Shown piece by piece: positions 1-49,156 of a stretch of 49,156 bases of DNA. The number at the start of each line of letters is the position of its first letter. Positions within the stretch are counted from its first letter, which is position 1. The translations under genes were made by a program, and so were the position numbers. The DNA comes from Acidimicrobiia bacterium. Its GTDB lineage: Bacteria > Actinomycetota > Acidimicrobiia > Spongiisociales > ZC4RG35. Where the stretch lies: positions 1 to 49,156 of the forward strand of contig JBKHXZ010000166.1 in the NCBI GenBank assembly GCA_046565785.1, read 5' to 3'. The notes beneath the pieces are model-generated. The model saw nothing but the letters and a program-made list of their open reading frames with translations, ran no database searches and was not told where the DNA came from.

Positions 1-917
1 GCCGCCGCCTCGATGCCGCCCTCGCCGATGCCGCCGCCGAGGCCGGAGCAGAACTCGTGTGGGAGACCGAAGCGCTTCCGATCTTCGAGGACGATCGAGT
101 GGTCGGAGTGGAGGCCGGAGGAGAGCGGTGGAACGCCGGTTTGGTCGTGGTCGCCACCGGCGCACCGGGCACGGTCGCCCGCATGGTGGGAGCCACGCGG
201 GTGGAGGGCGAGCCGTACGGCATCGCCATCCGGAGCTACGTCTCCTCGCCCCGGCATCTCGACCGTCACATCGAAGCCTGCCTGACGATGCGGGACGCCA
301 ACGGCAACTCGGTACCCGGATATGGCTGGATGTTCCCGGCCGGCGACGGCACCGTGAACATCGGGGTGGGGGCACTATCCACCATGAAGGGCTTCAAGCA
401 ACTCAACCTCAACTCGCTGCTCGACCTCTATCGGGACCAGGTTCGAGACGAGTGGGATGTGGGGCCGTACCTGGAGCGTCCGCGGGCTTGGCGACTCCCA
501 ATGACCGCGGTCCGCCGACACGGTCCCGGCTGGGTGGCGGTAGGCGATGCGGCTGGTCTGGTGAATCCCATGAACGGAGAGGGGATCGACTACGGGCTCG
601 AATCCGGGATGCTCGCCTCGCAACTGTTCGTGTCCGACCCGTCGACGGCCGCCGAGCGCTACGACCGGTCGATCGGCGAACGGTTCGACGGCTTTCTACG
701 GACCGGTCGTCGTTTCTCGTTCCTCATCGGCCATCCGCTGATCCTTCGCGCCGGGCTGGCGGTGGCGGTCGGCACTCAGTCGATCGCCGACATCACGCTG
801 AAGGTCATGGGGAATCTGGTGGACAACGAAACGCCCGGGAAGGCAGGTCGGGTGCTGCGAACCGCTGATCGAGTGCTAGCAGTGCTCGACCCGATCCTGC
901 GGCGAACCCGGGCCTGA
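1..917 (+). CDS. Geranylgeranyl reductase-family FAD-dependent oxidoreductase (5'-truncated at window edge)
   Basis: Frame 3 is open from nt 3 to the TGA at 915-917. The translation carries 'GDAAGLVNPMNGEGIDYGLESG' and 'GYGWMFPAGDGTVNIGVG', typical of geranylgeranyl reductase/FixC-like flavoproteins. The listed ORF 57..917 is only the first in-frame Met. Confidence 0.8.
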   Translation, partial: RRLDAALADAAAEAGAELVWETEALPIFEDDRVVGVEAGGERWNAGLVVVATGAPGTVARMVGATRVEGEPYGIAIRSYVSSPRHLDRHIEACLTMRDANGNSVPGYGWMFPAGDGTVNIGVGALSTMKGFKQLNLNSLLDLYRDQVRDEWDVGPYLERPRAWRLPMTAVRRHGPGWVAVGDAAGLVNPMNGEGIDYGLESGMLASQLFVSDPSTAAERYDRSIGERFDGFLRTGRRFSFLIGHPLILRAGLAVAVGTQSIADITLKVMGNLVDNETPGKAGRVLRTADRVLAVLDPILRRTRA

Positions 918-964
918 GTCGCGCCCGGTACCCTCCGACACCCACGTCACGAAAGGACCACACC

Positions 965-1387
965 ATGGCACTCGACTCCACCGCTTCGGTTCGCTGGGAA
1001 GGCGACCTCATGTCCGGCTCCGGGACCGCGACCCTGACGTCCGGTGCAGCCGGACCGCTGGAGGTCGACTGGAAGGCCCGTTCGGAGGACCACGGTGGGA
1101 AGACCAGCCCGGAAGAGCTGATCGCCGCCGCCCACGCCAGTTGTTTCTCGATGGCCTTCTCCGCCCGCTTGGCAAAGGCCGGCACTCCGCCCAACTCCCT
1201 GGACGTGAAGGCCACCGCCACCTTCGTTCCCGGTACCGGGATCACCGGCATCACCCTCCAGGTCGGCGGCGACGTACCCGGGCTGGACGCAGACCGGTTC
1301 GCCGAGATCGCCGAAGACGCCAAGCAGAACTGCCCGGTCTCCCAGGCGCTGGCCGGCAACGTGCCGATCACCCTCGTGGTTGTCTGA
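965..1387 (+). CDS. osmC: OsmC-family peroxiredoxin / organic hydroperoxide reductase
   Basis: 140 aa with the OsmC hallmarks 'PEELIAAAHASCFSMA' and 'AKQNCPVSQAL' (the two conserved Cys). It has an ATG start and a length typical of the family. Confidence 0.85.
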   Translation: MALDSTASVRWEGDLMSGSGTATLTSGAAGPLEVDWKARSEDHGGKTSPEELIAAAHASCFSMAFSARLAKAGTPPNSLDVKATATFVPGTGITGITLQVGGDVPGLDADRFAEIAEDAKQNCPVSQALAGNVPITLVVV

Positions 1388-1426
1388 TCCGGGGAGCCCC
1401 GACATCGGATTCCTAGGCTGGCGTCG

Positions 1427-2536
1427 GTGAGCGAGCGATCGCTGCTCGACCGAGCGGCCTCTTTCTCGTGGCGATACTTGGTGGTGGTGGCTGCTGTCGC
1501 CATCACTCTCTACGCCGTCGGGGTCGTCAAGGTGGTGGCGATCCCGGTGGTGCTCGGGTTCTTCGTCGCCGCCGTACTGAGCCCGCCGGTTCAGTGGTTC
1601 AAACGTCGGGGCTGGTCGCCGCTCGCGGCGACCTGGGCCGGCATCGGCGCGGTCGTTCCCGTGATCGCCCTGATCGTGCTGGGTGTCGTTCCGTCGTTCG
1701 TCGACGGGCTGGCTCCCCTCGCCGATGACTTCCAGGAAGCGTCGGACTCGTTCGTCACCTGGCTGGAAGAAGGGCCGCTGGAGCTGTCCGAAACCGAGAT
1801 CGACGGATACATCTCCGACGCCATCGACTCGTTCCGGGAGAACCTGGGCGGGCTCACCTCCGGTCTCGTGGGTGGGGCGGCGGTGGCGGTCGAAGTCGTG
1901 ACCGGATCGGTGCTCTTGCTGATCATCTCGTTCTTCTACCTGAAGGACGGAGATCGCGCCTATCAGGCGATGTTGCGGCGAGTCACGGATCCAGATCGGG
2001 TCGACGCTGCGTTCACTGCGGCGTGGAGAACGCTCGGCGGATACGTGCGAGGTCTGGCCCTGGTGGGTTTGGTCAACGCCGTGTTCATCGGGATCGGGTT
2101 GCTGATCGTGGGAACACCCCTGGTCCTGCCGCTGTCACTTCTCGTGTTCTTTGGCGCATTCTTCCCGATCGTCGGCGCCTTCCTGTCCGGACTGCTGGCG
2201 GTGGCGGTGACGTTCGTGAACGGCGGGGTGGTCGCGGCGGTGATCGTCCTGGGAATCGTGCTCGTCGTCCAGCAGATCGAGGGCAACGTCCTGCACCCGA
2301 TCATCTTCCGGCGGGCGTTGGCCCTCCACCCGCTGGTCATCCTGGTGGCGATCGCTGCCGGCAGCGTGGTGTTTGGAATCGTCGGGGCCTTCCTGGCGGT
2401 ACCCATCGCTGCGGTGATCATCGCCGTTCACCAGTCCTTGAGCGCGGACCCCGATCGGTCGCTGGTGGCGCTGGCCCGCACCCCCGTCTACGACGGCACC
2501 GATCCGCTGACCGTCGACGACGACGATGCGGAATGA
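1427..2536 (+). CDS. AI-2E family transporter (PerM/UPF0118-type membrane protein)
   Basis: 369 aa, polytopic and hydrophobic. It has the characteristic 'FFYLLKDG'-like block ('FFYLKDGDRAY') and the C-terminal 'QQIEGNVLHPIIF' motif of the AI-2E family. GTG start. Confidence 0.8.
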   Translation: MSERSLLDRAASFSWRYLVVVAAVAITLYAVGVVKVVAIPVVLGFFVAAVLSPPVQWFKRRGWSPLAATWAGIGAVVPVIALIVLGVVPSFVDGLAPLADDFQEASDSFVTWLEEGPLELSETEIDGYISDAIDSFRENLGGLTSGLVGGAAVAVEVVTGSVLLLIISFFYLKDGDRAYQAMLRRVTDPDRVDAAFTAAWRTLGGYVRGLALVGLVNAVFIGIGLLIVGTPLVLPLSLLVFFGAFFPIVGAFLSGLLAVAVTFVNGGVVAAVIVLGIVLVVQQIEGNVLHPIIFRRALALHPLVILVAIAAGSVVFGIVGAFLAVPIAAVIIAVHQSLSADPDRSLVALARTPVYDGTDPLTVDDDDAE

Positions 2537-3483
2537 ACCGGCCGTCCCGTCCGCAGGAACCAGAAGAACGAGAACGCGGCCACAGCACTGAGCAGGTGCC
2601 AGATGGCGTGTCGCTGGAGCAGTGAGTCTGGGTCACACCGTGGGTGTTCGGCGGTGCCGGTGAGCCAGATCGTGTAGGCGACGAAGAACGACGCCATTCC
2701 GGTCCAGAACCACGGCAAGTAGCGGCGCCGCACCGGGGCGGGCGAGGTCGCCAGGAGCCCGGGCAGCCAGAAGAGGATCACCCACCAGTAGCGGTCGAGG
2801 TTGGAGCCCACCTCGGCCGGGGTAACCCCGAAGGCCAATGCCACGCCGAAGCCCACCGCGCCGGACAAGACCCGAACGGTGGGGGACCAGAACCTGAACA
2901 CCACCTCCGAGACGACCCACAGCCCTATGGAGAGTCCGAACAGATCGAGACCGATGCCGAGGTCCGACCCGGCGAACCAGTAGCCGGTGCCGTACGCCAC
3001 CAACACGGAGGTGTAGGCGACGAAGAACGTGCGTGGACGCCAGCGTCCCATGACCGCCACGTTGTGCAGCCACGGGATCAGGATGAAGGCAACCATGGAC
3101 ACGTTGTCCAGCCACGCCCCGAAGGGGGTGTGGGTACCGTGCATGGCCATCGACCCCGGCCCGAGGAACAGGGTGGCCGAGGCGTACAGGATCGCCACCG
3201 GGGTGTTGGCGATGAACGGGTTCGGTGCCGGCCGGCCCCGAACGGTGTCACGGGAAAGGACGGTGAACATCGCCAGCCCGGCGATCACGAACCCGAGGTT
3301 CCCGAGCGTGTTGACCGGCTCCCGCAGCAAGCCGGCGCTCACCCGCTCACACCAGCGGGAGATCTCCCCGATCTCCGATTCGTTCGCTGCCGGCGGGCCC
3401 CAGCCGTCCAGTCCCGCAGCGACGAACACGACGCCGAACGTCGCGACAGCCACCACCGCCAAGAGCAGCGGCCGGCGCGCCAC
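2488..3483 (-). CDS. Alkaline-ceramidase-like 7-TM membrane hydrolase (PF05875-like)
   Basis: 331 aa polytopic protein. Three blocks mirror the conserved blocks of eukaryotic alkaline ceramidases: 'RWCERVSAGLLREPVNTLGNLGF', 'GSMAMHGTHTPFGAWLDNVSM' and the C-terminal 'HAIWHLLSA'. Confidence 0.65.
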   Translation of the reverse strand: MARRPLLLAVVAVATFGVVFVAAGLDGWGPPAANESEIGEISRWCERVSAGLLREPVNTLGNLGFVIAGLAMFTVLSRDTVRGRPAPNPFIANTPVAILYASATLFLGPGSMAMHGTHTPFGAWLDNVSMVAFILIPWLHNVAVMGRWRPRTFFVAYTSVLVAYGTGYWFAGSDLGIGLDLFGLSIGLWVVSEVVFRFWSPTVRVLSGAVGFGVALAFGVTPAEVGSNLDRYWWVILFWLPGLLATSPAPVRRRYLPWFWTGMASFFVAYTIWLTGTAEHPRCDPDSLLQRHAIWHLLSAVAAFSFFWFLRTGRPVHSASSSSTVSGSVPS

Positions 3484-3485
3484 CG

Positions 3486-4445
3486 TCAGTCGGAGAGGTG
3501 TCCGGGCGGAGCGCCGAGCCGTTCGGAGAGCGCCTGGGAGCGGTCACGCACGATCCGGTCGGCGATCGAACGTACCGTGTGGGTGAGCCACATGGCGGTC
3601 TGGCTGCCCTCGGTGTAGTCCGCCGGTCCGTAGGCGTGGATGCGGTCCTGTTCGAGCAGTCGGTTCACCTGCTCGAACTCGCCTTCGGAACCGGGGCGAT
3701 ACACCGCGTACGTCTTGCCGCCGTGCTTTTCGACGACGCTGAAGACCGGCACGTCGCTCGGCCCGTCAGCGACGTAGACCATGTTCGGGAAGGGGATGCG
3801 TCGGTCCGCGTGGGCGATCTTCGAGTTCACATCGATGCTGGGGTGGCGGTTGGTGCCCTTGTTGATCTCGAACACGGCTCGGGTCTTCGAGGTGTTGTCG
3901 ATCGTGTACACGATCTGACGGATCTCGCGGTCGTCTCCGGAGAACATGTGGCCGGATTCGAGGTAGCCGGGCGGTGCGATCTCCTCGGAGAACTCACACG
4001 CCCACACCTCTTGGACGTAGGGCGCCACCGCGCTGCCGAGGATCATCTGCCGCAGGCCGGACGACACGATGTAGTGCTCGACGCTGATCTGATGTTCGGC
4101 ATAGGCCGGATCCGACTCGATCTGCTTGGTCAGCATCCCCATGAAGTCGGGCATGCCGTCGTAGAAGCGGATCTCGCCTCCGAGCTCGCGCAGACCGTCG
4201 TTGTTCAACCCCTTCATCCGCCCCTCCCGCACGTAGGTGAGGATGTGGTTGAGATACAGGGTGTCTCCGCTTGTCATCCCGGCGCCGCGGCTGCGGTAGA
4301 ACTCGTCCAGGCCGTCGGATTCGGCCCAGAACGTGGCCGGATCCACCCCGTAGCGCTCGAACAACGGCGCCTGCATGTAGCCGGGAATCAGGGTCTTGTC
4401 GAAGTCCCAGATCACTCCGATCACGTTCTGGGGGAAGATCGGCAT
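3486..4445 (-). CDS. HAD-superfamily hydrolase with large cap domain, substrate unknown
   Basis: HAD motif I 'WDFDKTL' lies just after the internal Met (MPIFPQNV...) and motif IV 'VYVADGPSDVP' near the C-terminus. The start is set at the ATG at 4445-4443; the longer listed ORF to 4604 would run across the prfC start region. Confidence 0.7.
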   Translation of the reverse strand: MPIFPQNVIGVIWDFDKTLIPGYMQAPLFERYGVDPATFWAESDGLDEFYRSRGAGMTSGDTLYLNHILTYVREGRMKGLNNDGLRELGGEIRFYDGMPDFMGMLTKQIESDPAYAEHQISVEHYIVSSGLRQMILGSAVAPYVQEVWACEFSEEIAPPGYLESGHMFSGDDREIRQIVYTIDNTSKTRAVFEINKGTNRHPSIDVNSKIAHADRRIPFPNMVYVADGPSDVPVFSVVEKHGGKTYAVYRPGSEGEFEQVNRLLEQDRIHAYGPADYTEGSQTAMWLTHTVRSIADRIVRDRSQALSERLGAPPGHLSD

Positions 4446-4544
4446 ATCGCGAAGGGTATTCGCGATCTGGCGTGTGCGAAAGGGGCGGATTCCGGGTGTG
4501 GCGATGGCGGTAGCCTGGTCGAATTCTGTGTCCCGGAGGCGTCG

Positions 4545-6119
4545 ATGGCTGAGTCCGTCGCAACCGAGGCGCAACGTCGACGGACGTTCGCCATCATCTC
4601 CCACCCGGACGCCGGCAAGACCACCCTGACCGAGAAGCTGTTGCTGTTCTCGGGTGTCATCGCCGAAGCCGGGGCCGTCGGCGCGCGCTCAGGTCGACGC
4701 GAAGTCACCTCCGACTGGATGGATTTGGAGCGCACCCGTGGCATCTCCATCACCTCCACCGTGCTGCAGTTCGAGGTCGACGGGGTGCTGTTCAACCTGC
4801 TGGACACGCCAGGTCACCGGGACTTCTCCGAAGACACCTACCGGGTGCTCTCCGCGGTCGACGCGGCGGTCATCGTCATCGACAACGCCAAAGGGATCGA
4901 ATCCCAGACGCTCAAGTTGTTCCAGGTCGCCCAGGCACGAGGGATCCCTCTCATCACCTTCGTCAACAAATGCGACCGTCCCGGCATGTCGCCATTGGAG
5001 ATCCTCGACGACATCGAACGCCAGCTCGGTATCACCGCCACACCGGTCACCTGGCCGATCGGGAACGGACAGGCGTTCCAGGGCGTGGTCGACCGGCGGG
5101 ATCGGACGTTCTGGGAGTTCGAACGCACCGCCCGCGGCTCCAAGATCGGAGCGGAACACCGGCTGGGACTCGATGAGGTCTCGGCAGCAGGAGACGAGTG
5201 GCGGGAGGCAGCCCTCGGCGAGCTGGCGCTCCTGGATGAGATCGGTGCCGACCACGACGAGAAGACGTTCCTCGCCGGAGAGACCACTCCGGTCTTCTTC
5301 GGGTCTGCTTTGTGGAACTTCGGGGTGAGGCTGTTGTTGGAGTCGGTGGCGACCATGGCCCCTTGTCCGACGCCGCGACTTGACTCCGCCGGTGTGCCAC
5401 AGCCGCTCGACGGGCCGGTGTCGGGCTTCATCTTCAAGGTCCAAGCCAACCTCGACCCCCGGCACCGGGACCGGGTGGCCTTCATGCGGATGTGCAGCGG
5501 ACGATTCGACCGCGGGATGACGCTGACTTCGCAGCGAACGGGTCGCACATTGACCACCAAGTACGCCCACCAGGTGTTCGGGCGGGATCGGGACACGGTC
5601 GAAACGGCGTATCCCGGCGACATCGTGGGTTTGGTCAACGCCACCGACCTGCTGATCGGGGACACCCTTTCCGTCGATGGATCCGTCCTCTATCCACCCA
5701 TACCCACCTTCGCTCCCGAGTTCTTCCGCGTCGCCCGCAACCTCGACACCACGCGTTACAAGCAATTCCGGAAGGGGATGACCCAACTCAACGAGGAGGG
5801 GGTGATCCAGATCCTGCGGACCGAAGAGGGCGGCGAGCGTGAGCCGATCCTGGCCGCTGTCGGCGAAATGCAGTACGAGGTGGCACTCCACCGCCTGACC
5901 AACGAATTCGGTGCCGAGGTCCTGTTCGAATCGACTCCGTGGAACGTCGCGCGCCGGACGGACGCCGCCGGGGCAGCGGTACTCGCCCCGATTCGAGGGG
6001 TCGAGGTGGCGCACCGCAGCAGTGGCGTTCCGGTGGCGCTGTTCACCAACCGTCATCGACTCGAAGCGGTGGAGCGGGATCACCCCGACGTGCTGTTGGA
6101 TCCGATCATTGCCCTGTAA
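4545..6119 (+). CDS. prfC: Peptide chain release factor 3 (translational GTPase)
   Basis: From 'MAESVATEAQRRRTFAIISHPDAGKTTLTEKLLLFSG' onward there are G1 'SHPDAGKTT', G3 'DTPGHRDF' and G4 'NKCDR' motifs, and the ~524 aa length fits. The in-frame upstream part of ORF 3498..6119 is antisense to the HAD gene. Confidence 0.95.
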   Translation: MAESVATEAQRRRTFAIISHPDAGKTTLTEKLLLFSGVIAEAGAVGARSGRREVTSDWMDLERTRGISITSTVLQFEVDGVLFNLLDTPGHRDFSEDTYRVLSAVDAAVIVIDNAKGIESQTLKLFQVAQARGIPLITFVNKCDRPGMSPLEILDDIERQLGITATPVTWPIGNGQAFQGVVDRRDRTFWEFERTARGSKIGAEHRLGLDEVSAAGDEWREAALGELALLDEIGADHDEKTFLAGETTPVFFGSALWNFGVRLLLESVATMAPCPTPRLDSAGVPQPLDGPVSGFIFKVQANLDPRHRDRVAFMRMCSGRFDRGMTLTSQRTGRTLTTKYAHQVFGRDRDTVETAYPGDIVGLVNATDLLIGDTLSVDGSVLYPPIPTFAPEFFRVARNLDTTRYKQFRKGMTQLNEEGVIQILRTEEGGEREPILAAVGEMQYEVALHRLTNEFGAEVLFESTPWNVARRTDAAGAAVLAPIRGVEVAHRSSGVPVALFTNRHRLEAVERDHPDVLLDPIIAL

Positions 6120-6166
6120 TGGAGTGACCTCGCAGGCAGAGTACGGTCCGGTTCGAAGGAGGCACG

Positions 6167-7459
6167 ATGAGTGAGCTCAGCTATCTCTCCGGGTTCGGCA
6201 ACGAGTTCGCCTCGGAAGCGCGACCCGGAGCCTTGCCGGTGGGGCAGAACAACCCGCAGAAGCCGCCGCTCGGCTTGTACACCGAGCAGTTGTCAGGGAC
6301 CGCATTCATGGTGGACAACTACCGGAACCGACGTACCTGGATGTATCGGATCCGCCCGTCCGTTCGGCATGCCTGGCGGTTCACCGAAACGTCGAATCAT
6401 CTCATCCGCACGGCTCCCAATCGTGAGTCGGATCCGCCGATCGGCCAGCTCCGATGGAACCCACCCGACTTTCCCGACGAGCCCACCACGTTCTTCAGCG
6501 GCTTGCGCACCATCGCCACCAACGGCGACGCTCACCTGCAGCGGGGGATGGCAGCCCATGTCTACATGGCAACCGAGTCGATGGTGGACACCTTCTTCTA
6601 CGACGCCGACGGCGAACTCCTGATCGTGCCTCAGGAAGGGCGGTTGCGCTTCCATACCGAATGTGGGGTCCTCGAGGTGGCGCCCGGGGAGGTGGCGTTG
6701 ATGCCGCGGGGGATGGTGTTTCGGGTAGTTCTGGTCGATGGGCGGGCCCGTGGCTACGTGTGTGAGAACTACGGCACCCTGTTCGAGTTGCCGGAGAGGG
6801 GCCCGATCGGGGCCAACGGTCTGGCGAACCCCCGTGACTTCCTCCACCCCGTGGCTGCCTTCGAGGACGTCGAGGCGTCCGGTGAGCTGTACGTGAAGTT
6901 CGATGGCCGAGTGTTCGTGGTGGAGACCGACTATTCGCCGCTCGACGTGGTCGGATGGCACGGCAACCACGTCCCGTGGAAATACGACCTGCGTCGCTTC
7001 AACGTGATCGGATCGATCAGCTTCGACCATCCCGACCCTTCGATCTTCACGGTGTTGACTTCGCCATCACCCGATCCGGGTGTGGCCAACGTCGACTTCG
7101 TGGTCTTCGCCGACCGGTGGCTGGTCGGAGAGCACACGTTCCGTCCGCCGTACTACCACAAGAACATCATGTCCGAGTTCATGGGGATCCTGTACGGGGT
7201 CTACGACGCCAAGGAGGAGGGCTTCAACCCGGGCGGCATGAGCCTGCACAACATGTACTTCCCGCATGGGCCCGACCACGACGCCTGGCTGAAGGCGACG
7301 ACATCGGACCTGAAGCCGGAGAAGCTGTCCGACACCATGTCGTTCATGTTCGAGACGCGCTATCCGCTGATCCCGACCGCGTACGCAGGCTCGATCCCGG
7401 CGTTGCAGGACGACTATCCGAGCGTGTGGCACTCGTTGGAGCGGCATTTCGAGGGCTGA
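6167..7459 (+). CDS. hmgA: Homogentisate 1,2-dioxygenase
   Basis: 430 aa. The N-terminus '[42 protein letters not shown]' is near-canonical for HGD, and '[12 protein letters not shown]' is present later. Confidence 0.95.
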
Positions 7460-7523
7460 AAACCGAAACCGGTGCGCCGAAAGTGCCGTCTAGTGCCACT
7501 GGAACCCAGGGTTTCGACGGGTG

Positions 7524-8033
7524 TCAGGCGTCGAGGACCATCTCCCGGCCGTCGGGGGGTTCGACCAAAGGAGCCTCGGTGGACCACGGGAAGTTGATCC
7601 ACCGGTCGGTGTAACTCCACACGTATTCGCACTCCACCAGTGAGTGGGGCTTTTCATACAGGACAGCGGTACGGACGTCGGCGACTCGTCCCTGGCAGTG
7701 GTCGTGGACCACCTTGATGGTGTTGCCGGTGTCGGCGACATCGTCGGCGATGAGGATGTTCGCCCCGTCGAGTTCCATCGCGTCCTGATAGGGAGGAAGC
7801 ATCACCGGAACGTCGAGCCGGGTGCCCACGCCGGTGTAGTACTCGATGTTCATCACATACAGGTTCTTCACGCTGAGGGCGTATCCCAGCGAACCGGCGA
7901 CGAACAGTCCGCCGCGGGCGATGGCGAGGATGATGTCGGGGCGGTACCCGTCGTCGGCCACCTGTTGGGCGAGTTCGCGTACCGCAATGCCGTATCGCTC
8001 CCAGGTGAGCGTTTCCCGTTCGACTGTCATCAC
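7524..8033 (-). CDS. Purine phosphoribosyltransferase, Gpt-like
   Basis: 169 aa with the PRPP-binding motif 'ILIADDVADTGNT'. 'LTWERYG...IARGGL' and the C-terminal 'WINFPWS' parallel xanthine-guanine PRTases. Confidence 0.8.
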   Translation of the reverse strand: MMTVERETLTWERYGIAVRELAQQVADDGYRPDIILAIARGGLFVAGSLGYALSVKNLYVMNIEYYTGVGTRLDVPVMLPPYQDAMELDGANILIADDVADTGNTIKVVHDHCQGRVADVRTAVLYEKPHSLVECEYVWSYTDRWINFPWSTEAPLVEPPDGREMVLDA

Positions 8034-8093
8034 CCCATGTTCGCACGCCGCGCCCGCTTCCGACCAACCGAAGCCGGTGACTAGTCATCTGGG

Positions 8094-10001
8094 GTGACAT
8101 GGAGATGCTGCTCGGGTGGCGAGCGGTGCAGCGTCGATGTACCCCGTATGAGAGCAGGCATGCGATGGACTCTTCGACGTGGTCGCCACATCGGAGCCGG
8201 GACCGGGACACCGGCGGTCGGGCTGGCCGCCGGTGATCCGCTCTCCGTCTTCCGTGCCGCCGTCATGCGCCGGTCGGTGCCGGTGGTGGCGGTGACGGTG
8301 CTGGCTTTGGGGCTCATCGCCAGCATCGACGGGATGCGCATCGATGCCGGCTCGGCCGCCTTCCTGGGAACGACGCTCGTCGGGCTGGTCCTGGCGACCC
8401 GGGTTCCGTGGGATCGGGCAGCCAGCACGCCGGAATCCTGGGCGGCGTGGTTGTGGTCGGTGATCGTGGCGCTGGTGCTTGGCGGGCTCGCCTTGGTGCC
8501 GGCATTGGCTGCATCCACCCGCCCATTATTGGCGGCAGTGGTGGTCATGACAGGGCTGGTTCTCAACCCGATCCGGCATGCGTCGGTGACGGTGCTGACG
8601 GTCGGCCTGGTCGCCGCCTCCTATCTCACCGGCGGGGACGCCCGGCCGAGTGACATCCTCGGGCCTCTCGTGTTCGTGACCGTGACGGCGATCGCGGTCG
8701 GGTTCGCCGCTCGTGAGCTGGAACGCACCGCCGATCGTGACCGCGAACACGTGGCGGATCTGGAAGAGGAACGGTCGGCCTACCAGCGGCTGTACGACGT
8801 CGCCTCGACGCTCGGGGCGTCCAGTTCGGTGGAAGAGACGTTGCCGGTGCTTCTCAGCCGCATGGCGTCATATCTCGATTCGACGACCGGTGCGTGGTTC
8901 GTGGTCGACGAGCACGCCGGCATGCTGCGGGTGGCGCCTCCGATCGTGGTGGACGGACGACCGGTCGACCCGGGGCGGGCGATCGAGGTACGGCTGCGGG
9001 ACGACACCTTTACCAGTCGGGCGTTGCGGTCTTCGCGCCCGGTGTCGATTCGGGTGGGCAACTCGCGGCGGGAGCGCCACGGTGTGCTCGGTGAGTTGGG
9101 GCTCGACGTGGCGTTGGCGGCCCCGTTGATCGTCGAAGGCAAGCGAGTCGGCGTGGTCCTGGTCGGCAACCCTCGGTCGGGTACGTACACCGATCGGGAC
9201 ATCGAAGAGATCGGTGTGCTGTCTGCTCCGGCCGGTCTCGTCCTCGCCCAACTCCGCCGCCAGCGGGAGGCCGAGGAACTCAACCAACGCCTGCGGGAGG
9301 TCGCCGAGATGAAGACCGATTTCGTTTCCGTCGTGTCCCACGAGCTGCGCACGCCACTCACGTCGATACGCGGCGCCCTCGACACTCTCGCCCGGCCGGG
9401 CCTGGTCGAGGAGAACACGATCGTCTCGGAGTTGATCGGATCGGCCCGACGCCAGTCGACCCGACTCGAGCGGCTCATCAACGACCTGCTGGTGGCGTCT
9501 CGTCTCGACCGGGGAACGATGAAGTCCACCCTGGTACCTGTTTCGGTGGCGGAGGTCGTCGACGAGGTGGTCCCGTTGGTCGGATACGACGGAATCCGAG
9601 TCGATGTCGACCGGGACGCGGTCATCGCCGCCGATCAGGATCAGTTCACTCAGGTGGTGCGCAACCTGATCGAGAACGCCGTCAAGTACGGCGGTGGCAC
9701 CGATATCGACGTGGCCACGGTCAAGGAAAAGGGTGGGCTGACCTTGGTGGTCGCCGATCACGGACCTGGAATTCCGGCAGCCCAGCGCGATCGGATCTTC
9801 GAGCGCTTCGTCCAGTTGGAACGCCCCGATCGTCGATCCCAGGAGGGCTCCGGCCTGGGCTTGGCGATCGTGAAGTCGCTGGTTCAATCGATGGGCGGCC
9901 GAATCGAGGTGACCGACACGCCGGGTGGCGGGGCCACCTTCCGCGTGTCGTTTCGACAGCCGACCAGCTTCGACCTCCGCCCCAGCCTGGCCGTTTCCTA
10001 A
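8094..10001 (+). CDS. Membrane-bound GAF-domain sensor histidine kinase (no cognate regulator adjacent)
   Basis: It has multiple N-terminal hydrophobic helices and a central GAF-like region. The H-box 'SHELRTPLTSIRG', N-box 'LIENAVKYG' and G-boxes 'DHGPGI'/'GSGLGLAIV' are present. The start is uncertain: GTG at 8094 or an internal Met, e.g. 'MRRSVPVVAV'. Confidence 0.85.
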   Translation: MTWRCCSGGERCSVDVPRMRAGMRWTLRRGRHIGAGTGTPAVGLAAGDPLSVFRAAVMRRSVPVVAVTVLALGLIASIDGMRIDAGSAAFLGTTLVGLVLATRVPWDRAASTPESWAAWLWSVIVALVLGGLALVPALAASTRPLLAAVVVMTGLVLNPIRHASVTVLTVGLVAASYLTGGDARPSDILGPLVFVTVTAIAVGFAARELERTADRDREHVADLEEERSAYQRLYDVASTLGASSSVEETLPVLLSRMASYLDSTTGAWFVVDEHAGMLRVAPPIVVDGRPVDPGRAIEVRLRDDTFTSRALRSSRPVSIRVGNSRRERHGVLGELGLDVALAAPLIVEGKRVGVVLVGNPRSGTYTDRDIEEIGVLSAPAGLVLAQLRRQREAEELNQRLREVAEMKTDFVSVVSHELRTPLTSIRGALDTLARPGLVEENTIVSELIGSARRQSTRLERLINDLLVASRLDRGTMKSTLVPVSVAEVVDEVVPLVGYDGIRVDVDRDAVIAADQDQFTQVVRNLIENAVKYGGGTDIDVATVKEKGGLTLVVADHGPGIPAAQRDRIFERFVQLERPDRRSQEGSGLGLAIVKSLVQSMGGRIEVTDTPGGGATFRVSFRQPTSFDLRPSLAVS

Positions 10002-10010
10002 CCTCGGCGG

Positions 10011-11066
10011 GTGTTCCCGGAACTGCCCACGCCCATCGCGCTGGTCGACCTCGACGTCTTCGCACGCAACATCGAACGAGGGCGCGCCCAGGCGGAACGG
10101 CTTGGTGTGGCCCTCCGTCCCCACGCCAAGACCGTCAAGAGCCCTGCCCTGATGGCCAAGGTCCTAGCAGCCGGTGCTAGCGGCCTGACCGTCTCGACCC
10201 TGACCGAACTCGAGACCCTGCGCGAACTGTGCGCCGACATCATGTACGCCGTTCCCACCGCGGAGGGAAAGAAGCGCCGGATCCTGGATGCGTTGGCCGA
10301 TGCCGACATCCGCCTCGCCCTGGTGGTGGACTCGATCGAAGGATCGAGAGGAGTGCCGAGCGACTCGCGCATCGATGTGGCGATCGAAGTCGACTGTGAC
10401 GGTCGACGTGGCGGGGTGGAACCAGACTCCGACGACCTCCTCGCCATCGGCGAGGTCCTCGGGTCGCGGCTCCGTGGGGTGATGACGCATGCCGGTGCCT
10501 CCTATGTCGTGTCACCGGCCGAAGCGGCAGCGGCGGAGCGTGATGCCGTGGTGGGTGCAGCATCCCGGCTGCGCAAGGCGGGACACGATTTCGACATGGT
10601 GAGCGTCGGTTCGTCTCCGAGCTTCTTCGCTGCACAAACGCTGGACGGTGTCAGTGAGGCCCGCCCCGGCGTCTATCTCTTCGGGGACGAATCCCAGGTG
10701 GCGTTGGGTTCGGCTCGTCCCGACGAGGTGGCTCTCACGGTGCTCACCACGGTGATCGGCCGGCGGGGAGGGACGGCCATCATCGACGCCGGTTGGTCCG
10801 CCCTGTCTCAGGATCGAGGTGCGCCGGTCGTCGAGGGGTCCGGTTTCGGTGTGGTCGACGGATTCGGTGACCTCATCGTCGAAAGCGCCACCCAGGAGCA
10901 CGGGATGGTCGTGAGTCGCGAAGGCGGGGATCCGGGGCTGGCGATCGGCGACCGGATCCGAATCCGACCGTTGCACGCCTGTGCCACCGCCGAGATGCAC
11001 CGGTACCTGGTCACGACCCGTGGAGACCAGGTGATGGCGACCGTGGAGCGCCCTCGCGGATGGTGA
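10011..11066 (+). CDS. PLP-dependent D-serine dehydratase-like / D-threonine aldolase-like enzyme (alanine racemase N-terminal fold)
   Basis: 351 aa. 'LRPHAKTVKSPAL' fits the PLP-lysine motif (HxKT) of the DSD1/D-TA family, and 'IRPLHACATAEM' fits the C-terminal domain. GTG start 10 nt after the kinase stop. Confidence 0.75.
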   Translation: MFPELPTPIALVDLDVFARNIERGRAQAERLGVALRPHAKTVKSPALMAKVLAAGASGLTVSTLTELETLRELCADIMYAVPTAEGKKRRILDALADADIRLALVVDSIEGSRGVPSDSRIDVAIEVDCDGRRGGVEPDSDDLLAIGEVLGSRLRGVMTHAGASYVVSPAEAAAAERDAVVGAASRLRKAGHDFDMVSVGSSPSFFAAQTLDGVSEARPGVYLFGDESQVALGSARPDEVALTVLTTVIGRRGGTAIIDAGWSALSQDRGAPVVEGSGFGVVDGFGDLIVESATQEHGMVVSREGGDPGLAIGDRIRIRPLHACATAEMHRYLVTTRGDQVMATVERPRGW

Positions 11067-11087
11067 GCCCGGGTACCGTTCCGCCCG

Positions 11088-12011
11088 GTGGACATCTTCA
11101 GTGGAACCCTCATTCTCGACGATGGCGCCCGAGTCCCCGTCGAACTCGGGGTGGACGACGAGAACCTGACGCTGCGCACCGGTGGACGGCAGATCGGCAC
11201 CTGGCCGATCAAGTACTGCCGGGTGTCTCCCAGCGGTCGGGGAGCGGTGCTGCTGTCTCTCGACGGGGAGAAGGCCGGGTTCGAACCGAAGGATGTCGCT
11301 CGGTTCTCCGCGGTGGCGGCTCAGCGCTTCCGTGCGTCCTCGCTGGCGGACCGCATCAACGTGATCCGGAACCTGCCGGCGGCCGGCAGCGAGGCATCTG
11401 AACCGGGTGGACGGCGGGAAGGAACCTGGTTCGTCCGCAACCGGCGCTGGGTGGGACTGGCGCTCGGGGTGTTCGGTCTGTTCGCCGTTTCGGTGGTGGC
11501 GTTGGCGGTTCTGTCTGGCGACGACCAGCAGGCACCGGCGTTCACCGTCCCCGAGTCGGTCGACGCGCTCCCGGCACCGCCACTCTTCGACCAGACCACC
11601 GAAGAGTTCACTCGAGAGTGGAATCTGACTGCCACCGCGTTCGATGTGCCGGTGCAGATCCGGGGAACCATGCAGCCGGGCGTCTTCGAATCCGTCTTGG
11701 CCCGGCACCTCACGTTGCAGGGACGCACCGACTCCGACGGCACGATTCGCTCGCTGGTGCTGGTGATCGACCCTGAAGGTGACGCCGACAGTGACCAATT
11801 GGCGCTGGGTGCCATCGGGGTGGCGATCGCCGTGGCCAATCCCGAACTCGACCGGGACGGTCGGGCGGCTGTGCTGGCCGACATGGGGTTGGATGTCCGG
11901 AATCCGCAACTCGACGGCCTCGATGGGGAGACCATCGTGGGCGACGTGCGGTATTCGATCACCTTCTACACCGAGTTCTCGGCTCTCCTGTTCACGGTCG
12001 AATCCGCCTGA
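11088..12011 (+). CDS. Single-pass membrane protein of unknown family (paralog P1)
   Basis: 307 aa. It has an N-terminal ~80-aa soluble domain and one TM helix ('WVGLALGVFGLFAVSVVALAVL') preceded by R-rich 'FVRNRR'. The C-terminal ~140-aa domain is clearly homologous to the C-terminus of the 12763..14319 product. GTG start. Confidence 0.7.
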   Translation: MDIFSGTLILDDGARVPVELGVDDENLTLRTGGRQIGTWPIKYCRVSPSGRGAVLLSLDGEKAGFEPKDVARFSAVAAQRFRASSLADRINVIRNLPAAGSEASEPGGRREGTWFVRNRRWVGLALGVFGLFAVSVVALAVLSGDDQQAPAFTVPESVDALPAPPLFDQTTEEFTREWNLTATAFDVPVQIRGTMQPGVFESVLARHLTLQGRTDSDGTIRSLVLVIDPEGDADSDQLALGAIGVAIAVANPELDRDGRAAVLADMGLDVRNPQLDGLDGETIVGDVRYSITFYTEFSALLFTVESA

Positions 12012-12093
12012 GCCGAATTGGGTTGCGTTTCGCGACCAAGTACTCTTCCCCCCGGACGACTTCTCGTCTATCCCCCCTGAAACGAGGTGAGTG

Positions 12094-12681
12094 ATGCGCG
12101 CCGTCGTGTCCTACACCGCAGGGATCCTCACTCTGGTGATGATGCTTGCATCGGGGAGTGCCTGGAGCCTGACCGAGGAGCCAGACCTCACCCCCGTGAA
12201 CATCCATCCTTCCCATGCCCGGCTGGCGTTCGTAACGGACGTCGTGCCGCCGGCAGTTCGCGCACGTGACCTCCCACCCGGCTGCCGACCGCCGGTGGTT
12301 GGTTCGACTTGTGCCTTCACGGTGGTCGCCGGTGGCCTGGACGTGCCGCGCACCGCGCATGACCTCGTGCCGGACGAGGTCGTGAGCCCCGACGACTGGC
12401 GGCCGTTGGTCGAACAGTTCTTCGCCCCCGGTCACGTTCGTCGTGCCCTGCGCATCATCACCTGTGAATCGGGTGGGCGTGCCGATGCCAAGAATCCGAC
12501 CTCGACTGCGTCCGGTCTCTTCCAGCATCTGGCCAGCCTGTGGCCGGAACGCTCGGCCGAGGCCGGATGGGCGGGCGCCGACGTCTTCGATCCCGTCGCC
12601 AACGTGGCCGTGGCGGCATGGCTGGTGTACGAGGACGGCGGTTGGTCGCATTGGAATCCGAGCGCCGGCTGCTGGCGCTGA
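12094..12681 (+). CDS. Secreted lytic transglycosylase-like (lysozyme-fold) protein
   Basis: Signal-peptide-like N-terminus 'MRAVVSYTAGILTLVMMLASGSAWS'. The catalytic-type block 'ITCESGGRADAKNPTSTASGLFQ' resembles SLT/Rpf-type transglycosylase domains. A GAGGTG Shine-Dalgarno-like element lies upstream of the ATG at 12094; a GTG at 12091 is also in frame. Confidence 0.75.
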   Translation: MRAVVSYTAGILTLVMMLASGSAWSLTEEPDLTPVNIHPSHARLAFVTDVVPPAVRARDLPPGCRPPVVGSTCAFTVVAGGLDVPRTAHDLVPDEVVSPDDWRPLVEQFFAPGHVRRALRIITCESGGRADAKNPTSTASGLFQHLASLWPERSAEAGWAGADVFDPVANVAVAAWLVYEDGGWSHWNPSAGCWR

Positions 12682-12762
12682 CCAACTTTGGGTCGGGCGA
12701 CCCAGCGATGTGCGGTCAAGTCGGGCCGGATTGCCGCCGATGCTCAAAGGCGGAAGCCAACA

Positions 12763-14319
12763 ATGACCATCGTGAACCACACCTCCGACACACATACAGG
12801 CCTGCTCGTCACAGGAACCGGCGACGATCTGGAAATCGACCTCGAAATAGTTGGCGGTCGCACGCTCCGCATGACCGCGGCGGGCGACGAGCTTGGCGCA
12901 TGGCCCATCGAAGAGTGTCACATCGCCCCCGACCCGGCGCGTGACGGTTCGTTTCGTCTGATCGTCGACGGGGAAGACGCCCGGTTCACCCCGTCCGATC
13001 CGAGCGCGTTCGCCACGTTGGTCCACACGGTGTCGGGAGACTCCGGACGCACCGAACACGGGTCGGATACCCCGGCGGCTGCTCCAGACGACCCGGTGGC
13101 CTTCCTGTTCGGTTCTGCCCCCCCACCGACCCCGCTCTCGACCGACCTGGGTGAGGTGGATCCGGTCGACGGTCAGGACGGTTCCGACACCCCCGATGTG
13201 ACCGGCGCGATCGTGGACACCGTCCCGGAGGAAGAGGCAGTGCCCGGAATCGTCCAAGAGGTCGGTTCCGAGGAGACCGAACAGTTCGAAGTGCCGGCGG
13301 ATACCCCGGTCGACGCCGACGGAGAACCCGAATCGGCGGAGTCAGAGCCCCAGGACGACCCGTCGCCGGCGCTGCCCGTGCCGGGGTTCGGCGCCGACGA
13401 CGTCGACACCGGATTCGTGCAGTTCCCCGACGTCGACATCTCCGGACCCGACACGGGGTCCGCCCTCGGACGGCTGTCGGCCGCCATCGGATCGTTGCGC
13501 TCCTCGGCGTCCAGCGATGCGAGTGGGGACTACGACGAGCTGGACGATCCGGACGCCGAATATGTGGTCGGACCCAACACGGTCGCCACCGACGTCCTCG
13601 AAACCCAGCGAGCCCTGCGGCAGCATCAACTCCGGGAGATGACCAAGGGCAAATGGTTGAAGTGGGGTGGTATCACCGTGGCTGTCGTTGCAGTCGTCGC
13701 CCTGTTCTCCTTCCTCGCCCCCCGGGCGATCGACTTCTTGCAGAACTACCGGAGCGACACCACGTCGCCGTCGACGACGGTCGCAACGACGGTCGCAACG
13801 ACCGTTGCAGAGACCACGCCGACCACCGTGGAGGCGACCGGGACCACCGTTCCCACCGTCCTCCCGGCTGACGGAGAGGAAGGAACGATCTTCGATCGGC
13901 CTTCACCCGAGTTCGTGGCGGCCTGGGAATCCGCAGGCGGGGAGATCGACGAAGTGCTGTTGTTCGACCGGCTGCCTCAACTCGGACCCTTCAGCGAGCA
14001 GTTCACGCCGTTCCTGCGCATGGAGGGCATCGTGCAACCGGACGGAACTCTGGACGGTTTTACGTTGGTGATCGATCCGAGCGGCCCCGCCGAATACGAC
14101 CGGGTGGGCATCCAGGCTCTCGGGGTGGCGATCGCCACGGTCGATCCGGAGCGCTCGCCGCAAGGTCGTGCCTCGCTGCTCGCCGAACTGGGTCTCAACG
14201 TACGCCAACCGCTGTTGGAAGGTATCGATGGGGCGACAGAAGCGGCTGGCATCGCCTACACGTTGGTCTACGACGCAGCTGCCAACCTGCTCACGATGAC
14301 GGTGACCCCGGCCGGCTGA
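12763..14319 (+). CDS. Single-pass membrane protein of unknown family (paralog P2) with long acidic disordered insert
   Basis: 518 aa counted from the ATG at 12763, which has an AAAGGCGGAAG purine-rich stretch upstream. The N-terminal domain is homologous to P1, followed by a ~200-aa D/E/P-rich segment, a TM helix 'WGGITVAVVAVVALFSFLA' and a Thr/Val linker. The C-terminal domain aligns with P1 ('LVIDPSGPAEYDRVGIQALGVAIATVDPE'). Confidence 0.75.
   Translation: MTIVNHTSDTHTGLLVTGTGDDLEIDLEIVGGRTLRMTAAGDELGAWPIEECHIAPDPARDGSFRLIVDGEDARFTPSDPSAFATLVHTVSGDSGRTEHGSDTPAAAPDDPVAFLFGSAPPPTPLSTDLGEVDPVDGQDGSDTPDVTGAIVDTVPEEEAVPGIVQEVGSEETEQFEVPADTPVDADGEPESAESEPQDDPSPALPVPGFGADDVDTGFVQFPDVDISGPDTGSALGRLSAAIGSLRSSASSDASGDYDELDDPDAEYVVGPNTVATDVLETQRALRQHQLREMTKGKWLKWGGITVAVVAVVALFSFLAPRAIDFLQNYRSDTTSPSTTVATTVATTVAETTPTTVEATGTTVPTVLPADGEEGTIFDRPSPEFVAAWESAGGEIDEVLLFDRLPQLGPFSEQFTPFLRMEGIVQPDGTLDGFTLVIDPSGPAEYDRVGIQALGVAIATVDPERSPQGRASLLAELGLNVRQPLLEGIDGATEAAGIAYTLVYDAAANLLTMTVTPAG
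13774..13809 (+). repeat. 12-nt in-frame tandem repeat (ACGACGGTCGCA x2 perfect plus one diverged copy) encoding (TTVA)n
   Basis: Read directly: acgacggtcgca at 13774-13785, acgacggtcgca at 13786-13797, acgaccgttgca at 13798-13809. It sits in the extracytoplasmic linker of P2. Confidence 0.85.
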
Positions 14320-16642
14320 GTTCGATCCGGTTGGATCCTGGGCGCAGAACCACCTTCCGGCCTTCCACTTCCAGTTCGAACGGGTCGCCCTCGCGGAGTT
14401 CGAGATCGACTGCGTCGGCTTCGAGCCGGATCCGTAGCAGACGCCCCCTGTGGGGGAACCCGACGGTCAGGTGGGACCACGCCGCCGGAAGCACCGGGTC
14501 GAACCGGATGTTTTCGCCATGTCGGCGCAAGCCGAGGAAGCCGTGCACCAATGCCTGCCACACGCCACCGGCCGACGCCATGTGCACGCCGTCGGTGGTG
14601 TTTCCGGCCAGGTCGGCGAGGTCCATGAACAGGGCGTGCATGAAGTGGTCCATCGCCTTTTCGGGGTAGCCGATCTCCGATGCGATGATCGCCTGGACGC
14701 AGGCGGAGAGAGACGAATCGCCTGTGGTGATCGGGTCGTAGTAGTCGAAGTTGGCTCGCTTCAGTTCGGCACTGAACTCGTCCCCGAGGAGGAAGTCGGC
14801 GAGCATCACGTCAGCCTGTTTCAGCACCTGGAAGCGGTAGATGACGAGCGGATGGAAGTGCAAGAGCAGGGGGTACTTGTTCGCAGGCGTCCCGGCGAAG
14901 TCCCACGGTTCCTTCTTGAGGAAGTCGTCGTCTTGAGGGGTGATTCCCAGTTCCTGGTCGTAGGGGATGTACATGGCGTCTGCGGCCAACCGCCACCGGG
15001 TGATCTCGTCGTCTTCGACTGTGAGCCGCTCGGCGAGTTCGTTCCATCGGTCGGGATGTTCGGACCGCATCCGGCTGGCGATCTCTGCTGCATAGCGCAT
15101 GTTCATCCGTGCCATGGCGTTGGTGAAGGCGTTGTCGTCCACCAGGGCGGTGTATTCGTCGGGGCCGGTCACGCCGTGGATGTGGAAGCGGTTGTTGCGG
15201 TAGAAGCCGAGGTCCTCCCACATTCGCGCCGTCTCGACCCCGATCTCGACACCAAAGTCCCACAGGAAGTCCTCGTCCCCGGTCGCCTCCACGTAGCTGC
15301 GGATCGCATAGGTCACGTCGGCGTCGATGTGGTATTGGGCGGTCCCGGCCAGGAAATACGCCGAAGCTTCCTCCCCGGTGATCGTTCGCCACGGGAACAA
15401 CGCTCCACGTTGGGACAGCTCTGCGGCTCGTCTGCGGGCGGCATCCAGCATGCGGTACCGATGCAGCAGGATCTCCCGAGCCTTCTCGGGGAGTGCCCGG
15501 GCGAGGAAAGGCAGCAGATAGATCTCGGTGTCCCAGAAGTAATGCCCGTCGTAGGCCTGTCCGGTGAGACCCTTGGCGGGAATCGAACCGTCCTCCAACT
15601 GGACGGCGGCCTGAAACATCTGGAAGAGCGACCAGCGGATGGCGCGCTGGGTGTCGACCGACGTGCCCACCTCGACGTCGGCGCGGTCCCACAGTTCCGC
15701 CAGGATGCGGGATTGGGCGGATGCGAGACCGCCGAATCCCATCTCCTGACATCGGTCGAGGTCGGCGACGACCGCGTTCCGGTCCACCTCGGTGGGTCGT
15801 TCACTGCAGCGGCGATAGTGAGCGAACTTCTCGACGACGAACGGTGTATCCGGGTCGACCTCGGTGCTGAAGCGGTATCCGAAGTCGTTTGCGTCCCGGT
15901 GCAGCTCGACTTCGGCCGGCTGTGACAAGCGATGGTCGATCGAAGCGATCAACCCCATCCCGGAGCGGGCGGTAACCCACCCCTGGGAGAAGCGGAGTCC
16001 GTCGAGAGTGGCAGCGCGGGGCTCCAACACCCGATGCGAGAAGGACTGTGCGCGGCGGGGGTCGTCCTCGGCGAGATCCTCGGCCTGCTTGCGATCCTGC
16101 CGGTTGACCATGCGGGAGGTGACGGAGACCCGGGCCGGCCGATCGACCGACACGGTCACGGAGAACGCGGCCACCTCGCGCATCTGCAACGAAACCAGCC
16201 GTCGGAACGCCACGGCCGCCCGAGTCCCGCTTGCCGCAGTGAACTCGACTCTCCGTTCCAGGACTCCGTGGCGGAAGTCGAGCCAGCGTCGTTGCGAGAT
16301 GTCGTCCAGTTTGTTCAACGACAGGCGGGTCCCGTCGACCTCGACCCGGATCGAGGTGGCGTCGGGAACGTTGACGATCGTCTGACCCGTGCGGGCGAGA
16401 CCGAAGGCGTTCTCGGCGTGGGTGATCGGCCAGGTCTCGTGGAATCCGTTGACGAACGTGCCGTGGAGATGGACCGGGGTTCCCTCGTCGACGGTGCCGC
16501 GTATCCCCAGGTAGCCGTTCGAGAGGGCGAAAATCGTCTCGGTGAGATAGACGAATCGTGGGGCGAACGCTTCCTCCACCACCGCCCACGGGTCTCCCGG
16601 GTAGAGGTCGCTGGGAAGGTCTGTGCGTTGCCGTCCGATCAT
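14291..16642 (-). CDS. Glycoside hydrolase family 65 disaccharide phosphorylase (trehalose/maltose/kojibiose phosphorylase type)
   Basis: 783 aa. The N-terminus 'ETIFALSNGYLGIRGTVDEG' and the central 'YHIDADVTYAIRSY'/'GVTGPDEYTALVDDNAFTN' blocks are typical of GH65. It lies directly downstream of a beta-phosphoglucomutase gene. Confidence 0.9.
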   Translation of the reverse strand: MIGRQRTDLPSDLYPGDPWAVVEEAFAPRFVYLTETIFALSNGYLGIRGTVDEGTPVHLHGTFVNGFHETWPITHAENAFGLARTGQTIVNVPDATSIRVEVDGTRLSLNKLDDISQRRWLDFRHGVLERRVEFTAASGTRAAVAFRRLVSLQMREVAAFSVTVSVDRPARVSVTSRMVNRQDRKQAEDLAEDDPRRAQSFSHRVLEPRAATLDGLRFSQGWVTARSGMGLIASIDHRLSQPAEVELHRDANDFGYRFSTEVDPDTPFVVEKFAHYRRCSERPTEVDRNAVVADLDRCQEMGFGGLASAQSRILAELWDRADVEVGTSVDTQRAIRWSLFQMFQAAVQLEDGSIPAKGLTGQAYDGHYFWDTEIYLLPFLARALPEKAREILLHRYRMLDAARRRAAELSQRGALFPWRTITGEEASAYFLAGTAQYHIDADVTYAIRSYVEATGDEDFLWDFGVEIGVETARMWEDLGFYRNNRFHIHGVTGPDEYTALVDDNAFTNAMARMNMRYAAEIASRMRSEHPDRWNELAERLTVEDDEITRWRLAADAMYIPYDQELGITPQDDDFLKKEPWDFAGTPANKYPLLLHFHPLVIYRFQVLKQADVMLADFLLGDEFSAELKRANFDYYDPITTGDSSLSACVQAIIASEIGYPEKAMDHFMHALFMDLADLAGNTTDGVHMASAGGVWQALVHGFLGLRRHGENIRFDPVLPAAWSHLTVGFPHRGRLLRIRLEADAVDLELREGDPFELEVEGRKVVLRPGSNRIELSRPGSPSS

Positions 16643-16653
16643 CGGCGGCGAGC

Positions 16654-17394
16654 CTAGGGCTGTCGTTCCGGCGGAAGGAGTTCAGCGAGGTCCGCAACGA
16701 CGAGGTCCGCCCCCGCCTTGTGCAGGTCCTCCTCGTTGTCTTCCCTCGCCACCCCAACGACCAGTCCGAACCTTCCGGCGGCGCCGGCTTCCACCCCCGA
16801 GGAGGCGTCCTCGACGATGGCGGTGTCCTCCGGCCGGACCCCGAGGCGGTCGGCGGCGAACAGGAACGTGTCCGGCGCCGGTTTTCCTTCGAGCCGCTCC
16901 TGGCGGGCGACGATGCCGTCCACGACCAGTGCGAAGCGATCGGCCAGGCCGGCGGCTCCCAGCACGGCCGCCGCGTTGGCCGAGGAGGAGACCACCGCCA
17001 CGGCCACGCCCGAGTCCCTCAGATGATCGAGGAGCGCGACCGATCCCGGATACGGTCGTACGCCGTCGTCTTCGAGGACGGCCCGGAACTCGTCGTTCTT
17101 GAGGTTCCCGACACCGGCCTCGGTCCTGAGTGAGGGAGGGTCGGAAGGATCCCCCGGCGGCAGGTCGATCCCCCGTGCGGTCAGGAACGAATGGACGCCG
17201 TCGTACCGTGGTTTGCCGTCCACGTACTTCAGATAGTCGTCGAGGGTGAAGAGTTCGGCGGCCGACCCGTACAGGGACTGCAGGAGCCGGTCGAAGGTGC
17301 GCTTCCACGCGGCCCGGTGCACCTCGGCGGTCGGCGTGAGCACCCCGTCGAGATCGAACAGGACGGCGGCGTGGCGGTCGAGAGGCCGAGTCAT
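16654..17394 (-). CDS. pgmB: Beta-phosphoglucomutase (HAD superfamily)
   Basis: 246 aa with HAD motif I 'LFDLDGVLT', 'VVSSSANA' and 'AIVEDASSGVEAGAAG'. It forms the classical operon partner of a GH65 phosphorylase, 11 nt upstream of it. Confidence 0.85.
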   Translation of the reverse strand: MTRPLDRHAAVLFDLDGVLTPTAEVHRAAWKRTFDRLLQSLYGSAAELFTLDDYLKYVDGKPRYDGVHSFLTARGIDLPPGDPSDPPSLRTEAGVGNLKNDEFRAVLEDDGVRPYPGSVALLDHLRDSGVAVAVVSSSANAAAVLGAAGLADRFALVVDGIVARQERLEGKPAPDTFLFAADRLGVRPEDTAIVEDASSGVEAGAAGRFGLVVGVAREDNEEDLHKAGADLVVADLAELLPPERQP

Positions 17395-17446
17395 GGATTC
17401 GACGCTACCGCCCTCAGCTCACCGCTGACGCGCCAAGATTGGGTCG

Positions 17447-18142
17447 ATGCGAATCCTGATCGTGGAGGACGAGGAGAGTCTGGCGACCGCCATTCGCCGC
17501 GGCCTGGCCCGGCGGGGGCATGCAGTGGACATCGTCGGTTCGGTGACAGATGCCGAGATCGCGCTGGCCTCGGCTGCCCACGATCTGGTCATCCTGGACT
17601 GGAATCTGCCGGATGGGGCGGGTGTGGACCTCGCGTTGGGACTCAAGTCCGGTTCGGTGCCCACGTTGGACGGCAGCCCCCCGCGAATCCTGATGCTCAC
17701 CGCACGTGACACCCTCGACGATCGGGTCCGGGGGCTGGACGCAGGGGCCGACGACTATCTGGTCAAGCCGTTCGCTTTCGCCGAACTCGAAGCGCGGGTG
17801 CGCGCCCTCCTCCGCCGCGACCACGACCTGCCGCCCGTGCTGCGGCTCGGCGACATCACCCTGGACCCTGCCCGGTTCGACGCACGGCGTGGGGAGCGGG
17901 CGCTGGGGTTGACCGCCAAGGAGTTCGCGCTGCTCGAATACTTCCTGGCGCATCCCGACACCGTTCACAGTCAGGAGGATCTGCTGGAGCACGTGTGGGA
18001 CGAGATGGCTGATCCCTTTACCAACACCGTGCGCGTGACCATCTCGAATCTCCGTAAGAAGCTGGGCGATCCGCCGGTGATCGAGACTGTGCCGGGGCGC
18101 GGTTACGTAGTGCGTTCCGAGGATCCTTTATCCGGGGCTTAG
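17447..18142 (+). CDS. OmpR/PhoB-family response regulator (MprA-like)
   Basis: 231 aa. Receiver domain 'MRILIVEDEE...DLVILDWNLPDG', 'DDYLVKPFAFAEL', and a winged-helix C-terminus 'LTAKEFALLEYF...GRGY'. Confidence 0.9.
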   Translation: MRILIVEDEESLATAIRRGLARRGHAVDIVGSVTDAEIALASAAHDLVILDWNLPDGAGVDLALGLKSGSVPTLDGSPPRILMLTARDTLDDRVRGLDAGADDYLVKPFAFAELEARVRALLRRDHDLPPVLRLGDITLDPARFDARRGERALGLTAKEFALLEYFLAHPDTVHSQEDLLEHVWDEMADPFTNTVRVTISNLRKKLGDPPVIETVPGRGYVVRSEDPLSGA

Positions 18143-18169
18143 CCCTGGCGGAATACGCTGACCCGGCCG

Positions 18170-19342
18170 ATGGACCTCCCCCCCGTCACCAAGTCCCTGC
18201 GTTTCCGGGTGTCGTGGATCACCTCTGCGGTGGTCTTCGGGATCGGCGGATTGGCGCTCGGCATCGTCTATTTCGCGGTGCTCGACACTGTCCGCGGTCT
18301 GACCATGACCCGCCGGGTGGTCACCGGCGGTCATGTCATCGATCTGGGCGGCACCACGGTGCTCCTGCCACAGGTGGAGGAACAACAGATACGCACACTG
18401 GAGAGCATCGTTCGCGAGTTCATCCTCAATCAGGTGGCGGGGATCACGCTGATCGTGCTCGGTGTGCTCTTTGTGCTTTCTCTGGTGGTCGGGTGGTTCG
18501 TGGCGGGACGTGCCCTGCGCCCCCTCACCCGGATCACCGCGGTGGCACAGGAGATCGAAGCCACCGACTTGACGCGACGCATCGGCCTGGAAGGCCCACC
18601 CGACGAGCTGACCACGATGGCCGGGACGTTCGACGCCATGCTCGATCGGCTCGACCGGGCCTTCCGCGCGCAGCGCGAACTGCTGGCCAAGACCTCGCAC
18701 GATTTGCGGACACCGATCGCCGTCATCCGCTCGAACGTGGAGGTCATGCTCGACGATCCCGACGCCTCGGTCGACGATTGGCGGGATACCGGGCAATTGG
18801 TTTCTCGGGCCAGCGACCAGATGGGGCGGATGGTCGAAGAGCTTCTCGCCGTCGCCCGCCTCGAAGTCGGGGAGGTGCTGATGGTCGACCTGGACCTCGC
18901 CGAAGTGGTGACATCCACCGCAGAGGATTGGGCCGCCCGTCTCGAAGCCGCCGGGGTGGACATGGTCGTTCACGCCGCACACGCCCATGTCGAGGGGGAT
19001 CGGGCGACGATCGATCGGGCGGTCGGCAACCTGGTCGAGAACGCACTGCGCATGTCCCCGCGTGGCTCGCAGATCGACATCGGATGCGGGGTGCAGGACG
19101 GCTGGGCCTACCTGGTGGTCGCCGACCGTGGGCCCGGGATCGACCCAGGGGTGGTGGAAGGTTCGGCAGATGGGCGGGGTCTGGGGATTCCCATCGTTCG
19201 CGAGGTCGCCCGGCTCCACCATGGCCGCCTGTCGTCGGCGGTGCGCGAGGGCGGTGGTGCGTTGCTGGCGCTGTGGGTTCCGTACGACCCGACCGTGCCA
19301 GAACCGCTGGTGGAGGGTTTACCGACGATTTACCGCACGTGA
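18170..19342 (+). CDS. HAMP-domain sensor histidine kinase (MprB-like)
   Basis: 390 aa with two TM helices, a HAMP region, H-box 'SHDLRTPIAVIRS', N-box 'LVENALR' and G-box 'DRGPGI'. It lies 27 nt downstream of the response regulator. Confidence 0.9.
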   Translation: MDLPPVTKSLRFRVSWITSAVVFGIGGLALGIVYFAVLDTVRGLTMTRRVVTGGHVIDLGGTTVLLPQVEEQQIRTLESIVREFILNQVAGITLIVLGVLFVLSLVVGWFVAGRALRPLTRITAVAQEIEATDLTRRIGLEGPPDELTTMAGTFDAMLDRLDRAFRAQRELLAKTSHDLRTPIAVIRSNVEVMLDDPDASVDDWRDTGQLVSRASDQMGRMVEELLAVARLEVGEVLMVDLDLAEVVTSTAEDWAARLEAAGVDMVVHAAHAHVEGDRATIDRAVGNLVENALRMSPRGSQIDIGCGVQDGWAYLVVADRGPGIDPGVVEGSADGRGLGIPIVREVARLHHGRLSSAVREGGGALLALWVPYDPTVPEPLVEGLPTIYRT

Positions 19343-19381
19343 GATAGCTGTGAGTTTGCACAGCGTTCGTTTGGAGTTGGA

Positions 19382-20548
19382 ATGGTGGAGATGAAAGACC
19401 GAACCGAGGCGACCGACACGACGCCGGCTGAAGATCGCGCTCCGCGGATCGTCGTCGTGTTCGCCGTGCTGGCGGTCTTCGCCGGCGGCATAGGCATCGG
19501 CTGGCTCGCCAGCCCGCCTCCCTTGACCGAGGTGGCCGCCTCGACCACGACGAAGACATCGGAACCGGCAACGACAACGACGCTGCCGGACTCGGAGACC
19601 GATGTCGTGGCCCCCCCACCCGACAACACCGCCCCGCCCGCCGACCCCAACACCGGGGCGTTGGTGAGTTCCAGTTCGGAGGAACCGGTCGCCGATGTGG
19701 CGGAGGCGCTCCTCCCGTCGGTCGTCGAGATCGAACTCCCCGCCGGCGGGCTGGGGAGTGGAGTGATCTACGACAGCAACGGCCGAATTCTCACCGCCGG
19801 CCACGTCGTGACCAACGTGGAGACGGTCCTCGTCCGGTTCGCCAATGGGGATCGGGTTCCGGGCCGCGTCATCGGCACCGACGACGGCAACGACATCGCC
19901 GTTATCGAAGTCGACGAAACTGGATTGCCGGCTGCCCCCCTGGCGCTCGACGATGATCCCCGACCGGGCCAGCTGGCCATCGCCCTCGGATCGCCGTGGG
20001 GTCTCAACTCGACAGTCACCTCCGGGATCATCTCGGCGGTCGACCAGGCGATCGAAGGCCCGGACGGCAACATCCGTCTCATGCTCCAGACCGACGCCTC
20101 CATCAACCCGGGCAACTCCGGCGGACCCTTGGCAGACCGGTATGGCCGGATCATCGGGATCAACGTGTCGATCTACTCGGCTTCGGGCGCCAACGACGGT
20201 GTCGGTTTCGCAGTTCCGATCGACCGGGCCTACCGCGTGGCCCGCGCCATCGTGGAAGGGGGTTCCTTCGAGCCCGCTTTCCTCGGAGTGACTATCGCCC
20301 CCACCGAAACCGGTCGGGCGGGTTCGGTCATCACGACGATCACGCCCGGGACGGCCGCGGCAGAGGCCGGTCTCCAACTGGGCGACATCGTCGTGGCAGT
20401 CGACGGCGATCCGATCGCCGACTACATCGATCTCGCCGCTGTGATCCGAAACTATGCCGCCGGCGACACCGTCACGCTGGAAGTCCTGCGCGACGGGGAA
20501 CGACTCTTCCTCGACGTCGAGTTGGGTTCTCGCCCCGCTGAAGGCTGA
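19382..20548 (+). CDS. HtrA/PepD-like S1C serine protease with C-terminal PDZ domain
   Basis: 388 aa with an N-terminal TM anchor and a Thr-rich linker. The catalytic triad contexts are 'LTAGHVV', 'DIAVIEV' and 'GNSGGPL'. The PDZ-like tail is 'GDIVVAVDGDPI'. An alternative ATG lies at 19391. Confidence 0.9.
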   Translation: MVEMKDRTEATDTTPAEDRAPRIVVVFAVLAVFAGGIGIGWLASPPPLTEVAASTTTKTSEPATTTTLPDSETDVVAPPPDNTAPPADPNTGALVSSSSEEPVADVAEALLPSVVEIELPAGGLGSGVIYDSNGRILTAGHVVTNVETVLVRFANGDRVPGRVIGTDDGNDIAVIEVDETGLPAAPLALDDDPRPGQLAIALGSPWGLNSTVTSGIISAVDQAIEGPDGNIRLMLQTDASINPGNSGGPLADRYGRIIGINVSIYSASGANDGVGFAVPIDRAYRVARAIVEGGSFEPAFLGVTIAPTETGRAGSVITTITPGTAAAEAGLQLGDIVVAVDGDPIADYIDLAAVIRNYAAGDTVTLEVLRDGERLFLDVELGSRPAEG

Positions 20549-20559
20549 GCCGTTCTCCG

Positions 20560-20740
20560 GATCGGCTAGCGTGAGGTCGTCCGCTCTTCGGAGCGGTGCC
20601 GTTGGCAGCAGCGAAGTCCGGAACCAACCGGCGCTGTCCCGCAACTGTGAACTCCTTCGGGGGTGAGCCAGGTCGCCTGGTGCCACGGCGCAGACGAAGC
20701 CTCGGATGAAGGTGTAGTCCGCCGGCGAGACCGCCGTCGA
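20560..20740 (+). promoter_or_regulatory. Cobalamin (AdoCbl) riboswitch
   Basis: The 223-nt leader before the btuF-like gene contains 'GCGAAGTCCGGAACCAACCGGCGCTGTCCCGCAACTGTGA' followed by the B12-box-like 'GTGAGCCAGGTCGCCTGGTGCC'. These match the conserved core of RF00174-type elements. The boundaries are approximate. Confidence 0.8.
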
Positions 20741-20771
20741 CTCTCTTCATACTCCAGCCCAGGAGGATGGG

Positions 20772-21767
20772 ATGTTCAGAACGCAGGTGCCCCGAGCGGC
20801 ACTCTCACTCGTACTCGTACTCGCAGCGTGCGCCGGCGACGGATCCGCTGCTTCGACCGCTACCACGATGTCGGTCACGACGACTGCGCCGTCCACGACC
20901 ACCGTCGAGTCGACCACGACCATCACGGTCGACGACGGCTTTCCGGCCACGGTCGAGTGGAACGGGGTGGAAACGACGATCGAGGAGCGTCCCGAGTCCA
21001 TCGTGTCGCTGTCGCCGAGCGCCACCGAAATGCTCTTCGCCATCGGTGCCGGATCCCAGGTGGTGGCGGTGGACGAATACTCCTACTACCCCGAAGAGGC
21101 CCCGGTGACCGATCTCTCCGGGTTCACGCCCAACCTGGAGGCGATCGTCTCCTACTCGCCCGACCTGGTAGTGGTAAGCGACGACATCGACGGGATCGTC
21201 GGATCCCTGCAGGGGGTCGGTGTTCCCACGCTCGTACTCGGTGCCGTGTCGGCCATCGACGAGGTGTACGAACAGGTTCGGGTACTCGGTGTTGCCACCG
21301 GCAACCTCGACTCCGCCGAGACGCTGGCGACCGAGATGGAGGCCGAGATCGACTCGCTGGTCGCCGGCATCGACCCGGTGGACGAACCCCTTACCTACTA
21401 CCACGAGCTGGGTTCCGACGGTGGAGGCGCGTTCTATTCGGTGACGTCGTCGACCTTCATCGGTGAAGTGTTCGGGGCTTTCGGTCTGGAGAACATCGCC
21501 GACCCTGCCGACACCGACGGTTTCGGATATCCGGTGTTGTCGGTCGAGTACATCCTCGACGCGGACCCCGACCTCATCTTCTTCACCAGCTGCTGCGGGG
21601 ACACTCCGGAGTCGATCTCTTCCCGACCCGGGTGGGACTCGGTCACGGCGGTCCGCAACGGCTGGCTGTTCGAGCTGAACGATGACCTGGCATCCCGCTG
21701 GGGGCCACGCCTCGTCGAGTTCTTCCGGGTGGTGGCCTCGGCTTTGGAGGAGGCGACGACGGCGTGA
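20772..21767 (+). CDS. Corrinoid/iron-complex ABC transporter substrate-binding lipoprotein (BtuF-like)
   Basis: Lipobox 'LVLAAC', a Thr-rich linker, then 'PESIVSLSPSATEMLFAIGAGSQVVAVDEYSYYP', typical of BtuF/class III SBPs. It is preceded by a B12 riboswitch and AGGAGGA. Confidence 0.85.
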   Translation: MFRTQVPRAALSLVLVLAACAGDGSAASTATTMSVTTTAPSTTTVESTTTITVDDGFPATVEWNGVETTIEERPESIVSLSPSATEMLFAIGAGSQVVAVDEYSYYPEEAPVTDLSGFTPNLEAIVSYSPDLVVVSDDIDGIVGSLQGVGVPTLVLGAVSAIDEVYEQVRVLGVATGNLDSAETLATEMEAEIDSLVAGIDPVDEPLTYYHELGSDGGGAFYSVTSSTFIGEVFGAFGLENIADPADTDGFGYPVLSVEYILDADPDLIFFTSCCGDTPESISSRPGWDSVTAVRNGWLFELNDDLASRWGPRLVEFFRVVASALEEATTA

Positions 21768-22792
21768 CCACCCCGGCGCTCACGCCCAGCCGCCTCCGTC
21801 CGGTCCATGTGGTTTCCGGCTCGGTGGCCCTGGTCGCGGCGCTCGCCGCCGGCACCCTGGTCGGCCCTTCCGGGCTGACCGCCGGCGCCGCTCTCGGAGC
21901 GTTGGTCGACTGGATCCCGGGAGTCGATACCGCCCCGATCTCCGACGCCCATTCCGCCATCCTGTTCTCGTGGCGGCTTCCCCGGGTGGTCCTCGGAGCG
22001 TTGGTCGGGGCGTGTCTGGCGATGTCCGGAGCGGCCTACCAGGGGGTGTTCCGCAACCCCCTGGCCGATCCGTATCTCCTGGGGGCGGCTGCCGGCGCCG
22101 GCCTGGGAGCCACGGTCGCCATCACCACCGGGGCTCGCGGCCTGATCGGCCTGGCGGCGTTCGCCGGCGCACTGGCGGCGGTGGGGGTGGCGTACGCCCT
22201 CGGACGGGCGGCCGGCGGACGGACCGGACCGGCGATCATCCTGGCCGGGGTGGCGGTGGCCGCCTTCCTCACCGCCACCCAGACCTATCTGCAACAGCGC
22301 AATACCGACACGCTCCGGGAGGTCTACGTGTGGATCCTCGGGCGACTGTCGACCAACGGCTGGGGGGATGTGCTCACGCTGCTGCCCTACGCGCTCGGGG
22401 CAGGGACGGTGATCTTCGCCCTGCGCCGCCATCTGGACGTCCTCGCCGTCGGTGAGGAGGAAGCAGCGACCCTGGGACTCCCGGTGGGTCGGGTGCGGCT
22501 CCTCCTGGTCGCGGCTGCCACCCTCGCCACGTCGGCGGCGGTAGCGGTGAGCGGCCTGATCGGATTCGTCGGAATCATCGTGCCGCACCTGGTGAGGCTC
22601 GTCGCCGGCGCCAGCTACCGGGTGGTCGTCCCACTCTCGATGCTGTTCGGCGCCGCCTTCATGGTCATCACCGACTTGGGTGCGAGAACCGTCATGAGCC
22701 CGGCCGAACTCCCGATCGGGGTGGTGACGGCTTTCCTCGGTGCGCCGTTCTTCCTGCTCGTGTTACGCCGGTCGAGGAGGGTCGTCGAGTGA
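21764..22792 (+). CDS. FecCD-family ABC transporter permease (BtuC-like)
   Basis: 342 aa polytopic protein. 'LPRVVLGALVGACLAMSGAAYQGVFRNPLADPYLLG' is the FecCD signature region. Its GTG start overlaps the preceding stop (GTGA). Confidence 0.9.
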   Translation: MTTPALTPSRLRPVHVVSGSVALVAALAAGTLVGPSGLTAGAALGALVDWIPGVDTAPISDAHSAILFSWRLPRVVLGALVGACLAMSGAAYQGVFRNPLADPYLLGAAAGAGLGATVAITTGARGLIGLAAFAGALAAVGVAYALGRAAGGRTGPAIILAGVAVAAFLTATQTYLQQRNTDTLREVYVWILGRLSTNGWGDVLTLLPYALGAGTVIFALRRHLDVLAVGEEEAATLGLPVGRVRLLLVAAATLATSAAVAVSGLIGFVGIIVPHLVRLVAGASYRVVVPLSMLFGAAFMVITDLGARTVMSPAELPIGVVTAFLGAPFFLLVLRRSRRVVE

Positions 22793-23601
22793 CGAAGCTG
22801 ATGCTCGAAGACGTCTCTGTGGCACTCGACGGCAATGCCATCGTGCGCCACGTGGATCTGTCGGTGCCGGATGGTGCATTCGTCGGATTGGTCGGACCCA
22901 ACGGGGCGGGCAAGACCACGATCCTGGGCACCGTGGCGGGAATCGTCCCCTACCGCGGCCGTGTCCTGATCGACGGCGAGGACTCGGCGGCCATGCGACG
23001 CGACGAGCGAGCCCGGAAGGTCGCCCTGGTCCCGCAACGTCCCAATGCTCCTGCGGGCATGACGGTGGCCGATTACGTCCTGTTGGGGATAACTCCTCAT
23101 CTCGGTTTCCTCGCCACCGAATCCCGCCGCGACCTCCACGCAGCCCACGCGTCGCTGGAGTCGCTGGACGTTGCTCATCTCGGTTCTCGAGAGCTGACCA
23201 CGCTGTCCGGTGGAGAATTCCAACGGGTCGTGCTGGCCCGCGCCCTCGCCCAAGGGGCACCTCTCCTGCTGCTCGACGAGCCCACCAGCGCACTCGACGT
23301 CGGTCACAGCCAACGGGTGCTGTCGATGGTCGACGCCATGCGCCGCTCCTGCGGGTTGACCGTGGTCGCCGCCGTCCATGACCTCACCTTGGCCGCCCAG
23401 TTCTGTGACCGGTTGGTGATGATGGCCGGTGGCGGTGTCGTCGCCGAAGGTGCCCCGGTGACGGTGTTGACCGAGTCGGCCATCGCCGCCCACTACGGCG
23501 CCACGGTTCGCGTTCTCGACGACGGCGACGGCAGAGTGGTGGTCATCCCCAGCCGCAGTCACGTTTCGACCCCGGTCGACCTGGCCAAGGAGGCCCCATG
23601 A
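22789..23601 (+). CDS. ABC transporter ATP-binding protein (BtuD/FecE-like)
   Basis: Walker A 'GPNGAGKTT', signature 'LSGGEFQR' and Walker B 'LLLLDEPTSALD'. Its start overlaps the permease stop (GTGA). Confidence 0.9.
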   Translation: MTKLMLEDVSVALDGNAIVRHVDLSVPDGAFVGLVGPNGAGKTTILGTVAGIVPYRGRVLIDGEDSAAMRRDERARKVALVPQRPNAPAGMTVADYVLLGITPHLGFLATESRRDLHAAHASLESLDVAHLGSRELTTLSGGEFQRVVLARALAQGAPLLLLDEPTSALDVGHSQRVLSMVDAMRRSCGLTVVAAVHDLTLAAQFCDRLVMMAGGGVVAEGAPVTVLTESAIAAHYGATVRVLDDGDGRVVVIPSRSHVSTPVDLAKEAP

Positions 23602-24170
23602 ACGAACGCTCCGACACACCGCCGGTCGAACCGCCTCCCAAGGCGAGTGTCCGTGCGCCATCGTTGGTGTTGGTCAACACCGGGGACGGGAAGGGAAAGA
23701 GCACAGCCGCATTCGGCGTGATGATCCGAGCCGTGGCGCGAGGCTGGAAGGTGGCCGTCATCCAGTTCCTGAAATCGGGGGAGTGGAAGGTGGGGGAAGA
23801 AGAGGTCGGGCGGCGATTGGGCGTCGACTGGTGGGCGTTGGGAGACGGGTTCACCTGGGACGCCGCCGAGTTGAGCGAATCCCAGGCAGTGGCGAAAGAG
23901 GCGTGGCGGTTCGCTTCCGAGCGGATTCGATCTGGGGAGTACGACCTCGTCGTCCTCGACGAACTCACCTATCCGATGAACTGGGGATGGATCGATCCTG
24001 CAGAAGTCATCGAGACCATCCGGACGAGGCCGGAGAAGGTGAACGTGATCGTCACCGGCCGTGATGCCTCCGAGGCACTCATCGAGATCGCCGACACGGT
24101 CACCGAGATGGGGAAGGTGAAGCACCCCTACGACCGGGGGATCATGTCGCGCCGGGGAATCGACTACTGA
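23598..24170 (+). CDS. cobO: Cob(I)yrinic acid a,c-diamide / cob(I)alamin adenosyltransferase (CobO/BtuR type)
   Basis: 190 aa. 'GDGKGKSTAAFGVMIRAVARGWKVAVIQFLK' and 'LVVLDELTYPMNWGWI' are CobA/CobO hallmarks. ATGA overlap with the ATPase gene. Confidence 0.9.
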   Translation: MNERSDTPPVEPPPKASVRAPSLVLVNTGDGKGKSTAAFGVMIRAVARGWKVAVIQFLKSGEWKVGEEEVGRRLGVDWWALGDGFTWDAAELSESQAVAKEAWRFASERIRSGEYDLVVLDELTYPMNWGWIDPAEVIETIRTRPEKVNVIVTGRDASEALIEIADTVTEMGKVKHPYDRGIMSRRGIDY

Positions 24171-24688
24171 TGTCCTACGACTTCCTCACCGGCGGAGCCC
24201 GGAGCGGGAAGTCCCGATCGGCGGAACGTCTGGCCGTCCAGTCCGAATCCGAGGTGACGGTCGTCGCCACGGCCGAACCGGGCGACGACGAGATGGCACG
24301 ACGCATCGCGCGTCATCGGGCGGAACGCCCGTCGTCATGGGACACCGTCGAGGAGCCACGAGATCTCCTGAGTGCGATCTCGGCCATCGATCCTGGGCGG
24401 TTCCTCGTGCTGGACTGTCTGACCCTGTGGCTCGCCAACATGCTGGCCGGCGACGACTCGGACATCCTGGAGACTGGCGAGGTGGTGGCTGGCGAGCTGG
24501 CGCGGAGACCCGGCGGTGGCGTGGTCGTCTCCAACGAGGTGGGAGATGGGATCGTGCCCGCCGACCCACTCAGCCGCCGGTATCGCGATCTGCTCGGCGG
24601 CATGAATCGAATCTTCGCCGACCGGGCCGATCGAGCCTTCCTGGTGGTGGCCGGGCAGGTGATCCGTCTGGAGCGCCCGCCGTGGTGA
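24170..24688 (+). CDS. cobU: Adenosylcobinamide kinase / adenosylcobinamide-phosphate guanylyltransferase
   Basis: 172 aa with the P-loop 'GGARSGKS', 'HRAERPSSWDTVE' and 'VVSNEVGDGIVP', typical of CobU/CobP. TGATG overlap with cobO. Confidence 0.85.
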   Translation: MSYDFLTGGARSGKSRSAERLAVQSESEVTVVATAEPGDDEMARRIARHRAERPSSWDTVEEPRDLLSAISAIDPGRFLVLDCLTLWLANMLAGDDSDILETGEVVAGELARRPGGGVVVSNEVGDGIVPADPLSRRYRDLLGGMNRIFADRADRAFLVVAGQVIRLERPPW

Positions 24689-25671
24689 GCGATCTCGTCG
24701 CCGACCTGGCACGTGCTCCGAGCGTCGACGAACTCTCCCGGCAGGCGGTGCTGCAACGCGCCAACCGGGTGCTGCGTCCGCCGGGAGCGCTCGCCAAACT
24801 CGATCGGGTTGCAGGCTGGCTCGCCGGATGGCAGCGCACCGACGTTCCGGCCGTGTCTCGACCGGCGTTGGTTCTGGCGGCCGGCGATCACGGGGTGGTG
24901 GCGAGGGGCGTGTCGGCGTATCCCCCCGAAGTGACGGCGGCCATCGTGGACGCGATACGCGCCGGCGCCGCCACATCGGCCGTGCTTGCTCGAGAACTTG
25001 ACGTGGCGCTGCGGCTGGTGGACGGTGGGGTCGGCCATCCCACAGGGGACATCGTCACCGACGACGCCCTCGGCCTGGAGCGGTTCGAGCACCTGATCGC
25101 GCTCGGACGCCAGACGGTGGCCGACCTCGACGCCGATCTCCTGCTCCTGGGCGAGATGGGGATCGGAAACACCACAGCCACGGCCGCGGTCGTCGCCGCC
25201 CTGCTGGGGGCCGAGGTCGAGGCCTGTGTCGGCCGGGGAGCCGGCATCGACGACGAGGCACTGGCGGAGAAACAGCGGGTCGTACGGATGGCAGTCGAAC
25301 GCGTGCAATCGGCCGACCCTCTGCAAACCCTCCGACGCTTGGGCGGGGCCGAGCATGCGGTCCTGGTCGGGGTGATCGCCGAGGCCCGCCTCCGCTCCCT
25401 GCCGCTGATGTTGGACGGCTACGTCACGTCGGCAGCGGCGCTGGCGTTGGAGCTGGCTGCCCCAGGGTCGATCGATCATTGTCTTGCGTCGCACCTTTCG
25501 CCCGAGCCGGGGCATCGCCTGGTGCTCGAACGCCTGGGCCTCGAACCGCTGCTCGACCTGGAGATGCGGTTGGGCGAGGGCTCAGGTGCACTGGTGGCCC
25601 TGCCGGTGGTGAGATTGGCGGCGGCCGCAGTGGTCGATGTCGTCACCTTCGAAGAGTGGGGGCTGGCATGA
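24685..25671 (+). CDS. cobT: Nicotinate-nucleotide--dimethylbenzimidazole phosphoribosyltransferase
   Basis: 'PPGALAKLDRVAGWLAGWQ', 'LLLLGEMGIGNTTATAAV' and 'LEMRLGEGSGAL' are CobT signatures. The start is taken at the GTG at 24685, overlapping the cobU stop; the GTG at 24682 is an alternative. The listed ORF 24337..25671 extends upstream inside cobU. Confidence 0.9.
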   Translation: MSDLVADLARAPSVDELSRQAVLQRANRVLRPPGALAKLDRVAGWLAGWQRTDVPAVSRPALVLAAGDHGVVARGVSAYPPEVTAAIVDAIRAGAATSAVLARELDVALRLVDGGVGHPTGDIVTDDALGLERFEHLIALGRQTVADLDADLLLLGEMGIGNTTATAAVVAALLGAEVEACVGRGAGIDDEALAEKQRVVRMAVERVQSADPLQTLRRLGGAEHAVLVGVIAEARLRSLPLMLDGYVTSAAALALELAAPGSIDHCLASHLSPEPGHRLVLERLGLEPLLDLEMRLGEGSGALVALPVVRLAAAAVVDVVTFEEWGLA

Positions 25672-26384
25672 GCCGACTGGCCGCCGCGTTCGGTTTTCTC
25701 ACTCGGATCCCCGTCCGCACCGGGTCCGACCCGTCCAGCGCCATCGGCTGGTTCCCGGTTGTCGGTGCCGTCGTCGGTGCAGTGAGCGGCACGGTGTTCT
25801 GGGCTGCATCGCAGGTGACCGTCCCCTGGATGGCGGCGAGCCTGGCGGTGGCCGCTGCGGTCGCCGTCACCGGCGCGTTCCACGAGGACGGGTTGGCCGA
25901 CACCTTCGACGGTGTTTCTTCGATTCGGAGCACCGAACGCCAGGTCGAGATCATGCGGGACTCCCGCTTGGGGTCGTTCGGGGTGGCCGCCTTGACACTC
26001 GTGCTCGTCTCCCGCGTGGCCGGGGTGGCGGCGCTCGCCCCGACGTGGCGAGCGGTGCTGGTCCTCGCCTGGCTCCACGCCGTCGCCGCTGCCGTGGTCA
26101 TCGTGGTCATGTCGGTGGCCTCTCCCGCCCGAGTGGACGGCTCCGGCGCCGAATATCTCCGCCGGTTCTCGCCGACCATCCCGCTGGCGGTGGCGGCCTT
26201 CACCGTTGCCGGCGGATGGCTCCTGGTCGGGGCCGTCCTGGTTCCGGCCGTGGCCGGAGCACTGGTTCCGGCAGGTGTGGTCGCCTGGTGGGCGAGTCGT
26301 CGCCTGGGAGGAGTCACCGGTGACGTCCTCGGCGCATGCCAGCAGTTGGCATTGGTCGGGGGACTGGCCATCGTTGCGGCGTGA
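25668..26384 (+). CDS. cobS: Adenosylcobinamide-GDP ribazoletransferase (cobalamin synthase)
   Basis: The N-terminus 'MSRLAAAFGFLTRIPV' and 'TGAFHEDGLADTFDG' are typical of CobS/CobV, and the protein is polytopic. ATGA overlap with the cobT stop. Confidence 0.85.
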   Translation: MSRLAAAFGFLTRIPVRTGSDPSSAIGWFPVVGAVVGAVSGTVFWAASQVTVPWMAASLAVAAAVAVTGAFHEDGLADTFDGVSSIRSTERQVEIMRDSRLGSFGVAALTLVLVSRVAGVAALAPTWRAVLVLAWLHAVAAAVVIVVMSVASPARVDGSGAEYLRRFSPTIPLAVAAFTVAGGWLLVGAVLVPAVAGALVPAGVVAWWASRRLGGVTGDVLGACQQLALVGGLAIVAA

Positions 26385-26926
26385 CCGTTCGTATTTCGTT
26401 CGTCCGCCACGGCCAGACGCATTGGAACCGGGAACGTCGTCTCCTGGGCTGGACCGACATCGGTCTCGACGAGGTCGGGGAACGCCAGGCGGCGTCTTTG
26501 GGCGCGCGGCTGGATGTCACCCCCTACGACCACATCGTCACCTCGGACCTGTCGCGGGCGACTGCCACCGCTCGTCTGGCCGGCTGGTCCGACGCGCTTG
26601 CCGACTGGCGTCTGCGCGAGATCGACTTCGGCCGGTTGGAAGGACAGACCTGGGACGAGTTGGACGACCCGGTGCGTGAAGCGCTGGTTGCCTTCGACGG
26701 ATTCGTCGCTCCCGGCGGCGAATCCACCGCCGGATTGGTTGAGCGGGTCGTCGACGCCCTCGATGGTTTCGACCGCGGCTCGCACCTGGTGGTGACTCAC
26801 GGTGGTGTGATCCGGGCGGTGCTACGCCAATGTGGTGAGGTCGGAGCGTTCCCCGATCACGTCACGGTCTACACGGTGGATTGGGGCAGGCGCGTGGTGT
26901 TGGACGCTCAGACCCCGACGGTCTGA
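26381..26926 (+). CDS. cobC: Histidine-phosphatase family protein, probable alpha-ribazole-5'-phosphate phosphatase
   Basis: 'ISFVRHGQTHWN' (the RHG motif) and 'VVTHGGVIRAV'. GTGA overlap with the cobS stop. The assignment to cobC rests on operon context. Confidence 0.7.
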   Translation: MTVRISFVRHGQTHWNRERRLLGWTDIGLDEVGERQAASLGARLDVTPYDHIVTSDLSRATATARLAGWSDALADWRLREIDFGRLEGQTWDELDDPVREALVAFDGFVAPGGESTAGLVERVVDALDGFDRGSHLVVTHGGVIRAVLRQCGEVGAFPDHVTVYTVDWGRRVVLDAQTPTV

Positions 26927-27399
26927 GAACGCCTCTCCATCAGCACCACGTTGTGCCACTTGCCGTTCACCTGACCGATTCGTTCACGCACCCCGACCAC
27001 CCGGAACCCGGCGGCTTCGTGGATATGGATCGACACGGTGTTCTCTTCGAAGATCTGCGCTTGCAGTGTCCAAAAGCCTGCTTCCTCGGACTTCTCGATC
27101 AGGGCTTCCAGCAGCTTCTGGCCGTGCTTCTTACCTCGAGCATCCTCGGCGACGTAGATGGACAGTTCGGCGACGCCGCCGTAGGCGCATCGGCCCGTCA
27201 CCGGGGTGAGGGCGGCCCAAGCTACGACCTCGCCGTCCTCCTCGGCGACCACCCGACAGGGCTCGAGATGCGACGCATCCCATGCCATCCACGAGGGGGC
27301 GATGGTGTCCAAAGTTGCAGTTCCGGTCGCGATGCCGTCTTCGTAGATACGGTGGATCGCAGGCCAGTCGGTCGGTGCCATGGCACGTACAGATGGCAT
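26908..27399 (-). CDS. GNAT N-acetyltransferase, phosphinothricin-acetyltransferase-like
   Basis: 163 aa. 'DWPAIHRIYEDGIATGTATL', 'AELSIYVAEDARGKKHGQKLLEALI' and 'FRVVGVRERIGQVNGKWHNVVLMER' match the PAT/MddA-like GNAT pattern. Confidence 0.85.
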   Translation of the reverse strand: MPSVRAMAPTDWPAIHRIYEDGIATGTATLDTIAPSWMAWDASHLEPCRVVAEEDGEVVAWAALTPVTGRCAYGGVAELSIYVAEDARGKKHGQKLLEALIEKSEEAGFWTLQAQIFEENTVSIHIHEAAGFRVVGVRERIGQVNGKWHNVVLMERRSQTVGV

Positions 27400-27629
27400 G
27401 TCCGCGTCAGATTAGGTCGTTCCGAGGGTGATGTGACGCGCCGTTGACATCGGTGGCCGACGGAGGCGAAGATACGGCCATGTTTCGTCCCACCGGGCTG
27501 GTGGCCGGCCCGGTCGCTGAGGTTCTCGTCTCCTACGGAGTGCGGCTGGAGTTGCTCGCGCCGGCCGTGGCCCTGGCGTCGATGGGCATCGGAATCGTGG
27601 CCGCCCGGATCATCGCCCGACGCCGCTGA

Positions 27630-27989
27630 TCAGTCCGGCGTCACCCGCACGAAGCAGTCGATGAGCCGAGAGAACGGGAACCACTGCCACCCGTACTTCT
27701 CGCCCAAGACCGCGTCGGCCGCCTCCGCCGCCTCCGCCTCGAGGATCACCGCGGTCGCATCGGCGTACTCGGATCGTTCCAGGCCCCGGTAGTTGGCGGC
27801 GGCGAAGCGAACCTTCGGGTTGTTTCGGATTCGCTTGACCTTGCCCGAGTCGGCATGGGTGCCGAACACGAACCCGTCGCCGACCTCGGCGAACCACACC
27901 GGGGTCGAAATCCCTTGGCCGCTCCGCCTGAAAGTCTGCACGCTCACGAACCGTTCTCCGGCGAGCTGTGGGATCGTTCCGTCGGTCAC
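27630..27989 (-). CDS. PPOX-class (pyridoxamine 5'-phosphate oxidase-like) probable F420/FMN-binding protein
   Basis: The C-terminal 120 aa of listed ORF 27630..28979: 'ERFVSVQTFRRSGQGISTPVWFAEVGDGFVFGTHADSGKVKRIRNNPKVRFA'. The start is taken at the GTG at 27989, overlapping the upstream stop (GTGA). The rest of the long ORF runs out-of-frame across the same-strand kinase-like gene. Confidence 0.75.
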   Translation of the reverse strand: MTDGTIPQLAGERFVSVQTFRRSGQGISTPVWFAEVGDGFVFGTHADSGKVKRIRNNPKVRFAAANYRGLERSEYADATAVILEAEAAEAADAVLGEKYGWQWFPFSRLIDCFVRVTPD

Positions 27990-29044
27990 GGCCGTCGCTC
28001 CGCCGCCAACTCCAGGAGTTGTCCGGCACCGTCGCCCATCACCGCGAACCGCTCGTCTTTGGTCTGCCCGCGCAGCCAGCGAATGTAGATCTGTTGGAGA
28101 ACCACGGCCAGCTTGAAGGTGCCGAACACCACGTACCAGTCGACGTTGGACAGGTCGAAGCCCGTGTCCCGGGAGTAGCGCTCGATTGCGTCGGCCCGCC
28201 TCATCCATCCGGGCGCATGGGTAGGCATCGTGTTCAGCTCCGAGGGGGCCTCGCCCGGGTCGTACCACACCGACATCAGCGTTCCGAGATCGGCGAAGGC
28301 GTCCCCCCGGGTGCACATGTCCCAGTCGTAGACGGCGACACACCGTCCCGGATCGTCGGGTGCCACAGCCATGTTGTCCAGCCGCCAGTCGTTGTGGAGC
28401 AGGGTGGTCGGCCCTGGCGGGGGGAGGTGCTTGCGGAGCCACTGGGCGAGTTCGGTGGCCAGTGGATTGTCCTCGTGTTTGGCTTTCTCCCATCGTCCTG
28501 TCCACCCGTCCACCTGGCGCTGAGTGAACCCCTCCGGGTGTCCCAGATCGGCCAAGCCGGCGTCGGCGGGATCGACCCCGTGGAATTCCGCCAGCGTGGC
28601 GACGACGACTTCGGACAGCTTGCGGTTGGCGATCGGGTCGGCACCCGAACCGAAGGCTTCCGGGACCGTACCCTGCACGACGACCCCGTGGAGACGTTCC
28701 ATCACGAAGAACGGAGCGCCTATCACCGACTCGTCGTCGCAGTAGACGTGGGCTCGTGCCGCCTTGGGAAACGCCCGCCACAGCGTCGACAGCACCCGGA
28801 ACTCCCGGGCCATGTCGTGTGCTCCCGGCGCCACCGGTCCGAGCGGCGGACGGCGCAGGACGTATTCGATGGGGTTCTCCTCGCCGAAACGAAGAAGGTA
28901 GGTGAGGTTCGCCTTGCCGCGGGAGAACTGCCGCACAGAAAGCGGACGGTCCGCGCCGGGGAGCCGACCCTGGAGCCACGCGGCCAATGCTTCGACGTCG
29001 AACCGCTCGTCGGGACGAACCGCGATGTGCTCGGGCTGGCTCAC
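27986..29044 (-). CDS. Phosphotransferase-family protein (APH/choline-kinase fold)
   Basis: 'RQFSRGKANLTYLL', the Brenner-type 'LLHNDWRLDNM' catalytic loop and 'VYDWDMCTRGD' metal-binding motif. The start is taken at the GTG at 29044 ('VSQPEHIAV'). Confidence 0.8.
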   Translation of the reverse strand: MSQPEHIAVRPDERFDVEALAAWLQGRLPGADRPLSVRQFSRGKANLTYLLRFGEENPIEYVLRRPPLGPVAPGAHDMAREFRVLSTLWRAFPKAARAHVYCDDESVIGAPFFVMERLHGVVVQGTVPEAFGSGADPIANRKLSEVVVATLAEFHGVDPADAGLADLGHPEGFTQRQVDGWTGRWEKAKHEDNPLATELAQWLRKHLPPPGPTTLLHNDWRLDNMAVAPDDPGRCVAVYDWDMCTRGDAFADLGTLMSVWYDPGEAPSELNTMPTHAPGWMRRADAIERYSRDTGFDLSNVDWYVVFGTFKLAVVLQQIYIRWLRGQTKDERFAVMGDGAGQLLELAAERRP

Positions 29045-29079
29045 GGTCGGGGAGGGTACCCCGTTACGCTCGCAGGACC

Positions 29080-29694
29080 GTGAGCGACAAACGTCTGATC
29101 GAACCGAACGAGGTCGAAGCACGGGACGCCTACAAGTTGCTCATCGGCCTGGTGGTACCCCGGCCCATCGGCTGGATCGGTTCGATCGACGCTTCCGGCG
29201 TGCGGAATCTGGCGCCGTATTCGTTCTTCAACGCGGTCGCCGCTACGCCGCCGACGGTACTCTTCTCGCCACTCACCCGGAAGGGTTCCGCCAAGGACAC
29301 ATTGAACAACGTGCGTGCCACCGGGGTGTTCACGGTCAACATCGTCTCGTACGACCTGGCCGAGGCGATGAATCTCAGCTCAGGATCCCACCCGCCCGAT
29401 GTCGACGAGTTCACCGTGGCCGGACTCACTCCGGTACCCGGTTCGAAGGTGGCTGCGCCGTTGGTGGCAGAAGCACGGGCCAACCTGGAATGTGTGGTCA
29501 CTCAGACCGTCCCGGTCGGGCGTCCGCCGCTCGACGGCACGCTGGTCATCGGCGAGGTGGTGGCGTTCCATGTCCGGGAGGACCTCCTCGACGGAACCAG
29601 AATCGATCAGGCCGGACTGGACGCCATCGGCCGGATGGGTGGGCCGTCATACGCCCGGACCACCGACCTGTTCGGGATGGAACGTCCGGACTGA
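29080..29694 (+). CDS. Flavin reductase-like FMN-binding protein
   Basis: 'YKLLIGLVVPRPIGWIGSIDASGVRNLAPYSFFNAV' is the flavin_reduct family signature. The start is taken at the GTG at 29080; the listed ORF begins farther upstream at 28987. Confidence 0.8.
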   Translation: MSDKRLIEPNEVEARDAYKLLIGLVVPRPIGWIGSIDASGVRNLAPYSFFNAVAATPPTVLFSPLTRKGSAKDTLNNVRATGVFTVNIVSYDLAEAMNLSSGSHPPDVDEFTVAGLTPVPGSKVAAPLVAEARANLECVVTQTVPVGRPPLDGTLVIGEVVAFHVREDLLDGTRIDQAGLDAIGRMGGPSYARTTDLFGMERPD

Positions 29695-29695
29695 G

Positions 29696-30721
29696 TCAGC
29701 GGCCTGCCCGCACTCGGAGCTGCCCGCAGGCGGCGTCGATCTCCTGGCCGCGGGTGTCCCGGATGGTCACGTTCACTCCCAGGTCTCCCAACACCTCGGC
29801 GAACGATTCGATGCGGCTTCGGGCCGACGGCCGATCCGACGTCAGGGGCGTCGGGTTCATCGCGATCAGGTTGACGTGGGCGTGGAGTCTGCGGGCGATG
29901 GGCGCAAGCTTGCGGGCTTGTTCGTCGGTGTCGTTCACCCCGGCAAGCATCGTCCATTCGATCGAGACCCGTCGGCCCTTCTTCTCGAAGTAGTTGGCGG
30001 CGGCGGCTTCCACCTCGGCGAGTGGATATCGCTTGTTGATGGGGAGGATCGACGATCGAAGCTCGTCGTCGGCGGCGTGCAGGCTCACCGCCAGGTTGAC
30101 CTGCCACGGTTCCTCGGCCAGCCGACGCATCCCCGGCACCATCCCCACGGTGGAGACAGTGACAGAACGCGCGCCGATGCCCATCACCTCGATGATCCTG
30201 CGCAACGACTCCCGTACCCGGTCGTAGTTGGCGAGCGGTTCGCCCATCCCCATGTAGACGATGTTCGTGACATGGTCGGGGCTCGTTCCCAGCCCGAAAG
30301 TGCGGAGGAACGCTTGCGCCCACGCCACTTGAGCCACGATCTCGCCGGCGTCGAGATGACGGTCGAACCCGAACTGTCCGGTCGCACAGAACGTGCAGGC
30401 CAGGGCGCATCCGGCCTGGGATGAGAGACACAGGGTGGTGCGGTTGGGATACCCCATCAGCACCGCTTCGATCGCCACGCCGTCCGGGGCACGGAACAGC
30501 CACTTGGCGGTGGTCCCGCCGTCGGCTTGCTGGGTCATCTCCACGTCGAACGGCCATAGTCGACCGGCCAGCCGCTCTCGCAGCTCGGCGGGCAGGTTGG
30601 TCATCTCGGTCGGATCCAGCACCGGATTGACGTACAGCCACTCTCGAAGCTGATCGGCGCGGAACGACGGCTCGTCTTCGAGCAGGGTGCCCAGCTCCTC
30701 GGGCGGGGTCAGATACAGCAC
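29696..30721 (-). CDS. rlmN: 23S rRNA/tRNA (adenine-C2)-methyltransferase, radical SAM
   Basis: The radical-SAM cluster motif 'CALACTFCATG' is present, with 'GMGEPLANYD' and the C-terminal 'DAACGQL'. The start is set at the GTG at 30721, just after the upstream gene's stop; the listed ORF extends to 30847 but overlaps that gene. Confidence 0.9.
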   Translation of the reverse strand: MLYLTPPEELGTLLEDEPSFRADQLREWLYVNPVLDPTEMTNLPAELRERLAGRLWPFDVEMTQQADGGTTAKWLFRAPDGVAIEAVLMGYPNRTTLCLSSQAGCALACTFCATGQFGFDRHLDAGEIVAQVAWAQAFLRTFGLGTSPDHVTNIVYMGMGEPLANYDRVRESLRRIIEVMGIGARSVTVSTVGMVPGMRRLAEEPWQVNLAVSLHAADDELRSSILPINKRYPLAEVEAAAANYFEKKGRRVSIEWTMLAGVNDTDEQARKLAPIARRLHAHVNLIAMNPTPLTSDRPSARSRIESFAEVLGDLGVNVTIRDTRGQEIDAACGQLRVRAGR

Positions 30722-30725
30722 AAGC

Positions 30726-31064
30726 TCAGACGTGTGCGGAAGCCGATGCCACCCACTCGCTGGTGCGGGCGACGGTGGCGCCGGTGATTTCGGCCAACCG
30801 CTCGGCATCGGTGTTCGCCACGTCGGCGAACGAGGTGATTCCGGCATCGCGCAGGCGTCCGGCGAACACCGGACCGATCCCGGAGATGTCGGTCAGATCG
30901 TCGTCGGCGATCGTCGGCGCCGACGGTGGAACCACCCGGAATCGGGGAGGTTCGGGATCTTGGGGAGCGGCGATCGACACCAGCCGATCCCGCATCGCCC
31001 AGAGAATGGCGAGCGCGCCGCCGACGAACCCGATGACCTTTCCGACCTTGTTCACGGGTCGCAT
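30726..31064 (-). CDS. Small membrane-anchored helix-hairpin-helix protein
   Basis: 112 aa from the ATG at 31064. It has the TM helix 'VIGFVGGALAILWAM', a Pro-rich linker, and the HhH-like 'LTDISGIGPVFAGRLRDAGITSFADVANTDAERLAEI'. Confidence 0.6.
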   Translation of the reverse strand: MRPVNKVGKVIGFVGGALAILWAMRDRLVSIAAPQDPEPPRFRVVPPSAPTIADDDLTDISGIGPVFAGRLRDAGITSFADVANTDAERLAEITGATVARTSEWVASASAHV

Positions 31065-31146
31065 CGTAGCGACGTCGGGAGGTGAGGCGGGGCCGGACCA
31101 GTTCGTGTCGGTACAGTGCCGGCGGTCCCGTGCGAGCAGGAGAACC

Positions 31147-32163
31147 ATGCAGATCGATTACGCCCTTCCCGTCGAAACGCCCCTCGGAGCGGTGGCGGCC
31201 GAAGCACGGAGGGCGCGGGAGATCGGATTCGACGGATTCTTCACCGCCGAGACGTCGCACGACCCCTTCATTCCGCTGGCATTGGCGTCGCTGGAGGTCC
31301 CCGAGCTCACCATCGGCACCGCGATCGCGGTCGCCTTCCCGCGGTCGCCGATGGTGACTGCGCAGGTGGCGTGGGATCTGGCCTCGGTGTCGGAGGGCCG
31401 ATTCGTCCTCGGGTTGGGCACCCAGGTCAAGCCTCACATCGTTCGCCGGTTCGGAATGGAATGGACGACGGCATCGGCTCGCTTGCGGGATTACATCGAT
31501 GCGCTGCGGGCGATCTGGCATTCGTTCCAGACCGGTGAGCCGCTCCGCTTCGAGAGCGAGGAGTACCGATTCTCGCTGATCACCCCGTTCTTCAACCCTG
31601 GTCCGATCGACCATCCGGAGATTCCGGTGGCGATCGCCGGAGTTGGTCCCGGCCTGTCCCGTCTGGCCGGCGAACGTTGCCAAGGCTTCTTTGCTCATTC
31701 TTTCCACACGGTTCGCTATCTCGACGAGGTCGTCCTGCCCAATATCGCAGCGGGTGCGGAGGCCGTCGGTCGGTCTCCCGCCGATGTCGGCGTCTACACC
31801 TCGGTCTTCCTGGTCACCGGTCGCGACGAATCCGAGATGGAGCAGTCGCGGCTCGCCGCCAAGCGACAGATCGCCTTCTACGCCTCCACCCCTAGCTATC
31901 GAGTGGTCCTCGACACCCACGGGTGGGATTTCGGCGACCAACTGAACTGGATGAGCCGGCGTGGTGAGTGGGAGCGCATGGCCGACGTGATCGGTGACGA
32001 GGTGGTCGACACCATCGCCATCGTCTCCGAACCCGAGCGGGTGGGCGAGGCGATCAGACAGCGCTACGGCGACCGCATCGCCCGGATCGGCTACTACACC
32101 CTCGACGGGGCTCCCGCCCTGTCCGACGAGGAGATGGCGGCAGTGGTCGCCGCCACCCGTTGA
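31147..32163 (+). CDS. Luciferase-like monooxygenase (LLM) class, probable F420-dependent oxidoreductase
   Basis: From the ATG at 31147: 'EIGFDGFFTAETSHDPFIPLA', 'GRFVLGLGTQVKPHIVRRFGMEW'. This is the LLM fold pattern. The part of listed ORF 30763..32163 upstream of 31147 has no support. Confidence 0.85.
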   Translation: MQIDYALPVETPLGAVAAEARRAREIGFDGFFTAETSHDPFIPLALASLEVPELTIGTAIAVAFPRSPMVTAQVAWDLASVSEGRFVLGLGTQVKPHIVRRFGMEWTTASARLRDYIDALRAIWHSFQTGEPLRFESEEYRFSLITPFFNPGPIDHPEIPVAIAGVGPGLSRLAGERCQGFFAHSFHTVRYLDEVVLPNIAAGAEAVGRSPADVGVYTSVFLVTGRDESEMEQSRLAAKRQIAFYASTPSYRVVLDTHGWDFGDQLNWMSRRGEWERMADVIGDEVVDTIAIVSEPERVGEAIRQRYGDRIARIGYYTLDGAPALSDEEMAAVVAATR

Positions 32164-32167
32164 GCCT

Positions 32168-33739
32168 TCACCGGGCTGCGGCCGCGGCAGTGTCCACTCT
32201 CGGATCGGCCGCCCCGGTCCGCAACCCGTTCCCCTCGACTGTGATGAGTGAAACCGGGCCCCAGCCCGGCATACGCTCTGCCTGGATGCGGATCGTGTGT
32301 CCCCGCCGGTGGAGACCGTCGATGATCTGATCCGACATGCCGGACTCGACGTCCACCGTCGACCGAGGGGCGGACACATCGGACATGACCCAGCGCGGGT
32401 GGTGCTGCGCCGCTCCCGGCGAACGGCCGGCGGCGAAGAGCAGTGCGGCGACCTGGGCAAGCAACTGTGGTTGCTGATGCCCGCCCCTGGTTCCGAGCAC
32501 GGCACGCAAGCTCGGACCGTCGGTCCAGATGGTGGGTGCCAGGGTATGGAGCGGGCGCTTCCCGGGGGCGATCTCGTTGGGATGACCCGACCGCAGATCG
32601 AAGCCACCGCCGCGATCGTGCAGGATGAAGCCGCTGTCGCCGGCGCCGATACCCGAGCCGATACCACGGAAGTTCGACTCGATGAGGGAGACGCCCAATC
32701 CTTCTCCGTCGACGACCGCCAAGTACATGGTTCCGCCTGGACGGCGTTCGATGGGTGGCCTCAGGACCGACGAGTCGGGTTCGATGTCAGCGGCCAGCTC
32801 CATCAACCGTTCCAGCACCAAGAGTTCGTCGTTGGGGAGCGGAGCATGTCGAGGGTCGGCGACGACATCGTCTCGTTCGGCCACCACCGCCCGATAGGCC
32901 TCGATCATCGTGTGAGCCCAACGCGGGTCGCCGGGGTCGGTGGTCGGGCTCAGCTTCTCGAAGAGCTGCAGGGTGGCGAGCGTCAGATACCCCTGGCTGT
33001 TCGGGGGGATGGTCCACCCTGTCAACCCGAACACATCGGCGGCGATGGGCATGACCCACTCTGGCTGGTAGGTGGCCAGGTCGTCAGCGGTGATGAGTCC
33101 GCCGACAGCCCGGCTGATCGAACCGGCTACCTCGCCCTCATAGAAGGCGTCCGGCCCGTCCTCCCCGATCGCCTCCAGGGTCGCCGCCAAGTTGGGACGC
33201 CGTACGCGATCCCCGCGCTGGGGTGGCCTGCCGTCCACCAGCAGTTGGGCACCGGCTTCGTGTTCGGCGAGGAACTCGTGCATGCGGTGGGTTGCTCGGG
33301 TGTATTCGGTCGACGCCGGGAACCCGTCTCGTCCGAGTTCGATGGCGCGGCGGAGGAGCGATCGCATCGGTAAGCGCCCGTGGCGTGCGTGCATCGCGAA
33401 CCAGCCACGGACACAGCCCGGGATGGTGACCGAGGCAGGGTGATGTTGGGGAAGTGCCGTCAGGCCTTCCTCTCGGAGCCGGTCGGCTGACACCTGCGAG
33501 CCGGCTCCCCCCGAGGCGTTGAGTGCGGTGACTTCCGCCTGATGGTGGATGAGGGCGAAGAGGTCGCCACCGATTCCGCAGGTCTCCGGCGCCACCAATC
33601 CCTGCACGGCGTTGGCAGCGATGGCGGCATCCACCGCCGAGCCGCCTTGGGCCAGGACGTCCATCCCCGCCTGAGTGGAAAGCACGTGCGGCGTGACCAC
33701 CACCCCGTCGTATCCCTGAGCTTCGCGCATGATCTGCAT
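32168..33739 (-). CDS. ggt: Gamma-glutamyltransferase family protein
   Basis: 523 aa. 'AGGSAVDAAIAANAVQGLVAPETCGIGGDLFAL', the autoprocessing-site context 'GGTMYLAVVD' (Thr nucleophile) and 'GSGIGAGDSGFILHDRG'. Confidence 0.9.
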   Translation of the reverse strand: MQIMREAQGYDGVVVTPHVLSTQAGMDVLAQGGSAVDAAIAANAVQGLVAPETCGIGGDLFALIHHQAEVTALNASGGAGSQVSADRLREEGLTALPQHHPASVTIPGCVRGWFAMHARHGRLPMRSLLRRAIELGRDGFPASTEYTRATHRMHEFLAEHEAGAQLLVDGRPPQRGDRVRRPNLAATLEAIGEDGPDAFYEGEVAGSISRAVGGLITADDLATYQPEWVMPIAADVFGLTGWTIPPNSQGYLTLATLQLFEKLSPTTDPGDPRWAHTMIEAYRAVVAERDDVVADPRHAPLPNDELLVLERLMELAADIEPDSSVLRPPIERRPGGTMYLAVVDGEGLGVSLIESNFRGIGSGIGAGDSGFILHDRGGGFDLRSGHPNEIAPGKRPLHTLAPTIWTDGPSLRAVLGTRGGHQQPQLLAQVAALLFAAGRSPGAAQHHPRWVMSDVSAPRSTVDVESGMSDQIIDGLHRRGHTIRIQAERMPGWGPVSLITVEGNGLRTGAADPRVDTAAAAAR

Positions 33740-33819
33740 GTTGGCACGGGTGGGGTGTGCCCGTCAGAGCGTCGAACCTGCGTTCGTTTCTTGTCACACC
33801 CGTTGGGTACGTTGGGTTC

Positions 33820-34917
33820 ATGTTCGAGACAGGTCCGGTGACGGGGACGATCGACGAGTTGGAGCAGGATTTCGCCCGGTTGACGGCGGCGATGTCCCGG
33901 TTGGATGCGCTCCGGCTTGGGGTGCTCCGCCAGTTGGACGTCGCCCAGGTCGCCACCGCCGACGGTGCCCGCAGCCTGGTCGAATGGCTTTCGGGCCGTT
34001 TCGATCTGGAAGCTGACACCGCCCGAAGGCTGGTCGGTCTAGCCCGGGCAGCCGATGCCGAGATCGAGGGACTGCTCGAATCCGGTGAGGTGACCACCGA
34101 TCGGGCGGCGGCTGTGGTCGGGTTGAAGAACGCCGGTGCCGACCAGAACACCGTAGACCGGTCCTGGTCCCATGATCTTGCCGGTGTCCGTCGGATGGCT
34201 GCGGCGCACCGTCGGATCACCTCCTCCGACGAGTCGGACGCCTATGACGCCCGCTATCTGCATACCCAACCGACCTTGGACGAGTCCTCTTGGAGGTTCT
34301 GGGGACAGCTCACCGGCACCGACGGCCACATCGTGGACAAGGCGTTACGCACCGCGATCGACAGTCTCCCCGACAATCCGGACACCACCGCATCCCAAGA
34401 CCGGGCAGACGCCCTGGTAGCAGTGGCGTCCGAATGGCTGTCCGGGGAGATCGGCGGACACCAGCTGACAGCCGACATCTTCATCGACGGTTCTCTCGCC
34501 GTCGCCACCGGCGGGGAGGCAGGAGCGATGGTGGCCGGTGATGTCCGAGTAGGACCGAACACCCTGTCCGAGATCCTGTGTGCCGGCACCGTTCGCATCA
34601 ACTTTCAAGACGAACACGGTGTCGTTTCCACCTCGCCGTCGTCACGGGCGATCCCGGGAGCGGTACGGAACCGGGTACTGCATCGGGACGGGCATCGGTG
34701 TGTGATCGCCGGCTGCAACTCCCGTTCCCGGCTTCAACCCCACCATCTGATCCCTTACGCCCAGGGTGGGAGCCATCATCCGGACAACCTGGTCACCGTG
34801 TGCTGGTATCACCATCATGTCGTCATCCACCAGCAAGGCAGACGGATCGACCCCAACTCCCCGCCCCAACGGCGGACGTTCATCCGGGAGTCCGATCCCG
34901 CCCGGGCCGGACCCTGA
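33820..34917 (+). CDS. DUF222-type HNH endonuclease (actinobacterial 13E12-repeat-like family)
   Basis: The N-terminal helical region 'RLDALRLGVLRQLD...ADGARSLVEWL' is typical of DUF222. The C-terminal HNH is 'HRDGHRCVIAGC...LQPHHLIPYAQGGSHHPDNLVTVCWYHHHVVIH'. The start is taken at the ATG at 33820. Confidence 0.85.
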   Translation: MFETGPVTGTIDELEQDFARLTAAMSRLDALRLGVLRQLDVAQVATADGARSLVEWLSGRFDLEADTARRLVGLARAADAEIEGLLESGEVTTDRAAAVVGLKNAGADQNTVDRSWSHDLAGVRRMAAAHRRITSSDESDAYDARYLHTQPTLDESSWRFWGQLTGTDGHIVDKALRTAIDSLPDNPDTTASQDRADALVAVASEWLSGEIGGHQLTADIFIDGSLAVATGGEAGAMVAGDVRVGPNTLSEILCAGTVRINFQDEHGVVSTSPSSRAIPGAVRNRVLHRDGHRCVIAGCNSRSRLQPHHLIPYAQGGSHHPDNLVTVCWYHHHVVIHQQGRRIDPNSPPQRRTFIRESDPARAGP

Positions 34918-34964
34918 ACTGGCACCGTCACAACCCCCGACCACCCATCCGAAACACCGTATCC

Positions 34965-34979
34965 GGCCCCTCGCGGGCC
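34965..34979 (+). terminator. Weak GC hairpin downstream of the HNH gene (possible terminator)
   Basis: GGCCC-CTCGC-GGGCC is followed by TTCT. The stem is only 5 bp and there is no real U-tract. Confidence 0.2.
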
Positions 34980-35034
34980 TTCTCGTCGTGGGGCTGTGGT
35001 GCCGTGGGGTACTCCGCTGCCGACGGCCGGTTGA

Positions 35035-35634
35035 TCAGAGGATCCGCGCCCGATGTTGGCGCGAACGCCGCACCCTGGGAGGGCCGCTCAACATGGTGCG
35101 GGTGACTACGAAAAGCTGGGCTGTGACGAAGGCGTCGGCGAGGGCATGGTGGGGCACGCCCGGAGGGATCCCGTAACGAACCGCGCACGCCGACAAGGTC
35201 TCATGCGGATCCCGGGGTCGTCCCAATCGGCTGTCCAACTCCTTCACCAAGTCCCGGACGTCGATCATGCGCCGCTCCCACCTGCGACGTCGCCCTCCGA
35301 GGGTGGCGGCCAGGAACGAGGTCTCCACCCAGGCCGACCAGACCACCAGTGGGTGATCGCCCAGGATCCTCTCGAACTCGTACAGCGTATCCGCACGAGG
35401 GGACGCCACCGCCAGGTCTGCTGGGCGCAACTGGTGGATGCGGACGACATCGACCCCGACAGGCTTCGACGACCGCATTACCCGGTAGGTACTCCGGTCC
35501 ATTCGCACCATGCCGTCGACGATCGGGACCGTCCCGAAGGAGAGGATCACGTCGTGGCGAGGGTCGAGTCCGGTCGTTTCCAGATCCAGCGCGATCAGGG
35601 GACCGGGTCCGATCGGAGCGGGCGGAGGTGTCAT
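35035..35634 (-). CDS. DEDDh 3'-5' exonuclease (DnaQ/epsilon-like)
   Basis: Exo I 'LIALDLETTGLD' and Exo III 'HHALADAFVTAQLF'. The start is taken at the ATG at 35634, which overlaps the upstream gene's stop (ATGA). Confidence 0.8.
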   Translation of the reverse strand: MTPPPAPIGPGPLIALDLETTGLDPRHDVILSFGTVPIVDGMVRMDRSTYRVMRSSKPVGVDVVRIHQLRPADLAVASPRADTLYEFERILGDHPLVVWSAWVETSFLAATLGGRRRRWERRMIDVRDLVKELDSRLGRPRDPHETLSACAVRYGIPPGVPHHALADAFVTAQLFVVTRTMLSGPPRVRRSRQHRARIL

Positions 35635-37448
35635 CGGCCGAGGATGCGGGGTGCGAGCCGATTGGCCAGATCTGCCTGGACCTGCCGGACGATGCGAAAC
35701 GCCTGCTTCAGTGAACCCCGGTCGATCGGCCCCAGGCTGTCCGGGTCGATCAGGTTGCTCGGTGCCCGTCCAGCGGTCCATTCACTGACCTGGTTCTGCA
35801 GCCGGAGGTCCCCCAAGAACTCGAACGCCTCCTCCAGGGCATCGGCGTGGTCGGGGGAGAGAGCGCCGGCGGTGGCGGCAGCACGCAGCCGCGCTGGAGT
35901 CTCCAGCTCGAACCTGCCGGCGCGCAGGGCGTGTACCCGCGCCAGTTCGGTGATCGGAAGGATCCCGCCCGTTTTGAGGTCCAGGACGCCCTCTCGTCCA
36001 TTCACGTCGTGAGGCGCCAGGCCGCCGAGCCACCCCAACGGGGGGCGGGCCTCGAGCGCCAACCGTTCCAGTCGCTGCAGGAACCCGGGTTGGTTGCCGG
36101 CCTCCTCGGCGGCGATGGCGAACAACCTGTCGACGGCGAGGTCGCCGGTGACGTGCCGCACATCGAATGCGACCCCGGTCAGGAAAGCCGCCACCCGGTC
36201 TGGCTTTGTCATCCAGTCACGCATGCGTCGTTCCCACCACGACTCGGTCCCACGCCAGCCTTCCTCGCTGGCCATCACTTTCGACTGGCACCTCGGAATT
36301 CCCGCCGACTCGAGTCCGGTCGCCACGAACCTGGCAAGCCGAAGGAAGTACCCGTCGTGGTCTTCGGCAGAGTCGGCGTAAACCAGGGCGTGGTCCTGGT
36401 CGGTCACCAACCCCTGCTCTCTCCGGCCGGCCGAACCGAGCGCTAGCCAGGCGAAGGGAGCGGGGGCCACACCCAGAGCCTCCTGACCGAGTTCGAGCAG
36501 TCGGATGGTGAGAGCGTCGATCAGGACCGACACCACCTTCCCAGCATGCCCGGCGTCGACCCCGCCCTGGACGAGGGCGGCCACCGCCTCCGGAATCGTT
36601 CGACCCGCAGTCGCCACCTGCTCGACGTCGTTCGCCTGCTGGATCTGCGAGCGCAGTCGGGACGAGTCACGACGTTCGAGCCCGAGCAGGTCCAGATCGC
36701 TGAGCATGGCGACCACCATTCCGTGGCTGTCGACCACCGGCAGGTGGTGGACGCCCGATTCGAGCATCGTGAGTAATGCTTCGGAGACGAGCGAGGAACG
36801 GGTGATGGTGATTGCATCCGGCGTCGAGACCTGCGCGATCGGCGCCGAGACATCGGTTCGCGCGGCTACGACCCGGGTGCGGAAGTCACGGTCGGTGACG
36901 ATGCCCGGCCGGTCGGCGAATCGGACCACCGCGGCGGACGCAGATGCGGCCGTCATCCGGCGGGCGACCGATTCGATGGCCTCGTCAGGGTCGGCGAACA
37001 CCAACGGTCCCCGCGCGACGTCCTCGACGAGCGGTTGGGAGGAAGCCCGGTGAGCGGGCATCCGGCGCGAACGCAGCGTCTCGACCAGAAACCGGATACC
37101 GGTTGGGGCTCCGAGAACGTGAACTGCCACCGAACGGTCGAACAGATAACACAAAGCGTCCTCGGTGATCCGGACTGTGTACTCCGGTGAAGCTCCGGAC
37201 AGCAGGGAGGGGAACCCGAAGGCTTCACCTTCTTCCAGGCGATCGACGATTGTGTCCCCGTCGACCAACTCCGCACGTCCGCGGCGCAGGAGGTACAGGA
37301 ATTTGGAAGCCCGACCGCCCTGTTCGAGAACCACTGTCCCGGTGGGGAAGAAGTCGACGATCACCGACGAGGCGAGTCCGGCGAGGACGTGGTCGGGAAG
37401 GCCCCGGAATGGAGCGTGCGCAGCCAGGAAGCGCTCTACTTCCAGCAC
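35631..37448 (-). CDS. cNMP-binding / tandem-CBS / DUF294 nucleotidyltransferase signal-transduction protein
   Basis: 605 aa. It has an N-terminal cyclic-nucleotide-binding fold ('GEAFGFPSLL') and two CBS modules ('IVTDRDF', 'HHLPVVDSHGMVVAMLSDLDLL'). The Pol-beta-type NTase motif is 'LGSAGRREQGLVTDQDHALVY', followed by a helical DUF294_C-like tail. Confidence 0.85.
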   Translation of the reverse strand: MLEVERFLAAHAPFRGLPDHVLAGLASSVIVDFFPTGTVVLEQGGRASKFLYLLRRGRAELVDGDTIVDRLEEGEAFGFPSLLSGASPEYTVRITEDALCYLFDRSVAVHVLGAPTGIRFLVETLRSRRMPAHRASSQPLVEDVARGPLVFADPDEAIESVARRMTAASASAAVVRFADRPGIVTDRDFRTRVVAARTDVSAPIAQVSTPDAITITRSSLVSEALLTMLESGVHHLPVVDSHGMVVAMLSDLDLLGLERRDSSRLRSQIQQANDVEQVATAGRTIPEAVAALVQGGVDAGHAGKVVSVLIDALTIRLLELGQEALGVAPAPFAWLALGSAGRREQGLVTDQDHALVYADSAEDHDGYFLRLARFVATGLESAGIPRCQSKVMASEEGWRGTESWWERRMRDWMTKPDRVAAFLTGVAFDVRHVTGDLAVDRLFAIAAEEAGNQPGFLQRLERLALEARPPLGWLGGLAPHDVNGREGVLDLKTGGILPITELARVHALRAGRFELETPARLRAAATAGALSPDHADALEEAFEFLGDLRLQNQVSEWTAGRAPSNLIDPDSLGPIDRGSLKQAFRIVRQVQADLANRLAPRILGR

Positions 37449-37473
37449 GTCGGCCAGGGTATCGGCCGCGCCG

Positions 37474-38187
37474 CTACGCGTCGGTGGGTGTGTCGAGGAA
37501 CGACCGAATCCAGGAGGCCACGAGCGGGCGGTCGGGCTGGCTGCTCAGCGTGCCCAACGCCGCGTCCACCACATCGTGATCGATTACCTTCCCCCGGCGC
37601 CGTTCCATCTGTGCCCGGGCGAACGCAGGGATGAACTCGGGATGGCCCTGTATTCCGAGCACGTGATCGCCGTAGGCGAGCACGGAGATGGGACAGTGTT
37701 CGCTGGAGGCGAGGATGCGGATGCCTTCCGGCGGCTCCACGATCTGGTCGGCGTGGCTGTGCACCAGGCGGAACCGGTCGGCGGGCGGATCCATCCAGGG
37801 GGCGTGTTCGTGAACCTCGACCTCACGCACCCCGATAGCCCATCCCTGCGGCGCCCGCTCCACCTTTCCGCCCAGCGCCTGGCCGATCATCTGGTGGCCG
37901 AAGCAGATACCCACCAGCTTTCGCCGTTCCGCCACGAGATCTCGGACCAGGCGCTCGAGCTGGCGGATCCACGGCACGTCGTCGTAGACCGAATGGACCG
38001 AACCGGTGATGATCCATCCGTCGCATTCTTCGCCGGACTCCGGGAAGTGGCCCTGTGTGAGATCGTATGGGACGAGTTCCAAGTCGGGGTGTGCGGCGAG
38101 CAGTTCGGCGAACATGTCGGGATAGTCGCCGGCCAGGCCGGCCAGTTCCTCAGGCGCGTGGTCACAGATCAGCAGCCCGACCCGCAT
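37474..38187 (-). CDS. Class I glutamine amidotransferase-like protein (candidate gamma-glutamyl-amide hydrolase)
   Basis: 237 aa with the nucleophile elbow 'LVGICFGHQMI' and 'GIQGHPEF' His. It starts 1 nt after the ALDH stop. Confidence 0.8.
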   Translation of the reverse strand: MRVGLLICDHAPEELAGLAGDYPDMFAELLAAHPDLELVPYDLTQGHFPESGEECDGWIITGSVHSVYDDVPWIRQLERLVRDLVAERRKLVGICFGHQMIGQALGGKVERAPQGWAIGVREVEVHEHAPWMDPPADRFRLVHSHADQIVEPPEGIRILASSEHCPISVLAYGDHVLGIQGHPEFIPAFARAQMERRRGKVIDHDVVDAALGTLSSQPDRPLVASWIRSFLDTPTDA

Positions 38188-38188
38188 G

Positions 38189-39628
38189 TCAGCGCTCGGC
38201 GATGAACACGGACTTGTACTCGGAATAGTGGTCGAGCGCCGCCATTCCCTGTTCCCGGCCGATGCCGGACTGCTTCACCCCGCCGAATGGGGCTTCGATG
38301 TGCACCGAGGACGACGAGTTGATCGACAGCATGCCGGTCTCGACCGCCCGCGCCACCCGCAGGGCCCGGCCGATGTCTCGCGTCCACACCGAGCCGGACA
38401 GCCCGTAGATGGAATCGTTGGCCATCCTGATCGCCTCATCCTCGTCTCCGAACGCGGCCACGGCGACCACCGGCCCGAAGATCTCTTCCTGCATGATCCG
38501 CATGTCGGTTCGCACCCCCGAGAACACCGCCGGGGTGAGGAACGAGCCGGGATGGGGTAGCCGTTCCCCTCCGCACACCAGCCGGGCGCCTTCCTGTTCG
38601 CCGATCTGAAGGTACTGCTCGACCGAGTCGCGATGAGAAGCGGTGATCAGTGGCCCCATCTCGGTGGCTTCGTCCCGGGTATCTCCCACCACCAGTGTTC
38701 GAGCACGATGGGTGAAGCGTTCCAGGAACTCGTCGTGGATCGACCGTTCCACCAGCACCCGGCTGCGGGCACAGCAGTCCTGGCCGGCGTTGTCGTACAC
38801 GGCGAAGATCGAAGATTCGACGCACACGTCGAGGTCGGCGTCGGCGAAGACGATCGAGGCCGACTTGCCACCCAGTTCGAGCGACACCCGTTTGATCCCT
38901 TCGGCCGCCTGACGCATCACTCCCGCACCCACCGTGGTGGAGCCGGTGAACGAGATCTTCCGCACCAGCGGGTGGGTCACCAGCATCTCGCCCAACTCCG
39001 ATCCCTTGCCCGGTACGACCCCTAGCACCCCAGCGGGAAGCCCGGCTTCGGTTGCTAGTTCTGCCAACGCCAGGGCAGTGAGCGGGGTGACTTCCGCCGG
39101 CTTCAAGACCACGGAATTGCCCATGGCCAGGGCCGGGGCGACCTTCCAGGAGGCGATCAGCATGGGGAAGTTCCATGGGGTGATCGCTACGCACACTCCC
39201 AGCGGTTCCCTGAAAGTGAGGAGGGTGCCGGCGGCCTGCGATGGGATCGTCTCGCCTCTCACCTTGTCGACGGCTCCGGCGTAGTAATCGAAAACGGTGG
39301 CCACCGCCCCGATCTCGCCGCGGGCGGTGGCGATCGGCTTGCCGGCGTTGGAGGATTCGAGTGACGCCAACCGCTCCTGATCCCGGCGTACCAGGTCGGC
39401 GATTCGACGGAGCACGTCTCGCCGCTCGCGTACCGGGGCCCGCCGCCACACGCCCGATTCGTAGGCGCGATGTCCGGTTCGGATGGCATGGTCGACCGCC
39501 GCCGGGCCTGAACGCGCCACCCGTGCCAGGTCCTGGCCGCTCGCCGGATCGGTGATGACCGTTTCGCCGTCTGCACGATCCGGCTGATGGCTGCCGTCGA
39601 TGAATGGTCCCAGCACCACAGCGCTCAT
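38189..39628 (-). CDS. NAD(P)-dependent aldehyde dehydrogenase
   Basis: From the ATG at 39628: 'VVLKPAEVTPLTAL', catalytic Glu 'ELGGKSA', catalytic Cys 'GQDCCARSR' and 'EEIFGPV'. ATGA overlap with the SDR stop. Confidence 0.9.
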   Translation of the reverse strand: MSAVVLGPFIDGSHQPDRADGETVITDPASGQDLARVARSGPAAVDHAIRTGHRAYESGVWRRAPVRERRDVLRRIADLVRRDQERLASLESSNAGKPIATARGEIGAVATVFDYYAGAVDKVRGETIPSQAAGTLLTFREPLGVCVAITPWNFPMLIASWKVAPALAMGNSVVLKPAEVTPLTALALAELATEAGLPAGVLGVVPGKGSELGEMLVTHPLVRKISFTGSTTVGAGVMRQAAEGIKRVSLELGGKSASIVFADADLDVCVESSIFAVYDNAGQDCCARSRVLVERSIHDEFLERFTHRARTLVVGDTRDEATEMGPLITASHRDSVEQYLQIGEQEGARLVCGGERLPHPGSFLTPAVFSGVRTDMRIMQEEIFGPVVAVAAFGDEDEAIRMANDSIYGLSGSVWTRDIGRALRVARAVETGMLSINSSSSVHIEAPFGGVKQSGIGREQGMAALDHYSEYKSVFIAER

Positions 39629-40398
39629 TCGGGAGTGACGTAGGCGGCGGTGATCCCGCCGTCGACCACGAAGTCTGCACCGGTCACGAACGACGATTCG
39701 TCCGAGGCCAGCCACAATGCCGCCCGTGCCATCTCCGCGGCCTCACCGAAGCGTCCCATCGGAATGTGAACGAGTCGGCGCTGACGCTTCTCTTCGGTGT
39801 CCAAGAACTTCATGAGCAGTTCGGTGTTGAGCGGTCCGGGACACAGCGAGTTGACCCGAATGTTCTCCCGGGCGTGGATGACGGCCAACTCCCTCGTCAT
39901 CGCCAGCACCGCACCCTTGGAAGCGGTGTAGGCGATCTGCGGTGTGGCCGCCCCGAGCAGGGCGACGAATGACGCGGTGTTGATGATCGACCCTCCTCCC
40001 GCCCTGCGCAGGGCGGGGATCCCGTGCTTGCATCCCAGGAACACGCCTTTGGCGTTGATCGAGAGGGTCAGATCCCAGATGTCTTCGGCGGTACCGACAG
40101 CGTCGTCGTCGGCGGAATGCATGATCCCGGCGTTGTTGAACATCACGTCGAGCTTGCCGAAGGAGTCTTCTGCTGCTTCCACCATGGCCCGGCAGTCGGC
40201 ATCCCGGGAGACGTCGGCTTGAACCGCTATTGCGTTGCCGCCGGCCGCCTGCACCGCCTCCACCGTGGAAACGGCCGTGTCGTGATCAACGTCGACCGCC
40301 ACCACCGACGCTCCTTCGGCGGCGAACAACAGGGAAGCCTCCCGTCCGATGCCCGAACCTGCCCCGGTGATGAGGGCCACCTTGCCTGCGAGTCTCAT
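39625..40398 (-). CDS. Short-chain dehydrogenase/reductase (SDR)
   Basis: 257 aa with 'GKVALITGAGSGIGRE' (TGxxxGxG), 'NNAGI' and 'YTASKGAV' (YxxxK). Confidence 0.9.
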   Translation of the reverse strand: MRLAGKVALITGAGSGIGREASLLFAAEGASVVAVDVDHDTAVSTVEAVQAAGGNAIAVQADVSRDADCRAMVEAAEDSFGKLDVMFNNAGIMHSADDDAVGTAEDIWDLTLSINAKGVFLGCKHGIPALRRAGGGSIINTASFVALLGAATPQIAYTASKGAVLAMTRELAVIHARENIRVNSLCPGPLNTELLMKFLDTEEKRQRRLVHIPMGRFGEAAEMARAALWLASDESSFVTGADFVVDGGITAAYVTPE

Positions 40399-40406
40399 TT
40401 CTCCCC

Positions 40407-41780
40407 TCAGATCCGCTCGAAGTATCGCCAGCGTTCCCAGTCGGTGACGGCGTTGTCGTAGGCGGTCGCCTCTTCTTCGAAGAAATGCAGGTAATGCTCC
40501 TTGACCGCCTCCCCGAACGCGTCGGTCACGAAGTCGCTGGCAGCGAAGGCGTCGATGGCTTCCCGCAGGGTGTGTGGGACTCGCGGCAGGTCGGCGGCCT
40601 GGTAGACGTCGCCGGAGAACATCGCCGGTGGTTCGATCTGGTTGGCGATTCCGTCCAGACCCGCCGCCATCGCCGCCGCATAGGCCAGGTAGGGGTTGGC
40701 GTCCGCGCCCGGCACCCGGCATTCGATCCGCAGGGACGGTCCGTGGCCCACCACCCGAAAGCCGGCCGTGCGGTTGTCGTAGCTCCAGGCGATGCGCACC
40801 GGCGCCCAAGACGCGTTCTGGAACCGCTTGTACGAGTTCACCGTCGGCGCGAAGAACACCATCAACTCGGTCAGATGCGCCATCCACCCGCCGAGAAACC
40901 AGCGGAACTCGTTCGAGGCGGCCACCTCCCCGAACATCTGGTCGCCGGCGAAGACGTTTCGTTCCCCATCCCACAGCGAGAGATGCAGGTGACACGACGA
41001 GCCTGCCTCCGAGGCGTGCGGTTTGGCCATGAACGTGATGCTCACTCCCTGCAGTTCGGCGATCTCTTTCATGGCGAGCTTCATGATCGTGTGCCGGTCC
41101 GCCATGGGGAGCAGCTCGGTGTAGCGGATGTTCATCTCGTGCTGGCCCCGACCCCATTCGCCTTTCGAGTTCTCCACGGGGATGCCAGAACGGGCCAGGT
41201 GCCGCCGGACGGCGCCGTTGAAGCCCTCCTCCCGGGTTCCCTGCAGCAGGTGATAGTCCTCGATGTACCACCCGGCCGGGGTGAGGTCGTGGTAGCGGCG
41301 TTCGGCCGCCTGGCGATAGCTGTCCTCGTAGAGGAAGTATTCGAGTTCCGACGCCCCCTTCGGGGAAAAGCCGAGTTGGGCTGCCCGGTCGAGTTGCCGG
41401 CGGAGAATCGAACGCGGGGCGACCTCCACCGGATGTTCAGCGTCACCGAGGTCGCACAAGACCAGCGCGGTGCGATCGAGCCAGTCGGCGACCCGCAGCG
41501 TCGACAGGTCGGGAACCATGTGGAAGTCGCCGTACCCCAACTCCCAGTTGGCGTAGCGGTACCCGGGAACCGGCTCCATCTCCATGTCGACGGTCAAGAG
41601 GTAGTTGCAGCCGTGCGTCCCGTGGTCGTGTACCTCCTCGAGGAAGAAGGCGGCGTCGAAGCGCTTGCCATGCACGCGCCCGTAGTGGTCGGTGAAGCCG
41701 ACCACTACGGTGTCGATCACCTCGGCGGCCACCAGGTCGCTCAACTCGGCGAGACTCAACATCCCTCTCGGGTTCCCCAT
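40407..41780 (-). CDS. Glutamine synthetase-family gamma-glutamyl-amine ligase (GlnA3/GlnA4/PuuA-like)
   Basis: 457 aa from the ATG at 41780, preceded by AAGGAGG. The GS type-I-like catalytic blocks are 'KGASELEYFL', 'NSKGEWGRGQHEMN', 'AKPHASEAGSSCHLHLSLW' and 'NSYKRF'. It lacks an obvious adenylylation-loop context. Confidence 0.9.
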   Translation of the reverse strand: MGNPRGMLSLAELSDLVAAEVIDTVVVGFTDHYGRVHGKRFDAAFFLEEVHDHGTHGCNYLLTVDMEMEPVPGYRYANWELGYGDFHMVPDLSTLRVADWLDRTALVLCDLGDAEHPVEVAPRSILRRQLDRAAQLGFSPKGASELEYFLYEDSYRQAAERRYHDLTPAGWYIEDYHLLQGTREEGFNGAVRRHLARSGIPVENSKGEWGRGQHEMNIRYTELLPMADRHTIMKLAMKEIAELQGVSITFMAKPHASEAGSSCHLHLSLWDGERNVFAGDQMFGEVAASNEFRWFLGGWMAHLTELMVFFAPTVNSYKRFQNASWAPVRIAWSYDNRTAGFRVVGHGPSLRIECRVPGADANPYLAYAAAMAAGLDGIANQIEPPAMFSGDVYQAADLPRVPHTLREAIDAFAASDFVTDAFGEAVKEHYLHFFEEEATAYDNAVTDWERWRYFERI

Positions 41781-41839
41781 GCATCCTCCTTGTTCCAGGG
41801 CCTCCCGGGTCTCCCCCGGGAGGCCCTGTTCGATCGTCC

Positions 41840-43342
41840 TCAGCGCAGTTCCTGCTCCGCCTCTCGGACGAGGGCGTGTTCTTCCTCCGGGGACTGGGCG
41901 ACCAGACGGTGCCGGCTGAATCCCCAGTAGTAGCCGAACATGATCAGCACGAAGATGCCGGTGCCGATGACTCCCGGACGGTTCTCGGCGATGGCGAGGG
42001 TGGCGACCAGTGTGATCAGCGAGATCACCGTCCCCACCACTGCGCCAGGAACGCCGAGCGGACTCTTGTAGGGCCGATCCAGGTCTGGGCGGGTCCACTT
42101 CAACTGGACGTAGGTGATCATCACCAGCGAGTACGAGATGACCGCTCCGAAGACCGCCATCGTCAGAAGCGATGCTCCGACGATGCCCTCGCCGAAGAAC
42201 TGGATCACGACGGCGACGCCGAACCCGACGACCGCCCCCAGGATGAGGGCCCGGTGTGGGGTCTTGCGGCTGGAAGTCACCGAGATGCCGCGGGGGATGT
42301 AGCCCGAGCGAGACGCAGCGAACAACACCCGACCGTAGGCGTAGATGATCGAATGGAACGAGGCGATCAGCCCGGTGAGAGCGATGAAGGTCAGCACCTG
42401 GGTGGCAAAGCCCGCGCCGAATACCGCCCGGAATCCTGCTTCCAGCGGTGCACCGGACAGACCGATCTCGAGGGCGCCGCCGGCCACACCGGTGTTGAGC
42501 ACCAGGGTCAGCACCGACAGGATCAGCAGGGTGACGATGCCCCAGATCAGTGCCTTGGGCATGTCCTTCACCACGTCGTGGGACTCTTCGGCTGCCAGGG
42601 GTAGTTGTTCGATCGCCAGGTAGAACCAGATGGCGAACGGGAGGGCGGCAAAGATTCCGAACCAACCCTTGGGGAGGAACTCGGAAGCTCCGGCCCGTGC
42701 GGTGTCTGCGGGGATGTTGGTGAGCAGCGCCGGATCGAAGGCCCCTGAGACGAGTGCTCCGATGTAGAACACCGCCAGGATCGCCATCGACGCCAGCGTC
42801 ACCACCAACGCCACCTTGAACGTGAGTTCAGTTCCCCACACGTTGATCCCCACGAAGATGCCGTAGAAGATCAGCCACCACACGATGTTGGCGCCTGCAT
42901 CCCCGAAGATCCCGGAGAGATCGAGCAGCGAGTTGGCGTATCCGGAGATGCCCACGACGATCACCGCCGGGGTGATCACGTACTCCACCATGTCGGTGAC
43001 GCTGTTGAAGTAGGCGAGACCCGGTCCGTAGGCGTTGCGGGTGAAGCCGTAGAAGCCACCCGCATGGGGGAGTGCGGTCGACATCTCGGCGATCGACAAC
43101 ACCATGCACACGAACATGATCGCGATGAACACGGTGGCGATCAGTAGCCCGCCGAAGCCGCCCGCATCCAGTCCGAAGTTCCAGCCGAAGAAGTCGCCCG
43201 AAATGACCGCTCCCACGCCGAGCGCCCACAACAGCACCCAGCCGGCGCTTCTCTGCAACTGACGTTGGTCCAGGTACGACTTGTCGACGTTCTCGTACGT
43301 CGCTCCCTTGACTCTGAGTTTCCCGTCACTGCCTTGAGTCAT
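41840..43342 (-). CDS. APC-superfamily amine permease, ethanolamine-permease-like
   Basis: The N-terminal block 'SYLDQRQLQRSAGWVLLWALGVGAVISGDFFGWNFGL' and 'SIAEMSTALPHAGGFYGF' resemble the ethanolamine permease (Eat) family, and there are ~12 TM segments. The ATG at 43342 has a GAGAGGA SD; a GTG at 43360 is an in-frame alternative. Confidence 0.85.
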   Translation of the reverse strand: MTQGSDGKLRVKGATYENVDKSYLDQRQLQRSAGWVLLWALGVGAVISGDFFGWNFGLDAGGFGGLLIATVFIAIMFVCMVLSIAEMSTALPHAGGFYGFTRNAYGPGLAYFNSVTDMVEYVITPAVIVVGISGYANSLLDLSGIFGDAGANIVWWLIFYGIFVGINVWGTELTFKVALVVTLASMAILAVFYIGALVSGAFDPALLTNIPADTARAGASEFLPKGWFGIFAALPFAIWFYLAIEQLPLAAEESHDVVKDMPKALIWGIVTLLILSVLTLVLNTGVAGGALEIGLSGAPLEAGFRAVFGAGFATQVLTFIALTGLIASFHSIIYAYGRVLFAASRSGYIPRGISVTSSRKTPHRALILGAVVGFGVAVVIQFFGEGIVGASLLTMAVFGAVISYSLVMITYVQLKWTRPDLDRPYKSPLGVPGAVVGTVISLITLVATLAIAENRPGVIGTGIFVLIMFGYYWGFSRHRLVAQSPEEEHALVREAEQELR

Positions 43343-43668
43343 GTTGTCCTCTCTTGTCACGATTGGTGGCGCGTGCGCGCCATGACGAGAGCGACGGGAT
43401 CACGGGGGATCGCGCGACGGGCGGCGGTCGGCGAGGTCGTGCAACCTCGTGCCCGCTGTTCCGTGGCGCATGGCTTCTCCTCCGCCTGGGGTGGTACGTG
43501 CGGTTGGAACGGGTCCATCGGGATCCCTCCGGCAGCCCACCCGCTCACCCATCCGAACGGCGGATGCGACTGTACGGCCCAGATCGCGGTCGCGTCGCCT
43601 TCGGGACCGGGAAATTTCCGGCGAATCCCATCACCCCCGCGGTGCGCCGGTACCGGTAGCTTGGCCTC

Positions 43669-44577
43669 GTGCGTCGCTATCGCGGATCGATCTCCGACAA
43701 TGCCCGCTGGGATGGCTTCGAATTCCGGGCGGACGACATCGTCATCTGTACTCCGGCGAAGTGTGGGACGACGTGGATGCAGACGATGGTGGCGACCCTG
43801 GTGTTTTCCTCGGTCGAGCTGCCCGCCCCCGTCGGCCACCTGTCACCTTGGCTCGACATGGTCACCCGGCCGGTGGACGAAGTCCACCAGAGGCTGGCCG
43901 TACAGACCCATCGCCGATTCATCAAGACCCACACCCCTTTCGACGGCCTGCCCTACGACGAGCAGGTGACCTACATCGCCGTGCTGCGTCATCCGCTCGA
44001 TGTGGCGTTGTCGATTCGGGATCACCGGCGGACCATCGACCGTGACCGCATTCGTGACCTGGTCGCCGGGGTGGATCCGGACATCATCACGACATGGGTG
44101 GACATCGACCAGCCCGAGGACGAGGCCCACTACCTGCGATGGTGGGTCGACTTCGACGAGGACGTGTGGAGCCAGGGGGTCTCCGGGTTGGGGGAGTTCG
44201 CCCGGCACGCCCGCACCTACTGGGAGGCACGGCACCTCCCCAACGTGACGCTCTTCCACTACGACGACCTGGTGGCCGATCTTCACGCGCAGATGACCCG
44301 CCTGGCAGATGTCCTCGGGGTCGAGGTCGATCCACCGCGGATGAGCGAGTTCGTGGAGGCGGCGAGGTTCGACGCGATGCGCTCTCGTGCGGCTCTCACC
44401 GTTCCGGACTCCGACATCACCGCGTGGAGGGTTCCGGAGACCTTTTTCAGTACCGGGGGCCGCCGGGCATGGGGGACGCTGCTCTCGGATGCGGACGTCG
44501 CCCGCTTCCGGGTTCGCCTGCGTGAGTTGGCTGGCAACGACCTCGCCGGCTGGTTGGACCGCGAATGCGAACCCTGA
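43669..44577 (+). CDS. PAPS-dependent sulfotransferase, cytosolic SULT (Sulfotransfer_1)-like
   Basis: 302 aa. The 5'-PSB loop 'TPAKCGTTWMQ', the catalytic-His context 'FIKTHTPF' and the 3'-PB motif 'LRHPLDVALS' parallel PKSGTTW / KTHLP / RNPKDVxVS of eukaryotic SULTs. GTG start. Confidence 0.8.
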   Translation: MRRYRGSISDNARWDGFEFRADDIVICTPAKCGTTWMQTMVATLVFSSVELPAPVGHLSPWLDMVTRPVDEVHQRLAVQTHRRFIKTHTPFDGLPYDEQVTYIAVLRHPLDVALSIRDHRRTIDRDRIRDLVAGVDPDIITTWVDIDQPEDEAHYLRWWVDFDEDVWSQGVSGLGEFARHARTYWEARHLPNVTLFHYDDLVADLHAQMTRLADVLGVEVDPPRMSEFVEAARFDAMRSRAALTVPDSDITAWRVPETFFSTGGRRAWGTLLSDADVARFRVRLRELAGNDLAGWLDRECEP

Positions 44578-44733
44578 TCAGGCTTCCGGCTTCTTCCGGC
44601 GGCCGAACAGCCAGGCGACCGCACCTCCGAGGGAGGCCAGGCCGGCCAGCCCCAAGCGCTTCCGCCACTTGGAGGGAGACGGTGCCTGATCTGCCGGAGT
44701 CGGGTCTTCGGTGGGTTGTGATTCGTCGGTCAT
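44578..44733 (-). CDS. Possible 51-aa tail-anchored small membrane protein
   Basis: My own translation, too short for the supplied track: MTDESQPTEDPTPADQAPSPSKWRKRLGLAGLASLGGAVAWLFGRRKKPEA. It has an acidic N-terminus and one C-terminal TM helix flanked by K/R. I found no homology support. Confidence 0.3.
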   Translation of the reverse strand: MTDESQPTEDPTPADQAPSPSKWRKRLGLAGLASLGGAVAWLFGRRKKPEA

Positions 44734-44803
44734 GGCCAGCCCTTACCCTCGGGTACCGTCCTGCGAAACCTACCCGTCCCCGAGGCTCCGTGAGGTTCCG
44801 AGC

Positions 44804-45898
44804 GTGTCACCGTCCGAATATCTGCATCGTCTGGCCGCCGCAGCCAACGCCACGGCTGACTCGCCCTACGACGCCCTCGTGCTCGGTGTCGGTCCGGATC
44901 TCGAATACCTGACCGGCTATCGAGCCCATGAACTGGAACGGCTGAACGTCCTGGTGGTGTGGCCGGACGGCGAGCCGACCATGGTGATGCCGCGGCTCGA
45001 AGCGCCGGGCTTTCCACGGCTGGACGGAATCCGCATCGTCGACTGGCTGGACGGTGACGAGCCGCTCGGAGTCCTCTTCGACCTGCTCGGCGATGTCGAG
45101 TCGCTGGCGGTCTCGGACACGCTGCGGGCGTTGTTTCTCGTTCCGATGCTGCGCCGTCGCCCGGACCTCCAATTCGGCCTTTCGTCGGAGGTGGTCGGAC
45201 CGTTGCGGATGGTGAAATCGGCCGAAGAGACCCGGCTGTTGGCGGAGTCGGGTGCCTGCGCCGACCGGGTAACGACCGACCTGATGGAAGGCCGGGTGCC
45301 GTTGGTTGGTCGAACCGAGCGGGAGGTGGCGCTGGAGGTCCGTGAGCGACTGGTGGCGGCCGGACTCGACACGGCCGAATTCGCCATCGTGGGGTCCGGT
45401 CCCAACTCGGCCTCGCCGCACCACGCACCGGGAAACCGGGTGATCGAAGCGGGTGAAGTGGTGCTGTTCGACATCGGTGGACGGTTGGGTGGCTATCACA
45501 GCGACACCACCCGCTGCGTTCACACCGGTCCCGTCCCGGCGGAGATCGCCGAAGCCTGGGAGGTCCTCGCCGCCGCTCACCAGGCGGCGGTCGATGTCGC
45601 TCGGCCCGGGAACACATGCCAGGACGTAGACCGTGCCGCACGCAAGGTCATCGACGACGCCGGATATGGCGACCGCTTCATCCATCGCACCGGCCATGGC
45701 ATCGGATTGCAGGGGCATGAGGATCCGTACATCGTGGAAGGCAACGACCTCGTGTTGCAGCCCGGTCATGCCTTCTCGATCGAACCGGGCGTCTACTTCG
45801 CCGACCGGTGGGGGGTCCGGCTGGAAGACATCGTGGTGGTCGGCGAGGGCGATCTCGTCCGCTGCAACCAGGCTGCCCGCACCCTCACCCCGGTCTGA
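44804..45898 (+). CDS. M24-family Xaa-Pro peptidase / aminopeptidase P-like
   Basis: Metal-ligand blocks 'VLFDIGGRLGGYHSDTTR', 'HRTGHGIGLQGHE' and 'FSIEPGVYF...GVRLED'. The start is taken at the GTG at 44804 ('VSPSEYLHRL'); the listed ORF begins at 44711. Confidence 0.85.
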   Translation: MSPSEYLHRLAAAANATADSPYDALVLGVGPDLEYLTGYRAHELERLNVLVVWPDGEPTMVMPRLEAPGFPRLDGIRIVDWLDGDEPLGVLFDLLGDVESLAVSDTLRALFLVPMLRRRPDLQFGLSSEVVGPLRMVKSAEETRLLAESGACADRVTTDLMEGRVPLVGRTEREVALEVRERLVAAGLDTAEFAIVGSGPNSASPHHAPGNRVIEAGEVVLFDIGGRLGGYHSDTTRCVHTGPVPAEIAEAWEVLAAAHQAAVDVARPGNTCQDVDRAARKVIDDAGYGDRFIHRTGHGIGLQGHEDPYIVEGNDLVLQPGHAFSIEPGVYFADRWGVRLEDIVVVGEGDLVRCNQAARTLTPV

Positions 45899-47299
45899 TC
45901 AGGCGGCCGCCTCGATCAGCTTCCACAGTCGGTCGACGTGTTCGTCCGAGGTGAGGGTCGACCCGATCGCCACGCGGACGAACAGCTTGCCGTCGATGGT
46001 CGACGGGACCACATAGGAAGTTCCGGTCACGTTGACCGCCTCGACGATCCGGGCGGTGGCGTCGTCGCCGTCGACATGACGGAACGACACCAGCCCGAAC
46101 ACGGTGGGAGCTACCAGTTCCAATCGGGGATGAACCTCGACCTGTTCCGACAGGCCTCGCGCCAGCTCGACATGGTGCCGGATGTAGGACCGGAGCCCTT
46201 CGGCTCCGTAGTGGCGGAGGACGAACAAGAGTTTCAGCGCCCGGAACCGCCGGCCGAGCGGGACATGCCAGTCCCGATAGTCGATCACCTCACCCCGGTC
46301 TGACGGAGCGTTGCGCAGGTAGGGGGGAACGATGCGCATGGTTTCGATCAGCGGACGGCGGTCGGCGACCCAGAACACCGAGCAGTCGAAGTTGGTCAGC
46401 AGCCACTTGTGCGGGTTGAACGTGAACGAATCCGCCAGTTCGACTCCGTTGGCCTGGTGGCGGAACTCCGGACAGATCAAGGCGCTGCCGGCGTAGGCGG
46501 CATCCACGTGGAACCACAAGTCCTCGGCCCGGGCGACCTCGCCGATCGCCCGCAGCGGATCGACCGCAGTCGTGGCGGTGGTGCCGAGCGCCCCGCACAC
46601 GAACAGTGGGGTGAGTCCAGCCCGGCGATCGGCGGCCACAGCGTCCCGCAGCGCGTCGGGGGACAGCGCGTAGGTGAGGTCGGTGTCGATCAGCCGGACG
46701 TGGCCGATCCCGGCGACGTTCGCCCCCTTTTCGATCGAGGAGTGAGCCTGAGTGGAGGCGTAGACCACCATCGACGACGGGTCGATGCCGTGCCGACGAG
46801 CGCGCGCTATCACGATCGCCGTGTGAGTGGAATCCGATGCGCTCATCTGCAGTACCCCACCGCCCGGGCCGGTGGTTTTCCACCCCGACGGCATGCCGAG
46901 AAGATCCACCAACCAATCGAGCACGTGGCTTTCGATCTCGGTGGTAGCCGGCGAGGTTTGCCACAGCATTCCCTGCTGACCCAACCCGGAGGCGGCCAGG
47001 TCGCCGAGGATGGCCGGGAACGATACGTTGGCCGGGAAGTAGGCGAACCATCCCGGTGATTGCCAATGGGTGATGCCGGGCATCACCACCTGATCCAGGT
47101 CGGCGAGGATCGCTTCGAACGGTTCACCCTGTTCAGGCGGGTTGGCAGGGAGCGATGCCCGAATAGCGCCCGGTTCGATGTCGGAGACGATCCGGTGCCG
47201 GTCGACGGTTTCCCAATAGTCGGCGATCCAATCGATCAGTTCCTTGCCGTGGCGGCGGAACTGGTCCGGTGTCATATGCGCACTCACCGGCGTGACCAT
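45899..47299 (-). CDS. Group II PLP-dependent aromatic-L-amino-acid decarboxylase-like
   Basis: 466 aa. 'FRRHGKELIDWIADYW', 'GITHWQSPGWFAYFP', 'HVDAAYAGSA' and the PLP-Lys context 'FNPHKWLLTNFDCS'. An alternative ATG lies at 47275. Confidence 0.9.
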   Translation of the reverse strand: MVTPVSAHMTPDQFRRHGKELIDWIADYWETVDRHRIVSDIEPGAIRASLPANPPEQGEPFEAILADLDQVVMPGITHWQSPGWFAYFPANVSFPAILGDLAASGLGQQGMLWQTSPATTEIESHVLDWLVDLLGMPSGWKTTGPGGGVLQMSASDSTHTAIVIARARRHGIDPSSMVVYASTQAHSSIEKGANVAGIGHVRLIDTDLTYALSPDALRDAVAADRRAGLTPLFVCGALGTTATTAVDPLRAIGEVARAEDLWFHVDAAYAGSALICPEFRHQANGVELADSFTFNPHKWLLTNFDCSVFWVADRRPLIETMRIVPPYLRNAPSDRGEVIDYRDWHVPLGRRFRALKLLFVLRHYGAEGLRSYIRHHVELARGLSEQVEVHPRLELVAPTVFGLVSFRHVDGDDATARIVEAVNVTGTSYVVPSTIDGKLFVRVAIGSTLTSDEHVDRLWKLIEAAA

Positions 47300-47389
47300 A
47301 TTCGGGAATCACCCCCGCTTCGCTGTTCGCTGGGTACGATTCGTAGGAAGGGGAACCGGGGCTGGGGCCGAACGAAGGAAGTTGGGTCC

Positions 47390-47680
47390 ATGGGCAGATA
47401 CGACGGATCGCTGCGAATGACAGCACCGGACAGTCCTGTGCTCCAGGTGTTGGTGGATCTCACCGAAGAGCGGATGATCCTCCACACCGGCTCCGAGGTC
47501 TTGGGGGATTGGTCGCTCGACGAACTGCTGATCCGGGGAGAGGATGACGGGTTCCACATTCGAGTGGAGGGCGAAGAGGCAGTCGTCCACACCAACGACG
47601 ACCCTGGAATGGCGCTCGAACTCGGGTTGCGCTCGGCCAGTCCGCGGCTGCGGCGTCTCATGGCGGCCCGCAACCGCTGA
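47390..47680 (+). CDS. Small soluble protein homologous to the N-terminal domain of P1/P2 (unknown family)
   Basis: 96 aa from the ATG at 47390. 'RMILHTGSEVLGDWSLDELLIRGEDDGFHIRVEGEEAVVHTNDDP' parallels 'LTLRTGGRQIGTWPIKYCRVSPSGRGAVLLSLDGEKAGFEPKDV' in P1 and 'LRMTAAGDELGAWPIEECHIAPDPARDGSFRLIVDGEDARFTPSDP' in P2. Confidence 0.6.
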   Translation: MGRYDGSLRMTAPDSPVLQVLVDLTEERMILHTGSEVLGDWSLDELLIRGEDDGFHIRVEGEEAVVHTNDDPGMALELGLRSASPRLRRLMAARNR

Positions 47681-47698
47681 GAGGACGGTCGACGGCTC

Positions 47699-48895
47699 GT
47701 GACGAGCCTGGTCGACCTGGCATACGAGCGGTCGCTCGACCTGCTGCGTCGCGCCGCCACACCGAGCGGTTTCGTGGCGTCGCCTTCCTTCGATCATTAC
47801 GCGGTGATCTGGGGGCGGGACGCACTGATCAGCGTGCTTGGGGCGGTGTGTGGCGGCGAATCCGATCTCGTGGAGGCGTCGGCTGCCACCCTGGACACCC
47901 TTTCCCACCATGCCTCCGACCTCGGACAGATCCCGGCCGTCGTGGCACCGGCGAAAGGCGAGTGGGACTTCGCCGAGGGTGGGGCGGTCGATACCACTGC
48001 GTGGTTTCCGATCGTCGTCGCCGCCTACCTCTCGGCCACCCACGACCGCACGGTGGTGAGGCGGTGGTGGCCGGCCGTCGAAGCGGCGGTCCGCTGGCTG
48101 CGGCACCAGGATGTGACCGGCTCGGGGCTCGTTTCGGTGGCGCCGTCCACCGACTGGATGGACGCGGCGCTCACCCGCTCGGGGCGCACCCTCCACCTGA
48201 ATGTGCTGGCGGCGGCTGCCGAGAACGCCGCCGCCGGGTTGGCCGGGGTGCTCGGCGAGTCCTTCCAGGGGCGCAACCTCGGGCCGACCGTCGACGCCTG
48301 GTTCTGGCCGGTCGCCGGCTTGGACGTGACCTCGTTGTATCCGCACGGGTTCGCCCATCACGCCACCCGCATCGCCTACTGGGAGGCGGCCTCACCCAAC
48401 CGGCGGCACTATCTCTCCCACATCGTCCACGCCGCCTTCATCGACCGTTGCGACGTGCTGGCGAATCTGCTGGCCATCCGTTTCGGCGTGGCCGATGCCG
48501 ACAAGGCCGCGGTGATCCTGGACCATCTCGCCGACTGCGCCGATCCCTTTCCCACCCGGACCTTCCCCGAGCCGATCGGGCCGATGGACGGCACCGGCAT
48601 GCTCATCTCGGTGGCGGAGGCCGCGATCCCCGAGCGGTGGCGCAACCGGCCTGGTGCCTATCACAACGGGGCAGCCTGGCCCTACATCGGGGGATTCCAT
48701 GTCGAAGCGTTGTCCCGTTGCGGTCGCACCCAGGAAGCGAAGACGATGTTGACCCAACTTGCCGTAGCCAACAGCCTCGCGGACTGGAGCTTCCCGGAGT
48801 GGATCGACGCCGAAAACAACCCTGCCGGAGCATCCCTGCAGACTTGGAACGCGGCGACCTTCGTGTTGGCCTATCGGGCCGTCGCTTCCTCCTAG
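47699..48895 (+). CDS. (alpha/alpha)6-barrel glycoside hydrolase, amylo-alpha-1,6-glucosidase (GDE_C) / GH100-like
   Basis: 398 aa. 'GFVASPSFDHYAVIWGRDA', 'STDWMDA' and 'YHNGAAWPYIGGF' resemble GDE_C / neutral-invertase-type barrels. GTG start. Confidence 0.7.
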   Translation: MTSLVDLAYERSLDLLRRAATPSGFVASPSFDHYAVIWGRDALISVLGAVCGGESDLVEASAATLDTLSHHASDLGQIPAVVAPAKGEWDFAEGGAVDTTAWFPIVVAAYLSATHDRTVVRRWWPAVEAAVRWLRHQDVTGSGLVSVAPSTDWMDAALTRSGRTLHLNVLAAAAENAAAGLAGVLGESFQGRNLGPTVDAWFWPVAGLDVTSLYPHGFAHHATRIAYWEAASPNRRHYLSHIVHAAFIDRCDVLANLLAIRFGVADADKAAVILDHLADCADPFPTRTFPEPIGPMDGTGMLISVAEAAIPERWRNRPGAYHNGAAWPYIGGFHVEALSRCGRTQEAKTMLTQLAVANSLADWSFPEWIDAENNPAGASLQTWNAATFVLAYRAVASS

Positions 48896-48906
48896 AGTGC
48901 CGCTCC

Positions 48907-49156
48907 GTGACTTCTGAGGCTGACGTTCGCTCGGGTTTCGACCCGCGTCTCATCCTGATCGCTGCCGCGGGTGGTGCCCTGAGCGGGTTCTTCGGCGTGG
49001 GTGGTGGCATCGTCCTGGTCCCGCTTCTCATGTATTTCCTGGCGGTGCCCCGGAAAACCGCTCATGCCACCTCGCTCGGCGCCATCGTTGCCCTGTCCTT
49101 CGCCGGCATGATCGGATTCGCCGTGTCCGGCGAGGTGGACTGGGTGGTGGGGATCA
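48907..49156 (+). CDS. TauE/SafE-family (DUF81) anion exporter, 3'-truncated at window edge
   Basis: My own translation from the GTG at 48907: VTSEADVRSGFDPRLILIAAAGGALSGFFGVGGGIVLVPLLMYFLAVPRKTAHATSLGAIV... The 'G(V/I)GGGxxxVPxL' block is the TauE/SafE hallmark. The frame is open to the end of the window. Confidence 0.6.
   Translation, partial: MTSEADVRSGFDPRLILIAAAGGALSGFFGVGGGIVLVPLLMYFLAVPRKTAHATSLGAIVALSFAGMIGFAVSGEVDWVVGI

Follow-up and report, generated by a model that had tools for sequence, protein, structure and literature searches.

The gene pair analysed here lies on the minus strand of a 49,156-nucleotide stretch of DNA (the window) from an Acidimicrobiia MAG whose genome is 93% complete, and comprises a sensor nucleotidyltransferase (NTase) gene of the COG2905/DUF294 family (35631..37448) and a gene for a DnaQ-fold 3'-5' exonuclease of the RNase_T/DnaQ-like type (35035..35634; 199 aa; PF00929). 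The former is an ORF of 605 aa with a GTG start and four Pfam domains, and its start position is backed by the aligned N-termini of its homologues. Its TGA stop codon (35631-35633) overlaps the ATG of the exonuclease gene (35632-35634), forming a 4-nt ATGA at 35631-35634, and a 4-nt overlap between the two genes is seen in 25 of 39 such pairs; as read from the sequence, the NTase and the exonuclease are translationally coupled.

Upstream of the pair, and likewise on the minus strand, is an array that begins with an APC-family amine permease of the ethanolamine type (41840..43342), whose score against the TIGR00908 ethanolamine permease model (368.8 bits) lies under the cut-off of 381.75. This is followed by a GlnA4-like, GS-like gamma-glutamyl-amine ligase (40407..41780; PF00120, 321 bits), which falls under every NCBIfam cut-off, including those of GlnA, type III GS and GGputSyn, and has 11zs and 5dm3 as its closest PDB relatives. 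Next come an SDR dehydrogenase (39625..40398; PF13561, PF00106), an aldehyde dehydrogenase (38189..39628; PF00171, 590 bits) and, as the last catabolic gene, a class-I GATase-like gene predicted to encode a gamma-glutamyl-amide hydrolase (37474..38187; PF00117). The array is predicted to be a GlnA4-type ethanolamine operon. A spacer of 25 nt (37449..37473) separates the GATase stop from the NTase start, and a scan of the minus strand from 34700 to 43800, weak in that its consensus was of the E. coli type, yielded neither a sigma-70-like promoter nor an intrinsic terminator. The short spacing, together with the absence of such consensus signals, suggests that the pair is co-transcribed with the operon. 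Both the stop/start overlap and the 25-nt distance from the last gene of the operon on the same strand had been put forward in the original prediction, and both are borne out by the sequence.

The N-terminal region of the NTase (aa 1-128; 37065..37448) is a CNB-like domain of the cNMP_binding fold (PF00027 at aa 33-106, 40.2 bits), with Foldseek matches to the CNB domains of PKG/PKA and of mycobacterial Pat. Alignment to PfPKG shows that it has lost the two canonical residues of the phosphate-binding cassette (PBC): the Glu of FGE is replaced by Phe, and the Arg of PRSA (P-R-[ST]-A) by Pro88, a residue with a conservation of at least 90% across the family (73 homologues). The domain accordingly departs from the canonical CAP/PKA/PKG type of cNMP binding, which is typified by the PBC Glu and Arg. 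The cyclic-nucleotide-binding domain proposed earlier therefore stands at the level of the fold, with its two canonical phosphate-binding-cassette residues replaced, and control of the NTase by cNMP is doubtful because the canonical contacts are lacking. The following segment (aa 139-256; 36681..37034) is a CBS pair, detected by PF00571 at aa 205-256 (52.7 bits); two CBS modules are recognized here since PDB CBS-pair proteins align across residues 139-256.

The DUF294 Pol-beta-type NTase core spans aa 284-417 (36198..36599; PF03445, 140.4 bits against a cut-off of 21) and contains the motif GSAGRREQGLVTDQDHALVY (residues 338-357; 36378-36437), in which G338-S339-x10-D350-Q-D352 fits the pattern G[SG]-x(9-13)-D-x-[DE] of the Pol-beta superfamily that includes the GlnE-GlnD type. 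G338, S339, R342, E344, Q351, D352 and H353 do not vary among 73 homologues, in which D350 has a conservation of at least 90%. D429, directly downstream of the core, is also invariant in this set and is a candidate for the third carboxylate of the NTase. The C-terminal DUF294_C domain, a KNTase_C/HEPN-like 'substrate-binding' module, occupies aa 455-596 (35661..36086; PF10335, 135.5 bits against a cut-off of 22.5). With both Pfam scores over gathering, a cNMP_binding domain, a CBS pair and an adjacent DnaQ-like exonuclease, the protein belongs to the DUF294/DUF294_C family, and everything that had been claimed of its sequence, namely its length of 605 aa, its set of domains and its NTase motif, is confirmed by the ORF and the Pfam matches.

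A search of the PDB by sequence with the whole NTase recovered relatives of the CNB and CBS regions alone, and it was a fold search that reached GlnE and DrrA. With an AF2 model of the NTase (pLDDT 89.2) as the Foldseek query, the top matches were the adenylylation domain of GlnE (3k7d; E 5.6e-8 over 371 columns), DrrA (6yx5; E 2e-7, TM 0.66 on the target) and a further GlnE structure (1v4a; E 2.7e-7), in agreement with the earlier assignment of the NTase to the GlnE/GlnD type. Neither a GlnE nor a GlnD model was matched in the Pfam and NCBIfam searches, which places the protein outside GlnE proper. PADLOC returned no match for the NTase and matched the exonuclease by its generic DEDDh model alone; given that no system was matched, an anti-phage defence system, whether CBASS-like or other, was rejected.

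The exonuclease (PF00929, RNase_T; 40.9 bits) is modelled by AF2 as a plain DnaQ fold (pLDDT 91), and 38 members of its family share D17, E19, E104, H162 and D167 without exception. It shares with the DEDDh exonucleases the D-x-E of Exo I and the H-x4-D of Exo III, but differs from them in that the Exo II Asp is replaced by Glu104 in all 38 members of the partner family. Because this is a conservative substitution, exonuclease activity is probably retained. Judged by their residues, both active sites are intact, comprising GS...DxD with D429 in the transferase and D-E-E-H-D in the exonuclease. Fold neighbours of the latter in Foldseek include the oligoribonuclease 2gbz and the CBASS exonuclease Cap18 (7t2s).

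In the relatives, genes were called with a GC3-GC2 suffix score that recovers the window's own genes. The closest orthologues of the pair adjoin this operon too, with the genes arranged in three different ways: the window's order is kept in G003 and G007, in G006, L044 and L045 the pair has shifted to a position upstream of the permease, and in G034 DUF294 is directly upstream of the permease. Across all DUF294-bearing orthologous loci the permease is 78-96% identical. Further lineages (L047, L098, L112) have DUF294-Exo beside an ethanolamine-type permease and a GS-like gene in other orientations, and in one clade it adjoins a USP-like gene, an APC permease, a TIGR03105-type GS (612 bits) and mgs-like genes. 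Other modules of an amine permease with a GS-like gene, including a methylamine/N-methylglutamate cluster, have exonuclease-paired DUF294 as a neighbour in other Actinomycetota. In the Acidimicrobiia lineage, then, the pair has stayed physically linked to the ethanolamine-type permease/gamma-glutamylation operon while the gene order was rearranged several times. The synteny expected among relatives, with GS-like or amine operons, is hence present, and the linkage both survives rearrangement and recurs at other amine-permease/GS-like modules.

A GS-like gene lies within 8 genes at 19 of the 39 exonuclease-paired loci, as against 1 of 44 unpaired ones (Fisher p ~1e-6, uncorrected for phylogeny and inflated by shared ancestry). 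At the level of genomes, among 61 relatives, the GS-like operon is present in 8 of the 9 with DUF294 (p = 3e-4, likewise inflated by shared ancestry), and the GS-SDR core is found without DUF294 in 12 of 20 relatives. Every one of the seven orthologous loci that have the pair also has a co-directional permease, which is missing from each of the loci fetched from relatives in which no DUF294, or none near the operon, was found. Of the exonuclease-paired actinobacterial loci whose flanks are adequate, about half show no permease and no GS-like gene in the vicinity (e.g. L051, L053, L059, L063, L102), and 36 DUF294 genes that form a derived clade and lack the exonuclease are situated in a housekeeping cysO/cysM region. 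In the sister genome L040 the exonuclease is coupled to a gene for an adenylate/guanylate cyclase, and in L086 such a gene lies next to it; the window contains none.

At least 442 confirmed relatives were found in a collection of species-representative genomes, and the literature on DUF294/COG2905/PA3233, in which many 'DUF294' matches refer to DUF2946, furnished no biochemical study. The pair is widespread and biochemically undescribed, as had been supposed. In Proteobacteria it follows ActP or DUF4212-SSS symporters, with no GS-like gene. Among ten annotated plasmid contexts the pair comes directly after ActP or DUF4212-SSS in six and has no adjoining transporter in three. In Pseudomonas aeruginosa PA3232-PA3235 are co-regulated with ActP; we take PA3233 and PA3232 to be the proteins with the DUF294-type and exonuclease domains, respectively. 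A gene of the COG2905 module is cofit with the adjoining symporter in both Shewanella and P. stutzeri (bioRxiv 10.1101/072470), and in Paenibacillus and Brevibacillus amtB shares an operon with DUF294 and dnaQ (PMC3412718, Table 1 footnote d), with no glnK listed for two of the three genomes that have this arrangement (PMC3412718).

The amine-permease contexts and the comparisons between loci with and without the pair suggest that it serves a transporter-led operon rather than one class of enzyme. The reading that we favour, with a probability of roughly 40%, is that the pair belongs to a widespread module, consisting of a sensor-gated DUF294 nucleotidyltransferase and a DnaQ-like exonuclease, which regulates the permease-led operon and possibly acts as a writer and eraser of nucleotidyl groups. 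Under this proposal the CNB-like and CBS domains would let the NTase sense a signal in the form of a nucleotide or metabolite. Since the fold of the transferase half is that of GlnE and DrrA, which AMPylate proteins, its most likely chemistry would be to nucleotidylylate a protein reversibly. The exonuclease could serve as the eraser by hydrolysing the protein-O-P-5'-nucleoside phosphodiester and freeing the 5'-NMP, a bond whose geometry would be the same as when a 3'-terminal nucleotide is removed, although no DEDDh exonuclease is known to us to attack the bond between a protein and a nucleotide. As a target, the permease or a step close to it would be likelier than the GS-like ligase specifically. 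The bolder form of this idea, in which nucleotidylylation by the pair directly gates APC/SSS/Amt permeases, or the first enzyme of the pathway, in response to nucleotide status, is offered tentatively and is rather unlikely as it stands; if true, uptake would be under a post-translational switch independent of PII/GlnD, with the first DEDD exonuclease to act as a de-nucleotidylylase.

The original prediction had instead pointed to the GS-like ligase, with the NTase as an analogue of GlnE that nucleotidylylates this enzyme and the exonuclease stripping off the adduct. The GlnE-like fold and the proximity of GS-like genes to 19 of the 39 exonuclease-paired loci are in keeping with this, as is the apparent absence of GlnE from the genome, where just a weak GlnD-like match was seen (in a MAG that is 93% complete). 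Tyr393 of the GS-like protein, 15 residues past the GLDGI motif, occupies what we take to be the position of the adenylylated Tyr397 of E. coli GlnA. It was considered as an adenylylation site and judged non-diagnostic, because the same Tyr also occurs in GS forms that are not adenylylated. Against a specific role for the ligase, the pair is common at operons without a GS-like gene in other phyla, including ActP/SSS/acs, amtB and glycan loci, the GS-like operon is kept without DUF294 in the 12 relatives mentioned above, and the pair occurs wherever the co-directional permease does. The ligase is thus probably not the specific target, and we hold this reading to be improbable. Of the earlier interpretation as a whole, the type of the NTase, the spread of the pair and its synteny stand; the GS-like ligase as its specific target does not, and the supposed control by cNMP is doubtful.

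Two further readings, to each of which we attach little likelihood, place the chemistry on nucleotides or RNA. In the first, the NTase would make a nucleotide or short-oligonucleotide second messenger that gates the transporter or operon, and the exonuclease would degrade it. Pol-beta NTases include signal synthases, the canonical substrates of the exonuclease are the 3' nucleotides of nucleic acids, and the oligoribonuclease and Cap18 are among its fold neighbours; the cyclase genes in L040 and L086 add a hint in the same direction. However, the best structural matches of the NTase are protein AMPylators, and not cGAS, CD-NTase or OAS, the NTase lacks a PADLOC match, and no candidate receptor was found. 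In the second, the NTase would tail the 3' end of the operon mRNA or of a small RNA and the exonuclease would trim it, thereby setting expression of the transporter operon. Enzymes of the DnaQ/RNase T type do work at nucleic-acid 3' ends, and the pair is often located at the 3' end of a transporter operon, as it is in the window. This is countered by the failure to find an RNA-binding domain, by the resemblance of the NTase fold to GlnE and DrrA with a KNTase_C-type C-domain, and by an Rfam scan of 33000-44500 that detected no element, its sole match being a sub-threshold sRNA. A chance neighbourhood, in which the function of the pair is unrelated to the amine operon, would accord with the diversity of family contexts, the 36 exonuclease-less genes in the cysO/cysM region and a possibly mobile HNH gene adjoining the pair, but is very unlikely given that the closest clade keeps the adjacency in at least three gene orders, that this adjacency reappears in separate clades, and that DUF294 and the GS-like operon co-occur at the level of genomes.

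The DUF294/exonuclease pair ranks among the more widespread bacterial gene pairs without known biochemistry. With the window and its relatives, amine permeases with gamma-glutamylation pathways join its contexts as an independent class, and natural comparisons become available between closely related Acidimicrobiia with and without the pair. If the writer/eraser idea is true, nutrient uptake would be under post-translational control of a new kind.

Among known systems, the NTase core and helical C-domain superpose on those of GlnE (3k7d, 1v4a) and DrrA/SidM (6yx5) over 358-394 columns, and the GS...DxD catalytic motif is shared with both, at sequence identities of 11-17%. GlnE differs in having two tandem NTase domains where the DUF294 protein has one, and in lacking the N-terminal CNB-like domain and CBS pair. 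The exonuclease shares the DnaQ fold with DnaQ epsilon, the PolC proofreading domain and RNase T (TM 0.82 to 2ido and 8h2f in Foldseek); unlike DnaQ epsilon and PolC, it is a stand-alone protein of 199 aa coupled to an NTase rather than to a polymerase.

The sections of PMC6529630 drawn upon here describe the GlnA4 cluster of Streptomyces coelicolor (SCO1610-SCO1615), which is comparable to the window's operon in its predicted steps, those of a GS-like ligase, a dehydrogenase, an ALDH and an amide hydrolase. They also record a counterpart of the ethanolamine-type permease in other Streptomyces, and make no mention of a DUF294/exonuclease pair. The hydrolase step in S. coelicolor is assigned there to the formylglutamate amidohydrolase family (SCO1615), as against the class-I GATase of the window, and it is from this account that the probable pathway role of the GATase is drawn.

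The amtB-DUF294-dnaQ operons of Paenibacillus and Brevibacillus, likened to the window by gene content, have the pair attached to a nitrogen-source transporter, which is of the Amt rather than the APC type. The closest parallels in organization are the proteobacterial COG2905/DUF294 systems with a DnaQ-like exonuclease, such as PA3233/PA3232 and the DUF485-ActP-DUF294-exonuclease loci of Methylocella, Microvirga and Rhodovulum. These share with the window the four-domain architecture, with DUF294 proteins 25-35% identical to that of the window, a small 3'-5' exonuclease immediately downstream of the DUF294 gene, and a position at the end of, or beside, a transporter-led uptake operon; they differ in that an SSS-family carboxylate symporter or acs takes the place of the window's APC amine permease and gamma-glutamylation pathway.

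The gene pair is real and intact, belongs to an already known module, and consists of a 605-aa DUF294 nucleotidyltransferase (NTase; 35631-37448, minus strand, GTG start) and a 199-aa DnaQ-like exonuclease (35035-35634, minus strand) matched by the Pfam RNase_T model. Pfam models place a cNMP_binding domain (residues 33-106), a CBS domain (205-256), DUF294 (284-417, 140 bits) and DUF294_C (455-596, 135 bits) in the NTase, and the CBS module is a pair, since PDB CBS-pair proteins align across residues 139-256. The motif GSAGRREQGLVTDQDHALVY occupies residues 338-357, the NTase stop overlaps the exonuclease start in the ATGA at 35631-35634, and 25 nt separate the GTG from the stop codon of the preceding gene, a class-I GATase that closes a run of same-strand genes (APC permease, GS-like ligase, SDR, ALDH, GATase). 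In these particulars (sizes, domains, two CBS modules, motif, overlap and spacing to the operon) the original prediction was borne out as written by the ORFs, Pfam matches and PDB alignment. The 25-nt spacing and the missing E. coli-type consensus signals suggest that the NTase and the operon are probably co-transcribed. The permease scores 368.8 bits against the ethanolamine-permease model, slightly below its cut-off of 381.75.

Past the exonuclease lie an HNH endonuclease gene (33757-34917, plus strand), convergent to it and with a weak, sub-threshold DUF222 match, and, 1.3 kb away on the exonuclease's strand with just the HNH gene between, a gamma-glutamyltranspeptidase gene (32168-33739, minus strand; PF01019, 396 bits), whose product might process the amine pathway's gamma-glutamyl intermediates. 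The HNH gene has no counterpart across 80 related loci, and as a singleton cluster among them it is consistent with a mobile insertion. At the other end, a 326-nt spacer separates the permease from a divergently oriented gene for a Sulfotransfer_1 protein (43669-44577, plus strand; 120 bits).

Among 61 related genomes surveyed, nine carried a full-length DUF294 gene and 20 a GS-like orthologue sharing 64% identity or more; 8/9 of the DUF294 genomes have both (Fisher p = 3e-4, uncorrected for phylogeny). Two relatives (G003 and G007) share the gene order of the window. G006 carries the pair upstream of its permease, with both on one strand, and in G034, from another genus, DUF294 is immediately upstream of the permease, with no exonuclease detected in that locus. 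In two more MAGs, DUF294-Exo is separated from the permease operon by an RpiR/MurR-type regulator gene (HTH_6 + SIS; L044:12396-13259 and L045:3745-4608, minus strand) divergent from the permease; no transcription-factor gene adjoins the operon in the window. Twelve relatives with the GS-like gene, in which DUF294 was not found or not found near the operon, served as comparison loci. These keep the GS-SDR core, often with ALDH-GATase, and lack a co-directional ethanolamine-type permease; two of the 12 have a divergent permease, 59-61% identical, and one has what we take by eye to be an ABC transporter instead. Thus 7/7 orthologous loci with DUF294 have a co-directional permease, against none of the comparison loci, and within this lineage the pair occurs wherever the permease occurs.

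The wider actinomycetote sample comprised 80 loci from species-representative genomes, analyzed with a home-made gene caller, clustering and tree. Within eight genes of exonuclease-paired DUF294 genes we found a GS-like gene in 19/39 cases and an APC permease in 19/39, and the same test on unpaired DUF294 genes gave 1/44 (all uncorrected for phylogeny). In the tree the paired genes form the deeper branches, and a derived, well-supported clade of 36 (L049-L119, e.g. L084, L093 and L113) lacks the exonuclease. Its neighbors, read by eye, are presumably housekeeping cysM/cysO/moeB/mec/selD/PfkB genes on one side and SDR/adenosine-deaminase/DUF885 genes on the other, with the PfkB kinase the sole one checked by Pfam. 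The permease/GS-like associations of the pair are spread over no fewer than four to five distinct clades that differ in gene order, including the Acidimicrobiia clade, L047 with GS and permease divergent and SDR downstream, and L098 and L112 with convergent orientation. In another of these clades, with 15 members, a USP-like gene comes after DUF294-Exo, and then an APC permease whose best NCBIfam match is, below cut-off, a trimethylamine-N-oxide permease model; thereafter come a TIGR03105-type GS (612 bits, exceeding the cut-off), another GS-like gene, a class-II GATase and GXGXG genes. Upstream are GcvT-like and formiminotransferase genes (Pfam) and, presumably, formate-THF ligase and 5-formyl-THF cyclo-ligase genes (by eye), and this gene content would fit a methylamine/N-methylglutamate cluster. 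Loci of this type also carry a second paralogue of the exonuclease family, standing alone ~6-8 kb upstream of DUF294-Exo (L054:3277-3936, L088:3721-4371, L090:4333-4995 and the first gene of L115), adjoining what we take by eye to be 5-formyl-THF cyclo-ligase and GcvT-like genes. The original prediction had named a lack of synteny with GS-like or amine operons as telling against it; such synteny is found both in the Acidimicrobiia relatives and in the wider Actinomycetota.

Outside Actinomycetota, ten annotated plasmid/chromid contexts were inspected. They are DUF4212-SSS-DUF294 in Paracoccus, Skermanella and Shinella, with a long exonuclease gene annotated downstream in Shinella and, past a response-regulator gene, in Paracoccus; (acs-)DUF485-ActP-DUF294-Exo in Methylocella, Microvirga and Rhodovulum; GntR-DUF294-Exo-DMT in Vibrio penaeicida; kdgR-DUF294-Exo in V. 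pelagius; lacI-Exo-DUF294-glycosidases in Hymenobacter; and a Cytobacillus context without an adjacent transporter. In published work, MxtR/ErdR co-regulates the ActP cluster PA3232-PA3235 (10.1101/2022.08.25.505149), and cofitness links a COG2905-module gene to the adjoining DUF4212/SSS symporter in Shewanella amazonensis and P. stutzeri, where the authors guessed that expression of the symporter requires it (10.1101/072470). A DUF294 gene and dnaQ are in one operon with amtB in Paenibacillus and Brevibacillus; for two of these three genomes glnK is not listed (PMC3412718).

The Pol-beta GS...DxD site of the NTase is intact, judged by conservation over 73 homologues (G338, S339, R342, E344, Q351, D352, H353 and D429 invariant; D350 conserved in 90% or more). 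Across the 38 exonuclease partners, the residues D17, E19, E104, H162 and D167 do not vary, and the Exo II acidic residue is Glu, versus the usual Asp, across the whole family; the AlphaFold model (pLDDT 91) is a plain DnaQ fold (TM 0.82 both to Pol III epsilon and to a DnaQ domain from a streptococcus). The N-terminal domain of the NTase, originally described as cyclic-nucleotide-binding, has a CNB-like fold but lacks the canonical cAMP/cGMP contacts: aligned with the PfPKG cNMP sites, it has Phe in place of the cassette Glu (FGE) and, in place of the cassette Arg (PRSA), Pro88, which is at least 90% conserved among homologues. A hint of a cNMP-type ligand comes from cyclase neighbors. In the sister genome G007 the array perm-GS-SDR-ALDH-GAT-DUF294-Exo-cyclase ends in a 925-aa adenylate/guanylate-cyclase + STAND/NB-ARC NTPase protein (L040:12459-15236, plus strand) with a 4-nt overlap with the exonuclease stop; a cyclase-domain gene directly follows the exonuclease in L086, lies a few genes off in L107 and L063, and is upstream of acs-ActP-DUF294-Exo in Microvirga. 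The window has no cyclase gene.

A transporter-led uptake or catabolic operon is the feature common to the contexts of the pair across phyla. This, together with its presence wherever the permease is found, suggests that the pair might be a module regulating the ethanolamine operon headed by the permease. The best PDB matches to the NTase model (pLDDT 89.2, pTM 0.74) are two domains of GlnE, the adenylylation domain of the E. coli enzyme (3k7d; E 5.6e-8, 371 columns) and the N-terminal domain (1v4a), together with DrrA of Legionella (6yx5), with CNB and CBS domains ranking after; the proposed GlnE/GlnD superfamily membership agrees with these folds. Given this GlnE/DrrA-like fold, reversible protein nucleotidylylation would be the most likely chemistry. 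It is chemically plausible that the exonuclease would act as the eraser, splitting the protein-O-P-5'-N phosphodiester to free 5'-NMP, much as in 3'-terminal nucleotide removal.

One rival is the original proposal that the pair modifies the GS-like ligase of the operon. Tyr393 of that ligase occupies what we take to be the position of the E. coli GS adenylylation site; against the proposal, no GS-like gene occurs in the published ActP-cluster, DUF4212/SSS or amtB contexts. Two further rivals are that the pair synthesizes and degrades a nucleotide messenger and that the NTase tails an RNA 3'-end trimmed by the exonuclease; since GlnE and DrrA are the best fold matches, the catalytic half appears to resemble protein AMPylators rather than enzymes of the cGAS or poly(A)-polymerase type. 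That the pair lies beside the operon by coincidence is to be weighed against the recurrence of the association, and a defence role finds no support from PADLOC.

The context of the pair is new to the literature searched, the module itself being already known. In the host Acidimicrobiia MAG (2.75 Mb, 313 contigs, 93% complete) no GlnE was seen. Contigs C34, C12 and C272 carry its remaining GS-family genes, which are a strong GS (417 bits) and one that is GSII-like, and its sole further GlnD/GlnE-type signal, a weak GlnD-like NTase located on C272. The NTase of the pair is ruled out as GlnE proper: it shares the fold of the GlnE domains but differs in having a single NTase domain and in matching no GlnE/GlnD model (Pfam, NCBIfam). 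The predicted series of steps of the operon is that of the GlnA4-type ethanolamine pathway proposed for Streptomyces, in which the final hydrolysis is given to another enzyme family, whereas the window has a class-I GATase (PMC6529630).

Follow-up and report, generated by a model that had tools for sequence, protein, structure and literature searches.

A five-gene gamma-glutamylation operon, probably for ethanolamine use, in a soil Acidimicrobiia bacterium

Gene content and layout of the locus

We analysed a window of 49,156 nucleotides (the whole of the stretch, contig JBKHXZ010000166.1) from an Acidimicrobiia bacterium. Five genes were read directly on its minus strand between 37474 and 43342: in transcription order, a permease, a glutamine synthetase (GS)-like ligase, an SDR, an aldehyde dehydrogenase (ALDH) and a GATase-fold protein (Table 1). 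Families were assigned by Pfam and NCBIfam profile searches of the translated open reading frames, and each junction was read, giving spacers of 59 nt, 8 nt, −4 (an ATGA overlap) and 1 nt. Open reading frames, translations and junctions thus bear out the preliminary description, which had reported five co-directional genes with these spacings. Nothing resembling a terminator was found on the operon's coding strand, and we infer that the five genes are co-transcribed. Contigs from rhizosphere RNA libraries, near-identical to the window, fall on the permease and ligase genes (42507-43561 at the permease end); such contigs may contain DNA and cannot prove a single transcript.

Table 1. Features of the operon and its flanks, in order of position.
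Feature	Positions	Strand	Details
DEDDh exonuclease	35035-35634	-	Pfam; ATGA overlap with the DUF294 gene
cNMP-binding/CBS/DUF294 nucleotidyltransferase	35631-37448	-	Pfam; begins 25 nt past the hydrolase gene
GATase-fold protein (putative hydrolase)	37474-38187	-	237 aa
ALDH	38189-39628	-	479 aa
SDR	39625-40398	-	257 aa
GS-like ligase	40407-41780	-	457 aa
Intercistronic hairpin	41796-41828	-	perfect 14-bp GC-rich stem, no U tail; MFE −36.8 kcal/mol, z −5.9
Eat-like APC permease	41840-43342	-	500 aa; ATG, GAGAGGA in front
Leader/control region 5' of permease	43343-43668	-	read from sequence
Dyad in leader	43367-43382	-	TGGCGCG-CA-CGCGCCA; read from sequence
Upstream ORF in leader	43400-43471	-	23 codons, own Shine-Dalgarno, end RRPSRDPP-stop; read from sequence

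The gene order of the operon is repeated, permease first, in three genomes of the same genus (G003, G006 and G007). Among 80 loci of related ligases from many phyla, examined within ±8 kb, the companions are an SDR in 69, an ALDH in 40, a GATase in 25 and a permease in 20. The order kept in the three relatives, together with the GS-SDR pair in 69 of the 80 loci, indicates that the five-gene arrangement is not due to chance. The gene array itself continues beyond 37474, with the cNMP/CBS/DUF294 gene and then the exonuclease gene. This pair also adjoins the operon in G003 and G007 and lies on its other side, on the same strand, in G006; none of the 80 loci from other phyla showed it next to the cluster. 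It is possibly co-transcribed with the operon and regulatory.

Further candidate control elements lie within and in front of the operon. In an alignment of the leader with the three same-genus genomes, the dyad, a GTGAC element and the ribosome-binding site are conserved, while the upstream ORF with its conserved C-terminus occurs only in the window, G003 and G007. The leader gave no match in Rfam and no sigma-70-like promoter on the minus strand. The hairpin takes up most of the permease-ligase spacer, and G003, G007 and G006 carry hairpins of 11-14 bp at the equivalent position with changed stem letters. It may act as an mRNA stabiliser or as a partial terminator setting the permease-to-enzyme ratio; being very stable, it could end part of the transcripts between permease and ligase. 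Actinobacterial terminators often lack a U tail. Regulation might involve the leader dyad and upstream ORF, this hairpin and the DUF294 sensor pair further downstream.

The permease, the four enzymes and the route they suggest

The permease belongs to Pfam AA_permease_2 and scores 368.8 bits (E 3.7e-110) against the ethanolamine permease family TIGR00908, 13 bits under its cut-off of 381.75, while the next best NCBIfam family reaches 109 bits. Judged by sequence, it would be an ethanolamine transporter of the APC superfamily (Eat, TC 2.A.3.5), to whose equivalog it lies nearest by a wide margin. The protein is 40-46% identical to permeases adjoining glnA4 in Streptomyces- and Mycobacterium-type loci and 19% identical to E. 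coli PuuP. One of these loci carries a permease gene with an exact match to the published spri_5940 primer (40% identity to the window's permease), and expression of spri_5940 leads to better growth on ethanolamine (PMC6529630).

We placed the ligase by profile, structure and tree. It matches Gln-synt_C (PF00120, 323 bits) and scores under the NCBIfam cut-offs for the GlnA type I, type III GS and PuuA equivalogs (227 bits for PuuA, cut-off 650 bits). Its top match in the PDB is a GS paralogue of Brucella melitensis (11zs, 467 bits), followed over its full length by Csal_0679 (5dm3, 383 bits); structures of true GS and GmaS reach 173 bits or less. Csal_0679 is named as the ethanolamine gamma-glutamylase of C. 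salexigens in published accounts (PMC10132767, PMC9397018). In the tree, the ligase and Streptomyces glnA4, identified there through both published glnA4 RT-PCR primers with 0 mismatches, form one clade (SH-aLRT 99), outside which GlnA1, GlnA2, GlnA3-like genes and PuuA fall. Within this clade the ligase belongs to a separate sister subclade found in many phyla, and it is ∼49% identical to Streptomyces GlnA4. The alignment shows that the GS residues for metal, ATP and glutamate are retained, whereas D50, S53, Y179, N264 and E327 have become C58, P70, W171, A259 and W325. D50, S53 and E327 are ammonium-site residues of GS; among the pocket residues found in place of this site, W171, A259 and W325 stand where the Streptomyces subclade has Q, E and F. 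Another GS of the genome keeps the canonical D50/S53/Y179. On these sequence features, the enzyme is predicted to be a GS-like gamma-glutamyl-amine ligase of the GlnA4/ethanolamine gamma-glutamylase clade.

The SDR (adh_short_C2, 218 bits) has the motifs TGAGSGIG (11-18), D36, NNAG (88-91) and YTASK (157-161) of a classical SDR. It is 68-82% identical to the ligase-adjoining gene in those 69 loci and 53-56% identical to the SDR of Streptomyces glnA4 loci; we predict a gamma-glutamylethanolamide dehydrogenase. The ALDH (Aldedh, PF00171, 590 bits) scores under all NCBIfam equivalog cut-offs and contains PWNFP, ELGGKS (E251) and GQDCC (C285). Its identity is 42% with E. coli PuuC and 50-54% with the ALDH of Streptomyces and Mycobacterium-type glnA4 loci, to which the sco1612 primers match. 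It is predicted to be an NAD(P)-dependent dehydrogenase of gamma-glutamylacetaldehyde, an aldehyde-amide. The presence of both dehydrogenases, one for an alcohol and one for an aldehyde, is what a primary-alcohol substrate would call for.

The last gene matches Pfam GATase (PF00117) alone, Peptidase_C26 being absent from the Pfam result. Among solved structures, the product is closest to Arabidopsis gamma-glutamyl peptidase 1 (GGP1; 9k7i, E 3e-23), with which the GICFGHQ nucleophile elbow and the GHPE His/Glu motif line up; the deposited GGP1 variant 9k7l has Asn in place of the aligned GHPE His. C95, H182 and E184 are invariant among 34 cluster-linked homologues. Neither PuuD nor the C26 genes that Streptomyces and Mycobacterium-type loci carry showed significant similarity to this gene. 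From fold, motifs and position, the product is predicted to be a stand-alone class I GATase-fold gamma-glutamylglycine hydrolase (deglutamylase).

Taken together, the operon probably serves the use of ethanolamine by gamma-glutamylation, ending in glycine; we infer the substrate and every reaction. The Eat-type permease would bring in ethanolamine, which the ligase would couple, using ATP, to glutamate through its gamma-carboxyl, so that gamma-glutamylethanolamide is formed. The SDR would oxidize the free alcohol to the aldehyde and the ALDH would convert this to gamma-glutamylglycine, whose gamma-glutamyl bond the GGP1-like Cys-His-Glu hydrolase would cut, releasing glycine and regenerating glutamate (net: ethanolamine + ATP + 2 NAD(P)+ to glycine). 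Such a pathway would need neither B12 nor a microcompartment and would release no free aldehyde. A search for EutB in the 93%-complete genome found none, in line with the earlier remark that the window has no B12-dependent eutBC. A ligase of the glnA4 clade that has lost the ammonium site, and whose best solved relatives are the Brucella paralogue and Csal_0679, makes the reading as ethanolamine catabolism well supported.

Other substrates and other roles

The same chemistry might act on a different primary amino alcohol or a different amine, for instance 3-aminopropanol, 4-aminobutanol or an ethanolamine carrying a hydroxyl or other substituent, and yield beta-alanine, GABA or another amino acid instead of glycine. 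Ethanolamine is by far the commonest amino alcohol in soil and rhizosphere, where it derives from phosphatidylethanolamine turnover, and this argues against another substrate, as does the permease, whose only strong family match is ethanolamine permease, albeit just below the TIGR00908 cut-off. The amine specificity of the ligase could differ from that of Streptomyces GlnA4, the assayed enzyme, since identity is ∼49% and its subclade is a sister one, and the pocket residues differ too. Moreover, the amine specificities of mycobacterial GS paralogues overlap, and in M. tuberculosis GlnA4 has only minor activity on ethanolamine, GlnA3 being the better enzyme (PMC13740247). Against this, all characterised anchors of the clade point to ethanolamine: S. 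coelicolor GlnA4 (PMC6529630), and Csal_0679 and the Phaeobacter cluster (PMC10132767). We therefore regard another substrate as unlikely, while giving it more weight than the readings that follow.

A role mainly in detoxifying or buffering amines, and not in supporting growth, seems improbable; the cell would then glutamylate surplus intracellular ethanolamine or other amines from its own phospholipid turnover, with a permease less central and perhaps not for ethanolamine uptake. The S. coelicolor cluster, which has no permease, may recycle intracellular ethanolamine, whose excess is toxic (PMC6529630), and the hairpin past the permease gene could uncouple permease and enzyme levels. However, the permease gene stands first in the operon, here and in all three relatives, which suggests a role in uptake; the reactions would in any case be those of nutrition, and neither role excludes the other. 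That the genes do not form one pathway at all is very improbable. In that reading, the GATase-fold protein would supply the glutaminase subunit to an amidotransferase of unrelated function, and the GS-like protein would be a glutamine synthetase, either true or regulatory. Pfam does name the last gene only as GATase, GMP synthase subunits are among its weaker matches, and only 25 of the 80 loci have a GATase. Yet the characterised protein closest to this gene's product is a gamma-glutamyl peptidase and not a synthase subunit, no synthase partner is encoded nearby, and the gene starts 1 nt past the ALDH stop and follows the ALDH in loci of Acidimicrobiia, Bacteroidota, Acidobacteriota and others. 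The ligase, for its part, lacks D50, S53 and E327 and stays below all GS equivalog cut-offs.

Comparison with known systems

The preliminary description had proposed gamma-glutamylation of ethanolamine to glutamate and glycine and taken the steps after the ligase as unassigned in actinobacteria. Ligase clade, ammonium-site loss, permease family, motifs and synteny uphold the functional reading; the novelty does not hold. Krysenko et al. (2019) had already depicted all five families at the glnA4 locus and put forward identical reactions after the ligase (PMC6529630), with SCO1611 as the SDR, SCO1612 as the ALDH and SCO1615 as the amidohydrolase (PMC6529630 Fig. 2 and Discussion; PMC9397018 Table 2), and a permease is also present in the glnA4 cluster of other Streptomyces (PMC6529630, PMC9397018). 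As these assignments are bioinformatic and transcriptional and not biochemical, novelty survives only in the sense that the steps are not experimentally shown.

The Streptomyces glnA4 cluster (SCO1610-SCO1615; with a permease in S. venezuelae, S. pristinaespiralis and others; PMC6529630) has the five families in common with the window and the same proposed route to glycine and glutamate, at identities of 49% (ligase), 53-56% (SDR), 50-52% (ALDH) and 40-42% (permease). It differs in gene order, the window having a single co-directional array with the permease first, and in its ligase, to which that of the window is a sister subclade spread across many phyla. In addition, Streptomyces and Mycobacterium-type loci encode a Peptidase_C26 (PuuD-like) hydrolase and the GntR/FCD regulator EpuRI, whereas in the window the hydrolase is the GGP1-like PF00117 protein and no regulator adjoins the operon.

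The proteobacterial pathway (C. salexigens Csal_0675-0681, A. tumefaciens and Phaeobacter MED193_10026-10056; Vetting et al. 2015 as cited in PMC10132767 and PMC9397018) has the same reaction sequence, a homologous ligase and an ALDH for the second oxidation. By these accounts (PMC9397018 Table 2 and PMC10132767), uptake is by a TRAP transporter where the window has an APC permease, alcohol oxidation by an iron-dependent alcohol dehydrogenase (PF00465) where it has an SDR, and deglutamylation, in C. salexigens, by a formylglutamate-amidohydrolase family enzyme (PF05013) where it has a GATase-fold hydrolase.

The E. coli Puu route (PuuP, PuuA, PuuB, PuuC, PuuD), which the preliminary description had also invoked, matches in logic (import, gamma-glutamylation, oxidation including an ALDH, deglutamylation by a Cys-His-Glu GATase-fold hydrolase) and not in orthology: the ligase is 28% identical to PuuA, the PuuD similarity is not significant, and an SDR acting on an alcohol replaces the PuuB-type oxidase. 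Arabidopsis GGP1, likewise a stand-alone class I GATase-fold protein, hydrolyses a gamma-glutamyl isopeptide bond (PMC12958103, PMC9804317); its substrates are glutathione and glutathione conjugates, within the sulfur and glucosinolate metabolism of plants, whereas the hydrolase of the window lies in an amine-catabolic operon with gamma-glutamylglycine as candidate substrate. The pathway type is thus already published for Streptomyces and proteobacteria, and the operon is probably a further example of it, from a soil Acidimicrobiia bacterium.

Gene array, pathway assignment and linkage

The operon lies on a contig of 66% G+C belonging to a metagenome-assembled genome (MAG) of 2.75 Mb, 93% complete, and the sequencing DNA runs with most of this stretch carry soil-metagenome labels. 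ORF calls and direct reading of the junctions in the sequence confirmed the five minus-strand genes of the preliminary description, which follow one another with spacings of 59 nt, 8 nt, an ATGA overlap and 1 nt; families were assigned by Pfam and NCBIfam profile searches. The five-gene set is thus real, and homology, motifs and conserved linkage give good support to the ethanolamine gamma-glutamylation route predicted for it.

Features of the operon and its surroundings
Feature	Position	Strand	Description
permease	41840-43342	-	APC permease, TIGR00908
ligase	40407-41780	-	Gln-synt_C (PF00120)
SDR	39625-40398	-	classical short-chain dehydrogenase
ALDH	38189-39628	-	aldehyde dehydrogenase family
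hydrolase	37474-38187	-	stand-alone class I GATase domain (PF00117)
spacer hairpin	41796-41828	-	between permease and ligase genes
dyad	43367-43382		TGGCGCG-CA-CGCGCCA, candidate operator
upstream ORF (uORF)	43400-43471	-	23 codons, possible leader peptide
DUF294/exonuclease pair	35035-37448	-	cNMP-binding/CBS/DUF294 nucleotidyltransferase and DEDDh exonuclease
gamma-glutamyltranspeptidase	32171-33763	-	pathway link unsupported
PLP decarboxylase	45902-47299		rejected as ethanolamine-forming serine decarboxylase
cobalamin riboswitch candidate	20586-20725	+	Rfam AdoCbl (RF01482)

The sole strong family match of the permease is the ethanolamine permease model TIGR00908, at 368.8 bits, just under the 381.75 cut-off, the next family reaching 109 bits. 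The SDR and ALDH genes directly follow that of the ligase, and their products are 50-56% identical to those encoded beside Streptomyces glnA4. The SDR contains the TGxxxGxG, NNAG and YxxxK motifs, with an Asp ending its second strand, and the ALDH keeps the general-base Glu and the catalytic Cys and is 42% identical to PuuC. A B12-dependent ammonia-lyase, first remarked as lacking from the window, was looked for in the whole genome as well: EutB (PF06751) was not found in the 93%-complete assembly, the E. coli control being positive, although in an incomplete MAG such an absence is not proof.

An identical five-gene order is present in three genomes of the same genus. Within the taxonomic order, 16 of 41 genomes (the source genome included) hold a ligase match at E <= 1e-60, with an identity of 64% or more in 15. 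Where the contigs extend far enough, most of these show the GS-SDR pair, often together with ALDH-GATase. A match at E <= 1e-100 occurs in 114 of the 401 genomes of the phylum sample; two of those genomes, G128 and G159, are unpublished and enter the analysis through this count alone, their sequences having been left out of everything else. We counted neighbours within +/-8 kb of the ligase in the best 80 loci of a species-representative collection, the counts being lower bounds as many contigs are truncated. An SDR stands beside the ligase in 69 of the 80 loci (68-82% identity to the window protein), an ALDH of one of two types in 40 (59-75% or 30-36% identity), a GATase-fold protein in 25 and an APC permease in 20. 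The second ALDH subfamily, found beside GS-SDR in Bacteroidota, Acidobacteriota and some other phyla (loci L050, L053, L057, L060, L066, L068, L072 and others), is 30-36% identical to the window ALDH over matches of ~400 aa; the SDR there is still 68-79% identical.

The ligase and its substrate

The ligase scores 323 bits with PF00120. It misses the cut-offs of the type I GS, type III GS and PuuA models and stays under the thresholds of TIGR00653, TIGR03105 and NF007006. Aligned with E. coli GlnA, it retains every residue that binds metal, ATP or glutamate (E129, E131, E212, E220, H269, H271, R321, R339, R344, E357 and R359). In the ammonium-site and flap columns, D50, S53, Y179, N264 and E327 give way to C58, P70, W171, A259 and W325, the N-terminal D50 and S53 columns lying in the least certain stretch of the alignment; a similar loss is seen in Streptomyces glnA4 and in PuuA. 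Since the catalytic ligands are kept and the ammonium-site and flap residues replaced, the protein is predicted to be a GlnA4-type gamma-glutamyl-amine ligase rather than a glutamine synthetase.

Streptomyces glnA4 was anchored indirectly, by matching published RT-PCR primers (PMC6529630) to loci of large genomes that all belong to a single genus. Both glnA4 primers match two genomes with 0 mismatches, inside the best match to the ligase (49% identity), and 1-3 mismatches separate the SCO1612 and SCO1614 primers from the adjoining ALDH and regulator genes. A third genome carries an adjoining permease gene that a spri_5940 primer matches exactly and to which the window permease is 40% identical. 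We then built a maximum-likelihood tree (quick IQ-TREE search) of 42 GS-family proteins, which took in the GS-family genes of one Streptomyces and one Mycobacterium-type genome together with E. coli GlnA and PuuA. In this tree, where the long PuuA and GlnA3-like branches are less certainly placed, the ligase, primer-anchored glnA4 and the Mycobacterium-type homologues form a 29-row clade (SH-aLRT 99, branch 1.38), separate from GlnA1, GlnA2, two further paralogue groups and PuuA, so that the phylogenetic check suggested at the outset came out in favour of a GlnA4 relationship. The clade holds two well-supported subclades, the Streptomyces/Mycobacterium type and the window type, the latter also found in Acidobacteriota, Chloroflexota, Bacteroidota, Planctomycetota, Deinococcales and several other lineages at 60-75% identity.

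By sequence, the ligase has its best solved relatives in 11zs and 5dm3, at 467 and 383 bits respectively; no true glutamine synthetase or gamma-glutamylmethylamide synthetase scores above 173 bits. A fold search with its AlphaFold model (pTM 0.81) returned the same two entries, 11zs being a glutamine synthetase paralogue of Brucella melitensis, for which our literature search on the PDB entry found no relevant paper, and 5dm3 being Csal_0679 of Chromohalobacter salexigens. The closest assayed enzymes are Streptomyces GlnA4 (about 49% identity) and Csal_0679; the C. salexigens GS-family protein is listed as the ethanolamine gamma-glutamylase of its pathway in Table 2 of PMC9397018 and is so presented in PMC10132767. 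These relatives and the permease match point to ethanolamine. The same pathway could also act on another primary amino alcohol or amine: the window subclade is characterised by sequence only, the ligase pocket residues are unlike those of Streptomyces GlnA4, and GlnA4 of M. tuberculosis has little activity on ethanolamine, GlnA3 being the efficient enzyme (2026 study, PMC13740247). We therefore keep a small share of probability for such a substrate, and ethanolamine remains our preferred assignment.

The source genome contains only two other GS-family matches, on contigs C34 (L001) and C12 (L003), that on C12 being weak and partial. The other of the two is of the GlnA2 type (GSI-alpha-like), keeps D50, S53 and Y179 and falls in the GlnA2 group of the tree; no GlnA1-type gene was seen in the 93%-complete assembly.

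The predicted deglutamylase

The last protein of the operon matches PF00117 only, without a Peptidase_C26 match, and has no significant similarity to PuuD or to the C26 genes of the Streptomyces- and Mycobacterium-type loci. Among proteins of solved structure, its best match is gamma-glutamyl peptidase 1 of Arabidopsis (GGP1; 9k7i, E 3e-23, residues 41-231), an enzyme that cleaves the gamma-glutamyl isopeptide bond of glutathione (PMC12958103). The nucleophile elbow (GxCxGxQ) and the HPE motif align with GGP1, of which a deposited variant, 9k7l, has Asn in place of the aligned His, and the Cys-His-Glu triad (C95, H182 and E184) is invariant in 34 cluster-linked homologues. By its stand-alone GATase1 domain, triad and similarity, the protein belongs to the GGP1-like class, and gamma-glutamyl hydrolysis is its predicted reaction. 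In the Streptomyces-type glnA4 locus (L111:10453-12011) and the Mycobacterium-type locus (L117:8283-9017), the amidotransferase-like gene encodes a Peptidase_C26 protein (PF07722), that of the window being of the GGP1-like subfamily. Counting the latter as predicted, the pathway thus has at least three unrelated or distantly related types of deglutamylase.

We also looked for an alternative deglutamylase in loci of other phyla that have an ALDH gene and lack a GATase gene. No pattern emerged: the next downstream ORFs encode an SDR, a halogenase-like flavoprotein, a GH88-like protein, Pta or no recognised family. Two candidates in the window were rejected as parts of the pathway. A link of the gamma-glutamyltranspeptidase to it is unsupported: the gene is separated from the array by a plus-strand DUF222-HNH gene and is not beside the cluster in relatives; it lies 1.3 kb past the exonuclease gene, and its product scores 302 bits with TIGR00066 (cut-off 358). 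The PLP decarboxylase, considered as an ethanolamine-forming serine decarboxylase, is unlinked to the cluster in relatives, and its matches to diaminobutyrate and aspartate decarboxylases are no more than weak and lie below threshold.

Expression, control and relation to known pathways

The hairpin in the permease-ligase spacer has a perfect, GC-rich stem of 14 bp (-36.8 kcal/mol, z -5.9) and no U tail. At the same place, the same-genus genomes G003, G007 and G006 each have an 11-14 bp hairpin whose stem differs in sequence. The spacer hairpin may act as a stabiliser of the permease message or as a partial transcript stop. As it may stop part of the transcripts, a single transcript spanning all five genes is plausible and goes no further than that. 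Comparison of four rhizosphere metatranscriptome runs with positions 34900-44700, bearing in mind that RNA libraries can hold DNA, gave only short RNA contigs. The near-identical ones cover 42507-43561 (permease), 40956-41217 (ligase) and 41777-41971, the last running from within the permease gene across the hairpin to the ligase start codon, which fits, as weak evidence, read-through past the hairpin. None in the four runs joined two coding regions by >=31 nt on each side. No sigma-70-like promoter or U-tailed terminator was found on the coding strand, a consensus scan being uninformative for an actinobacterium.

The leader upstream of the permease gene is 326 nt long and contains a dyad, a GTGAC element and a 23-codon ORF that are conserved in the closest genomes. 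The dyad occupies positions about 25-40 nt before the ATG of the permease gene. G003 and G007 share it apart from a variable centre, and in G006 it is less clear; it may be an operator, but no regulator gene adjoins it. The uORF has its own Shine-Dalgarno sequence (GGAGGAG) and lies 57 nt ahead of the permease start. Its N-terminal half is variable. In the window, G003 (L016) and G007 (L017), synonymous changes at third codon positions leave the C-terminal RRPSR(D/S)PP-stop conserved. Neither G006 nor any of eight loci further removed showed this ORF ahead of the permease gene, the conservation thus covering three close genomes only. The uORF could encode a regulatory leader peptide acting by stalling. 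Rfam gave no match in the leader, and nothing was found in a scan of the whole window at gathering thresholds. The cobalamin riboswitch candidate listed in the table is a full-model match of 35.8 bits (gathering 50; E 6.5e-05).

The array is longer than five genes: the DUF294 gene starts 25 nt past the hydrolase gene and is overlapped by the exonuclease gene through ATGA. This pair adjoins the operon in three same-genus genomes, lying in G006 upstream of the permease gene on the same strand. It was not seen beside the cluster in 80 loci of other phyla and is hence genus-limited among the loci examined.

In soil and rhizosphere, the turnover of phosphatidylethanolamine releases ethanolamine, which is a major source of nitrogen and carbon. 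The conserved gene sets suggest that uncultured Acidimicrobiia, together with ten or more further named lineages in which related clusters occur, probably use ethanolamine via B12-independent gamma-glutamylation. A joint reading, which we offer tentatively and consider possible rather than probable, is that of a distinct multi-phylum version of the pathway, with a GGP1 homologue at the last step and, in this genus, with control by cis elements rather than by a GntR regulator. With the GGP1 homologue, deglutamylation would then have recruited its enzyme independently once more, following PF05013 in proteobacteria and peptidase C26 in Streptomyces and Mycobacterium. Control in the genus would involve the leader ORF ending in RRPSRxPP-stop, the conserved dyad and the intercistronic hairpin, and the DUF294 sensor and exonuclease pair could share in it. 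No new kind of biology is opened by the operon; among its new aspects, the predicted GGP1-like deglutamylase of a widespread subclade is the most useful. It offers a compact, regulator-free candidate set of five genes for the first biochemical proof of the post-ligase steps in Actinomycetota, and for finding out if gamma-glutamylglycine is hydrolysed by an amidotransferase-fold enzyme of the GGP1 type.

The Streptomyces cluster in Fig. 2 of PMC6529630 comprises a membrane protein, a short-chain dehydrogenase, an aldehyde dehydrogenase, glnA4, a regulator, a putative ethanolamine transporter and a glutamine amidotransferase, and the route proposed there leads from gamma-glutamylethanolamide to the aldehyde (SCO1611), to gamma-glutamylglycine (SCO1612) and to Glu and Gly (SCO1615). 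The gene families and the route being the same, the pathway of the preliminary description is the published one; its statement that the later steps are unassigned in actinobacteria holds for experiments only, and not for proposals, since these three genes had been assigned. The operon is a further representative of a pathway type described in 2015-2019, when pathway and gene families were proposed. The same route is given in PMC9397018, whose table has the C. salexigens equivalents as PF00120, PF00465, PF00171 and PF05013, and a homologous operon of Phaeobacter is induced on phosphoethanolamine (PMC10132767).

Compared with the E. coli Puu system, the ligase scores 226.8 with NF045547 against a cut-off of 650 and is 28% identical to PuuA; a PuuB homologue is absent from the window cluster, and PuuD is not significantly similar to the hydrolase. 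In the Streptomyces glnA4 cluster, as in the window, SDR and ALDH genes adjoin the ligase gene. In L111, a GntR/FCD gene (EpuRI, SCO1614; primers match) stands beside glnA4, whereas the window lacks one, Pfam and NCBIfam profiles identifying no DNA-binding regulator among its genes at 32171-48892. The hydrolases of the Streptomyces and Mycobacterium-type loci are of the Peptidase_C26 type, whereas the GGP1-like protein of the window shares their fold class and triad and belongs to another subfamily. Finally, the window ligase belongs to a subclade that is sister to the Streptomyces/Mycobacterium type, and its five genes, unlike those of the Streptomyces cluster, form one permease-first array.
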